Shown: one piece after another, positions 1 to 64,000 of the stretch
How the letters are laid out: the number at the start of each line of letters is the position of its first letter
Position numbering within the stretch: position 1 is the stretch's first letter
Virus record (IMG/VR): IMGVR_UViG_3300030035_000024
Strand: one strand, 5' to 3'
DNA: 64,000 bases
DNA from: a virus
Lineage: Duplodnaviria > Heunggongvirae > Uroviricota > Caudoviricetes
Notes under the pieces: model-generated
Seen by the model: only the letters and a program-made list of their open reading frames with translations
The model's database searches: none
What the model was told of the DNA's origin: nothing
Program-made: the position numbers and the translations under genes

Positions 1-1827
1 GGATTTCCAGTAAAATAAGTCACCCTCATGCTTCTTTCGTTCTTCGTTTGTAGTCCATCCAGAAGCCGGGATATTCTGTAAGGTTGGTTCATAGTCATAA
101 AAAAAAGTCTCAATCTGTCCATCGATTTGAGACTGTAAATTATTAATATCAGTTGTGTATGTATTGCTTATAAAATTATTTACTTCTGTTTCTGCTTTTT
201 CCTTTGCAATCGCATTAACATCTTTTCCCTTAACTTGTACGGAATCCGCATTAATAACAACCCTTCCTGTTGTTACATCAACCAGGAAAGTTGTATTTCC
301 GTCTTTGTCAATTGCCTTAATAGTTCCTGTGTTAATCCAGTCAGCATTAACACCTGTAGCAGTAAGGATTCTGGCAATTACATCACCATCAACTGTCATG
401 CCGCCATTCCAATGTTGTCCACCATCTGTAGATACAGCCCACGCTTCCGCAGTCATTTTCCATATAATATCAGAATCGGATAACTGTGGCTTGTTATGAA
501 GATAATAAATGTTGCTTCCGTCCGGCTGTGTTTCCACAGTAGTATATGTACCGGAAGATTCAGACAATCTTTGAGACAATTCTTCAATTGCCTTTTCTCT
601 TTCGGTGCGTTCATCTTTTAAGTTCTTTTTGCTTTCGGCTTGCACCTGTTGGCTTAGTGTATACTGCTTTTGCTTATTCCTAGATACGCTTTTAGCACTG
701 CACTCAAGTTGCTCAAATGCGCCTGGATTCAAAGTAACAGAAGTTAGGAAGCTCTTGTACTGTTTTCCATTTCTATCAGAAATTGCAATGGTGTCACCAG
801 CTTCCCATGCTATATTAGTCAATGCGCCTGTGGTAAATGGTCTGAATTTTAGCCCCACGCACCTGTCTGCGATAATCTGGCAGATTTTCTCCCCGGAGCC
901 CTCTTGGATTAGCCTATTATCACTGATTTCGATAACATAGCCAGATTTCCCCGACTGATATGTTTTTGCTTCATTTTTAGAAGAATTTTCAACGTATTCT
1001 GTAACTTTTATACCTGTTATTTCGATATCGTACAGCCATGGTGTAAATCCGTTTGTTTGAATTGCTGTAATCCCAGTCTGCATGATAGTAATGATTTGTT
1101 CACCAGTGGTATCTAATATGTCGTTACCTTCTACATCTTTCCATGGAGTTTCCACCAAATCATAAAAATTATCCGGGACTTCACGTTCATACCATCCAAA
1201 GCATAAGCGACCATATTCGTCACATTTCGCCCACTGGCAGCCCATCTGTGCTACCCATGCAATTACCTGTCTGAAAGTAATACTGCTATCGTCTGGTCGA
1301 TTCTGGATTATGAAATCATCGTTATCAAATCTTGTAGATTGCAGTGTTACTCCGCAGACTTTACAAGCATCTTGGATAATTTGTAATCTTGTTGCCGGAT
1401 AGGACAGCTTACTTTCTGAATAATCACGATCAAATAATCGCATGGAATCTTCACAAGTTAGGCTAATAATAGCTGTGTTCTGGTATGGAGCATCTGTTAC
1501 CGTCATAGTACAGATACGGATTTTTTCAATACCAGTAGATAATTCAAGTCCAATATAGCAAACAACCCTTGCTCCATCCCAGATGTAATCTGTGTACTTG
1601 CCAGAAAAGTTGTTGATCTGCAAAGTTAGTTTATTTATAATAGCTGCGCCAATATCAAAGGAACCATTTTGCGATACTGCATCCTCAAATTTAAAACCAT
1701 TAGACCATAAGTCTTTGTCGGTAATGGATAATGTGCTTCCGTCCGTAAAGGTAAAATCTGCATATTTCAGATAGTTGCGGTTCCCACTATTCTGTTGTTC
1801 TTTAAATTCCGTTGATAAATTTCGCAT
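1..1827 (-). CDS. Phage tail protein, Tal-like (tail-associated / prophage-tail family), N-terminal >600 aa; the ORF continues past the left window edge
   Basis: Own translation of the minus strand from ATG 1827 (RBS GAGAGG 6 nt upstream) gives MRNLSTEFKEQQNSG..., which stays open to position 1. Not in the ORF track because it runs off the edge. Beta-rich with a Thr/Asn-rich C-terminal part; sits directly downstream of a Dit-like gene. Confidence 0.5.
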   Translation of the reverse strand, partial: MRNLSTEFKEQQNSGNRNYLKYADFTFTDGSTLSITDKDLWSNGFKFEDAVSQNGSFDIGAAIINKLTLQINNFSGKYTDYIWDGARVVCYIGLELSTGIEKIRICTMTVTDAPYQNTAIISLTCEDSMRLFDRDYSESKLSYPATRLQIIQDACKVCGVTLQSTRFDNDDFIIQNRPDDSSITFRQVIAWVAQMGCQWAKCDEYGRLCFGWYEREVPDNFYDLVETPWKDVEGNDILDTTGEQIITIMQTGITAIQTNGFTPWLYDIEITGIKVTEYVENSSKNEAKTYQSGKSGYVIEISDNRLIQEGSGEKICQIIADRCVGLKFRPFTTGALTNIAWEAGDTIAISDRNGKQYKSFLTSVTLNPGAFEQLECSAKSVSRNKQKQYTLSQQVQAESKKNLKDERTEREKAIEELSQRLSESSGTYTTVETQPDGSNIYYLHNKPQLSDSDIIWKMTAEAWAVSTDGGQHWNGGMTVDGDVIARILTATGVNADWINTGTIKAIDKDGNTTFLVDVTTGRVVINADSVQVKGKDVNAIAKEKAETEVNNFISNTYTTDINNLQSQIDGQIETFFYDYEPTLQNIPASGWTTNEERKKHEGDLFYWKS

Positions 1828-1830
1828 ATC

Positions 1831-2196
1831 TTACCTCTCAATAAAATCAAAACTAATTCCTTCCATGCGCTCATTGCCTATCCACCAACACTTAAAAGGG
1901 GAATCCCTGTCACTAACATAAAATGTTCTGGTTTCGTGCTTATTTGCAGATAGCAAGTCTGGATATGTGACCTGTATGTACTCTGGATTTACTGCCTGTA
2001 TAATTTTGCAAGCAGTGTCCCAATCTGGGCCATTCCAACCTACAGACAGCTTTCGTTTCTGTCCAACTCTGTTTTTATGCATGGTCGTATCGTCTGTTCT
2101 GCCGGATTCTGATGCCGATATATCCTGTAATCCCCATGTAAAAGAAGAAGGACAGGGCATTGCTACCCCATCCACTTTTAAAAATGCTTCTGCCAT
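1831..2196 (-). CDS. Phage tail component, possible Dit-like distal tail protein (121 aa)
   Basis: ORF-track 121 aa immediately upstream of the Tal-like gene on the same strand. Has conserved-looking W/G/Y beta motifs. Assignment rests on position. Confidence 0.3.
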   Translation of the reverse strand: MAEAFLKVDGVAMPCPSSFTWGLQDISASESGRTDDTTMHKNRVGQKRKLSVGWNGPDWDTACKIIQAVNPEYIQVTYPDLLSANKHETRTFYVSDRDSPFKCWWIGNERMEGISFDFIER

Positions 2197-2296
2197 ATGC
2201 TAACCCTCATGTATTTTTACACACGAAAAAAGCGCCTACCCCGAAAGGTAAACGCTTTAAAAATTGCTTATTATGATTTTATATCATAGCATAGGT

Positions 2297-2328
2297 GGTT
2301 GGTATCATTCAGTATACTTCGGTATCAT
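2297..2328 (-). promoter_or_regulatory. Copy 1 of a 30-bp conserved motif GGTATCATTCAGTATACTTCGGTATCAT (minus strand: ATGATACCGAAGTATACTGAATGATACC); candidate late promoter or activator site
   Basis: A near-identical element recurs at 17410-17440 and 29301-29332, always intergenic and about 40-100 nt upstream of a minus-strand gene block. Contains TATACT flanked by a direct repeat TGATACC. Confidence 0.45.
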
Positions 2329-2423
2329 TTCAATAATCTTTTCACATATGCATAAACAACTTTCAGCCAGTGGCTATTATTGCAGTTCTGTACAAGATTA
2401 ATAATCTCAGTTTTATAATTCAT
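2325..2423 (-). CDS. Small ORF, 32 aa (MNYKTEIINLVQNCNNSHWLKVVYAYVKRLLK)
   Basis: ATG at 2423 preceded by GGTGGAG; TGA at 2325-2327. Paralogous N-terminus (MNYK...) to the adjacent small ORF. Not in the ORF track because it is under 60 aa. Confidence 0.25.
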   Translation of the reverse strand: MNYKTEIINLVQNCNNSHWLKVVYAYVKRLLK

Positions 2424-2427
2424 AGTG

Positions 2428-2535
2428 TTAGCTCCACCTTTCTAAAAACAGCTGAATAAAAGTATATAAGTATTCCAGGGTTCCTGGCTTCTCAATGCTC
2501 TCAATCATTGAAATAATTCCCTTTTTGTAATTCAT
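2428..2535 (-). CDS. Small ORF, 35 aa (MNYKKGIISMIESIEKPGTLEYLYTFIQLFLERWS)
   Basis: Its ATG overlaps the TGA of the upstream HNH gene (ATGA). RBS GGAGGAATTGTGG. Ends TAA 2428-2430. Tandem paralog of the 2325-2423 ORF. Confidence 0.25.
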   Translation of the reverse strand: MNYKKGIISMIESIEKPGTLEYLYTFIQLFLERWS

Positions 2536-2891
2536 TCCACAATTCCTCCTAACATTCTAATCAATTTCTGTTTTCGGTTATACTTCAAAATCTCGGAAAT
2601 CTGCCCCATCATATCATCCATTGTCATGTTGCTCTTCATGCTGTTGCAACGCTTACACGCCAGTTGCAGATTCTTAATATCATTGGTGCCGCCACGAGAC
2701 AACGGCATAATGTGGTCGATTGTCATTTTCTTGAATTTGACAGGCTTACCACATATCGCACATTTTCCGTTGCACTTGGCGTACACGCTCTTTTTCTGAA
2801 AGTCATTGAACTGGATTCTATTTGCCATACGATCACGCTTTCTGCTCCATAGATTCAAGAGCCTTAAATTTCTGTCTTGCTTTATTGGCAT
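2532..2891 (-). CDS. HNH homing endonuclease (119 aa)
   Basis: Translation contains CAICGKPVKFKKMTIDHIMPLSRGGTNDIKNLQLACKRCNSMK, the HNH motif with Zn-binding Cys pairs. Confidence 0.8.
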   Translation of the reverse strand: MPIKQDRNLRLLNLWSRKRDRMANRIQFNDFQKKSVYAKCNGKCAICGKPVKFKKMTIDHIMPLSRGGTNDIKNLQLACKRCNSMKSNMTMDDMMGQISEILKYNRKQKLIRMLGGIVE

Positions 2892-3084
2892 AATCGCTCA
2901 AAATCAACAGTTTCATTGTCATAAATTGCTTGTTATATGCAAAGAAAAGGCTTTTCTCTTTGTCCATCTCTTCTGTGCTGTTAAATCCATACTGTTCTAT
3001 GAAATCATCCACAAGAAACTTGATTTTATCAATAGTGTCCTCTACTTCGAACATTGTGTCTTCTCTATCCATATTTTCTGTCAT
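2833..3084 (-). CDS. Hypothetical acidic protein (83 aa)
   Basis: ORF-track ORF MTENMDREDTMFEVEDTIDKIK...; overlaps the extended HNH start, which probably initiates at an internal Met near 2828. Confidence 0.35.
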   Translation of the reverse strand: MTENMDREDTMFEVEDTIDKIKFLVDDFIEQYGFNSTEEMDKEKSLFFAYNKQFMTMKLLILSDYANKARQKFKALESMEQKA

Positions 3085-3120
3085 TTTATTTTCCTCCTGT
3101 GTATCCCTGTAAAAATCTAA

Positions 3121-3936
3121 TTATGCGATTTCTACTCTGTATGCAATCATCATTTCTTTAATCACGCTAACGTAAATATCTTTCAGCCGCTTATTCTGCA
3201 TAATCACGGACAGTTTGTTAATCTGGTTGGTCTGTGCCTTGGTGCAGCCTCTTTCTTCGGCTCTGGAAATCGCATTTCTAAGTTGCTGATCTAATCGGCA
3301 ACCAGCCCTGTCTGATAATCTGCGGTAGCTTTCGTTTCTGGCGGCGGCATATTTATTCCCGAATGAGTAAGAGAAATCATCGCTCTCGGCAATCTTTGAA
3401 ATACATCTGTTTACCCACTTCTCTGTGCCAACATCGGAATCCGTCCCCTTGAAAGTATCAATGATGGTTTTCATGTTCTTCTCTTGTTGGTCGGCACGTT
3501 CCGCAAGTTTCTTCTGTTCCAGTTCAGTCTTGGCTACTTGTTGAAAAATTTGATTGAACATTTGCAGTTCGGGTGACAGCTGATTAATGTTGATTGCTGT
3601 CTGCTTGTATTTCTCTTCCACTTGGATAAAATACTTGCGAACCTGTTTTCCTTTGTCGTTGCGTTCAAGCATTGCCATTTCTTTGGCAGTGTCGAGTTTG
3701 ATGAGGTATTCAATCGTGTGTTTACTGCCTGTTACCTGCTCCTCAATTTTGGGGAGCAGATCAAAATCTTCTTTTTCCTCAGCATCACACTCTGATAATC
3801 TCCTCTTTACCCATGTGGAAAAATCTGTTTTTACTGCTAAGCTTTTATGCAAGTCTTTTCCATATACAACTTTAATTCCTTTTTCGGTTTCGTACACAGG
3901 AACTAATTCATTTTCAATAACCTTTAAATTTGCCAT
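3121..3936 (-). CDS. Phage regulatory protein Rha / antirepressor-like (271 aa)
   Basis: N-terminus ELVPVYETEKGIKVVYGKDLHKSLAVKTDFSTWVKRRL matches the Rha-family pattern. C-terminal part is helical and charged, like ORF6C/KilAC antirepressor tails. Confidence 0.55.
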   Translation of the reverse strand: MANLKVIENELVPVYETEKGIKVVYGKDLHKSLAVKTDFSTWVKRRLSECDAEEKEDFDLLPKIEEQVTGSKHTIEYLIKLDTAKEMAMLERNDKGKQVRKYFIQVEEKYKQTAININQLSPELQMFNQIFQQVAKTELEQKKLAERADQQEKNMKTIIDTFKGTDSDVGTEKWVNRCISKIAESDDFSYSFGNKYAAARNESYRRLSDRAGCRLDQQLRNAISRAEERGCTKAQTNQINKLSVIMQNKRLKDIYVSVIKEMMIAYRVEIA

Positions 3937-4030
3937 AAAAAATCTCCTTTCGGTGTTTACAATTACACCGAAGGGAGATATAATGACAATATCAACCGCT
4001 TCGGTGTGTTGAGGGTTTTAAGAGTAACCG

Positions 4031-4276
4031 CTACTTGTCGAGGGTTTCGGTTGCTCTTATTTCGTTATAGACCTTTTCAATCCCAATTCTAATAATTTCT
4101 GCTTTTGATTTTCCCGTTTTGTCTGAACAATATTCTAATCTCTGGATATCATCGTCAGAAAGCCTTACTGGCATCGAAATCTTTTTAGGATTATCAGTAG
4201 GTCTACCAGTTCTAGGTGACACCTTATCATCTCCTTTCTTTTTTGTATATACATATATTAATATACCGATATACAA
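4031..4276 (-). CDS. Small ribbon-helix-helix-like DNA-binding protein
   Basis: C-terminal KISMPVRLSDDDIQRLEYCSDKTGKSKAEIIRIGIEKVY shows a beta-strand then two helices, typical of CopG/Arc RHH. The true start is likely internal. Confidence 0.35.
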   Translation of the reverse strand: MYIGILIYVYTKKKGDDKVSPRTGRPTDNPKKISMPVRLSDDDIQRLEYCSDKTGKSKAEIIRIGIEKVYNEIRATETLDK

Positions 4277-4377
4277 AAGTCAACCATTATTTTAACTTTT
4301 TTCAAATTTCCTATTCCACTATTCATTTTGGAGTGGTAAAATATGTATATCATACTGATTTAGGGAGGAAAACGCAT

Positions 4378-5535
4378 ATGAAAAAATCCAAAAAGTTACT
4401 GGCAGTTTTGACCATAATGTTACTGATTGTCTGTATGGCAGTTCCAGTATCGGCGGCTTGGAAAATTAGTAAGAGTAAGGCAACACTGTTTACTGGACAA
4501 ACTTTACAGTTGAAATTGTCTGGGACAAAGGGAAAGGCAAAATGGGCTTCCAGTAAAAAGGCTGTTGCAACTGTTAGCAGTACCGGAAAGGTAAAATCGA
4601 AGAAAGCTGGTTCAGCTACAATCACTGCAAAGGTCGGTAAAAAGAAGTACAGCTGTAAATTAACGGTTGAGTCTCCAAAGCTGAATAAAAAGTCATTATC
4701 CTTAACAGTCGGAGGAACAAGCACTTTAAAAGTGACAGGAACCAAACAGGTTGTAAAATGGAAGTCCTCAAAGAAAAGTGTTGTGGTTGTAAACAGCAAA
4801 GGTAAAATTACAGCCAAAAAGGCAGGGACTGCAAATATTACGGCTACAGTCCTGGGAAAGAAATTCACCTGCAAAGTTACTGTGAAAGCTGTTGATGATG
4901 GATTTAACAGCAATCCAGGGGACGATTTCAATGGCAATAACCGAAACAATGACAATAACAATAATCATGGAAATCAAAACACAACTCTCCCATCATACGG
5001 TGTAACTTATCATGCAGAGTCTACACCATATGGGGCTGTGGCGATTCTGGAAAACCATTATGATTACACCATAGAACTTAGAGTTGATTTTGTATATTTT
5101 CTGAATGGTTCTATGATTGGAAAGGAATCTGCTTATAATTATGCTTTTGCTCCACACTCAAAATGTGCGCTTCAGGGTTGGAACTATGACAAAACATGGG
5201 ATTCTTTTAAGATTAATTTAAGTATTGAAAAAGCTTCTTCCAGTATAATAGTTAATAATTCTGGAATACACTATTCAGCCAATTTTGGAGCTGGAAATGT
5301 CATGGTAAAAATAAATAATAGAGGAAGAAAAACCACTTCCACCACTATTGCGGTTGTATTTTATCAGAATGGTAAAATAATTGGATATGATTATCAGTAT
5401 GCTCATGTAGAAAATCCTGGTTCGACTGCTTATCTTGAATTTAGCTTTCCTTATGACAGAAATTATGATACAATAACGCCTGATAAATTTGAAGTATATG
5501 TAAACAACTCTTACACATATGACTGGATGAACTAA
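4378..5535 (+). CDS. Secreted surface protein with three Big_2-like Ig repeats and a C-terminal beta domain
   Basis: ATG 4378 with RBS AGGGAGG. Signal peptide MKKSKKLLAVLTIMLLIVCMAVPVSAAW. Three repeats of about 60 aa (KATLFTGQTLQLKL...ATITAKVGKKKYSCKLTV). One of the few plus-strand genes, so likely moron/lysogeny-expressed. Confidence 0.6.
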   Translation: MKKSKKLLAVLTIMLLIVCMAVPVSAAWKISKSKATLFTGQTLQLKLSGTKGKAKWASSKKAVATVSSTGKVKSKKAGSATITAKVGKKKYSCKLTVESPKLNKKSLSLTVGGTSTLKVTGTKQVVKWKSSKKSVVVVNSKGKITAKKAGTANITATVLGKKFTCKVTVKAVDDGFNSNPGDDFNGNNRNNDNNNNHGNQNTTLPSYGVTYHAESTPYGAVAILENHYDYTIELRVDFVYFLNGSMIGKESAYNYAFAPHSKCALQGWNYDKTWDSFKINLSIEKASSSIIVNNSGIHYSANFGAGNVMVKINNRGRKTTSTTIAVVFYQNGKIIGYDYQYAHVENPGSTAYLEFSFPYDRNYDTITPDKFEVYVNNSYTYDWMN

Positions 5536-5569
5536 GATAAAGGCTAGGGAGAAATCCCTAGCCAATTTT

Positions 5570-6295
5570 TTAATATAAACTTCTAATGTAAGTATTTGTA
5601 AATTCGTTATACTCTCCAACCATATCAATATTATTTACGGAAACGTATCTAGTTTCATATGTTCCTGTATATTCGTCTGTATTTGAGTAAGTAAATTGAG
5701 TAATAAAACTGTAGTCTTTTCCATCATAAGAAAAATCTCCACGTACTTCCGCTAATCCATCACATTCTTTAATTTCGAGTGAATTTTCTCCCCCTGTCCC
5801 GATTCCAAGATTAACCATAGGATTTATATTATACTGCATGAGTTCTTCTGCGGTTCTGCCAATAAATTTCTTAGTATCAGAATCTAAATCGTCTCCGTTT
5901 TTTATCAACCACGGAAACAGATTAGTCCCCATATTTGAAGTTTCTGTCCCATTGTCTACATCATATGTTACATCCAGTAACAATCGTCCAGAATCCGATG
6001 CAAAAACAAGTGAATAAATATCATTATAGTCAAACCAATCTTGATAAGCCATATTTCTAAGCATTTCATGTGATTGTTTAACATAATCCAGAGATTCTTC
6101 CCGTGGAAGAGATACCCTTACGAAAAGGCAAGAAACATTTTCTCCACAATATTCTTCCGCATAAAATGATATCGTGTCAGAACTATAATCAGCCAAATAC
6201 TCATTAACTTGGTCTATGGAAGCCATGACAGGTGTCGCAGTCACCAAACTCGCCATCACGGTTGCAGCAGCAATAACTCTTTTTACTTTCTTCAT
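5570..6295 (-). CDS. Secreted protein of unknown function (241 aa)
   Basis: Signal peptide MKKVKRVIAAATVMASLVTATPVMAS. Convergent with the Big_2 gene. Confidence 0.5.
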   Translation of the reverse strand: MKKVKRVIAAATVMASLVTATPVMASIDQVNEYLADYSSDTISFYAEEYCGENVSCLFVRVSLPREESLDYVKQSHEMLRNMAYQDWFDYNDIYSLVFASDSGRLLLDVTYDVDNGTETSNMGTNLFPWLIKNGDDLDSDTKKFIGRTAEELMQYNINPMVNLGIGTGGENSLEIKECDGLAEVRGDFSYDGKDYSFITQFTYSNTDEYTGTYETRYVSVNNIDMVGEYNEFTNTYIRSLY

Positions 6296-6358
6296 ACTTA
6301 CGTACCTCCCAATACTTGATACCCATATTGTACCACCTCGGGACGCATTCCGAAAGAA

Positions 6359-6583
6359 CTATTTCGCTTTTCTATCAATTTCCGCAGTTACGGCAAACAA
6401 AAGAGCTTCGGCAAATTTCGAACCGACCGAATCAGAGTATTTATCGTGAATCCGGTTTGCTTCCACGGTGAGATTTTCCCACTGCGGAATATCGTCCTTT
6501 GAGATAAAGGCGTACTTCTTGTGGAGGTTCCATATTTCTTGCCAGATGGAGAAATAAGTTTGCTTGAAATTCATCAATACCAC
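6359..6583 (-). CDS. Hypothetical protein (74 aa)
   Basis: ORF-track ORF; overlaps the upstream gene by 10 nt, suggesting translational coupling. Confidence 0.3.
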   Translation of the reverse strand: MVLMNFKQTYFSIWQEIWNLHKKYAFISKDDIPQWENLTVEANRIHDKYSDSVGSKFAEALLFAVTAEIDRKAK

Positions 6584-6906
6584 TTCTCCGTCAGTTGATT
6601 AATCGGTGTTCCGGCAACTCCGGCACTTTCTCCGCTGTCTGTTGCCTTAAAGTATGCACCTATAATCTGAGGGTACATAAATTCAAACATTAAATAATTA
6701 GCTGCATCGCAAAGATATTCTGTATTTCCTGTCTCACGATACTTTTTGATGCACATATCGTGGGATTCCAAGGCGTTTACCAACTTCTCCCCGAAGTTAT
6801 CCTTTGCCGTACCATACTTGTAAAAGCTTACCTCAACCCTATTCTGTCGTAATTTATCGAAACGGTCTGAATATTCTGTTGGAAGTTCTGTTCCTAGTTT
6901 GCTCAT
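6574..6906 (-). CDS. Hypothetical protein (110 aa)
   Basis: ORF-track ORF MSKLGTELPTEYSDRFDKLRQNRVEV...; no recognisable motif. Confidence 0.35.
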   Translation of the reverse strand: MSKLGTELPTEYSDRFDKLRQNRVEVSFYKYGTAKDNFGEKLVNALESHDMCIKKYRETGNTEYLCDAANYLMFEFMYPQIIGAYFKATDSGESAGVAGTPINQLTEKWY

Positions 6907-7025
6907 ATGCTTTAATTCTCCACAATTAATTAATTTCTTGACTCAAAAATCAGTTTTCTTGGCTTGTGCCTATATTTTATCTGGCAAGAGGTTTTGAAAC
7001 GTATTTGGTTATTTTATCATGTCAA

Positions 7026-7469
7026 TTAATTACCCTCATATGTCTCATAATCAATCGTTCCAAGATTACCGTACACATTTGGATAATAAATTCCAACCCA
7101 GAAGTTATCCTCCATTGCTTTGTAGTAAGTTACTTTTACATTCCATCTCTGTACCTCGTCAATAATTTCTTTGTTTAGAAGTCCGAATTGATCTCGGCAA
7201 GCTTCACTTTCCAGTTTGTAAGTCAATGCTTTGTATTTCTCGGCATTTGCCTGTCTGGTGGCGGTAACATTGGTTTTGGTGAGTAGTAAAATCAATCCAG
7301 CTACCAGGAACCATACTACACTGATGAAAGAAATTACCACGCCAAAAGACAATATAAATCCACTCACACTTGAACGCTCATATTCGCAGCTTAAAGATTC
7401 GCCTATTCTATTTGTAATCAGAATAACAACGCCGACCGCAAAAATGATTACTGATAGCCAAAATATCAT
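7026..7469 (-). CDS. Membrane protein, 2 TM helices plus cytoplasmic domain (147 aa)
   Basis: Hydrophobic stretches MIFWLSVIIFAVGVVILI and FGVVISFISVVWFLVAGLILLL. Confidence 0.45.
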   Translation of the reverse strand: MIFWLSVIIFAVGVVILITNRIGESLSCEYERSSVSGFILSFGVVISFISVVWFLVAGLILLLTKTNVTATRQANAEKYKALTYKLESEACRDQFGLLNKEIIDEVQRWNVKVTYYKAMEDNFWVGIYYPNVYGNLGTIDYETYEGN

Positions 7470-8530
7470 AGCATGTCCTCCCTGTCCTCAACTTTCATTA
7501 ACAAATTTTTCCGTATGTAGCCAGACATGAAATGCGAATAATGATGATCCGTGTACTCACTAAATGAAGTGCCAAAGTATTCATCAATCACTTTCATGTA
7601 TGTTTCAATTTCAACATTCTGGAAGTAATCTGGATTTGGCCCGAATCCAAACTTGTCCAGGATATTATCCAAAGCGTCTTGATTGATTTTTATGTGCGGT
7701 TTTCTGGTTCGTTCTTCATACCTCTTGAAGAAATACTTCGATACTACCAGGAAGCGGTTAGTTGTATATGGGCTTGTCGTATATCCCAATTCTTCAAGAC
7801 GCACTGAAACCTGGTTCTTGAATGCAGACCAGTTAAAAGATTTACGGTCTATTGGAGTATACTGGATGTTCTCCTCGGTCAACATATTTTTGATATGTTG
7901 AGAATTGAACCACTCGTTAGAGTGGTATGCATTTTTCTCTTCTTCTTTTAACTCCGTAGGAGATGTAGTATCTGGTTTATCATTAATGTCTGAAATATAA
8001 TCTCTGTTTGTAGTTTTTGGTATTGTTTGACGGTTTGAATCGTATTGATCGTTCATTGGTACTTCATTCATTGCGCACTCATGCGCATTGGAAAAATCAT
8101 CTGGCAAATTAATTTTGTAATCGCTTAAAGGATAACCTTTTTCTTTAAGTGCTTTTGCTATATTTACAAGGCTAACACGATATTGTAAAGTTCTGTCCCA
8201 TTTGTATTTTGGGTTATTTCTTTTTGAAATAAAGCCCATATTAACCAGTTCATTGATATACCGTCTTACTTGGCTTACAGACAAGCCAAGCATGATTTCA
8301 TTGGATAGTTCTTCTGCTGTTTTGTATATCCAGCCATAGAATAATTCCTTTTCTTCTTCACCATTTTTTCGTGCGATTTCATTTTCTTTTTCAATGAATT
8401 TATCTGCATCGGAAACTCTTTCAGACCAATAAATAAATTGTTTTAATATGATTGCTTTACGAAAATCTCCTGTAATAGCAAGCAAATCTTCACGCAAAAC
8501 TACTTTTTTAATTTTCTCCATCTTATTCAC
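7466..8530 (-). CDS. RepA_N-like winged-helix DNA-binding protein (putative replication initiator or regulator), 354 aa
   Basis: N-terminus ...ELFYGWIYKTAEELSNEIMLGLSVSQVRRYINELVNMGFISKRNN resembles the Firmicutes RepA_N winged-helix pattern. Family call is from memory of the motif, not a search. Confidence 0.45.
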   Translation of the reverse strand: MNKMEKIKKVVLREDLLAITGDFRKAIILKQFIYWSERVSDADKFIEKENEIARKNGEEEKELFYGWIYKTAEELSNEIMLGLSVSQVRRYINELVNMGFISKRNNPKYKWDRTLQYRVSLVNIAKALKEKGYPLSDYKINLPDDFSNAHECAMNEVPMNDQYDSNRQTIPKTTNRDYISDINDKPDTTSPTELKEEEKNAYHSNEWFNSQHIKNMLTEENIQYTPIDRKSFNWSAFKNQVSVRLEELGYTTSPYTTNRFLVVSKYFFKRYEERTRKPHIKINQDALDNILDKFGFGPNPDYFQNVEIETYMKVIDEYFGTSFSEYTDHHYSHFMSGYIRKNLLMKVEDREDML

Positions 8531-9341
8531 CTGCCGCTCTGTCTAATTTATCGTGAAATTTGCTATGGCAATTTTCGCATAACACTATGAGATCGTTATC
8601 TGCAACTGATCTCATATGTTCTCGTCCGTGATTTTCATATGTTTTATGGTGGACATTAAGTTTTCCGCTTTTTCCGCATAACTGGCAACGGTAATTTGCA
8701 CTTTTTAACTTATAATTTCTAACTCCATCCCAATACGGTGTATGTAAAAAATCGTTATAATCCATATTGTTAATCTCTTTGCATATTTCGTCTTGATCTG
8801 GGTTAGTTCCATATTTTTGATACATGATATAGTTAATTTTGTCTTTTGCAGATACTCCATCAGTAAAGCAAGCGTTAGGATTTAAATATTCCTTGTATCT
8901 GAGAGTGAGGTTTGCAAGTTCCTCTTTTCTTTCTTTTTCCCATTTTTCACGAGATATAGATTGTTCGATTTTTATCTGCTTCTGATATTCTGTCTCACAT
9001 TCTTCGCATCTGAAATACTCGTTATTAGTGTCTTTATTATTGATACATTTAATCATATTTAAAATTCTAGTTTTAGAAATCATCCGAGTATATATTTTCC
9101 CACAAATAGGGCATTTTATTTGATACTCATATAAAATTTTATCCGTAGGATCTAAATTATCATATCTATAAAATGCATTAGTGATTTCTGTTGTTTTTAC
9201 ATTCATTAGAATTTTCGTAAGTTCAAAGTCGATAAGATCTCCACGTTTTATTAAATTGTCATTTTTTCTGATGTCTGAAAAGACCACATTTTTAATAAAT
9301 TCTTTATTCATATAGATAACCTCCTTGTTGGTCGTAGACAC
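8523..9341 (-). CDS. HNH endonuclease with N-terminal zinc finger (272 aa)
   Basis: CPICGK...CEEC zinc finger. C-terminus CQLCGKSGKLNVHHKTYENHG...DLIVLCENCHSKFH is an HNH motif. Confidence 0.65.
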   Translation of the reverse strand: MSTTNKEVIYMNKEFIKNVVFSDIRKNDNLIKRGDLIDFELTKILMNVKTTEITNAFYRYDNLDPTDKILYEYQIKCPICGKIYTRMISKTRILNMIKCINNKDTNNEYFRCEECETEYQKQIKIEQSISREKWEKERKEELANLTLRYKEYLNPNACFTDGVSAKDKINYIMYQKYGTNPDQDEICKEINNMDYNDFLHTPYWDGVRNYKLKSANYRCQLCGKSGKLNVHHKTYENHGREHMRSVADNDLIVLCENCHSKFHDKLDRAAGE

Positions 9342-9442
9342 TCTCCGTATTGTGCCAGAATCCTTGATTTATAAAAACAGTGGACAGGCGCATCAAGGTT
9401 TACGCTTTTCGGCGGCCAACCTAGCCCACTGAATTTACCATA

Positions 9443-9913
9443 TTAAGCTAAAATCAATCTATTTCCATCATAATGACTCTTTACGTAATCAATTATTTTC
9501 TCGGAATCGTCGGATGTTATATAAAAAGCGTCTTTAATCGGAATATTGTTTATTTTCATAATTTTTACTATTTTCTTTATGTGAAAAACTGTACAACATT
9601 TAAATTCCGTTTGCTCTCTTATAATTTTTCTCACTTTTCCAAAAGAAAACTCATGTTTATCATCAACAATTTTTTGGTTGTATTTTGGCATATATTTTCT
9701 AATATAAAAAATTTCCAATGAATCCAAGTCTTCAAGTTTGCATTTAATAACGGAAACCGAAGTAAAGTGTTTATTTGAATGACTATATGGGCGGAAAAGC
9801 CCTAGCTTAGACTGTCCAATATAAACTACTTCATTACCATCTAAAAGGAAATAAATAATTGGTTCTCTTGCAATCGGAATACGAATGCAATTTGAATTTT
9901 CCTTAAATTCCAT
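9443..9913 (-). CDS. GIY-YIG-superfamily nuclease-like protein (T5orf172-like), about 157 aa
   Basis: PIIYFLLDGNEVVYIGQSKLGLFRPYSHS matches the GIY...YIG spacing followed by R/H. Start taken at an internal Met (MEFKENS...). Confidence 0.4.
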   Translation of the reverse strand: MEFKENSNCIRIPIAREPIIYFLLDGNEVVYIGQSKLGLFRPYSHSNKHFTSVSVIKCKLEDLDSLEIFYIRKYMPKYNQKIVDDKHEFSFGKVRKIIREQTEFKCCTVFHIKKIVKIMKINNIPIKDAFYITSDDSEKIIDYVKSHYDGNRLILA

Positions 9914-10176
9914 AGATTGATACCTGCCTTTCGTATAAAAGAGTGCCTTGAACTGTATGTAAATCAACAGGCAGGCGGCAAGGCATTTCCGCTTTTCGAT
10001 GATCGGTCTAGCCTGTTGGTTTTACCGAAATTTATCGACTTAATAAAAAAAGAGCCGCCAAGTAAGACAAAAAATTCCTCAAAATCGAGAAATATTAATT
10101 TCTTCTTAGCGGCTCAAAAATCAAGACCGTGTGTACTTCTTCATTAAAGAAATCATACCACACAATCAGTCAAAAA

Positions 10177-13100
10177 TCAATATGCCGGGGACGGATTGAA
10201 ACGGCTATTCGTTTCATTCTGGGCTTTTGTTACAGCTTTCGCAATCTCGCTTCCGTCTAAAATAATGCTGTTCATGATGTACTGCGGATTCTTGTTTCCG
10301 CTGTTCATACTCATTGCCATTGCAACTCCCTGGGCTACTGCTTTTGCCATTTCTTCTTTTGTAAGTCCCATGCTTCCGTCCGAACTGGAAACAATGCTGT
10401 CTGCAATCTTCTTCATGGTTCGTGGATTTTCCAGAGGAAGGACAGCTTCGGAACCGGCTTCACCGATACCAATTACCTGTGCGCCATTGAAAAGACCACC
10501 TTTGGCATACCAATTAGGCTTGTAAACTGGTGTAGAACTGGTTCTTCCACCGCCAAGATCATGTTTTCTCCACTCTGAAATATAATAAGTCAGAGTTGGT
10601 AAATGTACTTGTTTCATGCCATCAGCGAATGATTGAGCAGTTTCCCGACCAATTGATGTAAGATTAACATTAAATAGCCTTTTAATTTTATCCGAAATCC
10701 CAGACAAATTGGTTTCTGTATAAGATTTCATTTTCCCAGTTTCCGTGTCAACTTTACCAGAAGCCTTTTCCCAAATCTGGTTTGTATTGATTAGAACAGA
10801 AGACCAATAACTTTGAATGGTTGTCATAACCTTACCCATTACATCTTTTGTATCGGTGTCCATGGTTCCGAGAGCTGTCGATACAGCACTTGCGGAATTT
10901 CCCCAGTTTGTTTTGGAGTTTGTTTCAACATCATCATTCGTGTTCTTTATCTTTGACCAAATGGAAGGCATTGTGCTTTCTGTGCTTTTTTTCATCCCAG
11001 CCATTGCCGTGCTTACAGCTGCACTGGCTATTCCAAAACCAGTCTTAGAGTTTGAAGAAATGGATTTCGTAGCTGTTTCCACTGATTTGCTCATTGTTGA
11101 TGAAGATTTTGGAACATCTTCTGAAAAAGCTTTAATAACTTTTCCTGTGTCAATTCCCATCTCTGCCATTTTATCCATCAAGGCTTGGAATGCGGCTCTG
11201 GCTGTTGCACCAGATGATTCTTGTTGCTGAAGGACAGCACTTAATTCATCAAACTGCGTTGGAGTGATTACTGCTTGATTTGAAAGTCTTTCTAATGCAG
11301 ATTTCGCATTATCAAATTCTGTCCCCATCGTACCGATATATTCATTAATATTACTTACATGAGAATTTGTAGAAGTATCGGATTCTTCCATTGCCTGTTT
11401 TAATGCTTGCTTAAATGTATCGGAAGAAATTCCAAGATTTTCAAGTGATGTTTCTACGGTTTGGAGCTGTCCATCAAAATCAAATGCATTGTCTTTCACA
11501 TTTTTTAAATCACCGCCGAGTCCGATAAGTTTATCGCCAGAGATTCCAGTTTGTTCTTCGATGATTTTCAATGCTTTTCTAACAACTTCAAAATCGTTGA
11601 ATGCGTCAGCTGTGGAATCTTTAAAGTCCATAGCTTTTTTTACCTGTCCAAGACCTTCCACGACAAATGCAGTCGCGCCTAAATTAGTTGCGTATCCCCA
11701 AAATCCTTGGAATTGTCCACCAGCTGTTTGTGCGACATCACCGAGATTTTTTATCTTTTCTGCAAGTGTAGTAAACCCGCCATTTCCAGCCGTTTCCGCT
11801 GCTCCACCAATATCACCGATGATAGTGGGAAGAGAAGATGCGGTATCAAGTGGGAAATTTAAAAGTTTTGAAGCTAATGAACCGATTCCGCTAGCAAAGG
11901 AAAAGATTTTGGTGGCAATATCTTTGGCTATTTTGATTGCAAACAATGTTCCAAATGCAGCACCAACTTGTTTTATAAATTCTGGATCAATTCCACTTAA
12001 TTTTTCAGCCAACCAATTAATTGCATTTGCAATACCGTTAATTAAATCCGCTCCGATATTAATTATTCCTTCAAGCCCGGTAATCAACGCATCTGCAAAT
12101 CCCTCTGCAAATGGTTGGAATGCAGACCATAAATTTCCAAGAGCAGTTCCAACAGCATTCCAATCAACCTTATCAATAAAATTCTGTATTGAGGTTTTTA
12201 CACGGTCAATACTGCTCCAAATCCACTCCCAGTCAACATCAATAACTCCGAAATTATCAAGTGCAAGTACGATTCCACCGATGCCAAGTGCCATTGACGC
12301 ATAAGGATGTTTTGCCAGTAAAGAAAGTCCTTTTCCTAATGGGCTGTCTTTTCCAATGATTCCACCAATAAAGGTTAATCCTTTGAATCCTAGAATCGCC
12401 AAAGAAATTTGGCCGAGACTCTTTCCTATAGCTTGTGCTGTTTCGGGACTTATATTTTTTATTGCTTCTGCGATAGAATTTAGACCTCCAGGAACAGTTG
12501 AATTGATGAAATTCTCTCCGACATTAAGTAAATCTTTATAAAAATCCACAATGCCTTGTCCTACATTCTTTGCAAATGGAGCCAATGCATCCCAGAAATT
12601 TTTCAGTGATTTATTAAGTTCTTCCCAATGAATGTTGTTTCCGAAACTGGTCAACGCATCAACTAATTGTGGAATTGCGCCGTTCATCGTCCAAGTTCCG
12701 ACTGGAACGAGAAAATGCTCGTAAAAATCCATAAGTCCCGTCCAAACAAATTGTGTTGGCTTTTGGAGCATAGTAAACAATCCTTCTAAAGAAGTTTGGA
12801 GCTTTAACCAGTTGATTTTTGTCAGCAAATCATTTGTAATGTTAAAGAATCTTGGAAGTCCTGAGTTGTTTGATAATGACCATTTACCGATTGGCTGTAG
12901 GTAATTCTTCCACAAATTTTTCAAAGCATTAATCGAAAAATTTCCTAGTCTGCTTAGACCTTCATTATAAAGCTTCTTTATTGCGGCAGTGGTTGGCTTT
13001 GCATTCTTTCTGATTTGTTTAAATGCCTTGATAATCTTATCAGATACAGTTTGCGCTTTATTCTCAACATTTGCAAATGCTTGATCCCATGCTTTTTGAT

Positions 13101-15117
13101 AATCAGAAAGTGCTTTATCGAAAGCAGCGTCCAGTTCTGGTATATGGGCACTTCCCAGAGCCCCGCTGCCCGAGCTTCCACTTGAACTTGATGTCTTGTT
13201 ATCATTCAACTGGTTCAATTCATCGAAGGAAAGAACAGAAAGAGTTTTTTGTAATTTCTTCGCATTGTCGTTTGCATTGTCGAGCCCGGATGCAGCATTA
13301 TCTGTGCTGTCTGCAATATCTCCCATATCGACTGAAGCTTTTCCAGTTGAAGATACATAATCCGATAGCTTAATGCCAAGTAGTTTTGCGAGCCAAGAAA
13401 AAGCTCTTTCCAATGCCATAACAAGACCGTTAATATATGGAAGTACTTTTGCAACAATAGGGAGGAACAATGTTCCGATACTTCTACCAAGTGCTTCGAA
13501 ATTAGATTTCAACATACGAACCTGGTTGGCTGGTTGATTAATTGTTGAAGCCAAATCAGCCCATGCATATTTAGAACTATTCAATATTGTAATTGTTCTT
13601 AATATAGCTTTATCTGACTGGCTTAGACTTGATACAGTAGCGTCAATTCCAAGATTATAAAGTTCCTGTTGTAAATTTGCTACACGGATATTAATACCAT
13701 ATTTATCAAGTGCCCTGCTCATTCCGGTTATGCCAGAAGCCATATCATTCCAAACATCGTTGAATTCAAGATTTTTTACAGAAGCAAGGTCTGCTCCGAT
13801 TTCTGTTAAAGCTTGTGAAACCTTAGTTGATGCATCTGCTGTTGCCCCCATTGATGACGCCATCTGTGCATAAGTAGCTTGATAGTTCATCGTTTGTTTT
13901 GGATCAAGTCCAAGGCTCACGCCTTTTGTTCTAGTCAGATCACCTGCATCTGATACTTCAAATCCGGTCATTTTTTTTGTCAGCTCTTTTGCACGCTTTT
14001 CAAAGGAACCGACATATTCCTCTGCGGATTTTACTCCTGCATTCTGCCATTTGCTGATATCTAATCCATCAGTAACTTGATCGAACGCAGAATTAAAATA
14101 ATTAAGTGTTTCAACATAATCTGATGCAGAATTTACAGAATTCCAAAGTGCTTTAATTCCTCTTGTCACCGTGAAGAATTTCGCATATAATCCGGCAAGT
14201 TGTGAAGTTAATGAACCAACTTTTTTTGAAGTTACGTTTGCATTATTTCCAAATCCAGTTAAAGCAGAACTAGCAGCTCCAATCATGGATGATAACTTTT
14301 TCCCAGCATTTCCAAGTCCGTTTGTGGAATTTGATAATCTCGAAAATGAATTCGAAAGAGAATTTGTGGCTTTATTTATTTTTCCACTTGCAGTAGCTAA
14401 CTGTGCCAAAGCTTCTGTCATTCTTATTGTATTTTCGCTGATTCTTGGCGCAGTTTTCATTACATTGAAGAACGACAATACTTCATTCGCTAGTGTTCCA
14501 AGTTGGCTTGATGTTTGCCCGATTTTATTCCCAGCGCTTGCCAATTGTGCAATTGACTGAACAAACCTATTTACGGAATCTGAAATTCCATCAACACCAA
14601 TAAAGCTTTCTGTGATAAATTTCAAGTTACTTCCCAATGCAGGTAATTCAGCTGATACATTCGCAATATATTCACCGGAATTGGCTAATCTAGCCATTGA
14701 ATTGACAAAACGATTAACACTGGTAGATACATCCGGTATTTCCGATAAGCCTGATAATTTAGTGATTATTTCTCCGAGTTTCCCAGAATCAAATCCACTA
14801 ACATCAACCTGGCTAAGCCTGTTTATTGAGTTGATAACTGCATTCAGACCAGAGCCTTTATAATCTACTCCACCCATTGTCTTTATGGAATTTGAGAATT
14901 TTCCAATTCCATCAGCAATGCTTGTCATTTTCCCTATATCAAGTTCTTTTAGTTTTCCAAGTTCCCTTACACAACTACGCAATCCGTTTGTATTAACTCC
15001 GCTTAATGCGGAATTAACTTCTGTGAGTTTGTTTGAAAGATTAGTCAGCGCACGTACTGCTTTTTCTGTACTACTGCTAATCTGTATATCAAGGGTATCA
15101 ATGGTATTGTCAGCCAT
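10177..15117 (-). CDS. Tail tape measure protein (1646 aa)
   Basis: Very long, Ala/Gly/Ser-rich and helical with repeats; position downstream of the chaperone genes. Start placed at MADNTIDTLD, ATG 15117 with RBS AAAGGAGGG 9 nt upstream. Confidence 0.9.
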   Translation of the reverse strand: MADNTIDTLDIQISSSTEKAVRALTNLSNKLTEVNSALSGVNTNGLRSCVRELGKLKELDIGKMTSIADGIGKFSNSIKTMGGVDYKGSGLNAVINSINRLSQVDVSGFDSGKLGEIITKLSGLSEIPDVSTSVNRFVNSMARLANSGEYIANVSAELPALGSNLKFITESFIGVDGISDSVNRFVQSIAQLASAGNKIGQTSSQLGTLANEVLSFFNVMKTAPRISENTIRMTEALAQLATASGKINKATNSLSNSFSRLSNSTNGLGNAGKKLSSMIGAASSALTGFGNNANVTSKKVGSLTSQLAGLYAKFFTVTRGIKALWNSVNSASDYVETLNYFNSAFDQVTDGLDISKWQNAGVKSAEEYVGSFEKRAKELTKKMTGFEVSDAGDLTRTKGVSLGLDPKQTMNYQATYAQMASSMGATADASTKVSQALTEIGADLASVKNLEFNDVWNDMASGITGMSRALDKYGINIRVANLQQELYNLGIDATVSSLSQSDKAILRTITILNSSKYAWADLASTINQPANQVRMLKSNFEALGRSIGTLFLPIVAKVLPYINGLVMALERAFSWLAKLLGIKLSDYVSSTGKASVDMGDIADSTDNAASGLDNANDNAKKLQKTLSVLSFDELNQLNDNKTSSSSGSSGSGALGSAHIPELDAAFDKALSDYQKAWDQAFANVENKAQTVSDKIIKAFKQIRKNAKPTTAAIKKLYNEGLSRLGNFSINALKNLWKNYLQPIGKWSLSNNSGLPRFFNITNDLLTKINWLKLQTSLEGLFTMLQKPTQFVWTGLMDFYEHFLVPVGTWTMNGAIPQLVDALTSFGNNIHWEELNKSLKNFWDALAPFAKNVGQGIVDFYKDLLNVGENFINSTVPGGLNSIAEAIKNISPETAQAIGKSLGQISLAILGFKGLTFIGGIIGKDSPLGKGLSLLAKHPYASMALGIGGIVLALDNFGVIDVDWEWIWSSIDRVKTSIQNFIDKVDWNAVGTALGNLWSAFQPFAEGFADALITGLEGIINIGADLINGIANAINWLAEKLSGIDPEFIKQVGAAFGTLFAIKIAKDIATKIFSFASGIGSLASKLLNFPLDTASSLPTIIGDIGGAAETAGNGGFTTLAEKIKNLGDVAQTAGGQFQGFWGYATNLGATAFVVEGLGQVKKAMDFKDSTADAFNDFEVVRKALKIIEEQTGISGDKLIGLGGDLKNVKDNAFDFDGQLQTVETSLENLGISSDTFKQALKQAMEESDTSTNSHVSNINEYIGTMGTEFDNAKSALERLSNQAVITPTQFDELSAVLQQQESSGATARAAFQALMDKMAEMGIDTGKVIKAFSEDVPKSSSTMSKSVETATKSISSNSKTGFGIASAAVSTAMAGMKKSTESTMPSIWSKIKNTNDDVETNSKTNWGNSASAVSTALGTMDTDTKDVMGKVMTTIQSYWSSVLINTNQIWEKASGKVDTETGKMKSYTETNLSGISDKIKRLFNVNLTSIGRETAQSFADGMKQVHLPTLTYYISEWRKHDLGGGRTSSTPVYKPNWYAKGGLFNGAQVIGIGEAGSEAVLPLENPRTMKKIADSIVSSSDGSMGLTKEEMAKAVAQGVAMAMSMNSGNKNPQYIMNSIILDGSEIAKAVTKAQNETNSRFNPSPAY

Positions 15118-15165
15118 TTTATTTGTCCCTCCTTTTTTACAAAAAAAATAAAGGGCAGACAAGAC

Positions 15166-15579
15166 TTATTCATCCTGCCTGCCCTTTTCATGGTTAAGCT
15201 CAAAGCTTGCCTGCATGAGTTGCAAGCTTGCCAAAAGTGCGTTTCTCTGTTTTTTCTTTTCTTCTTCAGAAAGTATGCCTTCCTGTTTACGCTTTTCTTC
15301 CTCTGCTGATTCTAGTAAAGGTTTTTTCAAATACTCTGCCTTGGATTTTTTTCCCATTAAAGCATTTGCAACAGCTGTGAATGTGGCTGATGTTTCATAA
15401 ATGCCCGCTTGCCAAAGCTCGGCGTCTTTCCTCTTTTGGCGTATCTTTTCAGCTTCGAGATAAGGTTTTAATTCAGCTGGTGTAGAATCCATAAATTCTT
15501 CTTTAGATACGCCAATAGAGAGGTATAAAGGAAGAATCTCTTGGTAAACAGCTTCTCGAAAAGTTAATTTTTCTTTTTG
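15166..15579 (-). CDS. Tail assembly chaperone C-terminal extension (gpT-like), made as a G-T fusion by programmed -1 frameshift
   Basis: The -1 frame is open from the slippery run through MDSTPAEL... to a stop at 15166. It overlaps the last codons of the upstream chaperone ORF. Confidence 0.5.
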   Translation of the reverse strand, partial: QKEKLTFREAVYQEILPLYLSIGVSKEEFMDSTPAELKPYLEAEKIRQKRKDAELWQAGIYETSATFTAVANALMGKKSKAEYLKKPLLESAEEEKRKQEGILSEEEKKKQRNALLASLQLMQASFELNHEKGRQDE

Positions 15580-15992
15580 TGATCCTGCGGAAGCTTCGTT
15601 GCATTCTTCTCCACTGCCTGTGCTTCTGCTACTGCATTCAGCAGACCGGATAAAAAACCATTTTTCTCCAATTCTTTGTCAAGAAGTTGGTATAAATCAA
15701 ATCCGCTTTTCGGATTTTCCTCAGTTCCTTCATCTTCGTAATCATCCAAAAGGTCACAGACTTTATCAAGAGCAGCTTCTTTTTCAGAATCACTTTCATA
15801 CCCAAACTCTTCCTTGTGCTTCTTTTGAAGTCCGGCAAGAAGCAGTTCCGGGAGAAGAGAAATCATCTTCTGAAGGCTTCTCTCTTTTCCATCTGTAATT
15901 CCCTGTACCTTGTCCAGCACATCTGTTTTTGTAAGAAGTCCGTATCCGAATACAACCTTATATTCTTTTCCATGTACATTAAAAGTTACCAT
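15564..15992 (-). CDS. Tail assembly chaperone (gpG-like, 142 aa)
   Basis: Acidic 142-aa protein between the major tail protein and the tape measure. Ends ...QDHKKKN with the slippery sequence at its 3' end. Confidence 0.6.
   Translation of the reverse strand: MVTFNVHGKEYKVVFGYGLLTKTDVLDKVQGITDGKERSLQKMISLLPELLLAGLQKKHKEEFGYESDSEKEAALDKVCDLLDDYEDEGTEENPKSGFDLYQLLDKELEKNGFLSGLLNAVAEAQAVEKNATKLPQDHKKKN
15573..15579 (-). other. -1 programmed ribosomal frameshift slippery heptamer C_AAA_AAG
   Basis: Minus-strand sequence cag gat cac aaa aag aaa aat taa. The G-frame stop is 6 nt downstream, and the -1 frame continues for 138 codons. Confidence 0.45.
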
Positions 15993-16014
15993 TTTATAAT
16001 CCTCCCATTATTTT

Positions 16015-16488
16015 TTATAATTCTGATGTAGTTACAACCTTTGTATCGAGTCCTTTGTAATCATTTATGATTAATGATATCGGGATGGTCGCAGCTTCAT
16101 TTTGACCGATTTCTGGAAGCGGAATTGCTCGTCCTGTTTCGGCAACAATAAAAAATGCTTTTTCGAGATCTGGGAACGCAACTTCGAACCAGGTTGAAAG
16201 GCCTTTAGCTTTTGCGTCTTTAGAGTCTTTAAAAAGTTTTTCGATTGCAGTTATAACGTCAGCATTCATGTTAAAAGTAACTTCCCATGCGCCTCCAGTA
16301 TCCTGCCTTCCTGCCGCATATTGTGTGAAGTAATCTTCCAATGCGGAAACATCAATCTGTTCAGTATCAAGACTTATTCCACCGATTGCGCTACATCTTT
16401 TTATTTGAGTAAATGCAGTTGGCTTTGTTCCACTCACTGTTTCTACAGCATAATGGAAAGTTACGCCAAGTGTTGTTAAATCTGTCAT
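16015..16488 (-). CDS. Major tail (tube) protein (157 aa)
   Basis: Position immediately upstream of the G/GT chaperones and the tape measure. Size and beta-rich composition fit. Confidence 0.55.
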   Translation of the reverse strand: MTDLTTLGVTFHYAVETVSGTKPTAFTQIKRCSAIGGISLDTEQIDVSALEDYFTQYAAGRQDTGGAWEVTFNMNADVITAIEKLFKDSKDAKAKGLSTWFEVAFPDLEKAFFIVAETGRAIPLPEIGQNEAATIPISLIINDYKGLDTKVVTTSEL

Positions 16489-16563
16489 TTTAATAGGCCC
16501 CTTTCTTTAATTCATGTTTTATGCACGTAACCCTGTGCCGGGAGATAGCGGATCACCGCCTTT

Positions 16564-16857
16564 CTACTCTTCTTTTCCTGATTGCTTGATAAGTTGATTT
16601 ACATAATTACTTAATCCGGCAACGATAACGCCTTGTGTAATTGCGGTAAACAGTGCCATTGCAGCTTCCTGTGAACCGGAAACTGTAGATGTTGCAAAAA
16701 CATAAAGACCGCAAATTAATACACCAAGAATTCCTAAAATCATTGGAATAAATTTGTCAGAAATATTCTCTGACTTTTTAATCATTTCTCCGATAAAATA
16801 AAGAAATACAACGACAATAAGTAATTCTGGCTTTACATAACTTAAAATCTGATCCAT
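16564..16857 (-). CDS. Small membrane protein, holin-like (97 aa, 2-3 TM)
   Basis: TM segments LLIVVVFLYFIG, IPMILGILGVLICGLYVFA and ALFTAITQGVIVAGL, with a charged C-terminus. Confidence 0.35.
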   Translation of the reverse strand: MDQILSYVKPELLIVVVFLYFIGEMIKKSENISDKFIPMILGILGVLICGLYVFATSTVSGSQEAAMALFTAITQGVIVAGLSNYVNQLIKQSGKEE

Positions 16858-16915
16858 AATCTCACCTCGCTTTCGTTTTAAGCATAAAAAAAGAACGTCT
16901 ATGCGTTCATTGGTT

Positions 16916-17317
16916 TCAAAGTAATTTTCCTGTATATATCCGGCTGTATCGGCTTACAAGCTTTTTGATTCCACTGTCACCAAAAAACATAGGTTCCGGG
17001 CCATATGTACGACGGAATCCCATGTTCACCATAGCTTTGTGACTTATCTTGTCCAATTCATACACTCTGGTTAATGCTTTGCTACCAGATGTGAAGCAAT
17101 TTACTTGAAATGATGGCATTGTTGCGCATTCATCTCCTTCAAGGTCACCTCTCGTAATTGGATTTCCAAGCATATAAAGCTGTGCGTATGCTTTTTTGCC
17201 AGAAGCATTTGTCTCGCTCCCATCCATGGAATAATTGTCTGCGCCAGTAACCTTAGAAACAGCCGCTCCCCATTTTGAAAAAACTTCCAGTACAGGGGAT
17301 TCTATTGTGTCCGGCAT
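16916..17317 (-). CDS. Hypothetical tail-module protein (about 133 aa)
   Basis: Start moved to MPDTIESP, ATG 17317 with RBS GAGGTGA. Confidence 0.35.
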   Translation of the reverse strand: MPDTIESPVLEVFSKWGAAVSKVTGADNYSMDGSETNASGKKAYAQLYMLGNPITRGDLEGDECATMPSFQVNCFTSGSKALTRVYELDKISHKAMVNMGFRRTYGPEPMFFGDSGIKKLVSRYSRIYTGKLL

Positions 17318-17409
17318 ATCTGTCACCTCACAATAAAAAATGCGCCCACCTTCATAGTGAACGCATTGCATTTTATGCTACAATTTAACACTGTAATGAT
17401 AACATAATT

Positions 17410-17440
17410 AGTTGGTATCATTCAGTATATTATGGTATCT
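17410..17440 (-). promoter_or_regulatory. Copy 2 of the 30-bp conserved motif (AGTTGGTATCATTCAGTATATTATGGTATCT)
   Basis: Intergenic between 17444 and 17371, upstream of the 16916-17317 gene, holin-like gene and major tail protein block. Confidence 0.45.
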
Positions 17441-17443
17441 TCT

Positions 17444-17995
17444 TTAGGAAGAGAACACCTCTTTGGCGATTTTTCGGATATTCTGAATGATTTCTACGCT
17501 TGCCTTATACATTGGCATTGTGGCTTCTGTACCGTAAGAGCGAACCCATTCGCCAGAATCGGAGACATATACCCAGGAATCGTATTTTCCTTTTCCTTGT
17601 CCGTAAGAACCGATTGTATAACCAAATTCTTCTCCTTTTGGATGTGGGCTAGAACCGGCTGCACCATTGTAGTGAATACCAGCGCCGAATTCAATGAATA
17701 AAATGCTTTTGCCTTCGCATATTAAATGAGCTTCTGCATAGTCACCAAAACTGTTAATTTTGATATAAGTATTGTGGTTCTTATCGGAATCGCCTTGTGC
17801 TGCCAAAATATTTTGGTCAATAACTGGAATCCCTAATTCACATAATCTTTTTATGAAGATTTCATTTTTGCTCCTTAAAGATTTTTGATAATTTTTTATT
17901 TCATCAATAGCTTTTTGGATTGATTTCTGTGATAAGGTACACTTTATTGTCTTACCCATCTTCATTCCCTCTCTTAGAAATTCCGCATCTGGCAA
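17444..17995 (-). CDS. Hypothetical protein (183 aa)
   Basis: ORF-track ORF; Gly-rich segment NGAAGSSPHPKGEEFGYTIGSYGQGKG. Confidence 0.35.
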   Translation of the reverse strand: MPDAEFLREGMKMGKTIKCTLSQKSIQKAIDEIKNYQKSLRSKNEIFIKRLCELGIPVIDQNILAAQGDSDKNHNTYIKINSFGDYAEAHLICEGKSILFIEFGAGIHYNGAAGSSPHPKGEEFGYTIGSYGQGKGKYDSWVYVSDSGEWVRSYGTEATMPMYKASVEIIQNIRKIAKEVFSS

Positions 17996-18344
17996 TATTG
18001 CCTTTTTGTGTGTCTAAAATCTTCTTTAGTGTGTAGTCTGGCAATACTGTGGGCTCTCCATTTTCATCCAAAATAAGGCTTCCATCCTCGCTTATTTGTG
18101 GGATTCTGTCTATCCAAAATATATCTGCTTCCTGTGGATGGAAATTTCGATTAAAGCTTGTAATGTATCTGTCATAATCTGGCACTATTCCGGCTGCAAT
18201 TTCTTCTGGTGTTCCGGCTGTAGATGATACAGAAAAAGAGAACAGAACTGGCTTCTCATAAACTTTACTGCGGTCTAATCCTTTTGTTTTTTCAGTAATT
18301 CGTGACCAATATACTTTTTGCTTTTGACGGACTAATCCTCTCAT
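17952..18344 (-). CDS. Hypothetical protein (130 aa), possible head-tail joining or tail completion protein
   Basis: Size and position between the fiber and tail genes. Confidence 0.3.
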   Translation of the reverse strand: MRGLVRQKQKVYWSRITEKTKGLDRSKVYEKPVLFSFSVSSTAGTPEEIAAGIVPDYDRYITSFNRNFHPQEADIFWIDRIPQISEDGSLILDENGEPTVLPDYTLKKILDTQKGNIARCGISKRGNEDG

Positions 18345-18388
18345 ATTTCCTCTCTTTCTTAAATTTGGTTGCTTAACTAAAGCCCTCT

Positions 18389-20689
18389 TTAGTTGATTGT
18401 ACCACTAATTGTGTTAATGTTTTTTGGTGCATACAATAGCTCTGTACTATCATCTGTCAGTATTTGTGAGATATACGAGTTTATTGACGTTATAGCCCAC
18501 TGATTTGTTCTCACTCCATTAGGCTGTGTAAATAGCTTAACCTTGCCAATATAAGAATTGTCTATCAAAACACTGGACTTTTTACCATTTCCAGTATATT
18601 GAGAAAGTCCAATTGAAAAAGCATTTTCACGGTTATTAAATATGCAATTGATAAAGGCAAGTCTTGATATATTAAAATCTCTGCCATGTACATAGAATGT
18701 ATAGTCTGATGGTGTTTCGTTTTCAAATTCGCAATTTACAAATTCAACAATTTGCCCTTTTGAAAAGCCACATCCAATAGTGTTAGCGTTTACTGTTGGA
18801 TAATCGTATCCTGTGTAAGAAAATTTGCAATTGTTGTAAATATGCTTTGTATTAAACCATAAAAAGCTGTCTAAACTTTCTTCGTGTAAAACATATCTGC
18901 AATTCTTTCCAATACATTCTAAATCATTTATTTCTACATTTCCTTTAACATTAAGGCATGAATATGTATTACATACTTCGGGTTTTTCATTAAGAACCTC
19001 ACTTGGAATATTTAAGGTAATTTTTGCATTATTGCCATATATAATAACATCATGCAAGAAACTATCTATACTGAATTTTATATCATTAGCTATGTCTTTT
19101 TCAAATAACCCGCTATACAGATGATATTCTTTTGGATTTAAATACACTCTTGTAAATGGTGTTGGGCTTTTCATAAATTCATATAACTCGTTGCTTGAAT
19201 CGATGTGAACGTCAGAATAGCAATCTACTTTTCTTTTTATTGAAAAATAATATTTTTCATTATTATATGTTCTTGGAAAAGCTATAAAACGAATAAATAT
19301 ATTTTCTGCATTACTTGGAATAGTAATAAGTTGATTATCAACTTTCTGTGCATTAATTAAAGCATTGTCAGTACCATTATTAAATATCTGCAAATAAACA
19401 TTTTCGATTCCGTTCATAGGTTTAAAATCTATAACATATTCACCATCATTTTTAAGTAAACTATACTCGTTTGAAGAATAAAGTAAAAATGTAGAGTTTT
19501 CTGTTGGTGTGCCATTAAAAGTTACAACATTATTGGCAAAGCTTAATGACAAGCCATTTGCTTCAAAGTCTTTTTCAACCATAACAGATGTTATGTCAAT
19601 CAAGTTAGATAAATCAGATAATACAAGACTTTCATAATACTTCTCAACGCTAACACTGCCCTTATTTGCCACAGAGTTACATATAGCAAAATAATTTGCT
19701 TCACTGGGAATTTCTAATGTAACATCAACCGTCTCAATTTCAGCTTCCGCTAATGTAACACTTGATACTTTGCTATCCAGACTAAATTCATCATAAGTAT
19801 AAAATACTATATGTGTATAATAAGATTGTTCTGACAAGTTATTAAACAACCCTTTTACTCTTATATACTTGCAACCATTAACATCAATCATATTAGATGT
19901 TGCCCAAGATTCATTATTTTCTTTTCCACCATCTTTTTTTAGTAACGCCCCGTCTGTCATGTTAAGTTGTGCAATTACCGACGATGTTCTGTAAACTATA
20001 TCTTCCTTTAGCGAACCAATAGCTTCTCCCGTTGCTTTTGCTTCTGCAAGCCCACCTTCTATAGTCAATGTAGTGTCTGGCTGTGATACACTCTGGATGT
20101 CCTTAATAGCTTGTTCTTTTGCGGAATTTACATTTTGAACAGCTTCCGCAGATGTGTTTTTAGTAAGCTCCAAAAGCTGATTTATAACATCTTTTTCTTC
20201 CTGTCCTATCTGTGGTTGATCAATCTCGATACCCTCTAGCACTGGTACTTCCGCTATTGCGGTATTCCATTCAACACTAATATTTGAATCGGAATCCGTT
20301 TTAACAGCGCAAACAATAAAACGTACCGTTCCCATATACCTTGCTGCATTTCTTCCAATCAACCAAGAAAAAGTTACATTTTCGCCATCTACAGCTACAT
20401 CATCACAAATGTATTGGTCTTTGATAGAAACATTAAAATCCACACTGCTTACGTTTTCAAAGTTAATTCTGACTGAAAATTTGGATAAATCAAGATTATC
20501 TCCTACAATTTTGGGACATGAAAATTTAATACGTTCTGCATTCTTGTCAGATTGCACCCCACCAACTACGATTGTAGAGGGCACGAAAATAGTCCTTGTC
20601 TTAGCATCAATCGTGCATATATCGGATTCTTCAGAAAGCAAATTAACATCTTCTTTTGCGCTCATAAGTAAATCAAGTGCTGTTGCCAT
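18389..20689 (-). CDS. Large beta-helix protein, putative tail fiber or tailspike (766 aa)
   Basis: Asn/Ser/Ile-rich repeats typical of a right-handed beta-helix (...VNCEFENETPSDYTFYVHGRDFNISRLAFINCIFNNRENAFSIGL...). Confidence 0.5.
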   Translation of the reverse strand: MATALDLLMSAKEDVNLLSEESDICTIDAKTRTIFVPSTIVVGGVQSDKNAERIKFSCPKIVGDNLDLSKFSVRINFENVSSVDFNVSIKDQYICDDVAVDGENVTFSWLIGRNAARYMGTVRFIVCAVKTDSDSNISVEWNTAIAEVPVLEGIEIDQPQIGQEEKDVINQLLELTKNTSAEAVQNVNSAKEQAIKDIQSVSQPDTTLTIEGGLAEAKATGEAIGSLKEDIVYRTSSVIAQLNMTDGALLKKDGGKENNESWATSNMIDVNGCKYIRVKGLFNNLSEQSYYTHIVFYTYDEFSLDSKVSSVTLAEAEIETVDVTLEIPSEANYFAICNSVANKGSVSVEKYYESLVLSDLSNLIDITSVMVEKDFEANGLSLSFANNVVTFNGTPTENSTFLLYSSNEYSLLKNDGEYVIDFKPMNGIENVYLQIFNNGTDNALINAQKVDNQLITIPSNAENIFIRFIAFPRTYNNEKYYFSIKRKVDCYSDVHIDSSNELYEFMKSPTPFTRVYLNPKEYHLYSGLFEKDIANDIKFSIDSFLHDVIIYGNNAKITLNIPSEVLNEKPEVCNTYSCLNVKGNVEINDLECIGKNCRYVLHEESLDSFLWFNTKHIYNNCKFSYTGYDYPTVNANTIGCGFSKGQIVEFVNCEFENETPSDYTFYVHGRDFNISRLAFINCIFNNRENAFSIGLSQYTGNGKKSSVLIDNSYIGKVKLFTQPNGVRTNQWAITSINSYISQILTDDSTELLYAPKNINTISGTIN

Positions 20690-20692
20690 GTT

Positions 20693-21010
20693 CTACCCCC
20701 TCTGTGATACTTTGGTTTTACCAGTAGTTATAATGTATTTTCCGTTATCTTTCACTCCGGTAACAGATACAGAAAAATAATCCCAAGTAAGGGCTTCTGG
20801 CGGAATTTCACATTGATTGTTTTTCAGTATTACTGGGTATTCTCTTTCCATTCTCCAAAATGAAGCAGCTGTTTTACATCCGTTCCACTCTGGTGAAAAG
20901 ATAAACAATGCTTTAAGATATCCAGTCGTGCCCTTTACCAGTCCAGAGAAATCACACTTGGGATCTGGATAAATTCTTTGATTATTTACAATAAATCTTA
21001 ATACTCTCAT
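20693..21010 (-). CDS. Hypothetical protein (about 105 aa)
   Basis: Start at MRVLRFIV, in an ATGA overlap with the upstream gene's stop. Confidence 0.35.
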   Translation of the reverse strand: MRVLRFIVNNQRIYPDPKCDFSGLVKGTTGYLKALFIFSPEWNGCKTAASFWRMEREYPVILKNNQCEIPPEALTWDYFSVSVTGVKDNGKYIITTGKTKVSQRG

Positions 21011-21393
21011 GCAGTCATCCTTTCTGCTCCAACAGGGGCTACATATGTGAATTGGTTTCCCAAAATATCTCTGGCTGTGCCAATCACGAAATGGCTGTAG
21101 TCTGCCAGAATATTGCATATAAATTCCTCTGCGTCAACCCAATATCGTTTCTTGACCATGCGGTGGAGCTCTGGTAATAGACCATAGCTGAACATTACAC
21201 AATGTCCTAACTCATGGATAAATACACGGTTTAGAAGTTCTCCATGTAGGTTGTTCGCAATCGAAATTGTCATTGTGGAGTAATCAGATACAGCAAGTGT
21301 TCTATTTCCAGTGCGGTCAATTAATACGTTATCGTGTGGGGATACAAACTGTACTCTCCATAGGTCACCGTTCATGTAAAATTGCCTTAGCAT
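21007..21393 (-). CDS. HExxH metallopeptidase-like protein (ImmA/IrrE- or SprT-like), 128 aa
   Basis: Motif FIHELGHCVMF, an HExxH with downstream E. Confidence 0.45.
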   Translation of the reverse strand: MLRQFYMNGDLWRVQFVSPHDNVLIDRTGNRTLAVSDYSTMTISIANNLHGELLNRVFIHELGHCVMFSYGLLPELHRMVKKRYWVDAEEFICNILADYSHFVIGTARDILGNQFTYVAPVGAERMTA

Positions 21394-21468
21394 GGCTTAT
21401 CACCATCCTTTTCTCAACTAAAAAGCCCCTGTCGCACTACTGCAACAAGGGCTTAATCAATATTGTAA

Positions 21469-22095
21469 TCATGTCATCTGCTGAACCAAACGGCTCAGGT
21501 CAGTTTTCATCTGCTGTCTGAGCGTTGCATCTGCATCAGACCACATTTCCGTGAGATTACGGATAATGTCAGATGTGTACTCCTTCATGGAATCATCCAT
21601 TTTTCTTTTGGATTCTGTGTCTTTGGAATCATGATAGTGCCTACGATTCTCATCATATCTATCATAGGATTCGCCATATCTGGATTTCTTCCGATTCATG
21701 TCACCCATTTCCATATCACTACGGTCTGGATGATAACCCATTCGGTACATGTTGCGCTCAAATTCTGGATTGTTTAAATACTCATCCATCCAGTCATCAT
21801 CCTGCATATACAGATATGGTCTATAGCCTTTTCTGGTTCCCCTACCTTTTGGAGCGAAACGCCCATTAGAATAGCGGTAACGGTCATATCCCATGCGTCC
21901 AAGATACTTTTCTTCCTGTTCGCATTCGTCCATAGCTTCTACGATTCTGTAATCTTTATCTGCACAAATCGCGCACTTTACGGATTCCATGCAGTCTTTC
22001 AGATCGTCCCAGTCTTGAGCACTGAGATTATCAAAGCCATGTGTCTTGGCTTTTTCCATAGCCCATTTTCCCATTTCCATTGCAACTTTATGCAT
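21469..22095 (-). CDS. Low-complexity Tyr/Arg/Asp/Met-rich protein (208 aa), reminiscent of spore-coat proteins
   Basis: Segment GYDRYRYSNGRFAPKGRGTRKGYRPYLYMQDDDWMDEY...YDRYDENRRHYHD. Confidence 0.4.
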   Translation of the reverse strand: MHKVAMEMGKWAMEKAKTHGFDNLSAQDWDDLKDCMESVKCAICADKDYRIVEAMDECEQEEKYLGRMGYDRYRYSNGRFAPKGRGTRKGYRPYLYMQDDDWMDEYLNNPEFERNMYRMGYHPDRSDMEMGDMNRKKSRYGESYDRYDENRRHYHDSKDTESKRKMDDSMKEYTSDIIRNLTEMWSDADATLRQQMKTDLSRLVQQMT

Positions 22096-22520
22096 TACAG
22101 TGCCCCCTTTCTAACAGCCTGCGTAACAGGTGTATCTGCTGCTGGGGCTGTACCATTGATTGCAGTCAGATTATTGTTCGGACTACATGCCGGATTTCCT
22201 AACATTTTGAACGCTCCACCAGTAGCACTTGTTGTAACTCTGGTTGCATATTTTGTTCTGGTTCTTACGCCACATGCTGTTACCTGTGCACAGCAACGAT
22301 TCTCTAGCGGATACAATGTTGTTCCTGTTCCTATCTGAATCATAACTGGGGCAGTAATTGTGGTTGCATTTGGAATAGACTGTGCTAAAACAATGCAGTA
22401 TTTTTCTCCATTGTTGTAGCTTCCTTCCGGGATAGTAACCACAAGATTTCCACCTGTGAATGCAATTGCAGTAGACAGCACAAGGTGATTGCAAAGCTTA
22501 CAAACATTCTTACATGCCAT
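22095..22520 (-). CDS. Cys-containing Thr/Ala/Gly-rich protein (141 aa)
   Basis: MACKNVCKLCNHL...; paired cysteines CC, C..C. Confidence 0.35.
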   Translation of the reverse strand: MACKNVCKLCNHLVLSTAIAFTGGNLVVTIPEGSYNNGEKYCIVLAQSIPNATTITAPVMIQIGTGTTLYPLENRCCAQVTACGVRTRTKYATRVTTSATGGAFKMLGNPACSPNNNLTAINGTAPAADTPVTQAVRKGAL

Positions 22521-22598
22521 ATTTTTTACCTCTCAATCAATAAGAGGTGAGCCGCAACCCACCTCTTAGAATTTAGTCAACCTCTAAGGGTGAGTTAC

Positions 22599-23390
22599 TT
22601 AGCAACAACCGTTACCATATGTATTGCATCCTGCGTATGCATATGGAGCCGGAACCTGGAATGCAGGAATCGGAGCAGGATTGATTGCATTGATTAACTG
22701 CTGTGTCTGAGAAGCCATTGCAGTTGTAAGCAATGCAGACTGGCGATCCTGGGAAGCAGCACGTTTCAGATCAGAATTCTCTGCCTGTAATGTTGCAATC
22801 TTATCCTGAGTTAAGAAATCTAACAGCGCTCTCGTGTTGCTGTTCTGATTTTCCAGAAGGTCTCTGGTGTTGTTGTTCATTGTGTTCTGGAGAGCACAAG
22901 TGTTGGTAGCAAGGTTATAATTGATGCCTTGGATTGCTTCTCTTGTTTCGCAGCAACAGTTTGCTAACTGAGATTGTAATGCGTTGGTATTCTGCATACC
23001 GGCTACAGTATCAGCATTGATTGCCTGCTGAACGCCGTTGAAGCCTTGAAGCATTCCGACATTCATACCATTAAAGCCACTCTGCATGGTATTGTTAAGA
23101 GAATATGTGCTGTCACAGATACCCTGCTGAATACCTCTGATACCATTCTGAATATCATTAAGGGCGAATTCCTCATTAATATCTGAACGGGTAGCCCATC
23201 CTTGGAAGCCGGAACCATTTGTACCATTGCCACCCCAGCCACCAAAGCCGCCGAAACCGCCCCAGCCAAAGATAAGCAATATTATAATCCACCATGCCCA
23301 GCCACCGCCAAAGCCATAGCCTTCATCTGCACGGTTATTAGAGCCGCTTAATACAGCGACATCGCTTGCTGATAATCCACCATTCATCAT
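22599..23390 (-). CDS. Gly/Trp/Asn-rich membrane-anchored protein with coiled coil and Cys-rich C-terminus (263 aa)
   Basis: GGGWAWWIIILLIFGWGGFGGFGGWGGNG transmembrane/Gly-rich segment; Asn/Gln-rich heptads; C-terminus YAYAGCNTYGNGCC. Confidence 0.4.
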   Translation of the reverse strand: MMNGGLSASDVAVLSGSNNRADEGYGFGGGWAWWIIILLIFGWGGFGGFGGWGGNGTNGSGFQGWATRSDINEEFALNDIQNGIRGIQQGICDSTYSLNNTMQSGFNGMNVGMLQGFNGVQQAINADTVAGMQNTNALQSQLANCCCETREAIQGINYNLATNTCALQNTMNNNTRDLLENQNSNTRALLDFLTQDKIATLQAENSDLKRAASQDRQSALLTTAMASQTQQLINAINPAPIPAFQVPAPYAYAGCNTYGNGCC

Positions 23391-23467
23391 AGCGATTACC
23401 TCCTTATTGATTTTTGTAATTTATACAAAATCAAAAGACCGCGGCTCTTTTAATTATTGTAGCGAAT

Positions 23468-23707
23468 TTATTTTATTCCAAACTGGTTCTTAACCTGCGA
23501 CAGTATATCGTCTGGATTAATATTTCTTTCTTTACAAAGATTTCTTGCAAGTTTTTCAATTCCTGCATTATCACCTTTTTCCATCATGTTAATTGCATTG
23601 TCAATTACAGGATTATTTCCAGACTGTTGTTTCATCATATTGATTATGGCTTGTTGAGGATTCCCTCCACCACGTATCATCTGCATAAGTTGCATTGGAT
23701 TCATCAT
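23468..23707 (-). CDS. Small Gln/Asn/Met-rich protein (79 aa)
   Basis: MMNPMQLMQMIRGGGNPQQAIINMMKQQSGNNP... Confidence 0.3.
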   Translation of the reverse strand: MMNPMQLMQMIRGGGNPQQAIINMMKQQSGNNPVIDNAINMMEKGDNAGIEKLARNLCKERNINPDDILSQVKNQFGIK

Positions 23708-24201
23708 CTCTGTTTACCTCCATTCTGCTTGGGTTCCGGTGTTACCGACATTTGTGTCGGGAACATACTCTTTATTTCGGAAATCTCAGAACAAACATCG
23801 TTCCGAAGTTGATTAAACATAGCTTCTATGTCAATCGGTTTTTCTTCTGCCTTTGGTTGCTGTTGTTCTTCCGGATTTATAAGTCGATAAACAAAAATTC
23901 TACTTCTTCCATCTGCCTGTAATTGTTTTCTATATATTTCTGTTCCATCTGTTTTTGGATAATAAACAGGATTACCGGACATATCTACATCTTTTGCCTT
24001 TACAGTATCAATGCCATCAACCATCTGTCCTTGCAACATGGGGATTTGTGGTACTTGTGGCATTTGTTGTATTGGTTGCTGAATCTGTGCCTGTCCGTAT
24101 GGCATTGCCTGCTGATAACTATTCTGCAATTGTGCTAATCTATCTTGATACGGTTGTATTTGTTGAAATGGTTGTGCAAAATACGGATTACCATACTGCA
24201 T
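23704..24201 (-). CDS. Gln/Pro-rich low-complexity protein (165 aa)
   Basis: N-terminus MQYGNPYFAQPFQQIQPYQ...QIQQPIQQMPQVPQIPMLQGQ. Confidence 0.4.
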   Translation of the reverse strand: MQYGNPYFAQPFQQIQPYQDRLAQLQNSYQQAMPYGQAQIQQPIQQMPQVPQIPMLQGQMVDGIDTVKAKDVDMSGNPVYYPKTDGTEIYRKQLQADGRSRIFVYRLINPEEQQQPKAEEKPIDIEAMFNQLRNDVCSEISEIKSMFPTQMSVTPEPKQNGGKQR

Positions 24202-24291
24202 ATCTCAAACCTCCCTTGTTTTTATAACTATATTTTACAATAATAAGAGGTTAATTAACACGCCATGATAACGCCATAAATACGCCATTTT

Positions 24292-24531
24292 CTATGAATA
24301 CAAAGAAAAGCCCCGACAATACATCGGGGCAACTTTCACAATTTTCTTCTTTAATTTTCTGTTTATGCGGTCTACGGTTCTTGTGCTGTAGCCCATAATT
24401 TCTGAAGCTTCTGCAAGCGTTTTTTCTTCATAAACACGCAATCGGAATAACTCCTTTTCTCTGGAATCAAATCCAGCTTCACGCAAATAGAAGATTCTTT
24501 CATCTTCTGAAAAGTCTTTATAATCATCCAT
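24292..24531 (-). CDS. Sigma-70 region-4-like HTH protein (79 aa)
   Basis: LAEASEIMGYSTRTVDRINRKLKKKI, an r4-type HTH. Too short for a complete sigma factor. Confidence 0.4.
   Translation of the reverse strand: MDDYKDFSEDERIFYLREAGFDSREKELFRLRVYEEKTLAEASEIMGYSTRTVDRINRKLKKKIVKVAPMYCRGFSLYS
24305..24335 (-). terminator. Rho-independent terminator overlapping the last codons of the sigma-r4-like gene
   Basis: Minus strand GCCCCGATGTATTGTCGGGGC followed by TTTTCTTTGT. Confidence 0.45.
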
Positions 24532-24563
24532 TCCACTGTCCTCCCTGTTAGTGGAATCAATAT

Positions 24564-24875
24564 TTACACCGGGAAAATGCCTTTTATGGCAAAGCCTAAA
24601 ACAATACCAATTATGCCAGTTATGACATAAGCAATTATTTTGTCCTGTAACTTTCCTGGCTTTTCCATGAGTGATTTTAAATTGTCGTTCATTTCGTCAA
24701 CTGTATCTTTGATGTGTCCCAGGTCATTGTTGTATAAAGCAATTTTCTGTTCCAGCGCATTGATACGTTCAAAAAAAACTCCATCCCTTTTGGAATGCTT
24801 TTCTTTCATCTCATGGACGGCACTTTCCAATTCTTTTAAGCGGTGTTCGTTGACGCACTCGTGTTCACATCCCAT
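24564..24875 (-). CDS. XhlA-like protein (coiled coil plus C-terminal TM; PBSX haemolysin/lysis-associated family), 103 aa
   Basis: HRLKELESAVHEMKEKHSKRDGVF...ALEQKIALYNNDLGHIK coiled coil, then TM IIAYVITGIIGIVLGFAI. Confidence 0.45.
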   Translation of the reverse strand: MGCEHECVNEHRLKELESAVHEMKEKHSKRDGVFFERINALEQKIALYNNDLGHIKDTVDEMNDNLKSLMEKPGKLQDKIIAYVITGIIGIVLGFAIKGIFPV

Positions 24876-24982
24876 CGCTATTCCTTTCCATCACTCCCAT
24901 TTTTAAGATATTGCTTCTACCCACCTAATTTGAAGCACCCCTGCGATACGTGGGAGGATTGACGTATCACGCACACACCATC

Positions 24983-25303
24983 TTAGAATCCGATAAATGG
25001 AAAAACTCCATGATTTACATAGATTTCAGTTTCGGAATCCCAGCTTCTATTCACAGAGGATTCGGAATGTGATCCTTGAAACTCAGCTCCCTGCTTTACT
25101 AGAAAGAAAAGAGCCAAATCAAATATGCAGTCATAGCATTTCTCCATATCGGAATTTATTTTCTCATCACTGTAAGATGAAGGATAATTCCTTTTCTTCT
25201 TAAATGAACGAATAGCCCTCTTTGCTGAAAGAGGAATCATCCTCGCAGTTTCTTCATCATCTTCAAGATAATTTGTCAAGTCCTCTATAAGCTGTTCGTC
25301 CAT
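24983..25303 (-). CDS. Head-tail connector / DNA-packaging protein, gp6-like (106 aa)
   Basis: MDEQLIEDLTNYLEDDEETARMIPLSAKRAI..., an acidic N-terminus typical of gp6-like connectors. Directly downstream of the capsid gene. Confidence 0.45.
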   Translation of the reverse strand: MDEQLIEDLTNYLEDDEETARMIPLSAKRAIRSFKKKRNYPSSYSDEKINSDMEKCYDCIFDLALFFLVKQGAEFQGSHSESSVNRSWDSETEIYVNHGVFPFIGF

Positions 25304-25311
25304 TTAATCAC

Positions 25312-25500
25312 CTACCTTTGCTGAGATAAAATCTCTGATATTATTCCAGCCTTATTAGTTGCTGTCAGGGCATAGCCGTTATCACTTGCGAGTTGTCTTA
25401 ACTGAGATACAGTCATATTAGACAACTCGCTTTCTGTATACTTATGTATTGATTCATTGTAAGCACTTGCTACAGATGGTGACTGGCTGCTTTCATCGAG
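25312..25500 (-). CDS. Small protein with HeH/Rho-N-like motif (boundaries uncertain)
   Basis: C-terminus SELSNMTVSQLRQLASDNGYALTATNKAGIISEILSQQR. The ORF-track version overlaps the capsid gene, so the true start must be downstream of 25512. Confidence 0.25.
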   Translation of the reverse strand, partial: LDESSQSPSVASAYNESIHKYTESELSNMTVSQLRQLASDNGYALTATNKAGIISEILSQQR

Positions 25501-25511
25501 ACTATGCCCGG

Positions 25512-26549
25512 TTATTCCCCCGCCTTGGTACCGATCACGATACCGCCGTTGGCTTTGGGTACAACCGGGACGAACATACCGGATGCTTTTGTCCATACTG
25601 CAACTGGATCCTGTGTAGCCCACATGGAAAGAGTAACAAAGGAACGATTCTCTTCCTGAATGAACTGTCTGTATTCAAGTTCCTCAGGTGTCACACCCCA
25701 GAGACCAACACCGAAAGAACCGTTAGCATCTGCTTCATACAGAGTAAATACATCCTCTTTAAGGTATCTGGCTGTTTTCAGGGTTCCATCTGCTTTTCTG
25801 AAATTAAAGTTCTCATCACAACGATCAATTGTGATTTCATATTCCTGCATAAGCAGATTGGCAAGCTCCTGCTTTGTGAGAAGCCTTTTATTTGCAGCAC
25901 CCAGAACAGCTGTCTGCATTGCAGTGTTGTTCCGCATGTAGTTAATCATTTTAAGAGAAGTAACAGCTTTGTTCACTACATAGCCATTGCCTTCTGCCAC
26001 AGCTACCATTTTCTGGATATCGCCCATGATATCTGCATCTGGCTTAGACCAATCAGTAAGCGTTACTTTTGCACTTGCTGGAACGCCATAGTCAATTCCC
26101 ATGTCAACATGGTTCTCTTTGATTGTTACAGCGCCGGTGGAAAGGAACTGTCCTTTCATAACATTTGCTCTTGTAACAACGCCCTCGAACAGTCTGGCTG
26201 CATCATCAAATACAAAGTTTTTCAGTGCTTCATTATCCGGCACACCGTTTTCAATTGCCTGCCGTAAGTTTTCGGACTGATTGATTTTTCTCTTAATGAA
26301 GAGTTTTTCAGTCAGGACTTTTTCAAATCCAGGTCTTGTGCCGATTTCTGCTTCGCTATCAAGAGCGTGGACGAATGCAACTTCCGGGAGATTCTGTCCA
26401 GCCATAAGTCTGTAATACTCTGCTTTCAGATACTGGGTTTTTGTATCTGGGAAAATGGTATCGAGGATACCTGGTCTTTTAACGCTGAAATTCTGAGAGA
26501 AATTAAGTCTTTCTTCTTGGGTAATTGATTCCAAAATATTAAATGGCAT
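25512..26549 (-). CDS. Major capsid protein (345 aa)
   Basis: Size, and position after the scaffold and portal. Composition typical of HK97-fold major capsid proteins of the gpE-like type. Confidence 0.7.
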   Translation of the reverse strand: MPFNILESITQEERLNFSQNFSVKRPGILDTIFPDTKTQYLKAEYYRLMAGQNLPEVAFVHALDSEAEIGTRPGFEKVLTEKLFIKRKINQSENLRQAIENGVPDNEALKNFVFDDAARLFEGVVTRANVMKGQFLSTGAVTIKENHVDMGIDYGVPASAKVTLTDWSKPDADIMGDIQKMVAVAEGNGYVVNKAVTSLKMINYMRNNTAMQTAVLGAANKRLLTKQELANLLMQEYEITIDRCDENFNFRKADGTLKTARYLKEDVFTLYEADANGSFGVGLWGVTPEELEYRQFIQEENRSFVTLSMWATQDPVAVWTKASGMFVPVVPKANGGIVIGTKAGE

Positions 26550-26562
26550 TTGTCATACCTCC

Positions 26563-26907
26563 TTAAAATACTGGGTCTTCTGTGACTACAAAAACAATTC
26601 CGGATTTTTCAAGCTCTGTTTTTGCAGTAGTGTCAACTGTTACTGGAAGTCTTTTTTCGAGAACACGGCCTGCGACGATCACGGAAATTGGCCTCTTTGT
26701 ATCATCTGTCATATCAACATCTTCAAATACAATGCCGATTGCGCCTGTCGCATTTGTTGGATATACGGAACCTGCTTTAATAATTTTCTTAGTTCCAACT
26801 GTTTCAGCATTTGTTTGATCTGCTGTGTAGGTTTTAAGTACAAGTCCGACCTCGGATTCAAGAATATTTGGAGTGGACTCATACTGCTCTGTTTTCATAA
26901 AAGCCAT
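26563..26907 (-). CDS. Head accessory/decoration-like protein (114 aa)
   Basis: Position between the scaffold and capsid genes; beta-rich. Confidence 0.35.
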   Translation of the reverse strand: MAFMKTEQYESTPNILESEVGLVLKTYTADQTNAETVGTKKIIKAGSVYPTNATGAIGIVFEDVDMTDDTKRPISVIVAGRVLEKRLPVTVDTTAKTELEKSGIVFVVTEDPVF

Positions 26908-26924
26908 TTTTATATCTCCTTTAC

Positions 26925-27572
26925 TTAAATATTTACAGGGGCGTTACCGTCCACTGATTTAGTTTCCTGGTTCTTTTTTGCTGAGTAAGCTTTTGCAAAT
27001 TCAGCAGCATCACTTTTTACTGTAGGTTTGCCGCCGCTACCGCCTCCTGGATTAGGAGTATTTTCCAATGCTTCTTTCTCCCAAGCTGCTTTTGCGGTAT
27101 CAAGTGCTGTTTTATTTGCTTCGGAAACTCCCTTAACAAAAGTTTCGACTTCTTTCATTGCATCTTCTGGTTTCTCATACGGTGCAGATGCGTATGCTTT
27201 AATAGCACTCGCGTATGTTTCGGTTGAAAGTCCTGCATTTGCGAACATAGAAGTAATTTCACTGGTAAGGGCTTTTTTGTTGGATTCTGCAAGCGCAGCT
27301 TTCAAATCAGCTAACTCCTTATCCACTGCTTCCTTTTCTTTCTTGCGTTCAGCTTCTAGCCGTTCTGCTTCGGTCATGTTCTGCTTTTTCAACTCTTCCA
27401 ACTCTTTTTCCAGGGAATCTGCTTTTTCAGCTTTTTCCTTCAGAGAAACATTTTTGTCTTTCTCTTTCTTAGTTTCAGCAGAAATAGAATCAAGAAGCTT
27501 AGAAACCTGTTCCTCGGAAGGTTCTGCAACTCCCATACCGATAAGTGCCTGTTTTGCCTGTTCTCTTGTCAT
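26925..27572 (-). CDS. Scaffolding protein (about 215 aa)
   Basis: Highly charged Ala/Glu/Lys coiled coil. Start at MTREQAKQ with RBS AAAGGAG. Confidence 0.55.
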   Translation of the reverse strand: MTREQAKQALIGMGVAEPSEEQVSKLLDSISAETKKEKDKNVSLKEKAEKADSLEKELEELKKQNMTEAERLEAERKKEKEAVDKELADLKAALAESNKKALTSEITSMFANAGLSTETYASAIKAYASAPYEKPEDAMKEVETFVKGVSEANKTALDTAKAAWEKEALENTPNPGGGSGGKPTVKSDAAEFAKAYSAKKNQETKSVDGNAPVNI

Positions 27573-27737
27573 TGAAATCTCCTTTCTTCCAGTCCAATAC
27601 GCTTTTTCAACACGGTTCGCTCCGCACATGGTCTGTACCCGATTTACGCTCACGGGCTGTTGCAATTTATTTGATTTTGGGTATTAAAAAAGAAGCCTTA
27701 GATTTCTCTAAAACTCCTTAAATAATCGAAATTTGGT

Positions 27738-29222
27738 TCATTCTTCGTTAGATGGAGAATTTTCCATTGGTTCTGTTTTGGACGGATTTTGAAACTTTCC
27801 GTCAAGTAATTGCTGTGCTTTCTGCATTTCCGCTTCCGGGTCTGCCAGTTCCGGGTAAATAGTTCCCAGATACGGTAAACTCATTTCGTAGACTTTCTGC
27901 GGATCACTAAATAAACCGCAAGTAATCAGTGCAATAAGCGGATGAATTTTATTTTTAAACAGATAATCAAGTGCCTGTGCTTTTACAAGCATATTGTCTG
28001 TCGGGTTTCTGGTTATCTTTACATCGAAATCTCGCGTTGAGATATTAACATCATTTGATGTGCCGCGAATAATATTCAGAATAATTCTAGCAGATTCCTT
28101 TTCAGCTTCCTTGGTGAATGCTTCTACCAATTTTGCATCTCTTTCTGCGAAGTCCCATCCATTACGAAGGTATACAGCATTTCCTGTATCACCTCCGCTA
28201 TTGCTTTGGCGGTTTGGCATTGCTTCCACAATCAGCATGTTATTGTAGATATCATCCTTTGCAACCTGGCTCTCTGATTGATTCAATTCAGCGGTCATCA
28301 GTTCAACATCCGACTGACAGCCATTTCCAGTATCTTTAACAGAGATGGCACCAAGTTTTACCATTTTCAAAAACTCGTTTTCATCTACCTCGCAGTTCTT
28401 GAACTTCATAAAGGCTTGCACAAACTGTTCAACGCCATTTAATCTATCAGACTGGTATTTGTTAATTGCATCAAATAATGTGATTGCAATTTCAACGTCC
28501 GAAAGCCTGTCATGATTGTTTGGACATTCAACAATAGGAATCCCTCCAAAACCGTTGATGCCGTAGTTAGTCACTTTTCCATTCTTGATTTCAAAAAACT
28601 GGTTCTTTGAATAACATAAATAATATTGCTGTTCATCTTCATCTTTTAAAATCTGCACGGAAAGCATTGGTTTCCCATTTCTCTGTGAGTATACAATGTA
28701 ACAATCACCAGGATATGGAATAAAGATTCTGAACGGCGGTAAATCTCCGTTTTTTGTCCAATCCTCTTCTTTCAGTATGGCCTTATAAGAAGTTCCTGTT
28801 GCACTTTGGTATATTGCCCTTTGGATGTTTCTTGCATCTGCATTGGCTTCATCCAGATAATCATTCAGAAGGTCAACTTGCTCATTTATTTTTTTGTCTG
28901 CATTTTTCTTTTTGCATACATATTGGATTGGTTCCCCGCAAATCTGCCCAGCTTTAAATTTTACAGTTTCAAATGCGTGATTTTCTACCACTCTGTTATT
29001 AACTTCTGGACGGACTATTTTATTTCGGTACAATATTGGCTGATCGCCTTTCATGTACCGATACAAGTAATCAATCAATGTTCGGTTTCTATTATGTATG
29101 CCAATTGTATCTGATACTACTTTTACTACATTTTGTGGAGTGATTCGGTCAACACCTGTGTAGGCTACTTTTCGCCCGAACTCACCTCGGCATAAATCTA
29201 CAAAATTCATTGTATTTCTCAA
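27738..29222 (-). CDS. Portal protein (494 aa)
   Basis: Size and position next to terminase L. Start may be TTG 29222 or ATG 29210. Confidence 0.8.
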   Translation of the reverse strand: MRNTMNFVDLCRGEFGRKVAYTGVDRITPQNVVKVVSDTIGIHNRNRTLIDYLYRYMKGDQPILYRNKIVRPEVNNRVVENHAFETVKFKAGQICGEPIQYVCKKKNADKKINEQVDLLNDYLDEANADARNIQRAIYQSATGTSYKAILKEEDWTKNGDLPPFRIFIPYPGDCYIVYSQRNGKPMLSVQILKDEDEQQYYLCYSKNQFFEIKNGKVTNYGINGFGGIPIVECPNNHDRLSDVEIAITLFDAINKYQSDRLNGVEQFVQAFMKFKNCEVDENEFLKMVKLGAISVKDTGNGCQSDVELMTAELNQSESQVAKDDIYNNMLIVEAMPNRQSNSGGDTGNAVYLRNGWDFAERDAKLVEAFTKEAEKESARIILNIIRGTSNDVNISTRDFDVKITRNPTDNMLVKAQALDYLFKNKIHPLIALITCGLFSDPQKVYEMSLPYLGTIYPELADPEAEMQKAQQLLDGKFQNPSKTEPMENSPSNEE

Positions 29223-29300
29223 AGCCGAACCATCCTTTCTACAAAATAAAAAGCACTGGATGTTTTAATCCAATGCTCTACTTTATATTCTACACATATT

Positions 29301-29332
29301 AAAAGTATCTTTCAGTATACTTCGGTATCATC
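29301..29332 (-). promoter_or_regulatory. Copy 3 of the 30-bp conserved motif (AAAAGTATCTTTCAGTATACTTCGGTATCATC)
   Basis: Lies about 80 nt upstream of the portal start and overlaps the stop codon of the ArpU-like gene. Confidence 0.45.
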
Positions 29333-29750
29333 TTTCAAAACCTTTTATCTTTTTTATTTCTGCTATGGCTTTTAAATGCTTTTTTTTAATGTGAATCTCT
29401 GAATAACCCATCTCATCTGCAATGCGAACCAAAGATTTGTACTCAACATAGTGCTTAAATAATATGTCATACAGTAATGGGTCTTCAACCTGTTCTATAG
29501 TTCGGACTATTTCTTGCCTTTTTTGCAAAAATTCGGATATCATTTTTGAAATCTCTTCTCGCAGATCAAATATCTTTGCAACCATATCTCCCATCGGATC
29601 ACGTTTTACAGAAGTTTGCACCTTTTCTCCAACAGGGATTGCAGATACACTTGTGGAAAGAGAACTGAGCTGTTCTTCTTCAATAAGCTTATTTTTGATT
29701 CTGTTATCATAATTTTCAATTTGTCGTAAATATTGAGCTGTAGTCATCAT
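29328..29750 (-). CDS. ArpU-like / sigma-r4-like phage late transcriptional regulator (140 aa)
   Basis: C-terminal HTH LVRIADEMGYSEIHIKKKHLKAI. Size and placement next to the terminase are typical of the ArpU family. Confidence 0.4.
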   Translation of the reverse strand: MMTTAQYLRQIENYDNRIKNKLIEEEQLSSLSTSVSAIPVGEKVQTSVKRDPMGDMVAKIFDLREEISKMISEFLQKRQEIVRTIEQVEDPLLYDILFKHYVEYKSLVRIADEMGYSEIHIKKKHLKAIAEIKKIKGFER

Positions 29751-29753
29751 ACT

Positions 29754-31448
29754 CTATCTCCTTCCCCACATAAAATTTTTGGTTGCTTTTACTTCTGCAA
29801 ATCTTTTGCCGGCAAGCGTTATTGCAAGCTGTGTAACTCCATCGGCGGCGTCATCATGTTCATTATCGCCAATATAGACGAATGTAGTTAATTCATCCAT
29901 AGCCTTTTGATACTGTTTATCTTGATATTTCGGAGCCAAAAATATAAAATTTTGCTTAACATCACCGGAATATTGATTTATTTTTTCTTTTTTTGCTTGT
30001 TTTGAAGGTGCTTTTGTACTTGTCGTGCTGCAAGCGTATTTATGTTCTTTCAAGCGTTCATTTACATAATAGGCATACATATCTCCACCATTATTTGCTT
30101 CAAAATTGATGGATTGAATATTATTTCCCATGATTCTTCCAACAACTAATGGCAATGTTCCTTCTTTTGGTGCTGTGCTAAAAATCCAATCATAAATATA
30201 TACATCTCCATTTTCGTATTCTGCACCCACTGGCATTGATAAGCTATCGCCACCACCCCACGCAACATCGCAAGCAGAAACATTTTTAACAAATCCACCT
30301 TCTGGTAGAACGCCGTTATAATATCTCAATTCATCAGCTGCAAACACAATTCCTTCACGCAAGAAGGGCTTTTGCTGATATTTGGCTTCCCATTCGTTAG
30401 CGTCTAGCCTAGCTTTCATATCAACATAATATTTTGTTGAAAATCCAACACCATACTCATAATCGAAATTGGATTCACCATCATCATTCAAAGCTGGAAT
30501 TTTTCTAAACCGATACATTGGATTATCCCGATTTAGCTTCTCGATTTTTCCAAGAGGGTCATATAAATTCCATCTGGTTCCAACCATAAGTTCTCTTGCA
30601 CCATCAATCTTACGGTCAACCATCTTGTTCAGATATTCTTGATATGTATTTTCCAATCGGGTAGGGCTTAATGAATGTTGCCTATCTCTTACAAGGTCAT
30701 CCACGTACAAATACCCATCAGAAGAAATATCAACGGCACCTGTCCAAGTACCTTCAATACCACGGCAAGTCATTGTTGCAAATCGGTCTGGTTTGTCCAG
30801 GTTTATTTCAAAATCATCAGCACTCTGTTTTTGAAGTTTCGACTGTGGAAAAATTTCACTGTAGTTGTATTCCTGTGTATTAATGAGATTAAGAAGTTCT
30901 CCGTAAAATCCTTTTGCCAGTTTTCCAGAATGACCGCCCATTGCACTATGGCTATTCGGTCTTTTTCCCATTATCCATGACATAAAGAAAATACACATAG
31001 TAGATTTTCCAACACGGCTCGGAAGTGATAAGCCGTAAAACTCTATCTTTCTTTCTTCCAAATCTTGTAGGTCTTTGGCTACTACATGTAGTGTTTTTTT
31101 TCGTGGAATATAAAATTTCTTGCTGTCCGGTCTATTTTTCTCCATATAAAGCAAGTAACTTTCAAATAAATGTGGCGCTTCCATCAGCAAATACTGCCAG
31201 TAGATATCGTCAAAGTCACCACTACCAGTTAATGCAGCACACTTCTCTGCTATGTTATGTGAGTATTGACTTACTTTCATAGCCATTTTCCGTGCTTCTT
31301 GGTTCTTGTTGAAAGGAAGGTCAATATTCATATTTAAGAGCAAATCAAGGCAATCTTTTTGGTTCTGATAGATTGTCATATCACTACTGATAATTTGATT
31401 CAGCACTGCCCGATACCATTCAAGCGAGCCTTCTGTAATTTTTCCCAT
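29754..31448 (-). CDS. terL: Terminase large subunit (564 aa)
   Basis: Walker A GLSLPSRVGKST. C-terminal nuclease acidic motifs including DDAADG. Confidence 0.85.
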   Translation of the reverse strand: MGKITEGSLEWYRAVLNQIISSDMTIYQNQKDCLDLLLNMNIDLPFNKNQEARKMAMKVSQYSHNIAEKCAALTGSGDFDDIYWQYLLMEAPHLFESYLLYMEKNRPDSKKFYIPRKKTLHVVAKDLQDLEERKIEFYGLSLPSRVGKSTMCIFFMSWIMGKRPNSHSAMGGHSGKLAKGFYGELLNLINTQEYNYSEIFPQSKLQKQSADDFEINLDKPDRFATMTCRGIEGTWTGAVDISSDGYLYVDDLVRDRQHSLSPTRLENTYQEYLNKMVDRKIDGARELMVGTRWNLYDPLGKIEKLNRDNPMYRFRKIPALNDDGESNFDYEYGVGFSTKYYVDMKARLDANEWEAKYQQKPFLREGIVFAADELRYYNGVLPEGGFVKNVSACDVAWGGGDSLSMPVGAEYENGDVYIYDWIFSTAPKEGTLPLVVGRIMGNNIQSINFEANNGGDMYAYYVNERLKEHKYACSTTSTKAPSKQAKKEKINQYSGDVKQNFIFLAPKYQDKQYQKAMDELTTFVYIGDNEHDDAADGVTQLAITLAGKRFAEVKATKNFMWGRR

Positions 31449-31457
31449 AAAAACAGA

Positions 31458-31500
31458 GCCAGACCTCCTTTCTTTTTAGGATTTAGTCTGGCTCTCATGT
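31458..31500 (-). promoter_or_regulatory. Hairpin (9-bp arms GAGCCAGAC/GTCTGGCTC) between the SPFH gene and terL
   Basis: Perfect inverted repeat seen in the sequence; possible attenuator or processing site. Confidence 0.3.
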
Positions 31501-31522
31501 GGCTCTTTGACTGATTTATTTA

Positions 31523-32476
31523 TTATTCAGCATTCTCATCGGATGTCATATCTCTTGTATCTACGATGGTAGAAGTGTTACTTCCATAAATCTTCGGAAC
31601 TTCACCATTCCATTTATCAATTTTCTGTTTTTCAATCAGTTCGGGAGTAAGAGATTCTGCGATTTTTCTATTTGCTTCTGCTTCAGCTTCTGCTTTAATC
31701 TTAATAGCTTCAGCTTTACCTTCTGCATCAATTTTGGCCTGTTCCGCTTGGATAGATGCTTTCTCCTTTTCCTGTTCAGCAGCAATCAGTGCAACTTCTT
31801 TATCTTTATCAGCTTGTACTTTTGCTGTTTTAGCTTCAATGTTAGCAAGTTCAAGCTCCTGTTGAGCGTTCACTTTCTTCTGAATTGCAGCCTGTGTTTC
31901 ATCATCGGTGGAAATAGAAGTAAAGTTTACTGTATCAATAATAATTCCGTATGGCTCAAACTTCTGTTTAAGATATTCGTCAAGTGCTTCATTCAGTTCC
32001 TGGCGTTTATCACCGAAAACATCTGTTACTGGATACTTCGCAGTTACTTCCTGAGTCCATGCTTTCATCTTTGGTTTAATAAAGGTATTCTTCACGGATT
32101 CACCGGATTGTCCTTTGAACTGAGTAAATACATCAGTTACTCTGCTCTGATCGAATTTATAAGAAAATTCAAGGTCAACTTGAAGCGATTTACCATCTGC
32201 TGTTGGTGTCTTGAAGCTTTCATCTTTTGGAGAATCGCCCTTATCCTCAGATGTAAGATAAGACTGCTCGATTCCAACGGAATACAGTGAAGTTTTTACT
32301 GTAGGTGAAATCAAATGCCATCCCTGTGTAAGTACATTCTTAGAGATTCCTCCGTTCATTTTGTACTCTACCGCAATGTAACCAGCCGGAACTCTCACAC
32401 TGCACTTTGCAACACATATAAGTCCTGCAATGATTACAACAGCTAATCCAATTCCACCTAAAAGTCCTTTTTTCAT
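31523..32476 (-). CDS. SPFH/band-7 (stomatin/prohibitin/HflKC-like) membrane protein (317 aa)
   Basis: N-terminal TM, then VRVPAGYIAVEYKMNGG...GWHLISP, the SPFH core. C-terminal Ala/Glu/Lys coiled coil. Confidence 0.75.
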   Translation of the reverse strand: MKKGLLGGIGLAVVIIAGLICVAKCSVRVPAGYIAVEYKMNGGISKNVLTQGWHLISPTVKTSLYSVGIEQSYLTSEDKGDSPKDESFKTPTADGKSLQVDLEFSYKFDQSRVTDVFTQFKGQSGESVKNTFIKPKMKAWTQEVTAKYPVTDVFGDKRQELNEALDEYLKQKFEPYGIIIDTVNFTSISTDDETQAAIQKKVNAQQELELANIEAKTAKVQADKDKEVALIAAEQEKEKASIQAEQAKIDAEGKAEAIKIKAEAEAEANRKIAESLTPELIEKQKIDKWNGEVPKIYGSNTSTIVDTRDMTSDENAE

Positions 32477-32637
32477 TTATTATCCTCCTCTTTTTGACTT
32501 TCGTCTTTATTTAACTCATCAATAGCATTTCTTCCAATGTGGTTCAATAATTTACCTAGTGGTTGAAATAATTTGTAAAGCAGGAACCATACTACTGCCG
32601 CTCCGCATACCACTAGAAATATAAATACTGGGTTCAT
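32473..32637 (-). CDS. Small membrane protein (54 aa), translationally coupled to the SPFH gene
   Basis: MNPVFIFLVVCGAAVVWFLLYKLF... Its TGA overlaps the SPFH ATG (ATGA). Confidence 0.35.
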   Translation of the reverse strand: MNPVFIFLVVCGAAVVWFLLYKLFQPLGKLLNHIGRNAIDELNKDESQKEEDNK

Positions 32638-32841
32638 TCAATCACCTAACTTTCTACAAATTTCAATAAAATCTGGCTTACTAAGTTCTTTCAGCTTGTC
32701 AGCATATTTTGGAAATTCATGTGTATATATCGGATGACCTAAAAGTTTTTCTGCGTATTCGTATGCAAGTCTTCTGTCATCACCTGTAAGCATACAAATT
32801 CCTGTATAGGTTTCAATTACTACGGCTTCTTGTTTTGTCAT
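32638..32841 (-). CDS. Hypothetical (67 aa)
   Basis: ORF-track ORF. Confidence 0.3.
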   Translation of the reverse strand: MTKQEAVVIETYTGICMLTGDDRRLAYEYAEKLLGHPIYTHEFPKYADKLKELSKPDFIEICRKLGD

Positions 32842-32862
32842 ACATATCCTTTCTTGATAAAA

Positions 32863-33057
32863 TCATATTTTTAATTCCGTAAAAATATTTTCAATTACTT
32901 TCCATTCTGCGAATACTGCCATAAACAGTAATGGTACTGCAGAAAATCCCCAATGATTTTCAATCATCATTTGAATTGTGGCTATCAAATAATCTGCTAC
33001 CCATTTGGATATTATGAAATTCGCAATTATCCAACATATTTTTCTGATTTTGTTCAT
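32863..33057 (-). CDS. Small membrane protein (64 aa)
   Basis: Hydrophobic segments. Confidence 0.3.
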   Translation of the reverse strand: MNKIRKICWIIANFIISKWVADYLIATIQMMIENHWGFSAVPLLFMAVFAEWKVIENIFTELKI

Positions 33058-33338
33058 TTGGTCACCATCTTTCTTTTTGATTTCAAGTATTTTCTGTATT
33101 TGCGACTGTATTTACGAAGAATTAAATCGAGCATAATGCTATTTGTCTGTTCTACGTTTTCTGACATAGTTGTGAGATATGGATAATCTTCTCTATCATC
33201 TACTAATGTCTTGAAGATTAAGTCTAAAGCAAACTGAGCACTGACAGGTGGGTCGCACAGTTCAAAGTCTTTATCCTTGTACCACTCATCAATCTTCTTT
33301 TGGAATCCATCAAAGGATATTTCTTCGTTCCATATCAT
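33054..33338 (-). CDS. Hypothetical (94 aa)
   Basis: ORF-track ORF in a tightly packed operon with 4-nt overlaps. Confidence 0.3.
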   Translation of the reverse strand: MIWNEEISFDGFQKKIDEWYKDKDFELCDPPVSAQFALDLIFKTLVDDREDYPYLTTMSENVEQTNSIMLDLILRKYSRKYRKYLKSKRKMVTK

Positions 33339-33604
33339 ACATTCACCTCAAATTCTTTCTTGCAATTACTACCCTTGCATTTCAACTTCAAGTGCTGAAT
33401 CTTCGTGTTTGGGCTAATCAGAAGTGCTTTCTTCTGGCAAAAAGGACAACAGGCGTATTTCGTTCCGTTAATATTTCGTATCAATGCCTGTCCATTCCAT
33501 GGTTCTGGTGGGTTCATGTATTCAGAAAAATCTATTCCTTCGGATTCCAATGCTGATTTAATGCTCATTAAAAATCTCCTTAAATTTCTTCCTATTAAAA
33601 CCAT
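33335..33604 (-). CDS. Zinc-ribbon protein (89 aa)
   Basis: CCPFCQK...CKGSNC cysteine pairs. Confidence 0.35.
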   Translation of the reverse strand: MVLIGRNLRRFLMSIKSALESEGIDFSEYMNPPEPWNGQALIRNINGTKYACCPFCQKKALLISPNTKIQHLKLKCKGSNCKKEFEVNV

Positions 33605-33755
33605 TGTCTTGGTTTCCCCAATACGGATATTGCTCTAAGCATTTTCTCATATAATCGCATGGATGTGCTTTTGCAAAGTCAACAATTTCTTTGGCAGGTG
33701 CCTGTTGTACTTGTGTCTTCCATTCTGGACAACCTTTTGTTTTTTCTTGATCCAT
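33558..33755 (-). CDS. Hypothetical small protein (boundaries uncertain)
   Basis: Overlaps its neighbours; one of the overlapping ORFs may be spurious. Confidence 0.2.
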   Translation of the reverse strand: MDQEKTKGCPEWKTQVQQAPAKEIVDFAKAHPCDYMRKCLEQYPYWGNQDNGFNRKKFKEIFNEH

Positions 33756-34029
33756 TAATTTTCCTCCGTTTCGGAATGCCATGCTTTTTTCGGAAATTAT
33801 TCTGGTTTATTCGATTTGGGGCAACTAGTGTCCAAAATAGTTCATTACTTAATTTACATTCAAGTTCAATACTTAACGGCTTGCCTATGCTACAAAGTGT
33901 GCCATCCTCATTTTTGTGAAGAATACCACCTTTGATAACAACGCCATCCGAAATTGAAATCTCTGGTATTGTTTCAATAACTTTTCCATTACATGTAAAG
34001 AAATGCTTTAATTCTTCCTTTTCACCCAT
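33679..34029 (-). CDS. Hypothetical (about 116 aa)
   Basis: Start at MGEKEELKHFF, adjacent to the upstream stop. Confidence 0.3.
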   Translation of the reverse strand: MGEKEELKHFFTCNGKVIETIPEISISDGVVIKGGILHKNEDGTLCSIGKPLSIELECKLSNELFWTLVAPNRINQNNFRKKHGIPKRRKINGSRKNKRLSRMEDTSTTGTCQRNC

Positions 34030-34030
34030 A

Positions 34031-34420
34031 TCAGCACATTCCTTTGTTTTTCCGTAAATTCGCATATCGGTCAACAATGACATCCAATGCGGTCTGCAGC
34101 TGATTGATTGTAATGCAATCATCCTGGTGCTGTCTGCGACATTTTGCGATTTCTACAGATTCATCATAAAGTGGCGTATCTGCATTTTCACGCACCTGCC
34201 TTTTTAAGTCATCGTTGTAATCGCACATTTTATCAAGTTCAGCCTGAAGCTCATTGATTTTATCATTTTTATCCAAAATTTCATGTTGTTTCTTCTCGCA
34301 TTCATCAGATAACCGAACAACTTCATTTTTTAGCTGATCTACAGTCCAATTCTTTAAATCTTCAATTCTCATGGCATTCTCCTCAAATCTTAGTAAATGT
34401 TTCCATATCGTAGTTGTCAC
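34031..34420 (-). CDS. Coiled-coil protein (129 aa)
   Basis: Charged heptad-rich sequence. Confidence 0.3.
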   Translation of the reverse strand: MTTTIWKHLLRFEENAMRIEDLKNWTVDQLKNEVVRLSDECEKKQHEILDKNDKINELQAELDKMCDYNDDLKRQVRENADTPLYDESVEIAKCRRQHQDDCITINQLQTALDVIVDRYANLRKNKGMC

Positions 34421-34622
34421 GGATATAATCTACGCACTCTTGCAACTTTTCTCTCAAAAATACATCCTTTGCAATATCTGGGTGAAGCGCATATAACAAG
34501 CAGCTTCCATCTTTCCCATCTTTCTGAAACTTTCTCCAATTGAACATCATAATGAATAAAGGAATTTTTGTAAGATTGTCCGTTTTTCTTTTGAGCCAAA
34601 AATTAGAAAGTTTTTTAATCAT
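34383..34622 (-). CDS. Hypothetical (79 aa)
   Basis: ORF-track ORF. Confidence 0.25.
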   Translation of the reverse strand: MIKKLSNFWLKRKTDNLTKIPLFIMMFNWRKFQKDGKDGSCLLYALHPDIAKDVFLREKLQECVDYIRDNYDMETFTKI

Positions 34623-34776
34623 TTCTCTCTTTCCTCCCTGTGCTTCATCTGACAGGCAATCATTTTAGCTATGTTCTCACGTTCCTGTTTTATGCCATGC
34701 CCTTGTCTGAACAATTCGCATTCAAGAATGTTTCCGCACTTGGAACATTCATCGTTGATTTCTTTACCAAAAACTT

Positions 34777-35142
34777 TCATTTTATATCTCCGTACAGTAA
34801 TATTTTAATAAACTGTTCTTTTGTAATTTCTTTCGCATTAATTTCAAGCCATAAGTCTCCATAGTGCAAAGAATTATACAATTCATCAATTCTACTTATT
34901 CGCATTTCAAACGGTTTGTCGCTTTGCAAAAAATAACTGGCAGCACTACGAAGTGTTTTTGTTCTATGAGGTGAATTAATAATGAAAGTCCCTACAATGC
35001 ATGTTTCCGTTTCTAAAATAAGTGTTTTCTTATTGAACTGTATTATTGATGTTATGTTATGTATTTTATCGAATAATTCTGTTAGAAAATAATCTGCGTC
35101 TTTATAATTGACTGCAATGTACAATACTGATATTTTGTTCAT
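34777..35142 (-). CDS. Hypothetical (about 121 aa), paralog of the 35262-35639 gene
   Basis: Shares ILY(I/A)A...F.MRIS.I motifs with the downstream paralog. Confidence 0.3.
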   Translation of the reverse strand: MNKISVLYIAVNYKDADYFLTELFDKIHNITSIIQFNKKTLILETETCIVGTFIINSPHRTKTLRSAASYFLQSDKPFEMRISRIDELYNSLHYGDLWLEINAKEITKEQFIKILLYGDIK

Positions 35143-35293
35143 TTCCAACACCCTCCCAAAACTCGCAACAGCACTCTGGTTTCGTAAAGTCTGCACAATG
35201 CTCACTATCACCATTGAAGCAAACACATGTGAAGTTATCATGTTTTCTGCAGGTTTTGCAATTAATTTCCATAACTATTTTTCTCCTCATCAA
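35102..35293 (-). CDS. Cys-rich small protein (63 aa)
   Basis: CKTCRK...CVCF...CCCEFW. Confidence 0.25.
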   Translation of the reverse strand: MMRRKIVMEINCKTCRKHDNFTCVCFNGDSEHCADFTKPECCCEFWEGVGNEQNISIVHCSQL

Positions 35294-35639
35294 TTCCGTT
35301 AAGAATACTAATAAGCTGTTCTTGGTTAATTTCCTTTGTACATGGCAAAAAATGGTCTTTTATAGTCTGTAAAGCAAAAAACATAGGTGAAATTAATGAT
35401 ATTCGCATTGTAAATGTACATTCGCTTTGCAGAAAATATTTTATTGGATAAAGTCCGTGCGAAATGTGATAATCCGCAATAGCAATTGCTTTCACAATGT
35501 AATCTTTTGTTTCAATAGTTTTAGTTGAAAAATTAGTTTTCAGAACAAGTTCATTTTTAATTTGGAATAATGTTGTACGTAAAAATAATTCTACATCTCT
35601 TCTAGTAGGTGCAATGTATAAAATAATTGGTTTTCTCAT
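35262..35639 (-). CDS. Hypothetical (125 aa), paralog of the 34777-35142 gene
   Basis: MRKPIILYIAP...CTFTMRISLISPMF. Confidence 0.3.
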   Translation of the reverse strand: MRKPIILYIAPTRRDVELFLRTTLFQIKNELVLKTNFSTKTIETKDYIVKAIAIADYHISHGLYPIKYFLQSECTFTMRISLISPMFFALQTIKDHFLPCTKEINQEQLISILNGIDEEKNSYGN

Positions 35640-35757
35640 TTCTTATACCTTACATTCAAAATCCAGTGTGCCGACTTGAACGGCATAAATCTCCCAACGA
35701 GAAACACTGGAACTTTAAGGGGGAAAATGCAACTTCTGGCAATGGCAATTTGCCAGA

Positions 35758-35829
35758 TAGAAACAACAGGAATCGAACCTGTGTCACATGATATTCAATA
35801 TCATTGCTCTACCACTGAGCTATGTTTCA
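35758..35829 (-). tRNA. tRNA-like gene (72 nt): canonical D and T arms, anticodon loop AUUGAAU (anticodon UGA, Ser-type without a long arm), 1:72 U-U mismatch
   Basis: Minus-strand TGAAACATAGCTCAGTGGTAGAGCAATGATATTGAATATCATGTGACACAGGTTCGATTCCTGTTGTTTCTA. Followed by a structured region (TCTGGCAA/TTGCCAGA hairpin). Confidence 0.45.
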
Positions 35830-35882
35830 TATCACCGCCTGTCACGGTCAGTTTAGAAACTGAGTTGATTTTCACCCTTTAT

Positions 35883-37334
35883 TTATTCCACTTTGATACA
35901 ATCATATCTTTCTGAATTAATTACATTTTCCATAGCTTCAATCGGATTGTATCCAAGATTCTGTAAGATTTGTTTGAAAACTGTTACAGATTGACCACTT
36001 GCAAGTTGAACGCCTTTTCTTTTTGAATCCGCATGAAATACGTCATGTCTTCTTTTAACATTCCAGAAAATAATGTTTGGAATAACGTATCCGGCTTTAT
36101 GGAACTTGTTTGCCATTTTATCATAAAACGACCAATTTCGATTTCCACAATAATCAATTTCCATATCAGAAATTACGACAATAGCTTTCGGCATTTCTTC
36201 CTGTGAAATATTATTTTTTTCTGCTATATCAAGCACCTTTTCAAATGCAGCTTTAAGGTCTGTACTATTGCCCCAATCAGCCCTTTTAGCATTATTGATT
36301 TTCTGTGAAAGGGTTTCACCCTTTAAAACAACTGTTTCTGGATTACTGGAAAATGTCATAAACAAATTGTGGTATGCCCCAACATTTCTTTCGGCAAAGT
36401 ATATTGCCAATCCGATTGATGTTGCCATTGGTCTTCCATACATTGAACCGGATACATCAGCCATAATCAAAGCGTTTGTTCCCTGTTCTATGTAATTTGG
36501 GAGTGCTTTCCATTGTGCTTCAAGAACTTTATTGTTCTCTCGTCCGTAAAGGATTTTTTCCACGATGTCATAAGGATACAAAGTTGAAGCGTTGATTTTA
36601 ACTTCTCCTTTATCAGCCTTATTAATAAAATCATTAAATCCATCTGGATCATGTTTTGCAAAAGCCTTGCGATAAATCATCATTGCACGGCTCGGAACTT
36701 CTGGATATTTAATCTCATTCCATTTACCGGCAGACATAAGGCTTTCAACAACACCGATCTGTTTTCTCATGCTACGAACAATTCTCTTAAAGTTGTAGAC
36801 TGGATAACCCAACTTCTGTGCAGTCAAGATTCCTAACTTCCTAGTTTCTCTGCTACTTGCATCAGCAGTCTTAATCCATTTAGCAAGTAAAGAAATTGCT
36901 TTTCCATCATTGAGATTTTTCAAATCTTCCTCAAATTGTTTCTTCATAGATTTCCACATGTCATCTTCAAGTGGTGTTTCAATCAGTTCATACAGATCAT
37001 CGTATCTCCCGAATACTCCAATCAAATCAAGATTCGGTCTGAGTGCTTCTGGATGATGTTCAGCCATGTAACGGATAATGGTTCGAAAAGTTTTTCTCTC
37101 TCCAAGCCCACAACGAATATCTCTTGCATAAAAAGCAATCTTTGTGGCAAAGAGTTTATCCTGTGCAAATGCTTCTGAGAATAAAGTGGTGATTCTATTT
37201 TCATCAGCTTCTCTCAATGCACCAATAGTTCCGAACAGGTCAAGTCTTGCATCGCTTGTAGTATTCAGCGCAACTGCTCCGTTTTCGGTTCTTGTAAATT
37301 TTTTTTCTTGTTTCATTGCATTTGCAAAATCCAT
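35883..37334 (-). CDS. vWA-domain protein with N-terminal helical (TROVE-like?/DUF2828-like) region, 483 aa
   Basis: MIDAS motif DVSGSM (D-x-S-x-S) with downstream T and D in a vWA-like segment (aa 290-420). About 290 aa of helical N-terminus. Flanked by tRNA-like RNAs. Confidence 0.5.
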   Translation of the reverse strand: MDFANAMKQEKKFTRTENGAVALNTTSDARLDLFGTIGALREADENRITTLFSEAFAQDKLFATKIAFYARDIRCGLGERKTFRTIIRYMAEHHPEALRPNLDLIGVFGRYDDLYELIETPLEDDMWKSMKKQFEEDLKNLNDGKAISLLAKWIKTADASSRETRKLGILTAQKLGYPVYNFKRIVRSMRKQIGVVESLMSAGKWNEIKYPEVPSRAMMIYRKAFAKHDPDGFNDFINKADKGEVKINASTLYPYDIVEKILYGRENNKVLEAQWKALPNYIEQGTNALIMADVSGSMYGRPMATSIGLAIYFAERNVGAYHNLFMTFSSNPETVVLKGETLSQKINNAKRADWGNSTDLKAAFEKVLDIAEKNNISQEEMPKAIVVISDMEIDYCGNRNWSFYDKMANKFHKAGYVIPNIIFWNVKRRHDVFHADSKRKGVQLASGQSVTVFKQILQNLGYNPIEAMENVINSERYDCIKVE

Positions 37335-37487
37335 GTTTCTTCTCCTTTCAGGACACGAAAAATATAAAATATACGAATTAGATTTTATTTAAGTGAGTTG
37401 CTGCAAGCGTCCCATAAATTTCATGATGCTTTTTGGTTTCATAATTAACAGTTATGTCCAAAATGATTGCTGTAAGCATCACATAAT

Positions 37488-37577
37488 TGCCCCGACAGGA
37501 TTTGAACCTATAAAATTATTTGCAGTGAAGAACACAAACATGTTCTAATCGGTTTTCCGTAACCGATAACCGGGGCA
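37488..37577 (-). ncRNA. Aberrant tRNA-like RNA A (90 nt): acceptor, D and T arms retained, anticodon arm replaced by a 6-bp stem with a UGUUUG hexaloop
   Basis: Minus-strand TGCCCCGGTTATCGG...CCGATTAGAACATGTTTGTGTTCT...ATAGGTTCAAATCCTGTCGGGGCA. 7-8-bp acceptor pairing, T-loop TTCAAAT, and no 7-nt anticodon loop. Confidence 0.5.
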
Positions 37578-37578
37578 G

Positions 37579-37692
37579 TGACGAGGGATGGATTCGAACC
37601 ACCAACCTATGCCTTGTAATGGAGTAAATTGCTGTTATAGTCACAAACATGACTAATATTCTCATTGCTCTGTCCAATTGAGCTACCTCGTC
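37579..37692 (-). ncRNA. Aberrant tRNA-like RNA B (114 nt), 1 nt upstream of A; same CAUGUUUGUG hairpin plus a 27-nt insertion
   Basis: GACGAGGTAGCTCAATTGGACAGAGCA...AGTCATGTTTGTGACT...GGTGGTTCGAATCCATCCCTCGTCA. Perfect acceptor, D and T arms; AAUGAG/CUCCAUU long-range pairing encloses the insertion. Confidence 0.5.
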
Positions 37693-37751
37693 TAAAAACC
37701 AACAATAGATATGCTAAAGTAAGATATCCTATCTACACCTGGTAGATGGAA

Positions 37752-37823
37752 TTGCAGGAGACGGATTCGAACCGCCGTTCTCAAGGATATGAGCCTTGCG
37801 AGATTCCACTTCTCTATCCTGCC
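37752..37823 (-). tRNA. tRNA-Met(CAT), initiator-like 1:72 mismatch (G-A)
   Basis: GGCAGGATAGAGAAGTGGAATCTCGCAAGGCTCATATCCTTGAGAACGGCGGTTCGAATCCGTCTCCTGCAA; anticodon loop CUCAUAU. Confidence 0.6.
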
Positions 37824-38113
37824 GGAACCCGGAAAAACCGGGCTAGCAATAGGTTTATCGTGTTATGCTTTCCACTATCTACAAGTTTTAGTGCTGTAGA
37901 TTCACTGGATATTTTTATACGTCTTAGAACGGCATCTCTTGAAAACTCCTTTTATTAACGTGCGCTGCGTTAATATTTTTAACTCAGAGATATACCAGCC
38001 GGGAAATCAGATCCATTTAAGCTACGCCGTATCGCACCTAAATTTACCTAATCCACACGCTCAACTGGAAGTTTTTTCCACCCATATTACGGATGAATGG
38101 CATTTAGAAGAAA

Positions 38114-38186
38114 TGGAAACTCTGGGATTCGAACCCAGGACTTACGGCTTATGAGGCCGTTGCTCTTACCACTGAACTAAGCTTCC
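38114..38186 (-). tRNA. tRNA with CAT anticodon (elongator Met or Ile2)
   Basis: GGAAGCTTAGTTCAGTGGTAAGAGCAACGGCCTCATAAGCCGTAAGTCCTGGGTTCGAATCCCAGAGTTTCCA; canonical cloverleaf. Confidence 0.75.
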
Positions 38187-38335
38187 TGAGATACCAGAAA
38201 TAAGCCCGCCATAGATTTATTTCTGGCACTGTTGCAGTTCTTGACCGCCAGCCGCAACAAAGGTTTTCTGAAACGCTTTTGGATTCCAGAAAAGATTGTT
38301 ATAAAATGAACTTGCGGCGTTAGCAAAACCGCAAA

Positions 38336-38408
38336 CTGGGCTAACTGGATTCGAACCAGTAAATGCAGCAATCAAAGTGCTGTGCCTTAACCGTTTGGCG
38401 ATAGCCCA
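38336..38408 (-). tRNA. tRNA-Gln(TTG)
   Basis: TGGGCTATCGCCAAACGGTTAAGGCACAGCACTTTGATTGCTGCATTTACTGGTTCGAATCCAGTTAGCCCAG; closely matches the Bacillus-type tRNA-Gln scaffold. Confidence 0.8.
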
Positions 38409-38633
38409 TCAACCCCGGCGCACCATTAAAACCGGGGAAGTCGTGATATTAAGCTAAACAAGTATATAAAATAAGAGTTTCCGCTACTCTGGATGCCTCG
38501 ACTTATCACTTTCATAGGCTTTCCCGAACCTACATGGATTAAGTCGAAGCTGTGCTTTTATGAATTTAACCCTTTCGATTAATTCAATCGGGATAATTCC
38601 AATTGGAATCGGTAAATACATGGGGTTCTCCTC

Positions 38634-39149
38634 TTATTCTGCAAAAATCCAATCCTCTGCTAACATATCTGCTTGAGATGCAAGCCATCCCATCTGTACG
38701 CCAGATGTTCCGACAAAAGCAATGGCTTTGTTTCCGATTGCATCATGTTCACAATTTACAATTTCATTATCAGCAGTCTTATATGAAATTCCAGTGGCAA
38801 TCTGAATGTACTGTTTCTTTCCATTCCAGCCTTTACGAGACACTTTAAGTCCTCTTTTCAGATAACGGATAGCGTCACCAAATCCAAATGTTGACTGACC
38901 ACCAAGAACACCACAGTTATTCTCATCAGCAATCATCCAGTCATCTCGCTGTGTGTGCATGAAAGTATATTCTACTCTCTGTGTTTCACGGATATCGAGA
39001 ACTGCTCCCTGGCCTTGATCGGAATCTTTTGGTCTGTAATGAATCATAATCGTCTGTTTTTCATCGTCCCAACACCAGTAACCATTCCATCCTGGAAGTT
39101 TCACTTTTGCTCCCTGTTTCATAAGTTTTAATGCTTCTGAAAATTTCAT
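38634..39149 (-). CDS. Tandem DUF2829-like (W-x-G repeat) phage protein
   Basis: Two repeats: MKFSEALKLMKQGAKVKLPGWNGYW and FGDAIRYLKRGLKVSRKGWNGKKQYIQ. Start at MKFSE with RBS AAGGAGGA. Confidence 0.45.
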   Translation of the reverse strand: MKFSEALKLMKQGAKVKLPGWNGYWCWDDEKQTIMIHYRPKDSDQGQGAVLDIRETQRVEYTFMHTQRDDWMIADENNCGVLGGQSTFGFGDAIRYLKRGLKVSRKGWNGKKQYIQIATGISYKTADNEIVNCEHDAIGNKAIAFVGTSGVQMGWLASQADMLAEDWIFAE

Positions 39150-39163
39150 TTCTATATCCTCCT

Positions 39164-39340
39164 TTACCTCGTGCAAATTAAGAAAATATTCAGTGCGAAA
39201 CATATTTCTAAACAAATGCAGAATAAAATCTGTATTACGCTTGTCTTTCCTTCTTCGTCCAGTATAGCCAAAGTACCGGCAAGAACCAGAACGAAAAATG
39301 CAAGATTTACAGCTGCTCCAATTACATTAAGTGCATTCAT
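39164..39340 (-). CDS. Small membrane protein (about 58 aa)
   Basis: MNALNVIGAAVNLAFFVLVLAGTLAIL... Confidence 0.3.
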   Translation of the reverse strand: MNALNVIGAAVNLAFFVLVLAGTLAILDEEGKTSVIQILFCICLEICFALNIFLICTR

Positions 39341-39728
39341 TTTCTTTTTCCTCCCCAATTAAGAAATCCAGAATTTTTTCTGCAATTTCTTCCTCTGGCT
39401 CAAATGGCATTCCGCAGTAATTGTAGGATTCTAAAGCCGATTTTAGGCTTGATTTGAAGCCATTGTAAATTTCTCCATGTTGTAACAGTTCGTGCCTTAA
39501 AACTAAAATTGCATCAGTAATTGATTGAGAAGTGACACTAATTTGTGCCAAGCACTCCATTTCAATGTCTGGAACAGCCATCATTTCAAAATCAAATACT
39601 GGAATTTCATCTACTGCGGTATGAAAATTTATTGATCTTACTCTCGGAACTTCATTTCCATCAATGAAATATTTTGTGCCGAGCCAATCATAGGGGGTGG
39701 GGTTTGTGATTTTCACTATCGGCATCTT
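39327..39728 (-). CDS. Hypothetical (about 133 aa)
   Basis: Start at MPIVKITNPTPYDW. Confidence 0.3.
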   Translation of the reverse strand, partial: KMPIVKITNPTPYDWLGTKYFIDGNEVPRVRSINFHTAVDEIPVFDFEMMAVPDIEMECLAQISVTSQSITDAILVLRHELLQHGEIYNGFKSSLKSALESYNYCGMPFEPEEEIAEKILDFLIGEEKENECT

Positions 39729-40053
39729 CGCATCCCCTCCTTCGAAATTTACAATACAAAAGAATGTGTTTTGCGATTTCTTCAAGCTCATATATGCTGT
39801 ATCTTGGAACTACACGTGGCTCACGTTTCAATAATGGGGATAATGGTGAAAATGGCTTTGGCGGCTCATATGTTATAGTCGCGTTAATAATCATGGGAGC
39901 TACATCTGTAGGAGATTGCAAAAGATTTTTGCCTTCTGAACCAATCACCTGTTCCCATTTTCCATTCACCATTAAAAAGAACTTCCCGTCTTGCGCCTTA
40001 ACTGTCCCATCTGGGAAATTTTCTTCGTTGTTGCGAGTATTGTAATCTTTCAT
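39688..40053 (-). CDS. Hypothetical (121 aa)
   Basis: ORF-track ORF; its 3' end overlaps the next gene. Confidence 0.3.
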   Translation of the reverse strand: MKDYNTRNNEENFPDGTVKAQDGKFFLMVNGKWEQVIGSEGKNLLQSPTDVAPMIINATITYEPPKPFSPLSPLLKREPRVVPRYSIYELEEIAKHILLYCKFRRRGCEDADSENHKPHPL

Positions 40054-40478
40054 CCCTCTTCTACCTCCCCGAAATATTTCTTGTAAAGCTTATGGTTGTA
40101 ATACCACAGATGTTGCATCGCAAAAATTTTATCAATACATTCCAAACCATAATACATTACTCTGTACTCGGCGGTTCTGTCTCCGTTTTCATCAACACTA
40201 TAACCAGCTAATTCAGATTTTGATTTTGCGCCAAACCATCTACCGTTCTTTGTAACAAACAAAGAAAGATTCCCATATTCACAAACATATGTGGCAGTTT
40301 GAGTATCATACAATCTTCCATCAGCTAATATTGCTTTTGCGTGAATTGGCTTCACCAGTTTCCGAATTTCCGGGGATTCCTGTCCAACATTTTCATATGC
40401 TTGGTTTGTTTCCGAAACACCTTTTTTATTTTTTGAGAAAAATTTAAGCACGTCTTTTCCTCCCGAAATATTCATCAA
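40050..40478 (-). CDS. Hypothetical (142 aa)
   Basis: ORF-track ORF. Confidence 0.3.
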   Translation of the reverse strand: MMNISGGKDVLKFFSKNKKGVSETNQAYENVGQESPEIRKLVKPIHAKAILADGRLYDTQTATYVCEYGNLSLFVTKNGRWFGAKSKSELAGYSVDENGDRTAEYRVMYYGLECIDKIFAMQHLWYYNHKLYKKYFGEVEEG

Positions 40479-40610
40479 CTGCCTGTCTCACAATATCCGA
40501 TACGCTCCTGTCTGTCCGGTTCTTCTCTTCCAGGAGCCTTTTTTTCTGTTTTTCGGAAAATCGGATGCGGATGGATTCGGATTGCGGGTTTGGTTTCATA
40601 AGCATTTACC

Positions 40611-41078
40611 TCAACTTACAATTTCAATTGGATATCCTAAGTATGCTTCCAGCTCCGAAACAGTCAGTTTGCGTGGTTTCTTTATTTCAACATCAACACG
40701 CTGTATGATATTGTCTGTTGTCTTTGCGATTGCCTTTCCGGTATAACTTTCAAGCTCTTCGTTTGCATATACATTCAAATGTTCATATCCATATGCCCGG
40801 CACCATCTTGCAGCTGAATCAACAATTTTTCTTAGCTCTTCTTGCTCATCACCAAACAACTCCGAATATCTAACCGCCTTGTTGGGGTCGTTCAAACTTA
40901 CTCCGCAAGAAGCCACAACATGTTTATATGGACTTCCAATAAAATGAAAATATCTATTCGATTCCATTGCTTTTTGGCCTTTTGGCAAGTTGAACCCTTG
41001 AGCTATTGCTTTTTTAAGCAGCTGTTCTGATTCAACGTTATTTTCTGTAACAATACACTTGTTTGTAAAATCAATCAT
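40611..41078 (-). CDS. Hypothetical (155 aa), translationally coupled to the invertase gene
   Basis: 8-nt overlap with the upstream recombinase ORF. Confidence 0.35.
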   Translation of the reverse strand: MIDFTNKCIVTENNVESEQLLKKAIAQGFNLPKGQKAMESNRYFHFIGSPYKHVVASCGVSLNDPNKAVRYSELFGDEQEELRKIVDSAARWCRAYGYEHLNVYANEELESYTGKAIAKTTDNIIQRVDVEIKKPRKLTVSELEAYLGYPIEIVS

Positions 41079-41661
41079 CTTTATCCCCCTCTAAAAGTTT
41101 ATATAGCGTGCTTCTTGAAACTCCTATAGTCTCAGCAAATTGTGCTTTTGTTATTTCTCCCATTTGCCAACTTCGTTTGGTTTCTTCAAAAAGGTCTTTG
41201 TTTATCTCTTTTTTGGAACGACCTTTATATTTGCCCTGGGATTTTGCAATTGCAATACCTTCTTTTTGACGCTGCCGAATATTTTCTCTTTCTCTTTGTG
41301 CTACATATGAGAGAAGCTGCAAAACTATGTCTGCAATCAGTGTTCCTGTCAAATCTTTGTTTTGCGTAGTATTAAGCAACGGCATATCCTGTACAATGAT
41401 ATCCGCTTCAATCTCTTTTGTAATTTTTCGCCATTCAGCAATAATCTCTTCGTAGTTTCTTCCAAGTCTATCAATCGAATGGATTATCAGAATGTCACCT
41501 TTATGAAGAGAAGCAATCATTTTCTGATACTCTGGACGATTAAAGTCTTTCCCAGATTTTTTATCCATATAAATTTTTTCAACACCATCTGTTTTCATTG
41601 CTTCAATTTGTCTCGCTTCGTTCTGATCTGCTGTTGAAACTCTTACATATCCTACTTTCAT
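41071..41661 (-). CDS. Small serine recombinase (resolvase/invertase family, about 196 aa)
   Basis: MKVGYVRVSTADQ...DKKSGKD...IDRLGRN catalytic motifs. C-terminal HTH ITKAQFAETIGVSRSTLYKLL. RBS AGGAG. Confidence 0.8.
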   Translation of the reverse strand: MKVGYVRVSTADQNEARQIEAMKTDGVEKIYMDKKSGKDFNRPEYQKMIASLHKGDILIIHSIDRLGRNYEEIIAEWRKITKEIEADIIVQDMPLLNTTQNKDLTGTLIADIVLQLLSYVAQRERENIRQRQKEGIAIAKSQGKYKGRSKKEINKDLFEETKRSWQMGEITKAQFAETIGVSRSTLYKLLEGDKDD

Positions 41662-41798
41662 ATATACACGCTCCTGTTTCTTTATAAAACAATTATACAC
41701 TATAATGTGTGTGTTTTCAATAGCAAATTACACGTTTAAGTGAATTTTAATTGATTTTTATAACATTTGCGTTTATTATGTAAGTAGGAGGTGTTTAT

Positions 41799-42032
41799 AT
41801 GGTATCTCAAAAAATTAAACAAATAATGAAAATGAAAAAAATTACAAATATTCAAGTTGCTGAACATCTAGGAACTTCACCACAAGCACTAGCTAACAAG
41901 TTTTCCAGAGAAACGCTTTCTGCATATGATCTTATAGCCATCCTTGACTTTCTTGGTTGTCAAATTTCTGTTGAAGCATTTCCAGATATCATAGTAAAAT
42001 TTAATAGCAATGATCTGAAAAGAGAGCCTTAA
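41799..42032 (+). CDS. XRE-family HTH regulator (77 aa)
   Basis: ITNIQVAEHLGTSPQALANKFSRE helix-turn-helix. Plus-strand, divergent from the invertase. Confidence 0.55.
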   Translation: MVSQKIKQIMKMKKITNIQVAEHLGTSPQALANKFSRETLSAYDLIAILDFLGCQISVEAFPDIIVKFNSNDLKREP

Positions 42033-42045
42033 TGGTTCTCTTTTT

Positions 42046-42789
42046 TTACTTTCTAATCAATCCTTGTCCTTGCAGTAAAAGTCTAAATGTTTCTTTACCT
42101 TTCACAGTGATATATGTCTGAACATTCGAATATCCAAACGGTGTTGAGAAATCTTTCATCTGGAAAAGCCCAGCTTTCCTATACGGTTCATAGGGTTTAA
42201 TAATATTGTGCCTATCACGGTAGATATAACCGTTTTCCGTAAGCCACTTATTAAACGCTTTAGGTGGAATGTGAAATTCCTTTGCTGCATCTCGAAAAGT
42301 TGTAAGGAGCCTATTATCTATCAGACTGTCGAAATAATCAGCTTTAGGCTTCTGTTCCTGTACTTTCTGTTCAAGTAACTGCTTTTCCTGTTGTTCTTCA
42401 ATCCATCTTTTAGCTCGTTCTATCGGATCAGCTATCTGGTAAGAATCTTGTTTCTGACCGACTTCATACTTCCCAGTCTTACGAATGGACGGAAGTACTT
42501 CTGATGTGACCCAATGTTTAAATTCTTTGGCTTTTTCAAGCTTACTACTAAAAATTAACGAGAAAAGACCGGATTCATTAATAGCTATGATATTCCTTGT
42601 CTGTGTCCCGTCATAAAATGGTACTTCTGCCTTATCTTCCAACTCTACATGCCTTTGTATATCTCGACTACCATTTTGGTACCCGAGGGCTGTTGCAACA
42701 TCAATTCCAACAAACCACGGAACACCATTTATCGTTACTGTTCTTACGCTTCCAAATTCTGGATTGCTAAAAATCATCATATCGTTCAT
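42046..42789 (-). CDS. Phage antirepressor (Bro-N N-terminal plus KilA-C-like C-terminal domain), 247 aa
   Basis: FGSVRTVTINGVPWFVGIDVATALGY Bro-N signature. Confidence 0.6.
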   Translation of the reverse strand: MNDMMIFSNPEFGSVRTVTINGVPWFVGIDVATALGYQNGSRDIQRHVELEDKAEVPFYDGTQTRNIIAINESGLFSLIFSSKLEKAKEFKHWVTSEVLPSIRKTGKYEVGQKQDSYQIADPIERAKRWIEEQQEKQLLEQKVQEQKPKADYFDSLIDNRLLTTFRDAAKEFHIPPKAFNKWLTENGYIYRDRHNIIKPYEPYRKAGLFQMKDFSTPFGYSNVQTYITVKGKETFRLLLQGQGLIRK

Positions 42790-42869
42790 CCGTTATACCT
42801 GCCTTTCTGAGTATTGCCTTGTTTTTAGTATGGCAGAGAAACAGTTAAGGCTTACTGCTTGTCGTGTTC

Positions 42870-43085
42870 GAATCACTATCCCTGCCATGTTAAGGAGAGC
42901 TTTTTTGTTTTTTCGGGCGGTTTCGGTGGTAACTACCGCTGACCGGAGGTTTATATATACCCCCTCCCGGTCATCCAGTACGGACGCTGGCAAGTCAGCC
43001 CACCGCCCAATGGGAACCGCTGCCCTTGCCCGGTCGCTGTTTATCGTAAGTCTTCGGCGGTGGTCAAGGAAATGCTATGCAAAAT
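42870..43085. other. GC-rich (about 60%) structured noncoding island inside a 425-bp intergenic gap
   Basis: Several G-C-rich hairpins (GACCGGAGG...CCTCCCGGTC; GGCGG/CCGCC) in otherwise about 35% GC DNA. No credible ORF. Confidence 0.35.
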
Positions 43086-43214
43086 CTATTGTCATATTGC
43101 ACAAAAAACAGTGTTTTATAGAATGTCTTTTTAGGGTGTACCCTATTTGCACATTGCGTATTACTAGATATAGAATCCGTTTTCTCGTAATCACAACATA
43201 TAGTGTTTTTACTG

Positions 43215-43805
43215 TTATAGTTCCGGCTTTTCCATCTCTGGAAGTTGTAAAGCGGCTTTGTGCTTCTCTGCGATCTGCTGCGCAGTCTGCTGTGGTACAC
43301 CATACTGTTGTGTAGCTTGCACCGGTGCAGTTTCTGCCATGCCATAGGCGGCTTTTGCAACAAATATCAAATTCGCATTTGTTCCGGTCTGATTATGTAA
43401 TCTATTGATTGCGCAGTTTTTACAAATATCAAACCATTTTTTAGCCGTGTCACCATGTGACGAGTTTGTTCTATACACTCCATTCATCCAGTCAGTAAAC
43501 GTTGTACGATTAATCCCAACTAAAAAGCTAAATACTTCTAGGGTTGGTAATACATGATATTTACTGCATAATCTCACATAAGTATTAAACATTTTATCTA
43601 ATAGCTCTATATTGTCATTACTTGGCTTTTGTATATGATCTGCAATATAAAAAATCATATCTACAAAGCTATCTGATACTTCTTTCTTATAGTTTTCGTT
43701 ATCTGGTGATATACATAATACAGTATTTATATATTCATCAGCATATATATTAATATTATCTAAATAGATATCTACGTCTTGTATATTTACTGTATTATCT
43801 TTCAT
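43215..43805 (-). CDS. Hypothetical (196 aa)
   Basis: ORF-track ORF, preceded by a terminator/attenuator hairpin. Confidence 0.35.
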   Translation of the reverse strand: MKDNTVNIQDVDIYLDNINIYADEYINTVLCISPDNENYKKEVSDSFVDMIFYIADHIQKPSNDNIELLDKMFNTYVRLCSKYHVLPTLEVFSFLVGINRTTFTDWMNGVYRTNSSHGDTAKKWFDICKNCAINRLHNQTGTNANLIFVAKAAYGMAETAPVQATQQYGVPQQTAQQIAEKHKAALQLPEMEKPEL

Positions 43806-43840
43806 ATTATCACCTCACTTTAGCACGTTAATTTGTAAAT

Positions 43841-43907
43841 AAAAAAGAGAATGTCACCAGGTAAAGCTTATTCCCGGAAAATTTCCGGGTGTTCGGGTAC
43901 ATTCTCT
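43841..43907 (-). terminator. Rho-independent terminator/attenuator (minus strand) in the 5' leader of the 43215-43805 gene
   Basis: AGAGAATGT...[nested CCCGGAAAATTTCCGGG palindrome]...ACATTCTCT followed by TTTTTTATTT on the minus strand. Confidence 0.45.
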
Positions 43908-44364
43908 AAAACTTAAAATAAAATATTCTGTTTTCTTTGTTGCTGATACCTTAACACAGTCTTTAATATCTTGTCAAATTTAATTTTGCATAAAATAAAA
44001 CCCTTTATTTTGTCAGTAATTAATAAATAATATTTGGCATATTATATTATAATCTTCATTTATATTTATATTATATATGTTATTATACGGTACTGTATAG
44101 AATATCTTTTAATAAACTCTTGCCTTAGGAATCTATGGAGGGGTAAAAGATATATTATATATAATACATTTAGACATAATAAAAACCAGACCATTACCGA
44201 GCTTTAATGCCTGGATGATCTGGCTTGTTAACTGCTACTTTATTCTGTTCAGGTGCAAACGATTTCACAATAACCACCCCTCCATGAGTTCCCGCAACCA
44301 TCGTTGATAATAACGTTACTGTAAGTTTTCCAGAAAGTCAAGCCAAAAATAAAAAACATTTTTC

Positions 44365-44395
44365 TTGACAAAAATTAAAAACCTGTGCTATTAAT
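44365..44395 (+). promoter_or_regulatory. Sigma70-like promoter (TTGACA-18-TATTAAT)
   Basis: Near-consensus -35 and -10 elements read from the sequence. Confidence 0.5.
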
Positions 44396-44401
44396 ATCTT
44401 A

Positions 44402-44530
44402 ACAGCTTCGGCGGTGGGGCTGTTAACCCCTCAAACGTCGTTACGCCGCCACAAATAAGCATTTTAAAAGCCCCGGGATGATTTCCAAGGGCTTTTTCTT
44501 TTGGTTGGGGCGATTGTTCGCCCCTTTTGG
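44402..44530 (+). ncRNA. Candidate small RNA (about 125 nt) between promoter and tandem terminators
   Basis: No RBS or ATG. Nested hairpins GGCGG[GGGGctgttaaCCCC]...CCGCC. Two consecutive intrinsic terminators. Confidence 0.4.
44468..44528 (+). terminator. Tandem rho-independent terminators (the second is bidirectional)
   Basis: AAGCCC-15nt-GGGCTTTTTC, then GGGGCGattgttCGCCCCTTTT. On the minus strand the second also terminates the 44531-44779 gene. Confidence 0.6.
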
Positions 44531-44689
44531 TTATTCGTTTTCCTTCGTGGTTTCTTTGAGCAGTCCGGCTGAGTGTTTACGGATTTCGTTGTTCATTTCT
44601 CGGACTTCCTCAATGGTTTCGCATTTGTCTGTCGCTGTTGTGATCAACCAAGCAATAAACTGTAACTGTTTGTCTGTCATGTTCTCCAT
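44531..44689 (-). CDS. Small hypothetical (about 52 aa)
   Basis: MENMTDKQLQFIAWLITTATDK...; start uncertain. Confidence 0.3.
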   Translation of the reverse strand: MENMTDKQLQFIAWLITTATDKCETIEEVREMNNEIRKHSAGLLKETTKENE

Positions 44690-44753
44690 TTTTTCTCCTT
44701 TCTGTGGTTTATAAGGTTCTTTGTTCCTTACAAGTATTATTATATCTCTATTT

Positions 44754-45017
44754 TTAGTGATTGTCAATATTTTGTTCACATATTTTAGAGATTATTTTTT
44801 CTCTATCGTTGTCTGTTTCAACATATTTTATAATATCTCTAGGTTGCATTTCAAGAACGGCACAAAGTCTATTCAAATTGTCTAAAGAAATCGTTGTGTC
44901 TCCTTTTTTAAATTTTTGCATTGTAGCTTGTCCGAAAAGCCCTGTATTTTTAGCTTTTGTGGTATTTATACCGACTTTTGCAAGCTCTTCTATAACATTA
45001 ATTTTATATTGTAGCAT
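44754..45017 (-). CDS. XRE-family HTH regulator (Cro/CI-like, 87 aa)
   Basis: TTISLDNLNRLCAVLEMQPRDII. Confidence 0.55.
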   Translation of the reverse strand: MLQYKINVIEELAKVGINTTKAKNTGLFGQATMQKFKKGDTTISLDNLNRLCAVLEMQPRDIIKYVETDNDREKIISKICEQNIDNH

Positions 45018-45111
45018 TTGTTTTCCTCCTAATCTTTTACTTTATATATAATGTAGCTTTTTTAATGCTGATTGTCAAGAATATTTTTCTCTATTTTTTG
45101 TGAATTATATG

Positions 45112-45140
45112 TTGACATTCTCTAATTTTAGTGATATTAT
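45112..45140 (+). promoter_or_regulatory. Sigma70 promoter TTGACA-17-TATTAT driving the J-domain operon, with a ~200-nt leader
   Basis: Read directly from the sequence. The leader contains the hairpin GCCCGGcagtcttccaaaccaaaCCGGGC. Confidence 0.5.
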
Positions 45141-45350
45141 AATTACATCAACAAAGGAACAAAAGAAACAAACAACTGGAACCGCCCGAACCACTCAACA
45201 CAATGAGGACATAGGGAGCCGGCACCGATTAATTGAAAAATTCTAGTTCCTAGGCAAAATAAAAAAAGCCCGGCAGTCTTCCAAACCAAACCGGGCACCA
45301 AACTAAAAAGAAAGGCAACCCTATTATAACAGGGGTGAGGGTGAAAATCA

Positions 45351-46430
45351 ATGAGTAAATATTTTAAGAGCGTAACAAGTTATCAAGATTTGAAAGATCA
45401 GTATAGAAAACTTTTGAAAGAAAATCACCCGGACAACGGCGGCGACCTGGAACAGATGCAGGAAATCAACGTAGAATACGATGCAATGTTTAAAATCTGG
45501 AAAGATCGCGCAGCTGTTGCAAATAATCTTTCAGAAGAAGAAAAAACAGAAACCGCAAGAAGCACAAGACGCCATTTTTACAGTGCTTACGGCTGGGAGG
45601 GTTCAAGATACGATGTTAATTTGTCATTAAAAGAGATTGCTAAAATTGTAAGAGCCTATGTAAAAGAAGAATACCCAACTTGCAAATTTAGCATTCGCAC
45701 TCATTACGCAAGTATGTGCCAGTCATTAAGCGTTGATTTGCTGGAATTCCCGGAACAGATGTATAAAACCGCTGCGGAACTTAAAGAAAACTATTATACA
45801 GAAAACACGTATATAGATAAAGACGGAAAAACTCAGAGCTACAAAACCATGTCGGAAGAAGTAAACGAGATGTGGAGAAAATTAAATAGAAATAATATTT
45901 TTACACTTGACAGCTGGACAGATGACGATCTATTGAAATGCTATGAAAAAGTTGTTTTTGAGGAAAACAAATCATTTTTCGGGGTACAAACTGAATATTT
46001 TAAAAGCGTTGTTGATGATGTAAACGCCTTTATTGCTTCTTATAATTACGATGACAGCGACAGCATGACGGATTATTTTGATGTTAATTTCTACGGCGGA
46101 GAAGTTGATTTTAGAAACTGTAAATATGTTCCAAAAGTCGCCAGAATTAAAAAGCAAAATACAGCCCCGGCAGCAAAAGAAAATAAAGAAGAATCAAGCG
46201 CCGCAGAAATTGAAACAAGCGGAAAAGCTTATACAGTGGAAGAAAGCCAGCACACAAAAACAGGCGAAAAGATTTATCTTGTAAAATGGCTCGATACTCT
46301 CAGCAGAGAAAGCTATAAAGAATTAAATAGCCAGATTAAAAAGTTAGGCGGCTATTATTCGAGATTTACACATAGTTTTATTTTTAAAGATGATCCTACC
46401 GAAATTTTGAAAGAGGTAAAAATCGCATGA
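45351..46430 (+). CDS. J-domain (DnaJ-like) protein with large C-terminal domain (359 aa)
   Basis: YQDLKDQYRKLLKENHPDNGGDLEQMQEINVEYD carries the HPD motif of J domains. RBS GGGTGAGGGTG. Confidence 0.6.
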   Translation: MSKYFKSVTSYQDLKDQYRKLLKENHPDNGGDLEQMQEINVEYDAMFKIWKDRAAVANNLSEEEKTETARSTRRHFYSAYGWEGSRYDVNLSLKEIAKIVRAYVKEEYPTCKFSIRTHYASMCQSLSVDLLEFPEQMYKTAAELKENYYTENTYIDKDGKTQSYKTMSEEVNEMWRKLNRNNIFTLDSWTDDDLLKCYEKVVFEENKSFFGVQTEYFKSVVDDVNAFIASYNYDDSDSMTDYFDVNFYGGEVDFRNCKYVPKVARIKKQNTAPAAKENKEESSAAEIETSGKAYTVEESQHTKTGEKIYLVKWLDTLSRESYKELNSQIKKLGGYYSRFTHSFIFKDDPTEILKEVKIA

Positions 46431-46954
46431 TAGAATGTAAAACAAATTGTTGCAGGTGCCAAAAATATGGCACCTGTGAACGATCACAAGAAAGATTATT
46501 TGAAAAGCTTTTTACTCGTTACGGATATGTACAGAAAGAAATGAGTAATAAAACAATACATATTTACGAACAACATCCGGAAAACTTACACAGTGAAAAG
46601 GAAATTTTAGAAAGATTCAGTCATGCAAAAGGAACTATTGAAGAATTAGAAGAAATGTTATTAGAATTAAAATCTTATCAAATAGAATTGTCAAAACGTT
46701 ATAATTATATTTTAACTTCTCCCATAAAAAAGAAGATAGAATTAAAAAGAGAAAAGCTCTATAGAAAAAACGTTATTTACTATATAAATTTTTATGATGT
46801 TAATTTAAATGACGGTCATGAGGAATTGACAAATTTTATAAAATATTCTGGAATTGAGCGAAAACAAGCGTTATTGCATTTTGAACAATTAAAAAAAAAA
46901 AATCCGAATGCTTTTTTTAAAAAAGATATTGAGCGTAATAAATGGGAAAAATAA
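46427..46954 (+). CDS. Hypothetical (175 aa), N-terminal Cys cluster
   Basis: MIECKTNCCRCQKYGTCE; charged helical remainder. 4-nt overlap with the upstream gene. Confidence 0.35.
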   Translation: MIECKTNCCRCQKYGTCERSQERLFEKLFTRYGYVQKEMSNKTIHIYEQHPENLHSEKEILERFSHAKGTIEELEEMLLELKSYQIELSKRYNYILTSPIKKKIELKREKLYRKNVIYYINFYDVNLNDGHEELTNFIKYSGIERKQALLHFEQLKKKNPNAFFKKDIERNKWEK

Positions 46955-46970
46955 TGTGGAGGTCTAAAAC

Positions 46971-47183
46971 ATGAAATATCATTACATAGCAATTTCAACA
47001 CGCACAGGCAATAAAAACTTTGCTTCTGTTCTTCGGGTCTCAAGCTCTGACAATTTATTATTTTCCTTGCAAGTCCCCGGCATTACTTCCGCAAATATTT
47101 GTAGCACAAAAAAAGAAGCTGAAAAAGTCGTTGATTTTTGGAACAAGTGTTACAAGAAAAATAAAACTTATGGAGGGTTTTAA
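46971..47183 (+). CDS. Hypothetical (70 aa)
   Basis: ORF-track ORF. Confidence 0.25.
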   Translation: MKYHYIAISTRTGNKNFASVLRVSSSDNLLFSLQVPGITSANICSTKKEAEKVVDFWNKCYKKNKTYGGF

Positions 47184-47250
47184 AATGAATAGAAAATTAA
47201 CTTACCAGCAATGGCAGCAGATACACTATAACATTGGCTATTAATATGCG

Positions 47251-47278
47251 TTGCCCGGTTGATTCCGGGCAAGTTTTT
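47251..47278 (+). terminator. Rho-independent terminator
   Basis: TTGCCCGGttgattCCGGGCAAgTTTTT. Confidence 0.5.
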
Positions 47279-47338
47279 GTACTGTTTATTTTTGGCTTAG
47301 CGTATGATATAATAACATAAAATGGGGGGGTAATACAT

Positions 47339-47767
47339 ATGATAATGTTAAAAATAGAAAAATGGGAAAGCGTTGTAAATGAAACTATTAAGCATTTTTT
47401 TGATAATTATAAAGTATTTGATGATAATAACAAAGCTTTAGAAAATAAAAGCCTGTATCAATACATTAATGATATTTGCGAAAAAGGCCCGGAAACAGAA
47501 ATCTTGCACTTTTTATTTACTGGTGAAAGTGAATATATCCAATTTGCTGGAAAGTACAATATTTCTTTGTACTATGAATTTACGCAAGAACTTGAAAACA
47601 AATTGATTGATGAATTTTATTCCCTTAATAAAAAGCAATTCTGTGACGATCTCGAAAATTTTACAGATTATTTTTTAAGCGAACACACAATTTTATTGAA
47701 AACATATATTTATGATATTCTTGATGGTTTTACGGCTAAAAAGTTAAAAAACCTTATTTTCAAATAG
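47339..47767 (+). CDS. Hypothetical (142 aa)
   Basis: ORF-track ORF with RBS GGGGGG. Followed by a GC-rich terminator-like hairpin CCGCTT...AAGCGGTTTTTTT (47780-47840). Confidence 0.35.
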   Translation: MIMLKIEKWESVVNETIKHFFDNYKVFDDNNKALENKSLYQYINDICEKGPETEILHFLFTGESEYIQFAGKYNISLYYEFTQELENKLIDEFYSLNKKQFCDDLENFTDYFLSEHTILLKTYIYDILDGFTAKKLKNLIFK

Positions 47768-47996
47768 TTTTCACCGCTTCCCGGTATCCAGTCCGGCGGC
47801 ACGTTCACGGCGTGCAAGCGGTTTTTTTGGCATTCTGCCAGATGCACCTTGCAAAATTAATATAATAAGTCAATCAATTAACGCGCTATTTTAGCCGTAA
47901 ATGGCTTTTAATGCTGTTAGCGGGGATTTATGCCACTGTTGATTTTTAATCCGTTTATGAGCCTTTAAAACGCTTTTTAGAGTCTTACATGGTTTA

Positions 47997-48025
47997 TTGA
48001 CTGTCTGCGGCTATGGGTGTATAAT
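47997..48025 (+). promoter_or_regulatory. Consensus sigma70 promoter TTGACT-17-TATAAT firing into the iteron array
   Basis: Exact consensus -10 and near-consensus -35. No credible ORF within about 800 nt downstream. Confidence 0.55.
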
Positions 48026-48064
48026 AGCCTTGTATAGCCTTGTATAGCTATGTACGGCTATGCT
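48008..48064. repeat. Iteron-like direct repeats (TAGCCTTGTA x2, TAGCTATGTA, CGGCTATGCT; further GGGCTATA/TATAGCC copies to about 48260)
   Basis: Tandem 10-bp repeats read in the sequence. A second repeat family ATGTGCGTA occurs twice at 48084-48115. Confidence 0.5.
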
Positions 48065-48354
48065 TTATTTGCGTACCGTGTAAATGTGCGTATTATGTCC
48101 GCTTATGTGCGTAGCTTGTCCAGTCTTCCCGGTGATCTGTCGCAGTTGACCGGGCTATATAACAATTAGGGCTATACGAATATATTGCGATATGCTTGTA
48201 TAACGCTGTATTTGCCATTTTAAGGCGTTTTATAATCGTAGCCAATAAAAATATAGGCTAAATACGTTACAAGCCATTTAAGGCTTATTTTGCAAGAGTA
48301 TTATTGTATTTTAACGTTGTGTTGTATGTTACTTGTTGCTATGGTCTATTATCC

Positions 48355-48535
48355 GTGGGTTATTGGTTCTGATCTGCCAGAGCTACGGCTGGCGGTTGAC
48401 TTCGTTGTCGTTCAATCGTTCCCGGCGCTGTCCAGGCTTCATAAGCTCGGCATGGTATCGGCTCCCGGTGCTGTCCCCTGGTTGATTTGTGGCAACGGAA
48501 AAGTCGCAGCTGTTCAAGGATTCAATAGTTGCAAC
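48355..48535. other. Second GC-rich structured island (about 55% GC)
   Basis: Hairpins GCCAGagctacggCTGGC and repeated GCTGTCC. Only a TTG-start ORF without RBS overlaps it. Confidence 0.3.
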
Positions 48536-48597
48536 TAACTTGTGGATGATCCCTAAATTTCAACATAATTTTAGAAGCCTAAAATCAAGGAAATCCA

Positions 48598-48646
48598 TAA
48601 AAAAAGTGGCAACCAGAAAAATTCTCTCATTTTCTAGCTGCCACTT
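48598..48646 (-). terminator. Rho-independent terminator (minus strand) downstream of the DUF4417-like/recombinase operon
   Basis: AAGTGGCA-27nt-TGCCACTT followed by TTTTTTTATGG on the minus strand. Confidence 0.5.
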
Positions 48647-48816
48647 AAATTTTAATTTTGCACAAATATTTCTATAGCGTAAAGTTCTGAATGATTCAAA
48701 ATTCACAATTTATTTAATCCTTCTTTCTTACGTGTTCCATATCTTCTGTGAGATGATTTCTCTAAACGTTCCGTCCTCTTTGGGACTTGGAAAGTTTCTT
48801 CTTTCTCTGGTAATTA

Positions 48817-49497
48817 TCAGTCGTTGTTCCCATTCGCGCCCTCCTTGTTAATCTTCTGGTTTCTGGTTTCAAAGTTTATAATTTCTGTGTCCGTTTCAAG
48901 TTCTTCCGGGATTCTTCCAACAATGATAACTCGCAGTGGATTCAGTCTACGTTCCATTTCCTTGAAACCAACGCAAAACTCCAACCGTGCTGCCTTGCTC
49001 TTTACTCTTCCATTGGTGCAACAGGCAACTGTGCTTCCCTCCGGCAGTCCATCAAAGCACCAGTCCCAACAGTATTCTGGTAATATGCTTACGTTCGGAA
49101 TTACTGGAATATCATTCAAGATCATGTAGTGAGACAATGCATGATTGCGGTATTTATTCCACAGGCACATTACCAGTGGCATTCCATTCTTTCCAACCGA
49201 TATGCTGAAATCTGGCATAATGACTGCATGAAAACATTTTAAATGCTTAATATACTTGTCTGGCTGATTCCATAATCTTTGAAACTGTACATCATCCACG
49301 TAGAAGTTTACATCCAGTTCCCGGTGGTTCTTAATCTTCCGGCTAAAGCTCTCCGCAAAATCTACAGTATTTTTCCCTGGATGGATAAAAGTCTTTGGAA
49401 TTTTAGGGATTCCGTACTGTCCAACAAGCTCTGCATCCGTGATTAAAAACTCTTTCATTACGTCATAAGCTGTATGTATCATTGATTCCACTCCCAT
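48817..49497 (-). CDS. DUF4417-like protein (226 aa)
   Basis: VDDVQFQRLWNQPDKY...CWDWCFDGLPEGSTVA resembles the DUF4417 pattern as remembered. Function unknown. Confidence 0.4.
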   Translation of the reverse strand: MGVESMIHTAYDVMKEFLITDAELVGQYGIPKIPKTFIHPGKNTVDFAESFSRKIKNHRELDVNFYVDDVQFQRLWNQPDKYIKHLKCFHAVIMPDFSISVGKNGMPLVMCLWNKYRNHALSHYMILNDIPVIPNVSILPEYCWDWCFDGLPEGSTVACCTNGRVKSKAARLEFCVGFKEMERRLNPLRVIIVGRIPEELETDTEIINFETRNQKINKEGANGNND

Positions 49498-49506
49498 TTT
49501 TTTCTC

Positions 49507-51219
49507 TTATAGTGCTAAAAGGTACTTATATTTGAAAAATACCATATCTTGTGTCTTAATGCAAGTTTTCCTACTAAATATCTTGTGTTGTTCTGGATGT
49601 AGAGTTAAAATCATATCGTCAGAACGGCACAAGGGAAACCCCCATTTTTCAAGGCCTCCAGACCTTAATTGAAATGTCAGTGTTGCACATGTAACCGCCA
49701 ACGGTTCAACGGTAATTTTCTCAAAAAGTTCATTAACAATCTGTCTGTTAATATCTTGTGGAGTAACGCCTTTGAACTTTTCTAGCTGTTCTTTAATAGC
49801 ACTTAATTGTATTTCTACTGGCTCTGGACTTTTGGTATTTTGGATTTCTAGAATATGGCTCTCAATCTGCTTTATCTGCTTCACGTATTCTTTATTTCTT
49901 GAAATAAATTCATCATCAGATATTTTTCCATCCAGATTATATTCCAGTATTTTTTCACGTTTTTGTTTTAACAGATCAATCTGTTTTTCAAGTCGTGAGA
50001 TTTCGTTTTTATTGTCTGGAATGTTTTTGATCGAGGACTGCAAAATTTCAAAATATTCCTCCAAAATGCTATCAATGTTTTCAGAAGATTTATTTATCAA
50101 TTCTGCAATTATTTCTTTCAGTTCTGATTCTGCCAGTCCAAATGAATCACATGAAGCTGCTCCGTTTTTTATCTTATAACTGCATACCCATCGAACATCT
50201 TCTTTTCCTCGAATATAATGCTGCTTCATCCAGTATGGAGCTCCGTCATTTGCGCAGAAAAGTTTTCCAGTGAAAATATTTTCGTTTTTAAAAGAGGTTC
50301 TTCTTGATTTTATAGCTTCTCCACGCTCTCTTAAATATGCGTTTGCCTTTTCCCAGGTAGTTTCATCAATGATCTGCGGTACTCTGGAACCATCATCCTT
50401 AAACATTATCCATTCTGACTGTGGAAGAAATTCTTGTTTCTTGGTGAACATATCGACAACCTTTACTTTTCCTCCACAATAGTATCCTTTGTATTTTGGA
50501 TTCCGAATAATATTTTTTATGACATCCCGGTTGATTTTCCCACCTTTGAAACTTCTGTATCCCATATCCCAGAGTTTTTTTTCTATTCTTGGCGTAGATA
50601 TTCCGGAAGCGTAATCTTGAAAAATCATTCGAACCATGTCCGCTTCTTCTGGAACCAGTTCGAGTTTTCCTTGATTGTTTGAGTATCCATACATTCTGTG
50701 CCCGAGAACAACACCATTTTTGATTGACTGTGCGTGTCCAAATTTTACTCTTGAAGAAAGCTTGCGGATTTCGTCCTGCGCTACCCCAGCCATAATAGTA
50801 AGTCTGAACTCACTATCATCATCAATAGTGTTAATTCCATCATTTTGGAACCACACGCATACGCCGTAAGATAACAATTCCCTGGTATATTGGATGCTGT
50901 CAAGAGTATTTCGTGCAAATCTTGAAATTTCTTTCGTAATAATCATGTCAATTTTTCCGAGCTTTGCATCTCTGAGCATTCTTTGAAATTCTTCTCTTTT
51001 ATCCGCATGTATTCCAGAAATACCATCATCAATGTAAGAACCAGCAAACTTCCATCTGTTGTTAGAATGTATCAGCTCTTCAAAATGTTCCTCCTGGTGC
51101 TTAATGGATGCTTGCTGTTCAACTTTTTCAGTAGAAACCCTGGCATAATAAGCAACATTTAGTTCAATGTCGTAAATAGAGCAATTTCTTAATTTTTCTC
51201 TGACATAATAAATATTCAT
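49507..51219 (-). CDS. Large serine recombinase (phage integrase, about 570 aa)
   Basis: YARVSTEKVEQ...DDGISG...SRFARN catalytic domain; recombinase domain; zinc ribbon CANDG...CSYK...C; coiled coil. Start at MNIYYV with RBS AAGGGAG. Confidence 0.85.
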   Translation of the reverse strand: MNIYYVREKLRNCSIYDIELNVAYYARVSTEKVEQQASIKHQEEHFEELIHSNNRWKFAGSYIDDGISGIHADKREEFQRMLRDAKLGKIDMIITKEISRFARNTLDSIQYTRELLSYGVCVWFQNDGINTIDDDSEFRLTIMAGVAQDEIRKLSSRVKFGHAQSIKNGVVLGHRMYGYSNNQGKLELVPEEADMVRMIFQDYASGISTPRIEKKLWDMGYRSFKGGKINRDVIKNIIRNPKYKGYYCGGKVKVVDMFTKKQEFLPQSEWIMFKDDGSRVPQIIDETTWEKANAYLRERGEAIKSRRTSFKNENIFTGKLFCANDGAPYWMKQHYIRGKEDVRWVCSYKIKNGAASCDSFGLAESELKEIIAELINKSSENIDSILEEYFEILQSSIKNIPDNKNEISRLEKQIDLLKQKREKILEYNLDGKISDDEFISRNKEYVKQIKQIESHILEIQNTKSPEPVEIQLSAIKEQLEKFKGVTPQDINRQIVNELFEKITVEPLAVTCATLTFQLRSGGLEKWGFPLCRSDDMILTLHPEQHKIFSRKTCIKTQDMVFFKYKYLLAL

Positions 51220-51300
51220 AGTGCATTTCTCCCTTAATAAACAGGGAGTGGAATCATATAAAGTATAACACCTCATATAACTCCACTCAATACATTTTCG

Positions 51301-51486
51301 TTACTTTCTAATGCTGATTTCAGCTTTAATTTTATCTCTTGTTTTCTCATCTATCAGACCAAGTGAGAACATTCTTTCGTTTATGGCATACAATATAGCT
51401 TTTTCCATTAATTGTCCCTCCATATAATTATCTCGTTTTAAGCGCTGTTTTTCTTTATCTTTTGTATGCCCTATAATTTCTACCAT
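51301..51486 (-). CDS. Hypothetical (61 aa)
   Basis: ORF-track ORF. Confidence 0.25.
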   Translation of the reverse strand: MVEIIGHTKDKEKQRLKRDNYMEGQLMEKAILYAINERMFSLGLIDEKTRDKIKAEISIRK

Positions 51487-51537
51487 TATTCTCTTTTGAA
51501 CGATTCTGCACTATTTTAAGTACACAATTATCACGTT

Positions 51538-51750
51538 TCACAACAAATCAAATATATTGACCTGTCCATCAATCTGAGATTCTTCCAGATTGTAAAATTT
51601 GCAAGCTATATAATCTGGGTTCCAATCAATTTCCAGTTCGTATTGTAAACACCGCGGATGCTTACCACCACGGAAGAATCTGCATTCCGAACAGGTATGC
51701 TGATAAGCTGTACCGCCAGATCGCTTATACATTTCGCTTATCTTCCTCAT
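51538..51750 (-). CDS. Small Cys-containing protein (70 aa)
   Basis: CSEC...C...C. Confidence 0.3.
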   Translation of the reverse strand: MRKISEMYKRSGGTAYQHTCSECRFFRGGKHPRCLQYELEIDWNPDYIACKFYNLEESQIDGQVNIFDLL

Positions 51751-52121
51751 AGAATCACTCGCTTTACTTTTGACTTTCCTCTCACTTTCTTCTTGAAGAT
51801 ACCATTTTTAACACAATCCCTCGGATCACATCCTCTGCTATGTTCTTCGATCAAGATATAATCACAGGTTGCATTTGTACTCCATGCATTTTCGCTCTTG
51901 CTGTAATAGTCGCATTTTGAGCATTGTCTCCGCTTTAAGCCTATAATTTCAGTGCTTTTTAATTCTCTCCATGGTTTTCTATCTGGCATTTTTCCACACC
52001 TCCCAATCTGGCAGAATCTATAATTTTTAAAAGGTCTGGACTTAGTTTTCTTCGTTCCTGTTCTCTCTGCACTTCTGCCCGATACGTCCTTTGAAAATTT
52101 GACTGAACTACACTCCACCAT
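51747..52121 (-). CDS. Cys-rich basic protein (124 aa; start uncertain)
   Basis: CQIGRCGK...CSKCDYY...C; overlaps the upstream ORF. Confidence 0.3.
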   Translation of the reverse strand: MVECSSVKFSKDVSGRSAERTGTKKTKSRPFKNYRFCQIGRCGKMPDRKPWRELKSTEIIGLKRRQCSKCDYYSKSENAWSTNATCDYILIEEHSRGCDPRDCVKNGIFKKKVRGKSKVKRVIL

Positions 52122-52519
52122 GTACCATCCACATTTTCAGATACCGCCCATTCTCTAAGCTGTGCCGGGCTTGATACCGCTTTCTGGATGATTTTTGGGA
52201 GCTTATCAAACTCCGTTTCTGCATATAATGCAGAGCTTTGAATGGCTCTGCGCACCATTTCCCATGCTTCTGTTTCGTTCAGTTCTTCTTTTTGAAGCAT
52301 AAGGCTCTGCGCGCATTGCCGTAATGCAGCTATTGTAGGCTCTTTACATTCTGTCTGCATATATTTCTTTAACCCAAAACTTAAAAGCTTGTAATCTAGG
52401 TCTTTCAGTAATCCGTACCAAGTATCAAAAGCATATTGATCTGGCAGAAATGATGGAGAAGTGTACACAGCTTTCATTGCCTTTACGAGTACCGCCCATT
52501 CTTCTCTTTTCATACCCAA
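51959..52519 (-). CDS. Hypothetical replication-module protein (186 aa)
   Basis: Follows the replisome organizer with a 10-nt overlap. Confidence 0.35.
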   Translation of the reverse strand: MGMKREEWAVLVKAMKAVYTSPSFLPDQYAFDTWYGLLKDLDYKLLSFGLKKYMQTECKEPTIAALRQCAQSLMLQKEELNETEAWEMVRRAIQSSALYAETEFDKLPKIIQKAVSSPAQLREWAVSENVDGTWWSVVQSNFQRTYRAEVQREQERRKLSPDLLKIIDSARLGGVEKCQIENHGEN

Positions 52520-53430
52520 TTATCCACCTCGCTTACTCTGTTTTGAATTTTCTCCATGTAGCTGCACGGTCTATTCGTAGACTTGTCTGCGTATTGCCCT
52601 TCAAATACTTTTGCGAAATTTCCAGGCTTTAAGAACCAGTCAAACGTAACCATCCAGCCATTTTTATTTTGCCCTTGTAGGAATGTGCTGTGTCGAATAT
52701 TTTCAATCGCTTCCAGAATATCTTCAACACAGTTCTGACGGATTCTAGCTTTTACTGCCTGTTCTCGTTTTGGTGTCATTCTTTTTACAGGAGTAATACC
52801 AAATTCTTCCAGAGTATTCCATTCATCAATGATTCGTTGGACGTCAGTCTGACGAATAGTATCTTTAGATACTATTAAATCATTCTCTTCTTCTATTTCT
52901 TTTTCTTTATTATCTAATTCTTTATTATCTAGTTCTTTATTATATACTTCTGCCGAGCTAACGTTAGTTTTACTGTTAACTTTACCGTAAAGTTTACTGT
53001 TAGTTTTACACTCTATTTTGTCTTTCTGCTTTTTTCGATATTCTTGCATATAGTTTCGCATATATTGGCTTTTTTGCTCAATTTTATCAAGATTTTGATA
53101 TTTTCCCCAGTTCGGAATTGTGTAAACACCGGAAACAATTTCAATCATTCCGTAGTTTTCAAATGTTTTTAACGCTAATCGAACTGTATTAATGTCTCTT
53201 CTAAATACTGTTGCCAACATTTCATCTGTATATGCAATTTTATCGTTTAAAATAAAAACACCACTGTTGTTATTTTTCCCGGCTAAGCATAATAATTTGA
53301 ACCATATTACGATAATGCTGTCTGCACTTGGCAAATTTTCAATCAGCATTATTTTTTCATCGTCGAAAATATCTGAACATATTTTTATCCATTTTACATC
53401 GCTTGCCAATTCTAAAATTCCTTTCTCCAA
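52510..53430 (-). CDS. Phage replisome organizer (DnaD-like), 306 aa
   Basis: N-terminus MEKGILELASDVKWIKICSDIFDDEKIMLIENLP fits the replisome-organizer N-terminal pattern; central low-complexity linker. Confidence 0.55.
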   Translation of the reverse strand: MEKGILELASDVKWIKICSDIFDDEKIMLIENLPSADSIIVIWFKLLCLAGKNNNSGVFILNDKIAYTDEMLATVFRRDINTVRLALKTFENYGMIEIVSGVYTIPNWGKYQNLDKIEQKSQYMRNYMQEYRKKQKDKIECKTNSKLYGKVNSKTNVSSAEVYNKELDNKELDNKEKEIEEENDLIVSKDTIRQTDVQRIIDEWNTLEEFGITPVKRMTPKREQAVKARIRQNCVEDILEAIENIRHSTFLQGQNKNGWMVTFDWFLKPGNFAKVFEGQYADKSTNRPCSYMEKIQNRVSEVDNWV

Positions 53431-53452
53431 TTCCTGGATTTTTCAAAAGTGT

Positions 53453-54574
53453 TTATCTCAATTCAACTTCAATTCCATTTATTTTCAGTTCTCCGTTTAC
53501 CGGGATTACAAGAGATGGAACGCCGTTTATTTCTTTCAGTTCAATCAGAGCAATTTTATCTGGCTGGATGCAGATTGTTGCATCTGGTGTTACAATTTTT
53601 GCAGTTTTTGAATTATGGATATTGTCAAGGGCAACAGGCTCATTGTTGAAATACATTCCCCAGTTTTCTTTGAAGTCCGATAACTTCTCGCCTGGAACTC
53701 CGCAATATTCAAAAATCTGTTCCATTTCGTCACATGATACAGTTATCATCTCCGGGCTGTCTTTCTTCTGTTCTTTCACTTCCTGTAATGATTCAACCAG
53801 ACTTTCCGTGAAATTGAATGTTGTGTTTCCATTGAAATTATCCATGATGAAATCCGAAAAAACATTGTTCTCATTCCCTGGTATACGTGGAACTGGTGTG
53901 CCAAGAACATTTTCGATGAAGTCTGGATGAATATACTTTACGTTTTTATTAAAATACAGGGTTCCGTGAATATCAGTGCTTCTGTCATTAAATACCGGGA
54001 ATAAGAATCCTGTTTCTGGTCTTGAGACTACCCAATCACGAATGCGGTCTTTGATGTTATTTTCAGTCACATCATAGCTAAGCCCAGCCTTTGAAAGATT
54101 TACCGGGCAAATGCTGCACAGAATGTGTTCATAAATTTCTTCTGATGCATCGTGCATTTCGGTTCCATCAGAAGCTTTTCCGGGAATGTCATATACTGCA
54201 TGAATGAGAACTATGTAGTAATTTTCGTTATAATCGTAATTTTCAATCACTTTGTCGTAGAACTCGTCCAAAAGCTCATCATCTTTAAGTTTACTTGCTC
54301 TAATCCGCATAAGAAATTCCTGTGTTCCGCCTTCTTTTTCCTGTACTAATGGAAAATCAAGGTTCATAAGGTTCTTTCCAAGTCTGCCAGACATGGTTTT
54401 CTTGAAAATATCAAAATACTTGAACGTTTCTTCCTCTGGAAGAGACAGGAACGCTTCTTTAATTTTGGTTTTCTTGTTCTTTTCTGCATCCACATAACAA
54501 CCGCAAATGCGTGTGATTGCACAATTGGCTGGTGTAAATTGTTTCTTAATTTCTGCGATTTCTTTCTTATTCAT
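53453..54574 (-). CDS. DUF4317-like protein (373 aa)
   Basis: Size and composition typical of this family, which is common in Clostridia phages. Confidence 0.35.
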   Translation of the reverse strand: MNKKEIAEIKKQFTPANCAITRICGCYVDAEKNKKTKIKEAFLSLPEEETFKYFDIFKKTMSGRLGKNLMNLDFPLVQEKEGGTQEFLMRIRASKLKDDELLDEFYDKVIENYDYNENYYIVLIHAVYDIPGKASDGTEMHDASEEIYEHILCSICPVNLSKAGLSYDVTENNIKDRIRDWVVSRPETGFLFPVFNDRSTDIHGTLYFNKNVKYIHPDFIENVLGTPVPRIPGNENNVFSDFIMDNFNGNTTFNFTESLVESLQEVKEQKKDSPEMITVSCDEMEQIFEYCGVPGEKLSDFKENWGMYFNNEPVALDNIHNSKTAKIVTPDATICIQPDKIALIELKEINGVPSLVIPVNGELKINGIEVELR

Positions 54575-54851
54575 TCTTTTCCATCCTTTCTGCTTCTCTC
54601 ACCTGTTTCTTTTCAATCCACTTATTAATTTTCTCATCGGATATCATGTACATTTGCTTTAGCATTTCGATGCAGATCAACACATCTGCAATTTCTTCTA
54701 TCATGTTATCACGGTTGATTTTTCCACGCTTTGCCTTGCTGATTGCTTGGATAAGTTCTGCGCATTCTTCCATGCAGACAGTTGACTGAATTTCTTCTCC
54801 GTAATTGTCAACGCTTCTATCAATAATGCTTTCGTTAATGTTATATGTCAT
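54567..54851 (-). CDS. MazG-like nucleotide pyrophosphohydrolase (94 aa)
   Basis: EECAELIQAI...EEIADVLI, the paired EExxE/EExxD helices. Confidence 0.45.
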   Translation of the reverse strand: MTYNINESIIDRSVDNYGEEIQSTVCMEECAELIQAISKAKRGKINRDNMIEEIADVLICIEMLKQMYMISDEKINKWIEKKQVREAERMEKNE

Positions 54852-55341
54852 TTTCTTTGCTCCAATCTAATTTCTGGCCGCATCTGGTACAGTATTTACT
54901 AACAACGCCTACGCTTTGTTTACAGCTCGGACAATTACCATAAGCACCAACTTTTATTTTTTTACGTTCTCCAAAGTCCATGTACATTTCACTTAAGTTG
55001 TCTACTTCCTTCGGAATCTGCTTTTCAATCGCCTTAATAGCTTCTTGTCTAGTTTCTAAATCAACCATAACTAATCCGTCTGGAAGTTCTGGGTATCTTA
55101 ATTTTTTGATTGTTTCTTGATAATTCTCCTTTACTAATTCAAAATATTCTTCTTTCCATTTCAGAACATTATGAAAATCAAACGAACTATATCCTACGTG
55201 GTAATAATCCTCGCCAACTTTCTTGTATTTTAATTCAAAATATGGCTTGTCATCTACGATTCTAAAAATCTGTTCTAATTCCGTTACAATTTCCTTTTCG
55301 ACTTCAACAGGAATACTTGCTTTTTCCATTTTATTCGCCAT
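54841..55341 (-). CDS. Zinc-ribbon protein (166 aa)
   Basis: C-terminus CPSCKQ...CTRCGQ. Confidence 0.35.
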   Translation of the reverse strand: MANKMEKASIPVEVEKEIVTELEQIFRIVDDKPYFELKYKKVGEDYYHVGYSSFDFHNVLKWKEEYFELVKENYQETIKKLRYPELPDGLVMVDLETRQEAIKAIEKQIPKEVDNLSEMYMDFGERKKIKVGAYGNCPSCKQSVGVVSKYCTRCGQKLDWSKENDI

Positions 55342-55792
55342 TCTTCTTCATCTCCTCCAACTTCTTCTCAGCTTCTTCACGGGTGAGAAATACGGTTTTA
55401 CCAAGTTCACTTACCTCGACATCTGTCGCATTAGTACACCAATCAGTAGGGTCTAAATCTTGTTCTGGGTCTGGACTTCTGTAAGGGAATAACTTTTCAT
55501 CTGTTGCGAGCGTAATGTAGGCTTTTCCGCTTAACGGGTCAATTCCCAATCCACAATGCACGCATTCAATAATTTCATAATCATAAATAAGATAAACGAA
55601 ATCTCCTGATCGTGAATATGCTTCTTTACACGGCAATCTTACAAGCAAGCCCTGTTCTTCTAAGTCTTCATAATCAGCAAGTTTTTCTAAAATCATTCTA
55701 CAATGATGTGAATTCATTTCGCATGGTTCAATTTTTAAGCCCTGATCTTTAAGCCAAATCATCTTATCTGATTTTTGCGTTAATCTCTCCAT
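55331..55792 (-). CDS. Hypothetical (153 aa)
   Basis: ORF-track ORF. Confidence 0.3.
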   Translation of the reverse strand: MERLTQKSDKMIWLKDQGLKIEPCEMNSHHCRMILEKLADYEDLEEQGLLVRLPCKEAYSRSGDFVYLIYDYEIIECVHCGLGIDPLSGKAYITLATDEKLFPYRSPDPEQDLDPTDWCTNATDVEVSELGKTVFLTREEAEKKLEEMKKNGE

Positions 55793-55806
55793 CTACTTCA
55801 CCTCGC

Positions 55807-56241
55807 TTATAATTCTCTACTCCATCTTATTTTTCTTTCCTTAGGCACTCCATTGTCTCTCTTTCTGCTTCCTGTCCAGATTTCTCCTCCTGCTACTCCG
55901 TCATTTTTAAAATTACTCGCTTTAAGGCTTGTTCCAGGTTCAGACTCTAAGGTGTATGTTATTATTTTTTTATATCCCATTGCTTTTCCCGCTCTACAAC
56001 AAGCACCATATAACATACTGCAAGCATTTTTCGTTCCATCTGTACATACTCGATTGATTTCACACGTCAAACCATTATCCAGATATCTACTAACAGGTCT
56101 TCCGCACACGGCAGATCCTATTAGCTTTTCGCCATTATATAAACCGATGCAAAATTTACATCCTACCGTAGCTTTATGGTGTCTGTGATTACGATTTATA
56201 AAATCGCTTGCTTCTCTAAATGTAATCGGTCTTATTTCCAT
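55807..56241 (-). CDS. Cys-rich hypothetical (144 aa)
   Basis: RNHRHH...GCKFC motif. Confidence 0.3.
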   Translation of the reverse strand: MEIRPITFREASDFINRNHRHHKATVGCKFCIGLYNGEKLIGSAVCGRPVSRYLDNGLTCEINRVCTDGTKNACSMLYGACCRAGKAMGYKKIITYTLESEPGTSLKASNFKNDGVAGGEIWTGSRKRDNGVPKERKIRWSREL

Positions 56242-56619
56242 CTACTTCACCTCTTCCATCTGACTTTCTATAGTATCTGCAAGTAACTTCAAGGACTTAA
56301 TAAGCGAGTCAATCAATGTTCTGTCTGGGTTTTTAGCAAATGCTCTGACAAGGTTTATAGCATCTTTGATCTTCTTCTCATCTTCAATTACGTCTGATGC
56401 TTCTACTAATTCATATCCCAGTGTAAGTCTGGCATTTCTTGTTAGTTCTTTATTGCCATAGAACTTTAATATATCCGGGATCTGCTGTTCTTCAAATGGA
56501 TATGGATACGCTTCTTTTCCGCCGTACCATCTATATCCTTGTTCCTTTGCTGCTTTCAGAATATTTTCATACTCTTCATGTGTTATGACTAATACACATT
56601 TATTCGCTAGATCAATCAT
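56242..56619 (-). CDS. Hypothetical (125 aa)
   Basis: ORF-track ORF. Confidence 0.3.
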   Translation of the reverse strand: MIDLANKCVLVITHEEYENILKAAKEQGYRWYGGKEAYPYPFEEQQIPDILKFYGNKELTRNARLTLGYELVEASDVIEDEKKIKDAINLVRAFAKNPDRTLIDSLIKSLKLLADTIESQMEEVK

Positions 56620-56874
56620 CTATTTCACCTCTCCTGTAATCTCAGCCAAGCACTTATCATATCCATCTTTATATCCAAGGTCATAACCGCTTGTAAGTTT
56701 TGGTGTTTTGATTTTGTCTGGTAACGGTCGCATTGGGCACCGCTCAGGTCTATCAGTTGAATTTTCAATTGTTTTACCAGTTATTAAACACTGAAATCTG
56801 TGATAGGTATAGCAAAACATACAGCAACCCTCACAAGATTTTGGCGTATCAATCACTAATACTGATTTACTCAT
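56620..56874 (-). CDS. Cys-rich small protein
   Basis: CEGCCMFC...C. Confidence 0.3.
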   Translation of the reverse strand: MSKSVLVIDTPKSCEGCCMFCYTYHRFQCLITGKTIENSTDRPERCPMRPLPDKIKTPKLTSGYDLGYKDGYDKCLAEITGEVK

Positions 56875-57325
56875 CTGATTCCTCCTGTAATAATTCTTTA
56901 TTGTCGAAAATGTTGCCAACCGGCATAGCGTATACCATGTCAATCCAATACCCTAAATCTTTTCTAAGACATTTGTCTCCCGTCCAATCTACATAGAATC
57001 CGAGATGTTCTGTTTTCTGAGAATCAAAACAATTTTGATAATATCCATATTTGATTGGAGCATAGATTTCTCCGAAATGATATTTGATAATATCATTCTC
57101 CCAAATTTTATTGCCGTATTTATCGTAAAGACCTGTGAACTGGCAGATGGTATCCGGAATAATTTCTATTGATCTCCAAATTGCATTCGTATTAGAAATA
57201 CTTCTCAGTCTCTGCGAATCGGTTTTTTCGGAACTAATCCATGCTCTATTGATAGATGTTATTAAGCTTCCTTCAATCCATTCTCCGTTATCTTTTCTTT
57301 TTCCCTTCAAAAGAATTTCTCTCAT
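56867..57325 (-). CDS. YopX-family protein (152 aa)
   Basis: MREILLKGKRKDNGEWIEGSL matches the characteristic YopX N-terminus. Confidence 0.5.
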   Translation of the reverse strand: MREILLKGKRKDNGEWIEGSLITSINRAWISSEKTDSQRLRSISNTNAIWRSIEIIPDTICQFTGLYDKYGNKIWENDIIKYHFGEIYAPIKYGYYQNCFDSQKTEHLGFYVDWTGDKCLRKDLGYWIDMVYAMPVGNIFDNKELLQEESDE

Positions 57326-57588
57326 TCAATCCCACCGCCTTTCACGATTTCTACCGCCCTGCTTAGTCCAGCATTGTATCCTTGATGTACATCAGATAAG
57401 ATACATTCTGATTCAATGAATTTATCTTTTTTCAATTCGCTAATAACTTTGTCCGAGTCAAAAGCTGTCGGCTGTTCATTGACACAATCAATAAATTCTT
57501 TCTGGTCGGAACTAATACTTGTCCCAATCTCCCAAGTTTTAATGTATTTAATTAATTCGTCCGCATCTATTAAGCGCATTTCTATCAA
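57322..57588 (-). CDS. Hypothetical (88 aa)
   Basis: ORF-track ORF. Confidence 0.3.
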   Translation of the reverse strand: MIEMRLIDADELIKYIKTWEIGTSISSDQKEFIDCVNEQPTAFDSDKVISELKKDKFIESECILSDVHQGYNAGLSRAVEIVKGGGIE

Positions 57589-57902
57589 CCTTCCTCGTCA
57601 AAATCCAGATCACCCCTAATCACATCCGTGTTTACCGCAGATAGAGATTTTACCTTCAAATCATAAAATGGTTTCAACAGTTCCGAACCAGCGTTAAATT
57701 CATCGTAATCTTCCCAATTTCTTCCTGGATGACATATTTGAATTTTTTTACAGCTTTCGGCATCCATTCCGATTGCCACCGCTAAATCAATCAGTCTCAT
57801 AATCCTCACACTCCTCCGCATATTCATAACTGTCCATATCATCACATTTGTACTGGCAGGAATCCTGCTTCTCACAGCAGATGCAGCACTTTGTTTCACC
57901 AT
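57585..57902 (-). CDS. Hypothetical (105 aa)
   Basis: ORF-track ORF. Confidence 0.3.
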   Translation of the reverse strand: MVKQSAASAVRSRIPASTNVMIWTVMNMRRSVRIMRLIDLAVAIGMDAESCKKIQICHPGRNWEDYDEFNAGSELLKPFYDLKVKSLSAVNTDVIRGDLDFDEEG

Positions 57903-57916
57903 CCGGGCAGTCTAAT

Positions 57917-58300
57917 TTACATTTTCCCATTAATCCAGTCTCCTTCTTTTTCAAAATAAAATCTCACTGGTTCATCAGAATATTTCAATATTCCAAATCT
58001 AGCCCCGACTTGAAATGGGATGCTATCTCTCTTTAACCTTGCTGGAATCTGATGTACATATTCTCTGAACTGTTCTAAATCAAGAGCGGCTTTGTAATGA
58101 TTGCAGCTTCTACATGCTGGAAGCATATTCGAAATGTCATCGTTCCCACCTACTCTTAGTGGAATTACATGGTCTACTTGCATATCTTTATAGTCAAGCA
58201 AGCATCCACAATATGCACAATGTCCATGACATTTCTTGTACACTTGTTCTCTCACAGATTTGGAAATTCTTTTCCTTTTCGTCTCATTTGTCATTGTCAA
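57917..58300 (-). CDS. HNH endonuclease (127 aa)
   Basis: CHGHCAYCGC...DHVIPLRVGGNDDISNMLPACRSCNHYK. Confidence 0.75.
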   Translation of the reverse strand: MTMTNETKRKRISKSVREQVYKKCHGHCAYCGCLLDYKDMQVDHVIPLRVGGNDDISNMLPACRSCNHYKAALDLEQFREYVHQIPARLKRDSIPFQVGARFGILKYSDEPVRFYFEKEGDWINGKM

Positions 58301-58689
58301 TCCTCCTTATATGGTTTTGGTAGTGGTCGCCATGCCATAATATCAATCCAATCATAACCGCCGTCGAGATAATATCCGTCACAATCAATAAAGCTTGTAT
58401 CCTGCCATGTTGTTTCTCCGTTAGTAACCAATATTTCTTGTCCGTCATCTGGCATTTTGCAGTCAAGCATATACCGTATATCATTTGATATGGATTCTTC
58501 CGCACGTTCTTTTTCTGATATCTGATGATATTTTACCGGAATCCAACCATTTTCTTTCTCGTCCTGTTCAAAATCATTTAGAAGAGTATTCACAATATCC
58601 AGCGCACTCCCTGGAAGCCCATGCTTATACTGTGATTTTTTTTCTATCTCAGCTTTGTATTGTTCTAATCTGGTTCGTACTCTGCTCAT
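58297..58689 (-). CDS. Hypothetical (130 aa)
   Basis: ORF-track ORF. Confidence 0.3.
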   Translation of the reverse strand: MSRVRTRLEQYKAEIEKKSQYKHGLPGSALDIVNTLLNDFEQDEKENGWIPVKYHQISEKERAEESISNDIRYMLDCKMPDDGQEILVTNGETTWQDTSFIDCDGYYLDGGYDWIDIMAWRPLPKPYKED

Positions 58690-58904
58690 ACAACCACCTC
58701 TTCAAAATGCTCATTTAGTATTTCTTGTGATATCTCAATCCATCTGTTAACATTTACTCCGTCAAGATGGATTTCTCCATCAATAATTTTTTCATTTCCT
58801 ACTTCGTAAACTTCGCCAACCTCAATTTCCATGTATCCGTCAACGTAAAATCCATCACCATCGTATGTATCTAACGTGAACGCTTTCACGCATTTATACT
58901 TCAT
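58686..58904 (-). CDS. Hypothetical (72 aa)
   Basis: ORF-track ORF. Confidence 0.25.
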   Translation of the reverse strand: MKYKCVKAFTLDTYDGDGFYVDGYMEIEVGEVYEVGNEKIIDGEIHLDGVNVNRWIEISQEILNEHFEEVVV

Positions 58905-59260
58905 GCTTCCACCTCGCTATCCTCTGGCATCTGGAACGTCATTCCATTTTTGAGCATTTCTCCAAGTTCTCCCGCATGTGCTTTGTTTTCTTCCGTTTTT
59001 GGCTTCATACTTAATATCCTACATACTTCTGGAATTACATATCTTGTGTATTCCGAATCTCCATAGGCTTCCTGAATCATATTCAGTACCTTCATGGCTT
59101 TTTCTTTGGTGGAATATTTTCCTAAAATAAAATATCCTCCACTTCTCTGTGCATCCTGCAAACTCCAACATATAACATTCAATGAATCTGGGAGTTTTAG
59201 ATTAACTACAATGTTTTCAAACTTTACCAGCGCTGTTTTATCCTGACTTCTGACTAACAT
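58901..59260 (-). CDS. Hypothetical (119 aa)
   Basis: ORF-track ORF. Confidence 0.3.
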   Translation of the reverse strand: MLVRSQDKTALVKFENIVVNLKLPDSLNVICWSLQDAQRSGGYFILGKYSTKEKAMKVLNMIQEAYGDSEYTRYVIPEVCRILSMKPKTEENKAHAGELGEMLKNGMTFQMPEDSEVEA

Positions 59261-59430
59261 TTTGTGTCCTCCTTATCTTTCTCGCAGAATCCTCTGTGTT
59301 CATGCACTGAATACTCGATTCCGCAACTCTGTTTCATGTATGTGAGTTTTTCTCCTGTCAGTTCGCATTTATGTTTTCTTTCGTTCAGATGCTTACAGGT
59401 CCCGTCACAGTAGCTCATTTTTCGCCCTCC

Positions 59431-59994
59431 TTATTCGATAAAATTTGTTCCGCACTGGAAATGATAACTAATGTGTCCGTTATACTTACTTACATTTGCC
59501 ATTACCTTTCTACCGCATGAAAAACACGTTACCTCTTTTGTCAGCGGCTTTTCGTATTCTTCTACTTCTTTATCTTGAATAAACCTCTGACCGCACCAGT
59601 GGCACTGCTTAGTGCTGTACGGCATCTCTCCACAAATAGGACATTCTGGAATTATTCCGTAACCATCATTTATGATTGGGAGTTTTATCGGCTCTCGCTT
59701 TGAATAGATATTCCAGAGTTCTTTTCTGCGGTTTTCTCCGTCTTGCTCTATTAAAGCCTTGTACTTCTCTTCCTCTTCTTTGTCCCAGTAAATGACACAG
59801 GCTTTGTCTTCTGGTGAAATGTCTTTGGTGTACGGCTGTGTCGTGCAATGATAGCCTGTTTCGCCCTTCCTTTTTCTTGACTGACATCTCATGCAGCCAC
59901 CGCATTTTTTATCCATCAATTCTTCTGGATAAATGCTTGTGCTGGAACGTCTTTCTCTTTCTGGCATTCCGTCACTGAATTTAATTTCACTCAT
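59431..59994 (-). CDS. Multi-zinc-finger protein (187 aa)
   Basis: Several CxxC pairs. Confidence 0.35.
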   Translation of the reverse strand: MSEIKFSDGMPERERRSSTSIYPEELMDKKCGGCMRCQSRKRKGETGYHCTTQPYTKDISPEDKACVIYWDKEEEEKYKALIEQDGENRRKELWNIYSKREPIKLPIINDGYGIIPECPICGEMPYSTKQCHWCGQRFIQDKEVEEYEKPLTKEVTCFSCGRKVMANVSKYNGHISYHFQCGTNFIE

Positions 59995-60188
59995 TATTTA
60001 CCCTCCTTTTTCAACATCGGAAATAGCCATCCGGTCTTTTCGTTCAATGCAATCCAATAAAAATTTAGCTCTGATAATTGGTACTCTTTATTGCATCTTT
60101 CACAGGTGAATCCTTTCGTTTTACTGTATTGCCCTATAATTCCACCGCATCCACATCTACAGTGTTTATAATCTATTTCCATCCTCAC
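59994..60188 (-). CDS. Small Cys-rich protein (64 aa)
   Basis: CRCGCGG...CERC. Confidence 0.25.
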   Translation of the reverse strand: MRMEIDYKHCRCGCGGIIGQYSKTKGFTCERCNKEYQLSELNFYWIALNEKTGWLFPMLKKEGK

Positions 60189-60575
60189 TTACGCTCCAAA
60201 TCTTCTGACCAATTCTTTATTCAAAACTGGAATCCGTACATCTGTTTCAGATTCCAACTCTTCAACCATGCTCATAAAACTTCTTTCTCCACGGTTCGCT
60301 TGTCCCACAAACTCATTTGCACAATTGATTACGTCTAAAAGCCTTTTGGTTGAAAATCCATGCAGTTTTCTTAATGCCAGCATCATAGTTACGGAATTGA
60401 TCGTATTCGCCCAGTCATCACCAGCATTGAATCCATCGTTATAGGCTTGATCTTGCATGATTTCCAACTCTTTACGTGAATTTTGCATGGCTCTGGCGAA
60501 TGCCTGTGACATTTGGTTATCGCATTCCAACACCCTATTTTTCTTTGGTGCTTTCATCTTTAATTTGCTTCCCAT
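60189..60575 (-). CDS. Hypothetical (128 aa)
   Basis: ORF-track ORF. Confidence 0.3.
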   Translation of the reverse strand: MGSKLKMKAPKKNRVLECDNQMSQAFARAMQNSRKELEIMQDQAYNDGFNAGDDWANTINSVTMMLALRKLHGFSTKRLLDVINCANEFVGQANRGERSFMSMVEELESETDVRIPVLNKELVRRFGA

Positions 60576-60834
60576 ATTTTTTCCTTTCGTATCTGTATTC
60601 CGTCAAACGGTATGCTCTTGATACTCCCGGATGTTCTGTGGCAATCAGAGAATCCATCTCCAATTGCCGCATATGTCTCTGTACGGTACACTTTGTGAGG
60701 TCTGTTCCATCCATGATTTCTTCATAAGAAGGCATATATCCGTGTTTCTCAAAATACTTGACAAGAAATCCGTAAATATCATTTCTAGCAGATTTCCCCT
60801 CATTATATTTCCTCTGACGGTAATTCATAGGCAA
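60535..60834 (-). CDS. LexA-N-like winged-helix DNA-binding protein (99 aa)
   Basis: IYGFLVKYFEKHGYMPSYEEIMDGTDLTKCTVQRHMRQLEMDSLI. Confidence 0.4.
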   Translation of the reverse strand: MPMNYRQRKYNEGKSARNDIYGFLVKYFEKHGYMPSYEEIMDGTDLTKCTVQRHMRQLEMDSLIATEHPGVSRAYRLTEYRYERKKYGKQIKDESTKEK

Positions 60835-61142
60835 AACGGATTTTCTTCCGCAGTATTGCTTTTTTCTGCACGCATTTTATTTAATCTTTCCGCAGCTTTC
60901 TTTTTCGCTTCATCGGAATATTTCCTTGGTGGATTGATTTTAATGTAGGAATACGGTAAGTGGGCGAAAATAGATCCATCATTATTTCTGGCAAGAATTT
61001 TCACATCGTCTGGAAATTCCTTTTCTAATTCCTCACATCTATTCTTCCAGGTGCTCCCATTCTTAGCAGTAAGCCCTACATAATCTCTTCCGGGAATCCA
61101 CTCAATTACGCATTCGTTTGTGTTTTCTGACACAAAACTCAC
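60825..61142 (-). CDS. Hypothetical (105 aa)
   Basis: ORF-track ORF. Confidence 0.3.
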   Translation of the reverse strand: MSFVSENTNECVIEWIPGRDYVGLTAKNGSTWKNRCEELEKEFPDDVKILARNNDGSIFAHLPYSYIKINPPRKYSDEAKKKAAERLNKMRAEKSNTAEENPFCL

Positions 61143-61206
61143 CTCTATTCATTTTTTTATTTTTTATCTTTGGAATTTAGCCAGTAGAACTACTGGTGTG
61201 TTAGAA

Positions 61207-61797
61207 TCAGTGATAGTTTTCTTCATTGAGTAAGTCGTTGAATTTTTCCAACGCCTTAATAGATACTTTGTTATTTGCTTTTTCTGGTCTGATTGATACG
61301 TTTAAGTGAGTATCAATAATGTGCTTCAACTCTCTTGCAAGTGTTTTCTTGCCTTGTTGAAGTCCATCTCTATAACCTTTTGCTGGGCGAAATTCATTTA
61401 TTTTTTCTTTTCCTTCTCCTTGGCTCCCAGAGGTTTTATTGTATCTGCATTGATATCCTTTTTTGGTATACTCTAATATCCAGAACTGTTCCATTTTATC
61501 AAGCTGTTCGACAGGATAATGGATAAAATTTATTTTCCACCCAAAAGGATTTTCTTCGCTGTAAAATCCTCTTTTCTTAATTGATAGGTCTATGTGCTGA
61601 TACCCGGTAAGATGAGAACACATCCGTTGAATTATATGTACTGCTTGCCCTATATAAAAGTATGGGATTTCGTTTTCATCGGTTCTGGTTAAAAAATATA
61701 TTCCGCTCCCATCGTCAAGTTTCGGATTGATTTTTAGAAGCCTTTTTCGGTTCGTTGCTTCAATAGCTTTTGCCTGTCTAAGTTTTTTATAATCCAA
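61207..61797 (-). CDS. GIY-YIG homing endonuclease (196 aa)
   Basis: GIYFLTRTDENEIPYFYIGQAVHIIQR, an explicit GIY-10-YIG motif. Confidence 0.65.
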   Translation of the reverse strand: MDYKKLRQAKAIEATNRKRLLKINPKLDDGSGIYFLTRTDENEIPYFYIGQAVHIIQRMCSHLTGYQHIDLSIKKRGFYSEENPFGWKINFIHYPVEQLDKMEQFWILEYTKKGYQCRYNKTSGSQGEGKEKINEFRPAKGYRDGLQQGKKTLARELKHIIDTHLNVSIRPEKANNKVSIKALEKFNDLLNEENYH

Positions 61798-61803
61798 CCG
61801 GAA

Positions 61804-62229
61804 TCACCCTTTTTCAATCTGGTCAATGAGTTTCTTGCATTCATCTTTAACATAGGCAAGTGAACGAATTTTGCAATCTGGATCTTTATTTAATTCTCGC
61901 CAGCAATCTCCCATTATTTTAAACATTTTTTTGAAGTCTGGTTCTTCCCCGAAATACTGTTCTGCTGTCTCAATATCATAACCATCGAAACAATGAGCAC
62001 AGTCAAATCCAATCCACCATGTATCATCATCGTCACAATCGTGTAGAAATGGTTCTGAATAAGTAACTCCACCATGGCAGTCAAGATAATATAAATCATC
62101 AACACTTTTCTTTGCTAGCTTATGGCTGTTAGGTATTCCAACGTATCCGCATCTGTATGCTCCCGGCATGAACAGGACTACACATTGGTAACCTTTATAC
62201 TCGAATTTAGTTTCTAAAACTGGTTTCAT
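61804..62229 (-). CDS. Hypothetical Cys/His-rich (141 aa)
   Basis: ORF-track ORF. Confidence 0.3.
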   Translation of the reverse strand: MKPVLETKFEYKGYQCVVLFMPGAYRCGYVGIPNSHKLAKKSVDDLYYLDCHGGVTYSEPFLHDCDDDDTWWIGFDCAHCFDGYDIETAEQYFGEEPDFKKMFKIMGDCWRELNKDPDCKIRSLAYVKDECKKLIDQIEKG

Positions 62230-62246
62230 TTATTTATCACTCCTCC

Positions 62247-62672
62247 CTAACTAAACGGAAATTCATCTTCCATACCGCCTAAATCTGGCACATCCATGAA
62301 ACTAGGTTCTGGTGGCGGTACTGGTCGTGTGTCTGTTTCCTGTGTTTGTGGTGACTGGCTCTTTCTTTCTGCAAATTCATGTTCTGCAACAAGGCAATCA
62401 TTTGAGTAAACTTTTTCGCCATTTTTGTTAGTATAATTTCCAGTCTGCCATTCTCCACGCACATTTACTTTCGTGCCTTTTTTAAGATATTTTTCTGCGA
62501 ATTCTGCATTTTTCCCAAGGCATACGCAAGTGATAAAGTCAGATTTTCTTTCTGTATTCTTTTTCACTCTTCTCTCGACAGCCAAAATATATCTTGCGAT
62601 TTTGGTGTCATTCGTTCCCATTCTGATATCTGGATCGGCAGTTAATCTTCCAGAAAGAATAACAATATTCAC
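62247..62672 (-). CDS. ssb: Single-stranded DNA-binding protein (141 aa)
   Basis: MNIVILSGRLTADPDIR...TKIARYILAV OB-fold pattern. Acidic C-terminal tail ending DEFPFS. Confidence 0.8.
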   Translation of the reverse strand: MNIVILSGRLTADPDIRMGTNDTKIARYILAVERRVKKNTERKSDFITCVCLGKNAEFAEKYLKKGTKVNVRGEWQTGNYTNKNGEKVYSNDCLVAEHEFAERKSQSPQTQETDTRPVPPPEPSFMDVPDLGGMEDEFPFS

Positions 62673-62678
62673 AATTTA

Positions 62679-62960
62679 TCACCTCTCAATCTGAATGTCG
62701 CACCTGATAAGTGCGTGTTTAATTTTCTTTGCATTCCCTGTTACGATTTCTTCTTTCCCGATAACAAAGGAAATATCATCTTTTGTTACATTGAATCCTT
62801 TTGTTTTTATATGCTCCATGATGATTTCTTTAATTTCATCTGCACAAATTCCGATTGTAATTTCCAATGGTGTTATCTCCCTGGCTTGTAAACTGGTGGC
62901 ATTGGTTGCCATGCAATGACTGGGTAATATGCAATTCCGTGTTCTTCTACCATGCCCCAT
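62679..62960 (-). CDS. Hypothetical (93 aa)
   Basis: ORF-track ORF. Confidence 0.25.
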   Translation of the reverse strand: MGHGRRTRNCILPSHCMATNATSLQAREITPLEITIGICADEIKEIIMEHIKTKGFNVTKDDISFVIGKEEIVTGNAKKIKHALIRCDIQIER

Positions 62961-63229
62961 CTTCCACCGCCTAAATATGTAAGGGTTGTTGGTAACTCGG
63001 CGTCTTTTATGGTAACGTTGTATTTTATCTTATCTTCTGGGCTTTCTCTCACATCTGGCTCTGGCGGTAACTTCACTTCTGTTGGAATCCACATATCCGC
63101 AGGACTGTAGGAACAAATCAGTTCTTCAACTTTCTCGATTGCATCATTCCATCCTTTATCGTACTTACATTCTTGTTCGGAAGGTTCTGGCTTTTTCAGT
63201 TTGTCAAGTGTTTTTAAGAAGATTTTCAT
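62873..63229 (-). CDS. Hypothetical (118 aa)
   Basis: ORF-track ORF. Confidence 0.3.
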   Translation of the reverse strand: MKIFLKTLDKLKKPEPSEQECKYDKGWNDAIEKVEELICSYSPADMWIPTEVKLPPEPDVRESPEDKIKYNVTIKDAELPTTLTYLGGGRWGMVEEHGIAYYPVIAWQPMPPVYKPGR

Positions 63230-63232
63230 TGA

Positions 63233-63562
63233 TTAATCCTCCTTGACTTTCTCAATAGTTTCTTTTATTGCTTCTTTCACAGCCTTGGTTTTAATCATCT
63301 TATCTGCCAAGGCTTTTGCCGCTTCCTGTACGATCACGTTTTTATTCTCTTCTAGTATCTCGGAAATATGAGAATGTATCATCCTACACAACGGCTCATT
63401 GGTTTCTCTACTACCATATAACTCTTTTTTATAAATAACTCCTTTGATTTCTTTGGTAATTTTTTCAACTACCTTGTCCTCAACATTTTTACGGATTTCC
63501 TTTGCAATTTCTTCCTCATTGACACCAATCGTTACTGGTACGCTGAATACGCTCATTTTCAA
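63233..63562 (-). CDS. Hypothetical (109 aa)
   Basis: ORF-track ORF. Confidence 0.3.
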   Translation of the reverse strand: MKMSVFSVPVTIGVNEEEIAKEIRKNVEDKVVEKITKEIKGVIYKKELYGSRETNEPLCRMIHSHISEILEENKNVIVQEAAKALADKMIKTKAVKEAIKETIEKVKED

Positions 63563-63936
63563 TTTCCCTCCCCTATAGCTATCACATCACATCCAATAAA
63601 TACCAATTCCTCATGTTCACTAATTCCATAGCCGACAGATCTTCTTCCTACTTTAAAAAATACATTATTTGTATTAACCGTAACTCCTTCAGTTTTTTCC
63701 ATATAATCAGAAACAATAGCTTTCAAAATATCTTCATTTAAGAAAGCCTTTCTTTCGACTATTTGATGTTCTTTTGGCATATATTCAAGCCATGTCTCTA
63801 TACCTTTGTATTCTTTTCCTTCTGTGTCAGTCCATTCGCCATTTCCAGTATATGCAAGCATGATGATTCTTTCAGAGTTTTTCAGCTTTACATAATACAA
63901 ACATGCGGTATCATCAGTTGGAGCTTCTGGAAGCAT
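63559..63936 (-). CDS. Hypothetical (125 aa)
   Basis: ORF-track ORF. Confidence 0.3.
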   Translation of the reverse strand: MLPEAPTDDTACLYYVKLKNSERIIMLAYTGNGEWTDTEGKEYKGIETWLEYMPKEHQIVERKAFLNEDILKAIVSDYMEKTEGVTVNTNNVFFKVGRRSVGYGISEHEELVFIGCDVIAIGEGN

Positions 63937-64000
63937 ATCTCTTACTGAGCGCCATGCACTAGTTGAAGGAATTGTTTTTCCTGCTTTACGGTCTACATGC

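What the first reader, a model, noticed from the sequence alone, without database searches (positions are those of the whole stretch)
2200..10176. 8-kb accessory island inserted between the tape measure gene and the Dit/Tal distal-tail genes
Siphovirus-type tail modules normally run tape measure then Dit then Tal without interruption. Here about 8 kb of non-structural genes intervene.

The island holds two HNH endonucleases (2532-2891, 8523-9341), a GIY-YIG-like nuclease (9443-9913), a RepA_N-like winged-helix protein (7466-8530), a Rha antirepressor (3121-3936), an RHH protein, a 2-TM membrane protein, three small unknowns and two tandem paralogous MNYK peptides. It also holds a convergent pair of secreted proteins (4378-5535 on the plus strand with Big_2 Ig repeats; 5570-6295 on the minus strand).

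This looks like a homing-endonuclease-seeded moron or defence/anti-defence hotspot. Membrane proteins and secreted Ig-like proteins in such positions are candidates for superinfection exclusion or host-surface modification.
Basis: partly seen in the sequence, partly recalled or inferred. Interest (0 to 1): 0.6.

Follow-up and report, generated by a model that had tools for sequence, protein, structure and literature searches.

The report
Shuffled accessory-gene island inside phage tail operon
A temperate gut phage carries about 8 kb of non-structural genes wedged between two tail genes that are normally adjacent; nearly every related phage has a different mix of genes there, and the mix looks suited to competing with other phages rather than to building the virus particle.

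Summary
The tape measure gene (10177-15162, minus strand) and a minimal distal-tail gene (1831-2196) are separated by 7.97 kb of non-structural genes.

More distant relatives (Blautia phage Montmirail, MT835477, one 88-kb contig) have the two tail genes 10-52 bp apart. All 63 close relatives with both ends in view have an island of 4.6-9.8 kb. These show 59 different ORF orders, but the order of "slots" is fixed.

The window's island holds:
- two copies of the Rfam int-alpA RNA, each leading a low-GC nuclease gene
- a winged-helix protein, a membrane protein and two small unknown genes, one of which (g74) is nearly universal
- a convergent pair of secreted proteins, each with its own promoter, sharing a bidirectional terminator
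- a ribbon-helix-helix plus antirepressor operon whose promoter overlaps a palindrome
- an HNH gene followed by two translationally coupled peptides

Predicted terminators sit at both ends. In relatives, the slot occupied by the 241-aa secreted protein holds, behind the same signal peptide, a protein with Ltp repeats, a known superinfection-exclusion domain.

No known defence system was found. The region downstream of the distal-tail gene is about as mosaic as the island. All functions are inferred.

Verdict: a large, combinatorial example of a known kind, the moron or accessory island. The closest parallels are the P22 sieA/immI region and the HK97 gp15 moron.

The parts
10177..15162 (-). Tape measure protein gene (left flank, not part of the island)
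   Evidence: phrog_28918 at 1e-161 and phrog_1535 'tail length tape measure protein' at 1e-61.
10042..10167 (-). Conserved structured element right after the TMP stop. It has hairpin 1 (10125-10167), a long hairpin 2 (10052-10115) and a U-run (10042-10051), and is a predicted intrinsic terminator (T1).
   Evidence: RNA fold -49.3 kcal/mol, z = -7.1, with 0 of 200 shuffles as stable. The roughly 135 nt are conserved in all 64 relatives with this end in view and absent from island-less L084.
9946..10018 (-). int-alpA RNA motif, copy 1, leader of the GIY-like nuclease gene
   Evidence: Rfam RF02996, 45.4 bits against a gathering score of 35.8. Covariation supports the structure.
9443..9913 (-). 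GIY-YIG-like nuclease gene (156 aa from the ATG at 9913), GC 0.28
   Evidence: phrog_1111 'endonuclease' at 1e-4 and PADLOC PDC-S14 at 7e-6. It is present in only 8 of 81 relatives. GC. The assignment is weak.
9362..9431 (-). int-alpA RNA motif, copy 2, leader of HNH2
   Evidence: Rfam RF02996, 53.6 bits against a gathering score of 35.8. It is the best window hit of the in-session model R1, at 106 bits.
8523..9311 (-). HNH2: zinc-ribbon plus C-terminal HNH nuclease (262 aa), GC 0.30
   Evidence: phrog_119 HNH at 2.5e-13; Pfam HNH 21.3 bits. The HNH domain is also weakly like that of IscB (1.5e-7, far below cutoff). It is present in 3 of 81 relatives, always together with the 96-97%-identical allele of the next gene.
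7466..8530 (-). Winged-helix protein (354 aa) with a replication-initiator-like N-terminus; its 5' end overlaps the 3' end of HNH2
   Evidence: phrog_22444 at 3e-21, phrog_6493 'DnaD-like' at 2e-13, Pfam HTH_24 and RP-C weak. The phage has its own DnaD-like gene at 52510-53430.
7026..7469 (-). Membrane protein (147 aa) with 2-3 predicted transmembrane segments
   Evidence: Hydrophobic segments at residues 1-26 and 33-70. No family hit. Present in 45 of 81 relatives.
6574..6906 (-). g110, small protein of unknown function
   Evidence: No hit in Pfam, PHROGs, PADLOC or NCBIfam. Present in 48 of 81 relatives.
6359..6574 (-). g74, the near-universal core gene of the island (71 aa, predicted helical); its start overlaps the g110 stop
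   Evidence: Present in 73 of 81 relatives. Only 20 clusters among 5.8 billion proteins, all at least 63% identical. Conserved FKQTYF..IWQ and AEIDRKAK motifs.
6327..6335 (-). Extended -10 box TGGTACAAT upstream of the secreted-protein gene
   Evidence: Read directly from the sequence. It is followed by the RBS GGGAGG and the ATG at 6295. Prediction only.
5570..6295 (-). Secreted 241-aa protein (signal peptide MKKVKRVIAAATVMASLVTATPVMA); candidate superinfection-exclusion or host-surface protein
   Evidence: Hydrophobic N-terminus. Relatives place the same signal peptide in front of alternative mature domains, including an Ltp-repeat protein. It is an orphan, with 3 clusters in the protein collection. 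The AF2 model is unusable.
5542..5563 (.). Bidirectional terminator between the convergent secreted-protein genes
   Evidence: 9-bp stem with 6 GC pairs and T-runs on both strands.
4378..5535 (+). Secreted protein with two Big_2 Ig-like domains, an N-rich linker and an unknown C-terminal domain; it runs opposite to the tail genes
   Evidence: Pfam Big_2 at 6e-15. Signal-peptide-like N-terminus. Extended -10 TGGTAAAAT at 4334-4342. In relatives the family occurs in either orientation or is absent.
4241..4283 (.). Divergent control region: sigma-70-like promoter TTGACT-17-TAATAT (minus strand, 4283-4255) overlapped by a 38-bp inverted repeat (4241-4278)
   Evidence: Promoter scan and inverted repeat I13, with 19-nt arms, 84% complementarity and no gap. 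Sequence. Prediction only.
4031..4219 (-). Ribbon-helix-helix regulator (62 aa from the GTG at 4219)
   Evidence: phrog_876 'transcriptional repressor' at 5e-16; Pfam RHH_1 at 0.009.
3121..3936 (-). Antirepressor (AntA domain), 271 aa
   Evidence: Pfam AntA at 3e-19; phrog_373 at 3e-36 and phrog_5817 at 7e-34, both annotated anti-repressor.
2833..3084 (-). g83, small acidic protein of unknown function
   Evidence: No family hit. Called as an 83-aa gene in relatives L090-L092.
2532..2828 (-). HNH1 endonuclease (98 aa from Met22 of the ORF)
   Evidence: Pfam HNH at 6e-17 and HNH_5 at 4.5e-17. Present in 51 of 81 relatives. The 98-aa gene call in L090 supports this start.
2325..2535 (-). Two tandem paralogous peptides (35 aa at 2428-2535, 32 aa at 2325-2423). 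The first starts in an ATGA overlap with the HNH1 stop.
   Evidence: ORFs, sequence. Related 38-41-aa peptides lie at the same position in relatives. They are gene-called in L090-L092.
2229..2332 (-). Conserved right-end element. It has GATAC repeats and the TATACTGAATGATAC motif (2302-2316), a -10-like box, then a 13-bp hairpin with a T-run (2229-2258; T2).
   Evidence: Terminator scan and RNA fold. The motif recurs at 17415 and 29305 upstream of structural genes. It is conserved in most relatives.
1831..2196 (-). Minimal distal tail protein (right flank), 121 aa
1..1827 (-). N-terminal 609 codons of the large tail-tip (Tal-like) protein (right flank; runs off the window)
   Evidence: phrog_6616 'tail protein' at 9e-159. 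Full length is 1341 aa in L090. The Tal role is inferred from position only.

Best explanation
The 7.97 kb between the TMP stop codon and the Dit ribosome-binding site is a lineage-specific, highly plastic accessory ('moron') island. It sits inside the late tail operon of a temperate siphovirus of about 80 kb from the human gut, probably infecting Blautia or other Lachnospiraceae.

**Shown**
- More distant relatives have TMP and Dit adjacent.
- Every close relative has an island.
- Gene content differs in nearly every genome, but alternative genes fill a fixed order of slots.
- The slots are separated by conserved pieces: the post-TMP element, the int-alpA leader, g74, a shared signal-peptide segment, HNH1 and the pre-Dit element.

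**Inferred**
1. Relatives exchange cassettes by homologous recombination at those conserved pieces. Double-strand breaks made by the sporadic, low-GC free-standing nucleases may stimulate this.
2. The cassettes are expressed on their own. The two convergent secreted-protein genes each have an extended -10 box and share a bidirectional terminator. The RHH-antirepressor-HNH1-peptide operon has a sigma-70-type promoter overlapped by a palindrome, which the RHH protein probably binds to repress its own operon.
3. Terminators at both ends insulate the island. Late transcription must therefore either read through them by antitermination or restart at the promoter-like motif before Dit.
4. The cargo serves competition between phages.
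   - The secreted and membrane proteins would block DNA entry of superinfecting phages. This rests on the Ltp-repeat allele found in the same slot; Ltp's known target is the tape measure protein.
   - The antirepressor module would act as a secondary immunity region, like P22 immI.
For: **Insertion relative to more distant relatives**
- The TMP-to-Dit gap is 10 bp in Blautia phage Montmirail, 18 bp in MT835477, whose Dit is 75% identical, and 52 bp in L097.

**Occupancy and variation**
- 63 of 63 close relatives (Dit 95-98% identical) with both ends in view carry 4,565-9,790 bp at this site.
- These show 59 distinct ORF-family orders, with a conserved slot order.
- Islands with overlapping gene classes also occur in clades whose Dit is 87%, 79%, 77% and 70% identical.

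**Conserved linkers**
- About 135 nt after the TMP stop are conserved in all relatives.
- g74 is present in 73 of 81 relatives.
- The 25-aa signal-peptide segment is 88-100% identical in front of unrelated mature domains.
- The right-end element is conserved in most relatives.

**Predicted expression signals**.

**Cargo**
- An Ltp-repeat protein (PF07553, 2e-28) fills the same slot behind the same signal peptide.
- Published work shows that the Ltp repeat domain confers exclusion and that its target is the tape measure protein (PMC3952083).
- Relatives also carry a DUF5052 lipoprotein, a zinc-ribbon membrane protein, a signal peptidase and Big_2 secreted proteins.
- The RHH plus AntA pair is supported.

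**Nucleases**
- They are sporadic: the GIY-like gene is in 8 of 81 relatives, HNH2 in 3 of 81 and HNH1 in 51 of 81.
- The first two have low GC, 0.28 and 0.30.

**Lifestyle**
- The phage is likely temperate: it encodes a large serine recombinase at 49507-51276.
Against: - No expression or phenotype data exist. Every function is inferred.
- The window's own secreted protein has no Ltp domain, no lipobox and no detectable homologue of known function. Its structure model failed, with pLDDT 37.7.
- PADLOC finds no known defence system in the window island or in ten pan-island representatives.
- The island is not uniquely variable. The 10 kb downstream of Dit is about as mosaic: the mean fraction alignable at 90% identity or more is 0.42 there and 0.32 in the island.
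- The TMP C-terminal allele does not track the allele in the secreted-protein slot (inspection).
- The near-universal g74 could have a conserved role, even a virion or assembly role.
- The ORF families came from a crude ORF caller and include some spurious antisense ORFs. The count of 59 orders therefore measures sequence types rather than curated gene content.
Confidence: 0.7

Rival explanations
1. The intervening genes are conserved parts of tail assembly or the virion, for example Big_2 as a decoration protein and g74 as an assembly factor. On this reading the 'island' is simply this lineage's extended tail module.
For: - Every close relative has something at this site.
- g74 is present in 73 of 81 relatives and g110 in 48 of 81.
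- Big_2 domains occur on phage structural proteins; PHROG hits include 'structural protein with Ig domain' and 'major tail protein'.
- Most island genes share the strand of the tail genes.
Against: - Apart from g74, every gene is dispensable in some relative.
- The Big_2 gene is on the opposite strand in the window, flips orientation between relatives, and has a signal peptide, its own promoter and a terminator.
- The other genes are nucleases, an antirepressor and DNA-binding proteins.
- More distant relatives build tails without any of them.
Confidence: 0.08
2. The island is a novel anti-phage defence or anti-defence locus. Its unknown proteins, together with the nucleases and the winged-helix protein, would form systems not yet in any database.
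For: - It is a variable-content hotspot in a temperate phage.
- It holds nucleases, DNA-binding proteins and small unknown proteins.
- Relatives carry a SocA_Panacea (antitoxin-type) gene and TnpB.
- The RHH regulator next to small genes resembles anti-defence loci with Aca-type regulators. This resemblance comes from background knowledge and was not tested.
Against: - PADLOC gave only generic HNH or GIY domain hits: PDC-S14 at 7e-6, and PtuB and ZorE at weak scores.
- No ATPase, sensor or effector architecture typical of defence systems is present.
- The gene sets do not co-vary as fixed multi-gene systems, except for HNH2 with one winged-helix allele.
Confidence: 0.15
3. The island is mainly an accumulation of selfish elements: free-standing homing endonuclease genes, with Rha-, AntA- and T5orf172-type genes hitch-hiking. 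It would bring no benefit to phage or host, and the site is simply one where insertions are tolerated.
For: - Across relatives, HNH, HNH_3, GIY-like and T5orf172 genes sit at both edges of the island, directly next to the TMP stop or the Dit RBS.
- They have low GC and a sporadic distribution.
- TnpB is present in 3 relatives.
Against: - Most of the island's length encodes secreted, membrane or regulatory proteins with their own expression signals, not nucleases.
- The slot order is conserved and the Ltp-type cargo has a known adaptive function.
- No relative in the close clade has lost the island.
Confidence: 0.12
4. The island is an integrated autonomous mobile element, such as a satellite, transposon or integron-like cassette array, parasitising the phage.
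For: - It carries a replication-initiator-like winged-helix protein, an antirepressor and a repressor-like RHH protein, which are typical contents of satellites or plasmids.
- The repeated int-alpA structured element at cassette starts loosely recalls integron attC sites.
Against: - The window's island has no integrase or transposase.
- There are no flanking direct or inverted repeats beyond chance, and no target-site duplication when compared with the empty site in L084.
- The element never occurs as a unit elsewhere.
- int-alpA occurs only once or twice per island, and only in front of six gene families.
Confidence: 0.04

Closest known systems
Salmonella phage P22 sieA-mnt-arc-ant (immI) region between ejection gene 16 and tailspike gene 9
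   Same: - It is an accessory block embedded among late structural genes.
- It combines a membrane superinfection-exclusion gene with ribbon-helix-helix regulator(s) and an antirepressor.
- The RHH gene lies directly upstream of ant, under a promoter with an operator.
- The sieA, orf59a and mnt cluster and the position of gene 9 downstream of gene 16 are in PMC10883804. The arc-ant details come from background knowledge.
   Different: - The host is Gram-positive and the phage is a siphovirus; the site is TMP-Dit rather than ejection protein-tailspike.
- The island is about three times larger.
- The divergently transcribed partner is a secreted Big_2 protein, not a second RHH (Mnt).
- It additionally carries nucleases, int-alpA RNAs and a winged-helix protein.
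- No sequence homology to the P22 proteins was found or tested beyond family level.
HK97 gp15 moron (the first element to be called a moron)
   Same: - It is extra DNA inside the tail operon next to the tape measure gene.
- It has its own promoter and terminator and is expressed from the prophage.
- It encodes a membrane protein that blocks DNA entry of phages, with specificity determined by the tail tube and tape measure region (PMC3594210; PMC10883804).
   Different: - HK97 has one small gene upstream of the TMP gene. Here there are about 15 genes downstream of it.
- The proteins are unrelated.
- Exclusion is unproven here.
Ltp-type superinfection exclusion lipoproteins (Streptococcus thermophilus phage TP-J34)
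   Same: - Relatives of this phage carry, in the same slot and behind the same signal peptide as the window's 241-aa protein, a protein with two PF07553 Ltp repeats.
- The Ltp repeat domain is the active exclusion unit and targets the tape measure protein (PMC3952083).
   Different: - The window's own protein has no Ltp repeat.
- The Ltp-repeat allele in relatives (seen in representative L058) has a signal-peptidase-I-type signal and no lipobox.
- TP-J34 ltp lies in the lysogeny module, not in the tail operon.
int-alpA RNA motif (Rfam RF02996; candidate structured RNA of unknown function)
   Same: - Both window copies score above the gathering threshold and keep the conserved CUAG, CGAAAAGCG and CCUG nucleotides.
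- The three stems and the loop-to-3'-tail pseudoknot co-vary.
   Different: - The family is named for integrase and alpA neighbours (background knowledge).
- Here it precedes HNH or GIY-like nucleases and winged-helix/HTH_36 genes inside a phage tail operon.
Free-standing homing endonuclease genes and hyperplastic regions of large lytic phages (T4-like, T5-like)
   Same: - Nuclease genes with sporadic distribution and low GC lie between conserved genes.
- Close relatives show mosaic variation.
   Different: - The phage is temperate.
- Most of the cargo is envelope or regulatory proteins.
- Homing activity is untested.

Membership tests
Moron / accessory island (Juhala 2000; Cumby 2012 usage) | Extra DNA absent from the same site in related phages | tested here: met
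   TMP and Dit are 10-52 bp apart in Montmirail, MT835477 and L097, against 7,980 bp in the window.
Moron / accessory island (Juhala 2000; Cumby 2012 usage) | Own promoter and terminator | tested here: inconclusive
   Sequence-level predictions only:
- extended -10 boxes before sec241 and Big_2, with a shared bidirectional terminator
- TTGACT-17-TAATAT before the RHH gene
- terminators at both island ends

The overall count of promoter-like sites in the region does not exceed that in shuffled sequence (30 against 33.3).
Moron / accessory island (Juhala 2000; Cumby 2012 usage) | Base composition differing from neighbours | tested here: met
   Met for part of the island. The GIY-like gene has GC 0.28, HNH2 0.30 and sec241 0.35, against 0.372 for the window and 0.388 for TMP. 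Ant (0.41) and g74-g110 (0.41) do not differ.
Moron / accessory island (Juhala 2000; Cumby 2012 usage) | Expression from the repressed prophage | not testable with these tools
   Needs transcriptomics of a lysogen.
Ltp-type superinfection exclusion protein | Lipoprotein_Ltp repeat domain (PF07553) | tested here: not met
   The window protein 5570-6295 has no Pfam, PHROG or NCBIfam hit. The domain is present only in the alternative allele in relatives.
Ltp-type superinfection exclusion protein | Signal peptide with lipobox cysteine | tested here: not met
   The signal peptide ends ...TPVMA/S and no cysteine follows.
Ltp-type superinfection exclusion protein | Blocks phage DNA injection; escape mutations map to the TMP | not testable with these tools
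   Needs cloning and phage challenge.
P22 immI-like secondary immunity region | RHH regulator immediately upstream of, and co-oriented with, an antirepressor gene | tested here: met
   RHH at 4031-4219 (phrog_876, 5e-16), then a 94-nt gap, then AntA at 3121-3936.
P22 immI-like secondary immunity region | Promoter overlapped by a palindromic operator | tested here: met
   TTGACT-17-TAATAT at 4283-4255 overlaps the inverted repeat 4241-4278. This is sequence-level only.
P22 immI-like secondary immunity region | Second, divergently transcribed RHH maintenance repressor (Mnt) | tested here: not met
   The divergent gene is the secreted Big_2 protein.
P22 immI-like secondary immunity region | The antirepressor inactivates prophage repressors | not testable with these tools
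   Needs genetics or biochemistry.
int-alpA RNA (RF02996) | Covariance-model score at or above the curated gathering score | tested here: met
   53.6 and 45.4 bits against 35.8.
int-alpA RNA (RF02996) | Three-stem junction supported by compensatory changes | tested here: met
   90% of cells are paired, against 30-47% when partners are slid. Nine pairs change on both sides. Zero of 500 shuffles reach the observed value.
int-alpA RNA (RF02996) | Neighbourhood of integrase or alpA genes (the origin of the name; background knowledge) | tested here: not met
   All 71 copies in close relatives lie upstream of winged-helix/HTH_36 or nuclease genes.
Free-standing homing endonuclease gene | HNH or GIY-YIG catalytic domain | tested here: met
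   HNH1 is strong and HNH2 moderate. The GIY-YIG assignment for 9443-9913 is only weak.
Free-standing homing endonuclease gene | Sporadic presence among close relatives at a fixed intergenic site | tested here: met
   The GIY-like gene is in 8 of 81 relatives, HNH2 in 3 of 81 and HNH1 in 51 of 81. Alternative nucleases occupy the same slot.
Free-standing homing endonuclease gene | Cleaves the endonuclease-free allele and spreads by gene conversion | not testable with these tools
   Needs co-infection or in vitro cleavage assays.
Known anti-phage defence system (PADLOC-DB 2.0) | Match to a defence-system protein model with the system's partner genes present | tested here: not met
   Only isolated nuclease-domain hits, with no partner genes.
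Distal tail protein (Dit), minimal lambda gpM-like form | Tail-tube-like beta-sandwich fold | tested here: met
Distal tail protein (Dit), minimal lambda gpM-like form | Gene directly after the TMP gene and before the tail-tip protein gene | tested here: met
   This is the arrangement in island-less relatives.

The most novel reading that the evidence does not exclude
The island would be a dedicated phage-versus-phage competition locus, physically linked to the tape measure gene it is meant to counter in rivals. Two things would follow.

1. The convergent secreted-protein slot is under diversifying selection for exclusion specificities, with Ltp-type and several orphan domains swapped behind one signal peptide.
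2. The int-alpA RNA is the cis-acting leader that controls or mobilises the nuclease and winged-helix cassettes. It could act as a processive antitermination or attenuation element that lets these genes escape the flanking terminators, or as the homology or recognition patch for cassette exchange. Either would give this orphan RNA family its first function.
Probability: 0.2. Interest if true: 0.7.

Novelty: new member of a known kind. Interest (0 to 1): 0.45.

Why it matters
**Temperate phages of gut Firmicutes.** These phages are poorly understood. Here a common lineage, represented by hundreds of contigs from human gut samples, keeps a large, constantly reshuffled set of envelope, regulatory and nuclease genes in the middle of its tail operon.

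**A source of testable exclusion proteins.** If the secreted and membrane proteins exclude competing phages, the island offers a natural library of exclusion specificities. These could be tested against defined tape measure variants.

**A tractable setting for an orphan RNA.** The int-alpA RNA motif has no known function. Here it appears 71 times, always in front of one of six gene families, with natural compensatory variants.

**A practical warning for annotation.** Pipelines that expect a contiguous TMP-Dit-Tal run may break the tail module here or mistake the island for a prophage boundary.

Tried and rejected
- **GenBank phage nucleotide search.** Only two unannotated fecal scaffolds matched. 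One looked like an island-less junction, but BLAST showed it was just the upstream tail region plus a 46-bp repeat.
- **PDB sequence searches.** Dit, Tal, sec241, RHH, the winged-helix protein and Ant gave nothing usable.
- **NCBIfam on ten island proteins.** It returned only sub-threshold hits: Sta1 for the winged-helix protein and the IscB HNH domain for HNH2.
  - I considered and rejected an IscB/omega-RNA-like reading of int-alpA plus HNH2. HNH2 has no RuvC domain. The score is 30.9 bits against a cutoff of 175. The same RNA also precedes winged-helix genes.
- **AlphaFold of the 241-aa secreted protein.** With its only three homologues the model had pLDDT 37.7, so no fold search was run.
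- **Terminal repeats or target-site duplication.** Only chance-level repeats were found.
- **TMP C-terminal allele versus exclusion-slot or left-end nuclease allele.** Inspection showed no association.
- **A sigma-70 promoter inside the post-TMP element.** The TGGTATAAT box lies in the arm of a hairpin, so I do not claim a promoter there.
- **Is the island more variable than its surroundings?** It is not clearly so; the region downstream of Dit is similarly mosaic.
- **Genome-collection scan for hosts.** It found one Blautia MAG, so the host assignment is tentative.

Full report
**Observation**

All genes in the first 30 kb of the window run on the minus strand.
- ORF 10177-15162 is a tape measure protein (phrog_28918 at 1e-161; phrog_1535 at 1e-61).
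- ORF 1831-2196 (121 aa) matches DUF6711 and phrog_1194.
- The open-ended ORF 1-1827 matches phrog_6616 'tail protein' at 9e-159.

- HNH1 (Pfam HNH, 6e-17).
- An antirepressor with an AntA domain (3e-19). This is not the Rha family.
- A ribbon-helix-helix regulator (phrog_876, 5e-16).
- A secreted protein with two Big_2 domains, on the plus strand.
- A second secreted protein on the minus strand.
- A membrane protein with hydrophobic segments at residues 1-26 and 33-70.
- A winged-helix protein with replication-initiator-like hits (phrog_22444 at 3e-21; DnaD-like at 2e-13).
- HNH2 (phrog_119, 2.5e-13).
- A weakly GIY-YIG-like protein (phrog_1111, 1e-4).
- Three small proteins and two short peptides with no family match.

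**Is the 121-aa protein really a Dit?**

The fold alone cannot separate a tube protein from a Dit. However, in relatives without the island this gene follows the TMP gene directly and precedes the large tail-tip protein. It is therefore a minimal Dit of the lambda gpM size class. The Tal role of ORF 1-1827 rests on position and the PHROG label only.

**Is it an insertion?**

In three more distant relatives the TMP and Dit genes are adjacent:
- Blautia phage Montmirail: the TMP gene ends at 33946 and a 124-aa gene starts at 33957.
- MT835477, an 85-kb phage whose Dit is 75% identical: 18 bp lie between TMP stop and Dit start.
- An 88.6-kb contig whose Dit is 65% identical: the gap is 52 bp.

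By contrast, 80 IMG/VR contigs have a Dit 95-98% identical to the window's. All 63 with both ends in view carry 4,565-9,790 bp at this site, and none is empty. Islands with overlapping gene classes also occur in clades whose Dit is 87%, 79%, 77% and 70% identical.

Alignments place the boundaries exactly. The left boundary is right after the TMP stop codon. The right boundary is about 14 nt before the Dit ATG. There are no flanking repeats and no target duplication.

**Architecture across relatives**

I clustered crude ORF calls from 81 islands. This gave more than 40 recurring families and 59 different family orders among the 63 complete islands. Some small antisense 'families' are spurious and act only as markers of sequence type.

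The order of slots is constant:
1. TMP, then an edge slot holding Rha, T5orf172, HNH, HNH_3 or GIY-like genes.
2. A winged-helix or HTH_36 slot.
3. Small membrane, lipoprotein or unknown genes: TM147, a DUF5052 lipoprotein, g110 and DUF1653.
4. The near-universal g74 (73 of 81).
5. A secreted-protein slot.
6. A secreted protein on the opposite strand.
7. An RHH gene plus an antirepressor.
8. HNH1 and short peptides.
9. A conserved non-coding element.
10. An optional Rha or T5orf172 gene, then Dit.

Representative scans add further families: Phage_pRha, AntA+ORF6C, signal peptidase S26, a zinc-ribbon membrane protein, a 631-aa Big_2 protein and TnpB (in 3 loci).

The key case is a 310-aa protein with two Lipoprotein_Ltp repeats (2e-28). 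It carries the same signal peptide as the window's 241-aa secreted protein and sits in the same slot.

**Signals inside the window's island**

- *Post-TMP element.* The roughly 135 nt after the TMP stop are conserved in every relative. The 147-nt stretch that contains them (10030-10176) folds into two hairpins followed by a U-run (-49.3 kcal/mol, z = -7.1).
- *Convergent secreted-protein genes.* Each is preceded by an extended -10 box: TGGTACAAT at 6327-6335 on the minus strand and TGGTAAAAT at 4334-4342 on the plus strand. They share a bidirectional terminator at 5542-5563.
- *RHH-antirepressor operon.* It has a TTGACT-17-TAATAT promoter overlapped by a 38-bp inverted repeat at 4241-4278.
- *Coupled genes.* The HNH1 stop overlaps the start of the first peptide in an ATGA.
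- *Pre-Dit element.* A 13-bp hairpin with a T-run lies at 2229-2258. It is preceded by a motif (TATACTGAATGATAC between GATAC repeats) that recurs upstream of two other structural genes, at 17415 and 29305.

All of these are sequence predictions. The overall count of promoter-like sites in the region does not exceed that in shuffled sequence.

Rfam finds two copies of the int-alpA RNA (RF02996): 9362-9431 at 53.6 bits and 9946-10018 at 45.4 bits, against a gathering score of 35.8. These are the only copies in the 64-kb window.

A model built from 14 variants found 82 copies in the fetched loci. All are on the tail-gene strand. Island-less relatives have none.

In the close clade there are 71 copies. 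Each lies directly upstream of one of six families:

| Gene family downstream | Copies |
|---|---|
| Winged-helix protein (the window's 354-aa family) | 24 |
| HTH_36 protein | 17 |
| HNH | 10 |
| GIY-like | 8 |
| HNH_3 | 7 |
| HNH2 | 3 |

Compensatory changes support the three stems (9 pairs change on both sides; 90% of cells are paired against 30-47% when partners are slid). The loop-to-tail pseudoknot is kept in three different sequence versions: CCUUGAU/AUCAAGG, CCGUAAU/AUUACGG and UGCCUUG/CAAGGCA. The function of this RNA family is unknown. I found nothing on it in the paper library beyond its discovery survey.

**Interpretation**

The best reading is a plastic accessory island of the moron type. 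Cassettes are exchanged between relatives at conserved linkers.

Its cargo suits competition between phages. It has envelope proteins that may exclude superinfecting phages, and a secondary-immunity-like RHH-antirepressor operon. The sporadic low-GC nucleases (GC 0.28 and 0.30) may promote exchange.

The phage is likely temperate, since it encodes a large serine recombinase at 49507-51276. Prophage-expressed functions are therefore plausible.

The closest known cases are:
- the P22 sieA/immI region between gene 16 and gene 9 (PMC10883804, plus background knowledge)
- the HK97 gp15 moron next to the tape measure gene (PMC3594210)
- Ltp, whose repeat domain blocks DNA entry and targets the tape measure protein (PMC3952083)

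**Limits**

- Nothing is known about expression or phenotype.
- The window's own secreted protein has no Ltp domain and is an orphan (3 clusters). Its structure model failed.
- PADLOC finds no known defence system.
- The island is not uniquely variable. The 10 kb downstream of Dit is similarly mosaic, with a mean alignable fraction of 0.42 against 0.32.
- g74 is conserved enough to have some fixed role.
- The host is inferred only from one Blautia MAG and from Blautia phage Montmirail.

**Verdict**

This is a large and unusually combinatorial member of a known kind, and the association with the int-alpA RNA is a new detail worth following up.

Noticed in passing
window 2302-2316, 17415-17429 and 29305-29319 (all minus strand): The 15-mer TATACTGAATGATAC, with at most one mismatch, occurs three times. 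Each copy lies between GATAC direct repeats and is followed by a TATGnT-like box. Each sits in an intergenic gap upstream of a structural gene (Dit, gene 16916-17371, portal). The copies at 2302 and 29305 are followed by a hairpin and a T-run. This looks like a phage-specific late promoter or regulator site, perhaps under antitermination control.
   Followed up: partly
window 35758-38408, especially 35883-37334 (-) and 37579-37692 (-): A 483-aa protein has DUF2828, DUF7788 and VWA_2 domains. PHROGs calls it an 'RNA-binding protein', and the domain layout recalls Ro60. It sits among four tRNA genes and a 114-nt tRNA-like Rfam hit that ARAGORN does not call. The hit may be a tRNA with an insertion or a Y-RNA-like partner.
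   Followed up: partly
L007 1868-3031; also L021 and L073 (islands of relatives): A TnpB gene (OrfB_IS605 plus Cas12f1-like TNB domain) is inserted in the island of three relatives, between the winged-helix gene and the membrane-protein gene.
   Followed up: no
L090 4654-5109: A relative whose Dit is 87% identical carries a SocA_Panacea-domain gene (antitoxin type) in its island. This hints at toxin-antitoxin cargo in the wider pool.
   Followed up: no
L097 4391-9949: In an island-less 88.6-kb relative, the tape measure region is called as two ORFs (820 and 908 aa) separated by about 370 nt. This could be a frameshift, an intron or an assembly error.
   Followed up: no
L003-L082, 10 kb downstream of Dit: The tail-tip and receptor-binding region downstream of Dit is about as mosaic between close relatives as the island. 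The mean fraction alignable at 90% identity or more is 0.42 there against 0.32 in the island. The first 609 Tal residues range from 71% to 97% identity.
   Followed up: partly
window 49507-51276 (-), 52510-53430 (-), 42046-42789 (-): The phage encodes a large serine recombinase (phrog_95 'integrase', 3e-111), its own DnaD-like replication protein, and a second antirepressor outside the island.
   Followed up: no
window 2325-2535 (-) and the same position in relatives: Short helical peptides of 32-41 aa always follow HNH1 and are translationally coupled to it. They begin MNYK or MIDYK and carry a conserved L..(I/V)Y.F motif. Several sequence variants exist. No family matches them and their function is unknown.
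   Followed up: partly

Follow-up and report, generated by a model that had tools for sequence, protein, structure and literature searches.

In many Firmicute phages, packaging, lysis, and transduction are under the control of late activators of the Ltr superfamily; phages that mobilise staphylococcal pathogenicity islands are among them. ArpU and LtrB are members of this one superfamily, and proteins with the domain DUF1492 constitute its family III, LtrB (PMC3753634). These late activators work via direct repeats that are located "immediately distal" to their own gene. The repeats are needed for activation, purified ArpU and LtrC bind them in EMSA, and the repeat block alone is necessary and sufficient for specificity on unrelated downstream DNA (PMC3753634). 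A terS reporter responded to the cognate DUF1492 protein of a Streptococcus suis prophage, and the ltr-terS intergenic region holds a terminator (PMC3753634). For the Ltr protein of phi13, four repeats at -107..-42 have been described (2026 paper, PMC13123087). RinA depends on DNA that lies over 155 bp ahead of the mapped 5' end of terS, and its mechanism was called 'more complex' (Ferrer 2011, PMC3152322). According to a summarising statement in the same paper, the activator site of Mu C lies at -30..-55 (PMC3152322). No paper linking RinA, ArpU, or Ltr to antitermination was found.

The DNA considered here is a stretch of 64,000 nt (IMGVR_UViG_3300030035_000024), referred to as a whole as the window, from a phage of an uncultured host. 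It contains a short element in three copies. As stated in an initial annotation of this DNA, all three are located ahead of structural-gene blocks (identified here as portal/head for copy 3, major tail/tape-measure for copy 2, and DUF6711 plus phrog_6616 for copy 1), and a phage-specific late promoter or activator site is still the best reading of the element.

Anatomy of the three cassettes

The sequences of the copies were confirmed at all three places, with the coordinates originally given for copy 3 being offset by 1 nt relative to those of copies 1 and 2. A 25-nt core, GTATCWTTCAGTATAYTWYGGTATC, occurs exactly three times in the window (2302-2326, 17415-17439, and 29305-29329). Chance copies are as improbable as had been assumed, with 0 expected from 100 dinucleotide-preserving shuffles, and a fourth copy of the core was not found in the window at up to three mismatches. 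The near-identity first ascribed to the copies holds for this core but not over 32 nt, because the full 32-mer finds no match but itself with three mismatches allowed. Among the direct repeats of the window, the element forms the top-ranking family (44 nt; the other copies are 82% and 64% identical to copy 1), and the likeness between the copies fades after about 44-45 bp.

On the gene (minus) strand, the element consists of three 7-nt direct repeats with a spacing of 10 bp, TGATACC-gaa-GTATACT-gaa-TGATACC, and not of two half-sites around a -10 hexamer, as had been proposed. Nor are all copies intergenic, since in copies 1 and 3 the preceding ORF ends with a TGA inside unit 1 (2325-2327 and 29328-29330, respectively); in copy 2, unit 1 begins 3 nt past the TAA stop codon of the ORF 17444-17995. 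Between the end of the repeats and the next start codon lie about 80-105 nt instead of the 40-100 nt estimated before. Isolated half-sites (KGATACY) are scattered and uninformative, with 38 observed versus 22 expected. A good -35 is absent, in agreement with the initial annotation. Past the third repeat, an extended -10 (TRTG followed by a TATAAT-like hexamer) is found at a distance of 12-13 nt, with 8 variable nt before TRTG. Every copy is then followed by an intrinsic terminator inside the 5' leader. Neither feature had been noted before, and the terminator changes the mechanistic picture. The parts of the three cassettes are as follows.

Cassette 1
2325-2423: ORF of 32 aa that ends in unit 1
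2301..2327, minus strand: operator with TGATACC (2321-2327), GTATACT (2311-2317), and TGATACC (2301-2307)
2283..2293, minus strand: extended -10, TATG-C-TATGAT, with a predicted start at ~2276
2223..2258, minus strand: leader terminator, hairpin 2229-2258 plus U-run
After the terminator: ribosome-binding site, ATG 2196 of a DUF6711 protein, then a tail protein at 1-1827 (phrog_6616)

Cassette 2
17414..17440, minus strand: operator with AGATACC (17434-17440), ATATACT (17424-17430), and TGATACC (17414-17420)
17396..17406, minus strand: extended -10, TATG-T-TATCAT, with a predicted start at ~17389
17333..17367, minus strand: leader terminator, hairpin 17339-17367 plus U-run
After the terminator: GAGGTG ribosome-binding site, ATG 17317 of a 133-aa protein, then a holin-like gene, the major tail gene, and the tape-measure gene

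Cassette 3
29304..29330, minus strand: operator with TGATACC (29324-29330), GTATACT (29314-29320), and AGATACT (29304-29310)
29287..29296, minus strand: -16/-10 element, TGTG+TAGAAT, with a predicted start at ~29279-29280
29241..29279, minus strand: leader terminator, 12-bp hairpin 29250-29279 plus U-run
After the terminator: portal gene starting at 29222 (TTG) or 29210 (ATG), followed by scaffold and major head genes

The extended -10 of cassette 1 reads TGCTATAAT in many relatives. Three leader-plus-terminator types, A, B, and C, were distinguished among relatives as counterparts of the three window cassettes. The register of the extended -10, which was assigned purely by consensus, stays at 12-13 nt in all three types and in both clades described below. 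In type C, TG is adjacent to the hexamer and the one-base separation is missing.

The leader hairpins have stems of 12-13 bp with G.U pairs that form on the gene strand only, followed by a U-run, and all three were called terminators in a scan (-15 to -18.5 kcal/mol, z = -2.7 to -4.5). The values are -18.5 kcal/mol and z = -4.2 for cassette 1, and -15.1 kcal/mol and z = -4.5 for cassette 3, the hairpin of which is kept in relatives. The hairpins begin at +0 to +22 from the predicted start, the ribosome-binding site follows the U-run within 6-20 nt, and the whole cassette from the repeats to the ribosome-binding site fits within about 130 bp. The 6-20 nt after the U-run leave no room for a promoter between terminator and ribosome-binding site. 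Thus, every late mRNA would be made by read-through of the terminator. Other functions of the hairpin were considered and rejected. A 5' stabiliser hairpin would suit type C (+0 to +2) only, since in types A and B the hairpin starts at +17 to +22, and U-runs are present in all types. An RNA antiterminator, in which UACC of a repeat pairs with the 3' arm of the terminator, seems possible by eye in cassettes 1 and 2 and was dropped because cassette 3 cannot form it. Rfam returned no match for the window cassettes at the gathering score, nor for eight distant loci at E<=1.

Conservation of the cassette

The search for further copies in relatives, which had been suggested at the outset, retrieved the core from at least 120 stretches of IMG/VR, mostly on related contigs of about 80 kb and with three matches in several of them; the way these relatives were found, with a search pattern, accounts in part for the invariance of their core. 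An alignment of 87 unique contexts on the element shows TRTG without variation at +33..36, then the hexamer, whereas the 8-nt spacer varies. A terminator is predicted in the 130 nt that follow the -10 in 88 of 90 unique contexts, as compared with 89 of 2000 random windows (4.5%); the two contexts that lack it are L035 and L119. At position 6 of the type B terminator stem, G-C, G.U, and A-U pairs occur across relatives.

Both L035 and L119 are plasmid-like elements (contigs IMGVR_UViG_3300030441_000098, 20,215 bp, and 3300029234_000025, 19,764 bp; L035 7765-8068, plus strand), in which the triple repeat and TGTTATATT precede a gene for a 58-aa HTH protein. Among their other genes are those for a Rep3 initiator and for ParA, and one that is tyrosine-recombinase-like. 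The 24-kb contig L155 has a similar look and carries a sister-clade operator. The operator of L035 and L119 may belong to a promoter of a plasmid or satellite under the influence of the phage's LtrB; its presence there, without the terminator, suggests that other replicons listen to the phage late signal.

The cassettes are flanked by at least ten different upstream genes and at least seven different downstream contexts. Type A is found after at least six and before at least four different genes, beside genes for HNH endonucleases, and hybrid C+A cassettes exist (L007, L030, L039, and L044). Such a distribution could indicate that the element is no promoter at all but a boundary at which gene cassettes are shuffled by recombination or mobility, or else an RNA signal in the 3' UTR of the upstream gene. 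The likeness of the copies ends after about 45 bp, however, and the surroundings of copies 2 and 3 are syntenic among relatives, with no mobile genes nearby; on the same grounds, the mobile-element end or longer dispersed repeat that the initial annotation had named as a counter-explanation was discarded. The place right after the ltrB stop codon, the 10-bp phasing, the -10 at a fixed distance, the change of the repeats with the protein, and the lack of a match to any Rfam family all speak against such a boundary or RNA signal as well, and it can be given almost no credence.

In a sister clade, whose LtrB is 72% identical, the sequence TGATACC-ttt-TGATACT-gaa-TGATACT follows ltrB and a second cassette is located elsewhere in the same contig, both with TATAAT at the same distance and a terminator. 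This bears on the initial annotation, in which the TATACT inside the element was taken as the -10, flanked by two TGATACC half-sites, which would put the start within the third unit. The hexamer does match TATAAT at five of six positions in all three window copies, and the late promoter of TP901-1 uses TATACT too. But AGTATACT is a palindrome that fits the repeat unit K-[GT]ATAC-Y, and the hexamer has no accompanying TG or -35. The sister clade has TGATACT as the middle unit, which argues against the embedded hexamer as the -10, and it keeps TATAAT downstream; the invariant TRTG-TATAAT element, at a fixed distance despite the variable spacer, is also the better -10 of the two. The earlier assignment is thus very improbable, and from the sequence comparison the embedded TATACT is probably just the middle repeat.

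An LtrB with 52% identity has a different predicted recognition helix. It is followed by other repeats, GCAATCATAT / GGAATCATAT, and these by TATAAT and a terminator. The repeats of more distant homologues are TGTCCTA x4, CCTATG x5, and CGCAACT x4. The joint change of the repeat sequence and the predicted recognition helix of the protein points to a protein-DNA site.

The order of stop codon, direct repeats, extended -10, leader, terminator, and ribosome-binding site is also found in all eight distant annotated DUF1492 phages, i.e., Ruminococcus phage NatCom_3870, Erysipelothrix phi1605, S. thermophilus 7201, Javan288, Javan630, Acutalibacteraceae NatCom_991, a Terrisporobacter phage, and an Oscillospirales phage. 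Of 12 prophage or MAG loci (Lachnospiraceae, Faecalibacterium, and relatives), about 9 show the same order. Leader terminators before an HNH gene look alike by eye (~AGCCTYRTGGG...CCCRYRRGGCTTTTcTTATGCC) in Erysipelothrix, Acutalibacteraceae, Streptococcus uberis, and Terrisporobacter phages (L133 ~2485-2550, L136, L135, and L137 1695-1740). The annotated HNH start of the Terrisporobacter phage (L137 1702) lies inside the hairpin and is probably wrong; a GTG at ~1745 fits better.

The proposed regulator LtrB and the passage of the leader terminator

Two genes of the window are considered here.

29331..29750, minus strand: ltrB-like regulator gene, 140 aa, DUF1492, with its TGA stop codon (29328-29330) inside unit 1 of cassette 3
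24292..24531, minus strand: gene for a 79-aa sigma-70 region-4-only protein in the head module (Pfam Sigma70_r4, 4.4e-7)

The 140-aa gene next to copy 3 is the obvious regulator, as had been supposed. Its assignment as ArpU-like was right as to a regulator and is to be corrected as to the family: the protein matches Pfam DUF1492 with 24.9 bits (cut-off 21.5) and phrog_36 with 3.6e-19, and its homologues carry the precomputed Pfam domain PF07374. In NCBIfam, no ArpU-family model was matched, the only hit being a weak one to the sigma70-ECF superfamily (20.7 bits versus a cut-off of 42.9), so that membership in the ArpU family was rejected. Tblastn with LtrB retrieves the DUF1492 genes of the Streptococcus phages Sfi21 and 7201 (24-25% identity, 83% of the query) and also reaches Ruminococcus, Erysipelothrix, and other phages. 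The phage thus encodes a member of the Ltr superfamily, and at copy 3 the direct repeats are located immediately distal to its gene, as is typical of Ltr systems.

An AlphaFold model of LtrB (pLDDT 76.7) consists of two long N-terminal helices and a confident three-helix C-terminal domain, which in this model superposes on the -35-binding region-4 domains of sigma factors (TM 0.66-0.80 to target). No significant match of the whole protein, including to ECF sigmas, was found with Foldseek in the PDB (none at E<=1e-3), and a PDB sequence search yielded chance matches only. An alternative sigma factor was rejected, as the modelled likeness is confined to region 4 in the C-terminal domain and the -10 is of the host sigma-A type (TRTGnTATAAT).

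The 79-aa protein has a counterpart in relatives (15739-15999 in L127) and was ruled out as a paralogue of LtrB, BLASTP finding no similarity. A strong terminator (24310-24330) lies within the 3' end of its gene. The 79-aa protein may be a second player, either as a second-tier regulator or as a modulator of LtrB.

Each copy of the element is here read as the operator of an LtrB-dependent late promoter within a promoter-plus-terminator cassette that is present in triplicate, a reading to which a probability of roughly 70% is assigned. It starts from the observed anatomy, its conservation, and the family of the regulator, and by analogy with the published Ltr systems LtrB would bind the repeats and activate transcription. 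LtrB, probably as a multimer, as its N-terminal helices predict, would contact the three 7-nt repeats, which at a 10-bp spacing lie on the same face. Being centred near -48, -38, and -28, they would thus occupy the place of the missing -35, and LtrB would help host sigma-A RNA polymerase to use the invariant extended -10 (TRTG-N-TATAAT). Transcription is predicted to start 0-22 nt upstream of the leader terminator hairpin. The terminator may serve to stop read-through from upstream (earlier or accessory) genes that abut the operator. Against LtrB as the binder, it can be held that the 79-aa region-4 protein could be the binder or a co-factor.

The cassettes are found at the start of the head (3), tail (2), and tail-tip (1) modules, which they would switch on, with the last of them, cassette 1, restarting late transcription past a variable accessory island. 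This island (2532-9967, about 8 kb) is located between the tape-measure gene and cassette 1 with the tail-tip genes, which would therefore need a fresh promoter. It contains genes for two HNH endonucleases, a DnaD-like protein, and an AntA anti-repressor, an Ig-domain gene (4216-5535, plus strand), and a bidirectional terminator (5542-5563). Its content differs among relatives, where at least six different genes end at a type A cassette. A 174-aa ORF (9443-9967) that follows closely on the tape-measure gene is flanked by two matches to the int-alpA RNA motif of Rfam (RF02996), both above the gathering score (9362-9431 and 9946-10018, minus strand; 53.6 and 45.4 bits).

Elsewhere in the window, a tRNA cluster is encoded on the minus strand (35758-35829, 37579-37692, 37752-37823, 38114-38186, and 38336-38408). 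Its tRNA-Ser(tga) lacks the expected long variable arm because it has only 72 nt, and 37579-37692 is a 114-nt tRNA-like stretch by Rfam that ARAGORN did not report. A 39-nt repeat with two copies 503 nt apart (34897-34935 and 35400-35438, plus strand; 77% identity) is located near the tRNA-Ser gene.

Within the late region, three further terminators were identified.

21423..21454, minus strand: internal terminator without an operator upstream
24310-24330: internal terminator
27690-27719: internal terminator

All three are positionally kept in L127, a relative with 72% identity (18869-18900, 15940-15960, and 12600-12619), and the one at 18869-18900 has compensatory changes in the stem. Late transcripts must cross all of them.

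Activation of initiation by LtrB is incomplete as an explanation, because a terminator 30-50 nt past the start would waste most transcripts unless it is suppressed. Polymerase may pass it by leakiness or by a resistance that LtrB confers as Q does. On the latter reading, the extended -10 promoter would be largely constitutive and give rise to a short terminated RNA, and repeat-bound LtrB would load onto the initiating or promoter-proximal polymerase and make it terminator-resistant, so that the regulated step is the leader terminator and not initiation, as for lambda Q at PR'-tR'. The strong terminator 30-50 nt past the promoter in 88/90 contexts fits such a Q-like switch, and the near-consensus -10 with TRTG is of a type able to work without a -35; the repeats, however, are placed where a class II activator would sit. 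The recurrence of the same order in distant DUF1492 phages and the terminator between repeats and terS in TP901-1 and 80alpha are in its favour, as are the three conserved terminators inside the head module, but processive antitermination would need one promoter and three are present. AT-rich -10-like hexamers in the leaders are uninformative, and no conserved pause-inducing element common to the three leader types was found. Published reporters cannot tell activation from promoter-dependent antitermination, and the need of RinA for DNA beyond 155 bp, with the terminator lying between, was left unexplained (Ferrer 2011). At the protein level, LtrB has weak matches to Phage_antitermQ (7.6e-4) and to phrog_79, 'Q-like' (1.1e-5), over the HTH. 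The former covers residues 80-128 only, represents a generic HTH, and is below the Pfam cut-off (19.8 versus 26 bits). Since no Q protein is among the top 50 Foldseek matches in the PDB, where none reached E<=1e-3, LtrB was not accepted as a member of a Q family. Overall, regulation at the terminator in place of initiation is the less probable reading, though one to be taken seriously.

A related proposal, which is tentative and less likely than not, is that LtrB, and perhaps the whole Ltr superfamily including RinA, ArpU, LtrC, and Alt, is loaded at the repeats to render polymerase terminator-resistant, the leader terminator being the real late switch. If so, a Q-like mechanism would be realised by an unrelated protein with a sigma region-4-like domain. 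This would account for the presence of a terminator past the repeats and ahead of the first late gene in all families studied here, for the conserved terminators inside the late operon, and for the need of RinA for DNA at over 155 bp from the mapped terS 5' end on its upstream side.

The proposed LtrB-dependent late-promoter cassette of this gut-phage family represents an unusually clean and compact version of Ltr control, with about 130 bp, three cassettes per genome, and more than 100 natural variants. In LtrB-family phages, the only recognisable promoter is located upstream of the terminator, which reduces the question 'activator or antiterminator?' to a simple reporter or in vitro transcription assay. 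The cassette can also serve as an annotation marker for late transcription units of uncultured Clostridia phages and as a compact phage-inducible promoter part.

Comparison with known late-control systems

T4 MotA/AsiA is a class II-type phage activator that replaces recognition of the -35. The cassettes resemble the promoters controlled by this system and by Mu C in that the activator site overlaps the -35 region while a good host-type -10 is kept. In contrast, the proteins are unrelated to LtrB, and their promoters have no built-in leader terminator.

In lambda-type Q systems (PR'-qut-tR'; Stx phages, PMC7547250), the late promoter is closely followed by an intrinsic terminator, the regulator has a DNA site in the promoter, and further terminators are located inside the late operon. 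The same layout is predicted here, with a terminator in the leader shortly past the late promoter in 88 of the 90 contexts. Unlike in these systems, the site consists of three direct repeats over -51 to -25, there are three promoters, and LtrB falls outside the Q families by Pfam cut-off and by fold.

The Alt/P-late system of TP901-1 is closer in its layout. Four imperfect repeats with a phasing of 10-11 bp follow right after alt (L151 493-535), in agreement with the published binding region at -76..-32 as it is cited in a statement in PMC3152322, from which, together with the sequence, the start position was inferred. An extended -10, TGATATACT (559-567), is present, and an intrinsic terminator (1019-1039) immediately precedes the ribosome-binding site of terS. 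Alt and LtrB, however, are of different protein families; TP901-1 has one such promoter only, and its leader of about 450 nt contains two tRNA genes (L151 635-709 and 789-876). A tRNA gene is also located between late promoter and terminator in the leader of L139 (3520-3595). Thus, in L139 and TP901-1 the short promoter-proximal unit has a product of its own.

In the rinA-terS spacer of the RinA-controlled phage 80alpha (L122 1719-1908), TGGCAGT x2 is followed 10 nt later by TAAAAT and then by a terminator (1836-1859) 48 nt before terS. The published 5' end, 24 nt before terS, is located past this terminator. With a promoter beside the repeats, the '>155 bp' requirement of Ferrer 2011 would no longer be puzzling.

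The closest counterparts are the Ltr systems themselves. They share the small regulator with a C-terminal sigma region 4-like part, the two to four direct repeats of about 7 nt right after the regulator stop codon and upstream of the morphogenesis genes, the terminator in the same intergenic region, and a repeat specificity that varies with the protein. In the published phages, however, one late promoter is located before terS, whereas the window has three dispersed cassettes, and its ltrB lies between terL (upstream) and the portal gene, not before terS. Furthermore, the -10 is upstream of the terminator here, whereas the papers place the terminator before the terS promoter. The element is therefore of a known kind, the direct-repeat operators of Ltr-type activators; what is new is its use in three modular promoter-terminator cassettes.

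Follow-up and report, generated by a model that had tools for sequence, protein, structure and literature searches.

A prohibitin-type SPFH gene of gut phages is paired with a conserved gene for a small membrane protein

Introduction

In phage biology, SPFH proteins are classically connected with lysogeny through the HflK/HflC-FtsH system of Escherichia coli. An SPFH gene is also found in the phage DNA analyzed in this study, a stretch of 64,000 nucleotides from IMG/VR record IMGVR_UViG_3300030035_000024 (hereafter the window), and it raises two questions: which of the neighboring features belong with it, and what such a gene may do for a phage. The first-pass annotation of this locus described an SPFH protein, a small membrane partner whose gene overlaps the SPFH gene at an ATGA, and a hairpin before terL, all of which were found to be present on the minus strand. 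It also regarded a phage copy of an SPFH gene as unusual. SPFH open reading frames (ORFs) have been noted in phages since 2006 (PMC1524935). In the literature that could be searched, no experimental work on a phage SPFH protein was found, and the purpose of the genes is thus read from their cellular homologs only.

Results

Locus Layout and Phage Context

The window was identified as phage DNA because it carries an SPP1-type portal, a tape measure protein and a serine recombinase and because its proteins were at least 97% identical to those of 80 IMG/VR contigs of ~80 kb. Given that it encodes a large serine recombinase, this ~80-kb gut phage is probably temperate. The host is probably Blautia or another member of the Lachnospiraceae.

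The 54-aa ORF (32473..32637, minus strand) and the 317-aa SPFH ORF (31523..32476, minus strand) share an ATGA at positions 32473-32476, which contains the stop of the former and the start of the latter. A GGAGG motif read from the sequence as the Shine-Dalgarno (SD) site of the SPFH gene (32484..32488, minus strand) lies 7 nt 5' of its ATG and falls within the last codons (K-E-E-D-N-K) of the 54-aa ORF. Given the stop/start overlap, the two genes are expected to be expressed as a unit, with a separate GGAGG for the SPFH gene. A DUF7736 gene is found directly 5' of the 54-aa ORF with a gap of 0 nt, and no promoter of the cassette's own was found at the locus. The terL gene (29754..31448; phrog_38 match, E = 4e-51) starts 74 nt 3' of the SPFH gene, while terS was not recognized in the window with Pfam or PHROG. 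The serine recombinase gene is 17 kb from the cassette, the gene for Tad8, an anti-defense protein that inhibits Thoeris, is three genes away, and a Pfam search found no lysis genes within three genes of the cassette in the window. The SPFH gene and its small partner are the last genes of the early/middle accessory operon, ahead of the hairpin and late genes (terL).

The terminator-like hairpin and its U-tract (31449..31496, minus strand) lie between the SPFH stop codon and the terL AUG. The stem GAGAGCCAGAC/GUCUGGCUCU at 31454-31496 is followed by U5 at 31449-31453 and then by the terL AUG. The fold energy was -26.9 kcal/mol (z = -4.29), and none of 200 shuffled sequences was as stable. A simple terminator scan missed this hairpin because its loop is longer than 8 nt. 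The GGAGG of terL (31464-31468) is buried inside the hairpin, which is also kept in the relatives from which the SPFH gene has been deleted. A terminator as part of the cassette was considered and rejected, as such hairpins were not enriched after SPFH genes: they were found 3' of the SPFH gene at 7 of 42 loci and after 31 of 268 control ORFs. Moreover, terL was directly 3' of the SPFH gene in just 1 of 44 diverse genomic loci. The significance that had been attached to the terminase adjacency and the hairpin was therefore not borne out; the hairpin is a local feature of the present phage group and lies outside the cassette.

Identity and Structure of the SPFH Protein

The 317-aa protein was identified as a prohibitin-type SPFH/Band-7 protein. 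Its residues 28-219 matched Pfam Band_7 (PF01145) with E = 7.4e-22 and 78.7 bits (cut-off of 23.6), and the protein matched phrog_200 with E = 4.9e-67. In profile comparisons with the PDB, the best matches were PHB1 (3.7e-19), PHB2 (6.8e-18) and erlin (1.6e-10), followed by weaker ones to HflK (5.5e-7), QmcA (1.6e-5) and stomatin (2.5e-3), with HflK/C at about 5e-7 to 1e-5. The AlphaFold (AF2) monomer model had a mean pLDDT of 75. Foldseek matched it with probability 1.0 to prohibitin, erlin, HflK/C, stomatin, QmcA and flotillin, of which prohibitin, erlin and HflK/C were best (prohibitin complex 8rrh, E = 1e-15), so that the order of subfamilies agreed with that from the PDB profiles. In addition, a Blautia obeum protein of 86% identity is named "prohibitin family protein". 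Thus, the protein is prohibitin-type (SPFH4-like) and closer to the prohibitins than to other SPFH subfamilies. No NCBIfam model, including those for HflK/HflC, matched it at E ≤ 0.01.

The N-terminal membrane anchor (residues 2-24; 32405..32473, minus strand) begins with MKK and consists of a hydrophobic helix, modeled by AF2 at residues 2-24, with a conserved cysteine (Cys25) at its end. A cysteine was present in 34 of 36 homologs, and it lies within 1-2 residues of the lipobox cysteine (LTGC) of the Klebsiella phage homolog. The PHROG label "lipoprotein" was rejected for the present protein, as no canonical lipobox precedes Cys21 or Cys25 (positions -3 to -1 are GLI and VAK, respectively); homologs from phages of Gram-negative bacteria do carry a lipobox. 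The SPFH/Band_7 domain, as delimited by the Pfam envelope (residues 28-219; 31820..32395, minus strand), was modeled as strands and helices at residues 26-189. It contains an acidic loop, LTSEDKGDSPKDESF, at residues 74-88, with low pLDDT at residues 76-85. This loop is clade-specific and is missing from the homologs of Bacillus, Staphylococcus and Streptococcus phages.

A long helix rich in Ala, Glu and Lys follows (residues 192-275; 31652..31903, minus strand), which is continuous in the AF2 model and aligns to the prohibitin coiled-coil. This helix of ~85 residues (84 in the AF2 model) corresponds to the coiled-coil wall of SPFH cages. The C-terminal tail (31523..31651, minus strand, including the stop codon) carries a K-W-N/D-G-x-x-P...G motif, KWNGxVP in the present protein, that was conserved in the homologs from Clostridia and from Bacillus, Staphylococcus and Klebsiella phages. 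The C-terminus was disordered in the monomer model, which is consistent with, and no proof of, its ordering upon oligomerization.

The Small Membrane Partner

The ORF call and a family alignment define the upstream gene product (32473..32637, minus strand) as a 54-aa single-pass membrane protein. Its transmembrane (TM) helix spans residues ~4-23 (32569..32628, minus strand), with a 17-residue Kyte-Doolittle maximum of 2.95 at residue 4. The conserved motif is W-F-L-L-x-x-x-F-x-P-L-G-K, which is followed by a basic juxtamembrane helix and an acidic tail with a net charge of -3. The sequences formed 27 clusters at 90% identity in which the TM/PLG motif was invariant. The ORF was intact in all 80 near-identical phage loci, where its variant codons comprised 22 synonymous and 12 nonsynonymous ones. 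Given the clusters, the invariant motif, the intact loci and the bias of variant codons toward synonymous changes, the 54-aa ORF is a real gene rather than a chance ORF. Conservation of the tail may be partly at the nucleotide level, since the tail codons partly double as the SD site of the SPFH gene.

A profile search (E ≤ 1e-3) extended the family to 397 clusters at 50% identity, nearly all members of which were 45-75 aa long. The partner had no match in Pfam, PHROG, NCBIfam or PADLOC, and this family is previously unannotated. Searching 50,697 GenBank phage records with the 54-aa protein by tblastn found nothing at E ≤ 0.1. At this sensitivity the family is thus essentially limited to uncultured gut phages and prophages. 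A search of viral contigs with the partner alignment returned near-identical loci only and added little diversity.

Membrane Topology

Among 31 members of the partner family, an average of 0 K/R preceded the TM helix, while the 15 residues after it had 2.3 K/R versus 0.1 D/E. From this charge distribution, the partner is predicted to be N-out/C-in, which would place the basic helix and the acidic tail in the cytoplasm. The charge bias around the SPFH anchor was modest, with 2.2 K/R before the TM segment versus 1.3 in the 15 residues after it. The homolog of the Gram-negative Klebsiella phage has a true lipoprotein signal (LTGC) and is therefore taken to be exported, and the prokaryotic prohibitins (SPFH4) have been predicted to face the periplasm (PMC2636767). 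The predicted orientation of the SPFH protein is N-in/C-out, which would place its bulk on the outer face of the cytoplasmic membrane.

Conservation of the Gene Pair

Genomic loci were collected with an alignment of six closer SPFH sequences. In 34 of the 40 diverse Clostridia loci that could be assessed for pairing, with SPFH identities of 44-93%, an ORF of 46-76 aa with a single TM helix ended no more than ~115 nt from the SPFH start, compared with 9 of 323 control ORFs (2.8%). The two ORFs overlapped by 1-20 nt in 18 of 27 scored loci, and 12 of these 18 had the identical 4-nt overlap. A single HMM covers the partners and also matches those of L090, L129, L132 and L133. The reciprocal comparison gave a similar result. 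For three arbitrarily chosen distant members of the partner family, two had a downstream Band_7 gene with a 4-nt overlap, and the third was at a rearranged locus. Because it is conserved across distant relatives, the pairing is more meaningful than could be known from this locus by itself.

Analogous pairs were found in Kayvirus (MbpV-MbpS) and in the Bacillus phages BMBtp1 (gp48-gp49) and Spock (gp141-gp142). With the partner HMM, only gp179 of Bacillus phage AR9 scored above shuffled sequences (21.8 bits versus a maximum of 15.3 in 930 shuffles), and homology to MbpV, Spock gp141, BMBtp1 gp48 and HSTV-4 gp49 was not detectable. The SPFH genes of Enterococcus phage phiSHEF13, Arthrobacter phage Richie and Streptococcus phage 315.1 and the lipoprotein form of Klebsiella phage had no adjacent TM partner.

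Besides the small TM protein, no recurrent neighbor was found. In a Pfam census of 231 flanking ORFs, no family occurred more than five times, and no gene for FtsH, NfeD, a protease, a holin, an endolysin or a CII/CIII-like protein was linked to the cassette. The neighbors of the SPFH gene elsewhere were heterogeneous early or DNA-metabolism genes. Thus, the conserved unit is the pair only, while terL adjacency, the hairpin and the other neighbors vary. Gene adjacency alone is also expected from co-inheritance, and a physical interaction between the partner and the SPFH protein is a prediction.

Distribution, Selection and Dispensability

With tblastn, SPFH homologs were found in 528 of the 50,697 GenBank phage records, including those of Kayvirus, of Bacillus, Enterococcus, Klebsiella and T4-like phages and of archaeal viruses. 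Virulent groups account for most of these records, among them Kayvirus, Schiekvirus and AR9 as well as SPO1-like, T4-like and Vi01-like phages. Given this spread and the membership in phrog_200, a phage SPFH gene is not unusual, as the first-pass annotation had supposed, but widespread.

The variant codons of the SPFH gene were 217 synonymous versus 38 nonsynonymous. Both cassette genes are under purifying selection. At the same time, the SPFH gene has been lost repeatedly. Related phage genomes of 55-86 kb showed a clean deletion of it with terL intact, and deletion fusions that keep the segment for the SPFH C-terminal tail were found in four forms, P0140 (at least 23 contigs, still 5' of terL), P0142, P0270 and P0276. 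In addition, the SPFH genes of L130 and L133 are pseudogenes. The cassette also occurs in differing genomic contexts. Because it has been deleted or broken repeatedly, the SPFH gene is accessory and not structural. The possibility raised at the outset, that it is a conserved structural or assembly gene of this phage group, does not agree with these natural deletions, which show that it is dispensable. Phage SPFH genes are common and optional, and the present one is part of a fairly ordinary accessory cassette.

Discussion

A Host-Membrane Cassette as the Favored Explanation

With moderate confidence, we favor the explanation that the two genes are a mobile, non-essential cassette for a membrane cage and its dedicated partner, which conditions the host membrane during lytic growth. 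Its homologs prohibitin, HflK/C and QmcA-YbbJ lead us to expect that the SPFH protein forms a ring or cage. This structure would enclose part of the cytoplasmic membrane of the host as a fence, most likely at the outer face of that membrane. The TM helix of the partner would lie in or at this fence, with its tail extending into the cytoplasm, and its role may parallel that of NfeD proteins for stomatin- and flotillin-type SPFH proteins. Both proteins would be made before the late genes are expressed. The most likely purpose would be either to control which membrane clients reach a quality-control protease, for instance FtsH, or to keep the membrane intact. As the cassette has no fixed tie to modules for packaging, lysis or lysogeny, the plausible roles narrow to host-membrane conditioning; building the virion or setting lysogeny is less likely.

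Alternative Explanations

Superinfection exclusion or another protective "moron" function, in which a cage produced by the prophage, or at an early stage of infection, would keep out the DNA of competing phages, is unlikely, although several features agree with it. The cassette is membrane-located and accessory, shifts between genomic contexts and is found in a variable region with the anti-defense gene Tad8, and the serine recombinase suggests a temperate phage. In PhiSH19, the SPFH ORF adjoins an annotated exclusion gene. Imm and Sp of T4 are early exclusion proteins, and the early, abundant expression of the Kayvirus pair is compatible with such a function. However, the present cassette, which has no promoter of its own and follows the DUF7736 gene without a gap, is inside a lytic operon far from the recombinase and matches no exclusion family or PADLOC model. 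Its repeated loss in prophages would also be odd for a gene that protects lysogens.

An undescribed, phage-specific two-component membrane cage, a functional counterpart of SPFH-NfeD for SPFH4 as the one major SPFH branch regarded as partnerless, that would serve counter-defense or exclusion at the membrane with the partner tail as its link to the cell interior, is likewise only a slight possibility. For example, such a cage could protect the membrane against abortive-infection effectors that form pores, or against the DNA of an incoming phage.

Counter-defense in a narrower sense, that is, a cage that shields or repairs the membrane against abortive-infection effectors such as the TM effectors of systems like Thoeris II and CBASS, is quite unlikely. 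It is suggested by Tad8 three genes away, given that Tad3-Tad8 bind TIR domains or Thoeris effectors (PMC13243611), by the early expression in Kayvirus and by an accessory, patchy and often lost distribution that is typical of anti-defense genes. Moreover, cellular SPFH proteins join membrane-stress responses, for instance YdjI/SamI with PspA (PMC8581546). These arguments are purely contextual, however. At other loci the neighbors are not anti-defense genes by Pfam, PADLOC gave no match for the pair or for three upstream genes, and no known anti-defense family matches the pair.

The lambda-style idea, in which a phage HflK/C analog modulates host FtsH and thereby sets the lysis-lysogeny decision as HflKC-FtsH does for CII, was weakened by the results and has a low probability. 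The closest solved relatives, prohibitin and HflK/C, do bind FtsH-type AAA proteases (PMC2636767), and the phage is probably temperate. Nevertheless, most of the homologs are from virulent phages, a caveat that has also been raised in PMC8540360, the Kayvirus pair is an early, highly transcribed operon and the present genes are inside the lytic operon, far from the recombinase gene. There is a single SPFH gene rather than an HflK/HflC pair, NCBIfam models for HflK/HflC do not match it and no CII/CIII-like or FtsH gene is linked. In addition, an interaction between SPFH4 and FtsH has never been demonstrated (PMC2636767).

Similarly improbable is a lysis-timing module, with a holin- or antiholin-like small protein, in which the SPFH scaffold would govern how this protein assembles or how a lytic enzyme is exported. 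In Kayvirus the pair is located between lysK and tgl, MbpV has been likened to holins and MbpS has been proposed for export of Tgl (PMC7150955); L084 has an SLT transglycosylase gene two genes downstream. However, the small protein matched no holin family in Pfam or PHROG and its tail is acidic instead of basic. Lysis genes were not enriched among the 231 neighboring ORFs, and none was within three genes in the window. Moreover, transcription of the Kayvirus pair starts early, at a promoter of its own, while the holin and endolysin genes come last in the order of expression.

Finally, a structural or assembly role in the packaging module, for instance as a stand-in for the missing small terminase, is highly improbable: the slot directly 5' of terL is the usual place of terS, which was not recognized, and three SPFH peptides were reported in a Vi01-like virion proteome, but the protein is clearly a membrane-anchored SPFH protein, adjoins terL at only one of 44 diverse loci and is cleanly deleted from relatives with an intact terL.

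Implications

The finding will hardly surprise a specialist; its new part is a conserved family of small partners paired with the SPFH gene. The large phrog_200 family of phage SPFH proteins has members in the Kayvirus phages used for therapy as well as in abundant phages of the gut. As the SPFH gene of Firmicutes phages is nearly always accompanied by a small partner, experiments should express both proteins. The natural deletion variants among near-identical 80-kb phages provide ready-made isogenic comparisons.

Comparison with Known Systems

With HflK/HflC-FtsH of E. coli, the present protein would share the SPFH cage architecture and, by prediction, an N-in/C-out orientation. Different from the two tandem SPFH paralogs HflK and HflC, however, a single SPFH gene is found with a 54-aa non-SPFH protein, there is no NCBIfam match or linkage to FtsH, and the match is far weaker than that to prohibitin.

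In B. subtilis, YdjG/YdjH-YdjI (SamG/SamH-SamI) offers a likeness of arrangement. Small membrane proteins encoded upstream recruit the SPFH protein to the membrane, and YdjI/SamI is linked to a membrane-stress response with PspA (PMC8581546). YdjI/SamI differs in being a cytosolic SPFH protein with no TM anchor of its own.

The SPFH-NfeD operons (QmcA-YbbJ, FloT-YuaF and PH1511-PH1510) also have a gene for a membrane partner directly 5' in the same operon, and a cryo-EM structure of such a cage with its partner was among the Foldseek matches (8z5g). The present partner, however, lacks the OB-fold of NfeD; it has no Pfam match and, at 54 aa, leaves no room for an OB fold in addition to a TM helix. 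Furthermore, NfeD pairs with cytoplasm-facing SPFH proteins of stomatin or flotillin type, not with those of prohibitin type (PMC2636767).

A close arrangement is that of the Kayvirus phages (phage K, MSA6 and vB_SauM-515A1). There, the gene directly 5' of the SPFH gene overlaps it by 1 nt and encodes a small protein whose TM helix is N-terminal and whose C-terminus is charged. MbpS is a full-length homolog of the 317-aa protein (27% identity, E = 4e-27). In vB_SauM-515A1, mbpV-mbpS form the bicistronic unit TU15 with its own early sigma-70 promoter. In transcript abundance, TU15 ranks within the top five units, and its level holds steady between 5 and 30 min (PMC7698491). In contrast, MbpV is 102 aa long, scores -2.8 bits with the partner HMM and has no detectable homology to the 54-aa protein. 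The setting differs as well: a virulent phage carries the Kayvirus pair in its lysis-gene region, under an early promoter of the pair's own, whereas the present pair ends a long operon 5' of terL in a recombinase-encoding phage.

SPFH4 (Hinderhofer et al., 2009) and PHB1/PHB2 are the best matches by profile and fold and share the order of anchor, SPFH domain and coiled coil. PHB1/2 form a heteromer of two paralogs, while the present phage has one SPFH gene, and compared with the prohibitins its clade has a specific acidic loop and the KWNGxVP tail. SPFH4 proteins have not been described with an operon partner (PMC2636767), whereas the present clade has a conserved one. Prokaryotic prohibitins, thought to be partnerless, may have a partner after all.

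Identity of the SPFH Protein

The SPFH gene (31523–32476, −) encodes a polypeptide of 317 amino acid residues that matched Pfam Band_7 with 78.7 bits (cut-off 23.6). When a profile of this protein and its relatives was compared with solved structures, prohibitin 1/2 were the best matches (E ~4e-19), followed by erlins, HflK/C, QmcA and stomatin. The AlphaFold model (pLDDT 75) contains a transmembrane (TM) helix at residues 2–24, an SPFH domain at 26–189, a single 84-residue helix at 192–275 and a disordered tail, and Foldseek matched it with a probability of 1.0 to prohibitin, erlin, HflK/C, stomatin, QmcA-YbbJ and flotillin cages. Based on these results, the protein is a full-length, cage-type protomer of the prohibitin branch, which is class SPFH4 in the classification of PMC2636767. 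An HflK/HflC pair was rejected, as the window has a single SPFH gene with no NCBIfam match. An acidic loop, LTSEDKGDSPKDESF (residues 74–88; 32213–32257, −), was strongly conserved in the Clostridia-phage clade only. It is missing in the Bacillus, Staphylococcus and Streptococcus phage homologs and falls in a low-confidence region of the model.

The first-pass annotation regarded a phage copy of SPFH as unusual. The protein, however, belongs to phrog_200 (E = 5e-67), and tblastn found homologs in 528 of 50,697 GenBank phage records, including 275 from phages of Staphylococcus (mostly Kayvirus MbpS), 54 of Bacillus, 53 of Enterococcus and 29 of Klebsiella; others were from Salmonella, Escherichia and Erwinia phages and haloarchaeal viruses. 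SPFH ORFs were reported for T4-like phages in 2006 (PMC1524935) and for Vi01-like phages in 2011. No experiment on any phage SPFH protein was found in the searchable literature.

Genomic Context

The entire window is phage DNA: it carries tRNA genes and encodes a tape measure protein, DnaD-like initiators, an SSB and a large serine recombinase. At an SPFH identity of at least 97%, 80 IMG/VR contigs of ~80 kb correspond to it, and closely related prophage copies are present in Blautia genomes. The recombinase gene (Resolvase, Recombinase and Zn_ribbon_recom domains; 49507–51276, −) lies amid phage DNA and adjoins a short plus-strand island with GC-skew reversal that encodes an LPD29-domain protein (45351–47767, +). 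Downstream of the tape measure gene (10177–15162), HNH and DnaD-like genes take the place of baseplate/lysis genes; this order and the presence of two DnaD-like replication-initiator genes (7466–8530 and 52510–53430, both −) suggest a mosaic junction or second element near 10 kb. Within the 64-kb window, neither a holin nor an endolysin gene was recognised.

The SPFH gene is preceded by an ORF of 54 residues (32473–32637, −), whose TGA stop lies inside the ATG of the SPFH gene (ATGA, 32473–32476). This overlap shows that the two genes share an operon. Translational coupling would fit this overlap but is not proved by it, because the SPFH gene has its own GGAGG, 7 nt before its start and made of Glu codons in the tail of the small ORF. 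Directly 5′ of the small ORF, with a 0-nt gap, is a DUF7736 gene (32638–32841, −), preceded by a two-TM ORF of 64 residues (32863–33057, −). Three genes upstream of the pair is a homolog, 94 residues long, of the type II Thoeris inhibitor Tad8 (33054–33338, −; Pfam E = 1.1e-30). Given this proximity, the stretch from the tRNAs to terL looks like an accessory/anti-defence island. The tRNA cluster (Ser-TGA, two Met-CAT and Gln-TTG; 35758–38408) is interleaved with a gene for a DUF2828/DUF7788/vWA protein of 483 residues (35883–37334, −). The early/middle accessory operon ends with the pair, and terL (29754–31448, −; phrog_38, E = 4e-51) starts 74 nt downstream, followed by the gene of a DUF1492/ArpU-like regulator and that of an SPP1-type portal.

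The 74-nt spacer forms a stable hairpin (−26.9 kcal/mol, z = −4.29, 0/200 shuffles as stable), in whose stem the terL Shine-Dalgarno GGAGG (31464–31468, −) is sequestered and whose following U5 tract abuts the terL AUG. Thus, the ORFs, the Band_7 match and the folding energy bear out the anatomy described in the first-pass annotation: SPFH gene, small membrane ORF, ATGA overlap, hairpin and terL. Because terL directly follows the SPFH gene in just 1 of 44 diverse loci, and terminator-like hairpins were not enriched 3′ of SPFH genes (7/42 loci vs. 31/268 other genes), terL adjacency and the hairpin are traits of the early/late boundary of this phage group, not of the cassette. A promoter-like −35/−10 at 31549–31522 (−) would make the hairpin part of a short 5′ leader; such matches were not above chance (34 sites found, 27.4 expected). 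The regulator gene (29328–29750, −; phrog_36, E = 4e-19; weak matches to sigma-70 region 4 and antiterminator Q) lies between terL and the portal gene, rather than ahead of the packaging genes. A small terminase gene adjoining terL was not recognised in the window.

A Conserved Partner Family

The small ORF is a genuine gene whose pairing with the SPFH gene is conserved. Pairing was surveyed in 44 loci of species-representative genomes, mostly Clostridia MAGs, with SPFH identities of 44–93%; 40 had enough sequence upstream of the SPFH gene. In 34 of these 40, a single-TM ORF of 46–76 residues terminated no more than ~115 nt from the SPFH start, in most cases with an overlap; the same test gave 9 hits for 323 other ORFs from these loci (2.8%). 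One HMM covers the partners of these loci and extends to loci with 46–51% SPFH identity, and its score for gp179 of the Bacillus jumbo phage AR9 exceeds all 930 shuffled controls. Reciprocally, among three distant members of the partner family picked arbitrarily, two were followed by a Band_7 gene that they overlapped by 4 nt; the locus of the third was rearranged. The partner formed 27 clusters at 90% identity, with M1, N2, V4, F5, W17-F-L-L20, F24 and P26-L-G28 invariant, and a profile search of 1.84 billion representatives found 397 clusters at 50% identity, nearly all of 45–75 residues. Searches of Pfam, PHROGs, NCBIfam and PADLOC gave no match for it. The single new finding is a conserved, unannotated partner family for an SPFH branch thought to lack an operon partner.

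Only the pair is conserved across loci. The 231 flanking ORFs encoded scattered early/DNA-metabolism functions (RNA ligase, NrdD, UvrD, methylases, HTH regulators), every family occurred five times at most, and FtsH, NfeD, holins and endolysins were absent by Pfam; in one locus (L084), the pair was among SLT, SSB and Spo0A_C genes. SPFH genes of Enterococcus phiSHEF13, Arthrobacter Richie and Streptococcus 315.1 had no adjacent TM partner, nor had the Klebsiella phage form, which has a true lipoprotein signal. Small TM ORFs were also found directly downstream of the SPFH genes of Halorubrum virus HSTV-4 (L140, 1946–2080) and gut phage MT835474 (L090, 4832–5035), the latter of which additionally has an upstream partner.

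Selection and Decay

Among 80 near-identical loci, the SPFH gene had 217 synonymous vs. 38 nonsynonymous variant codons; the partner was intact in all 80, with 22 vs. 12. Four independent in-frame deletions (P0140, P0142, P0270 and P0276) fuse the partner TM segment to the SPFH C-terminus. The P0140 fusion, whose junction lies within the imperfect repeat ATTGAT.A.T..AAT, was on at least 23 contigs of up to 86 kb and occupies the same slot in two compared loci (L081, 4001–4213, and L082), with hairpin and terL intact. Moreover, a cultured Clostridium isolate (L130, 4838–5772) has a frameshifted SPFH copy upstream of terL, and the SPFH gene of L133 is split. The TM part of the partner was retained in every decayed case seen, and broken copies were in prophages. 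Because deletion and breakage recur while intact copies are under strong purifying selection, the cassette bears the signature of a useful, non-essential accessory gene. A conserved structural or assembly gene is not what was found: the recurrent loss and the selection on intact copies exclude a structural/packaging role.

Topology and Proposed Function

The partner family has no K/R before the TM segment, and 2.3 K/R and 0.1 D/E in the 15 residues after it, so that an N-out/C-in topology is well supported as a prediction. For the SPFH anchor, the K/R counts are 2.2 in the 4–6-residue N-terminus and 1.3 after the TM segment. The SPFH domain is probably extracytoplasmic; for SPFH4 proteins, an outward orientation like that of prohibitin and HflK/C is predicted (PMC2636767). 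Cys25 at the end of the anchor (32402–32404, −) was conserved in 34 of 36 homologs and aligns within 1–2 residues of the lipobox Cys found in Gram-negative phage homologs, among them the exported protein of the Klebsiella phage. A canonical lipobox is absent at this position in the window protein, and Cys25 might represent a relic or serve as a modification site.

The best-supported reading is that the pair is a two-gene membrane cassette, a cage with a dedicated partner, that conditions the host membrane. The prohibitin-type protein would assemble a cage on this membrane, the single-pass partner would take the role that NfeD has for other SPFH branches, and the cassette would be produced ahead of the late genes and act during infection. 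As candidate roles, the cassette might gate FtsH-type quality control, exclude superinfecting phages, protect against defence effectors that target the membrane, or set lysis timing. A lysogeny-specific version is the weakest, because most SPFH homologs belong to virulent phages.

Comparison With Known Systems

With the candidate promoter, the leader hairpin and nearby Q-like regulator would be reminiscent of the PR′-tR′ layout of lambda. Timing is best addressed, by analogy, with Kayvirus, whose mbpV-mbpS constitute TU15 with a consensus early promoter (PMC7698491). This unit ranks among the five with the most abundant transcription, and its counts stay stable between 5 and 30 min (PMC7698491), whereas holin and endolysin are expressed last (PMC7698491; PMC9241854). 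Although their small partners are not detectably homologous to that in the window, Kayvirus MbpV-MbpS, with a 1-nt overlap, and the pairs of Bacillus BMBtp1 and Spock are of equivalent architecture.
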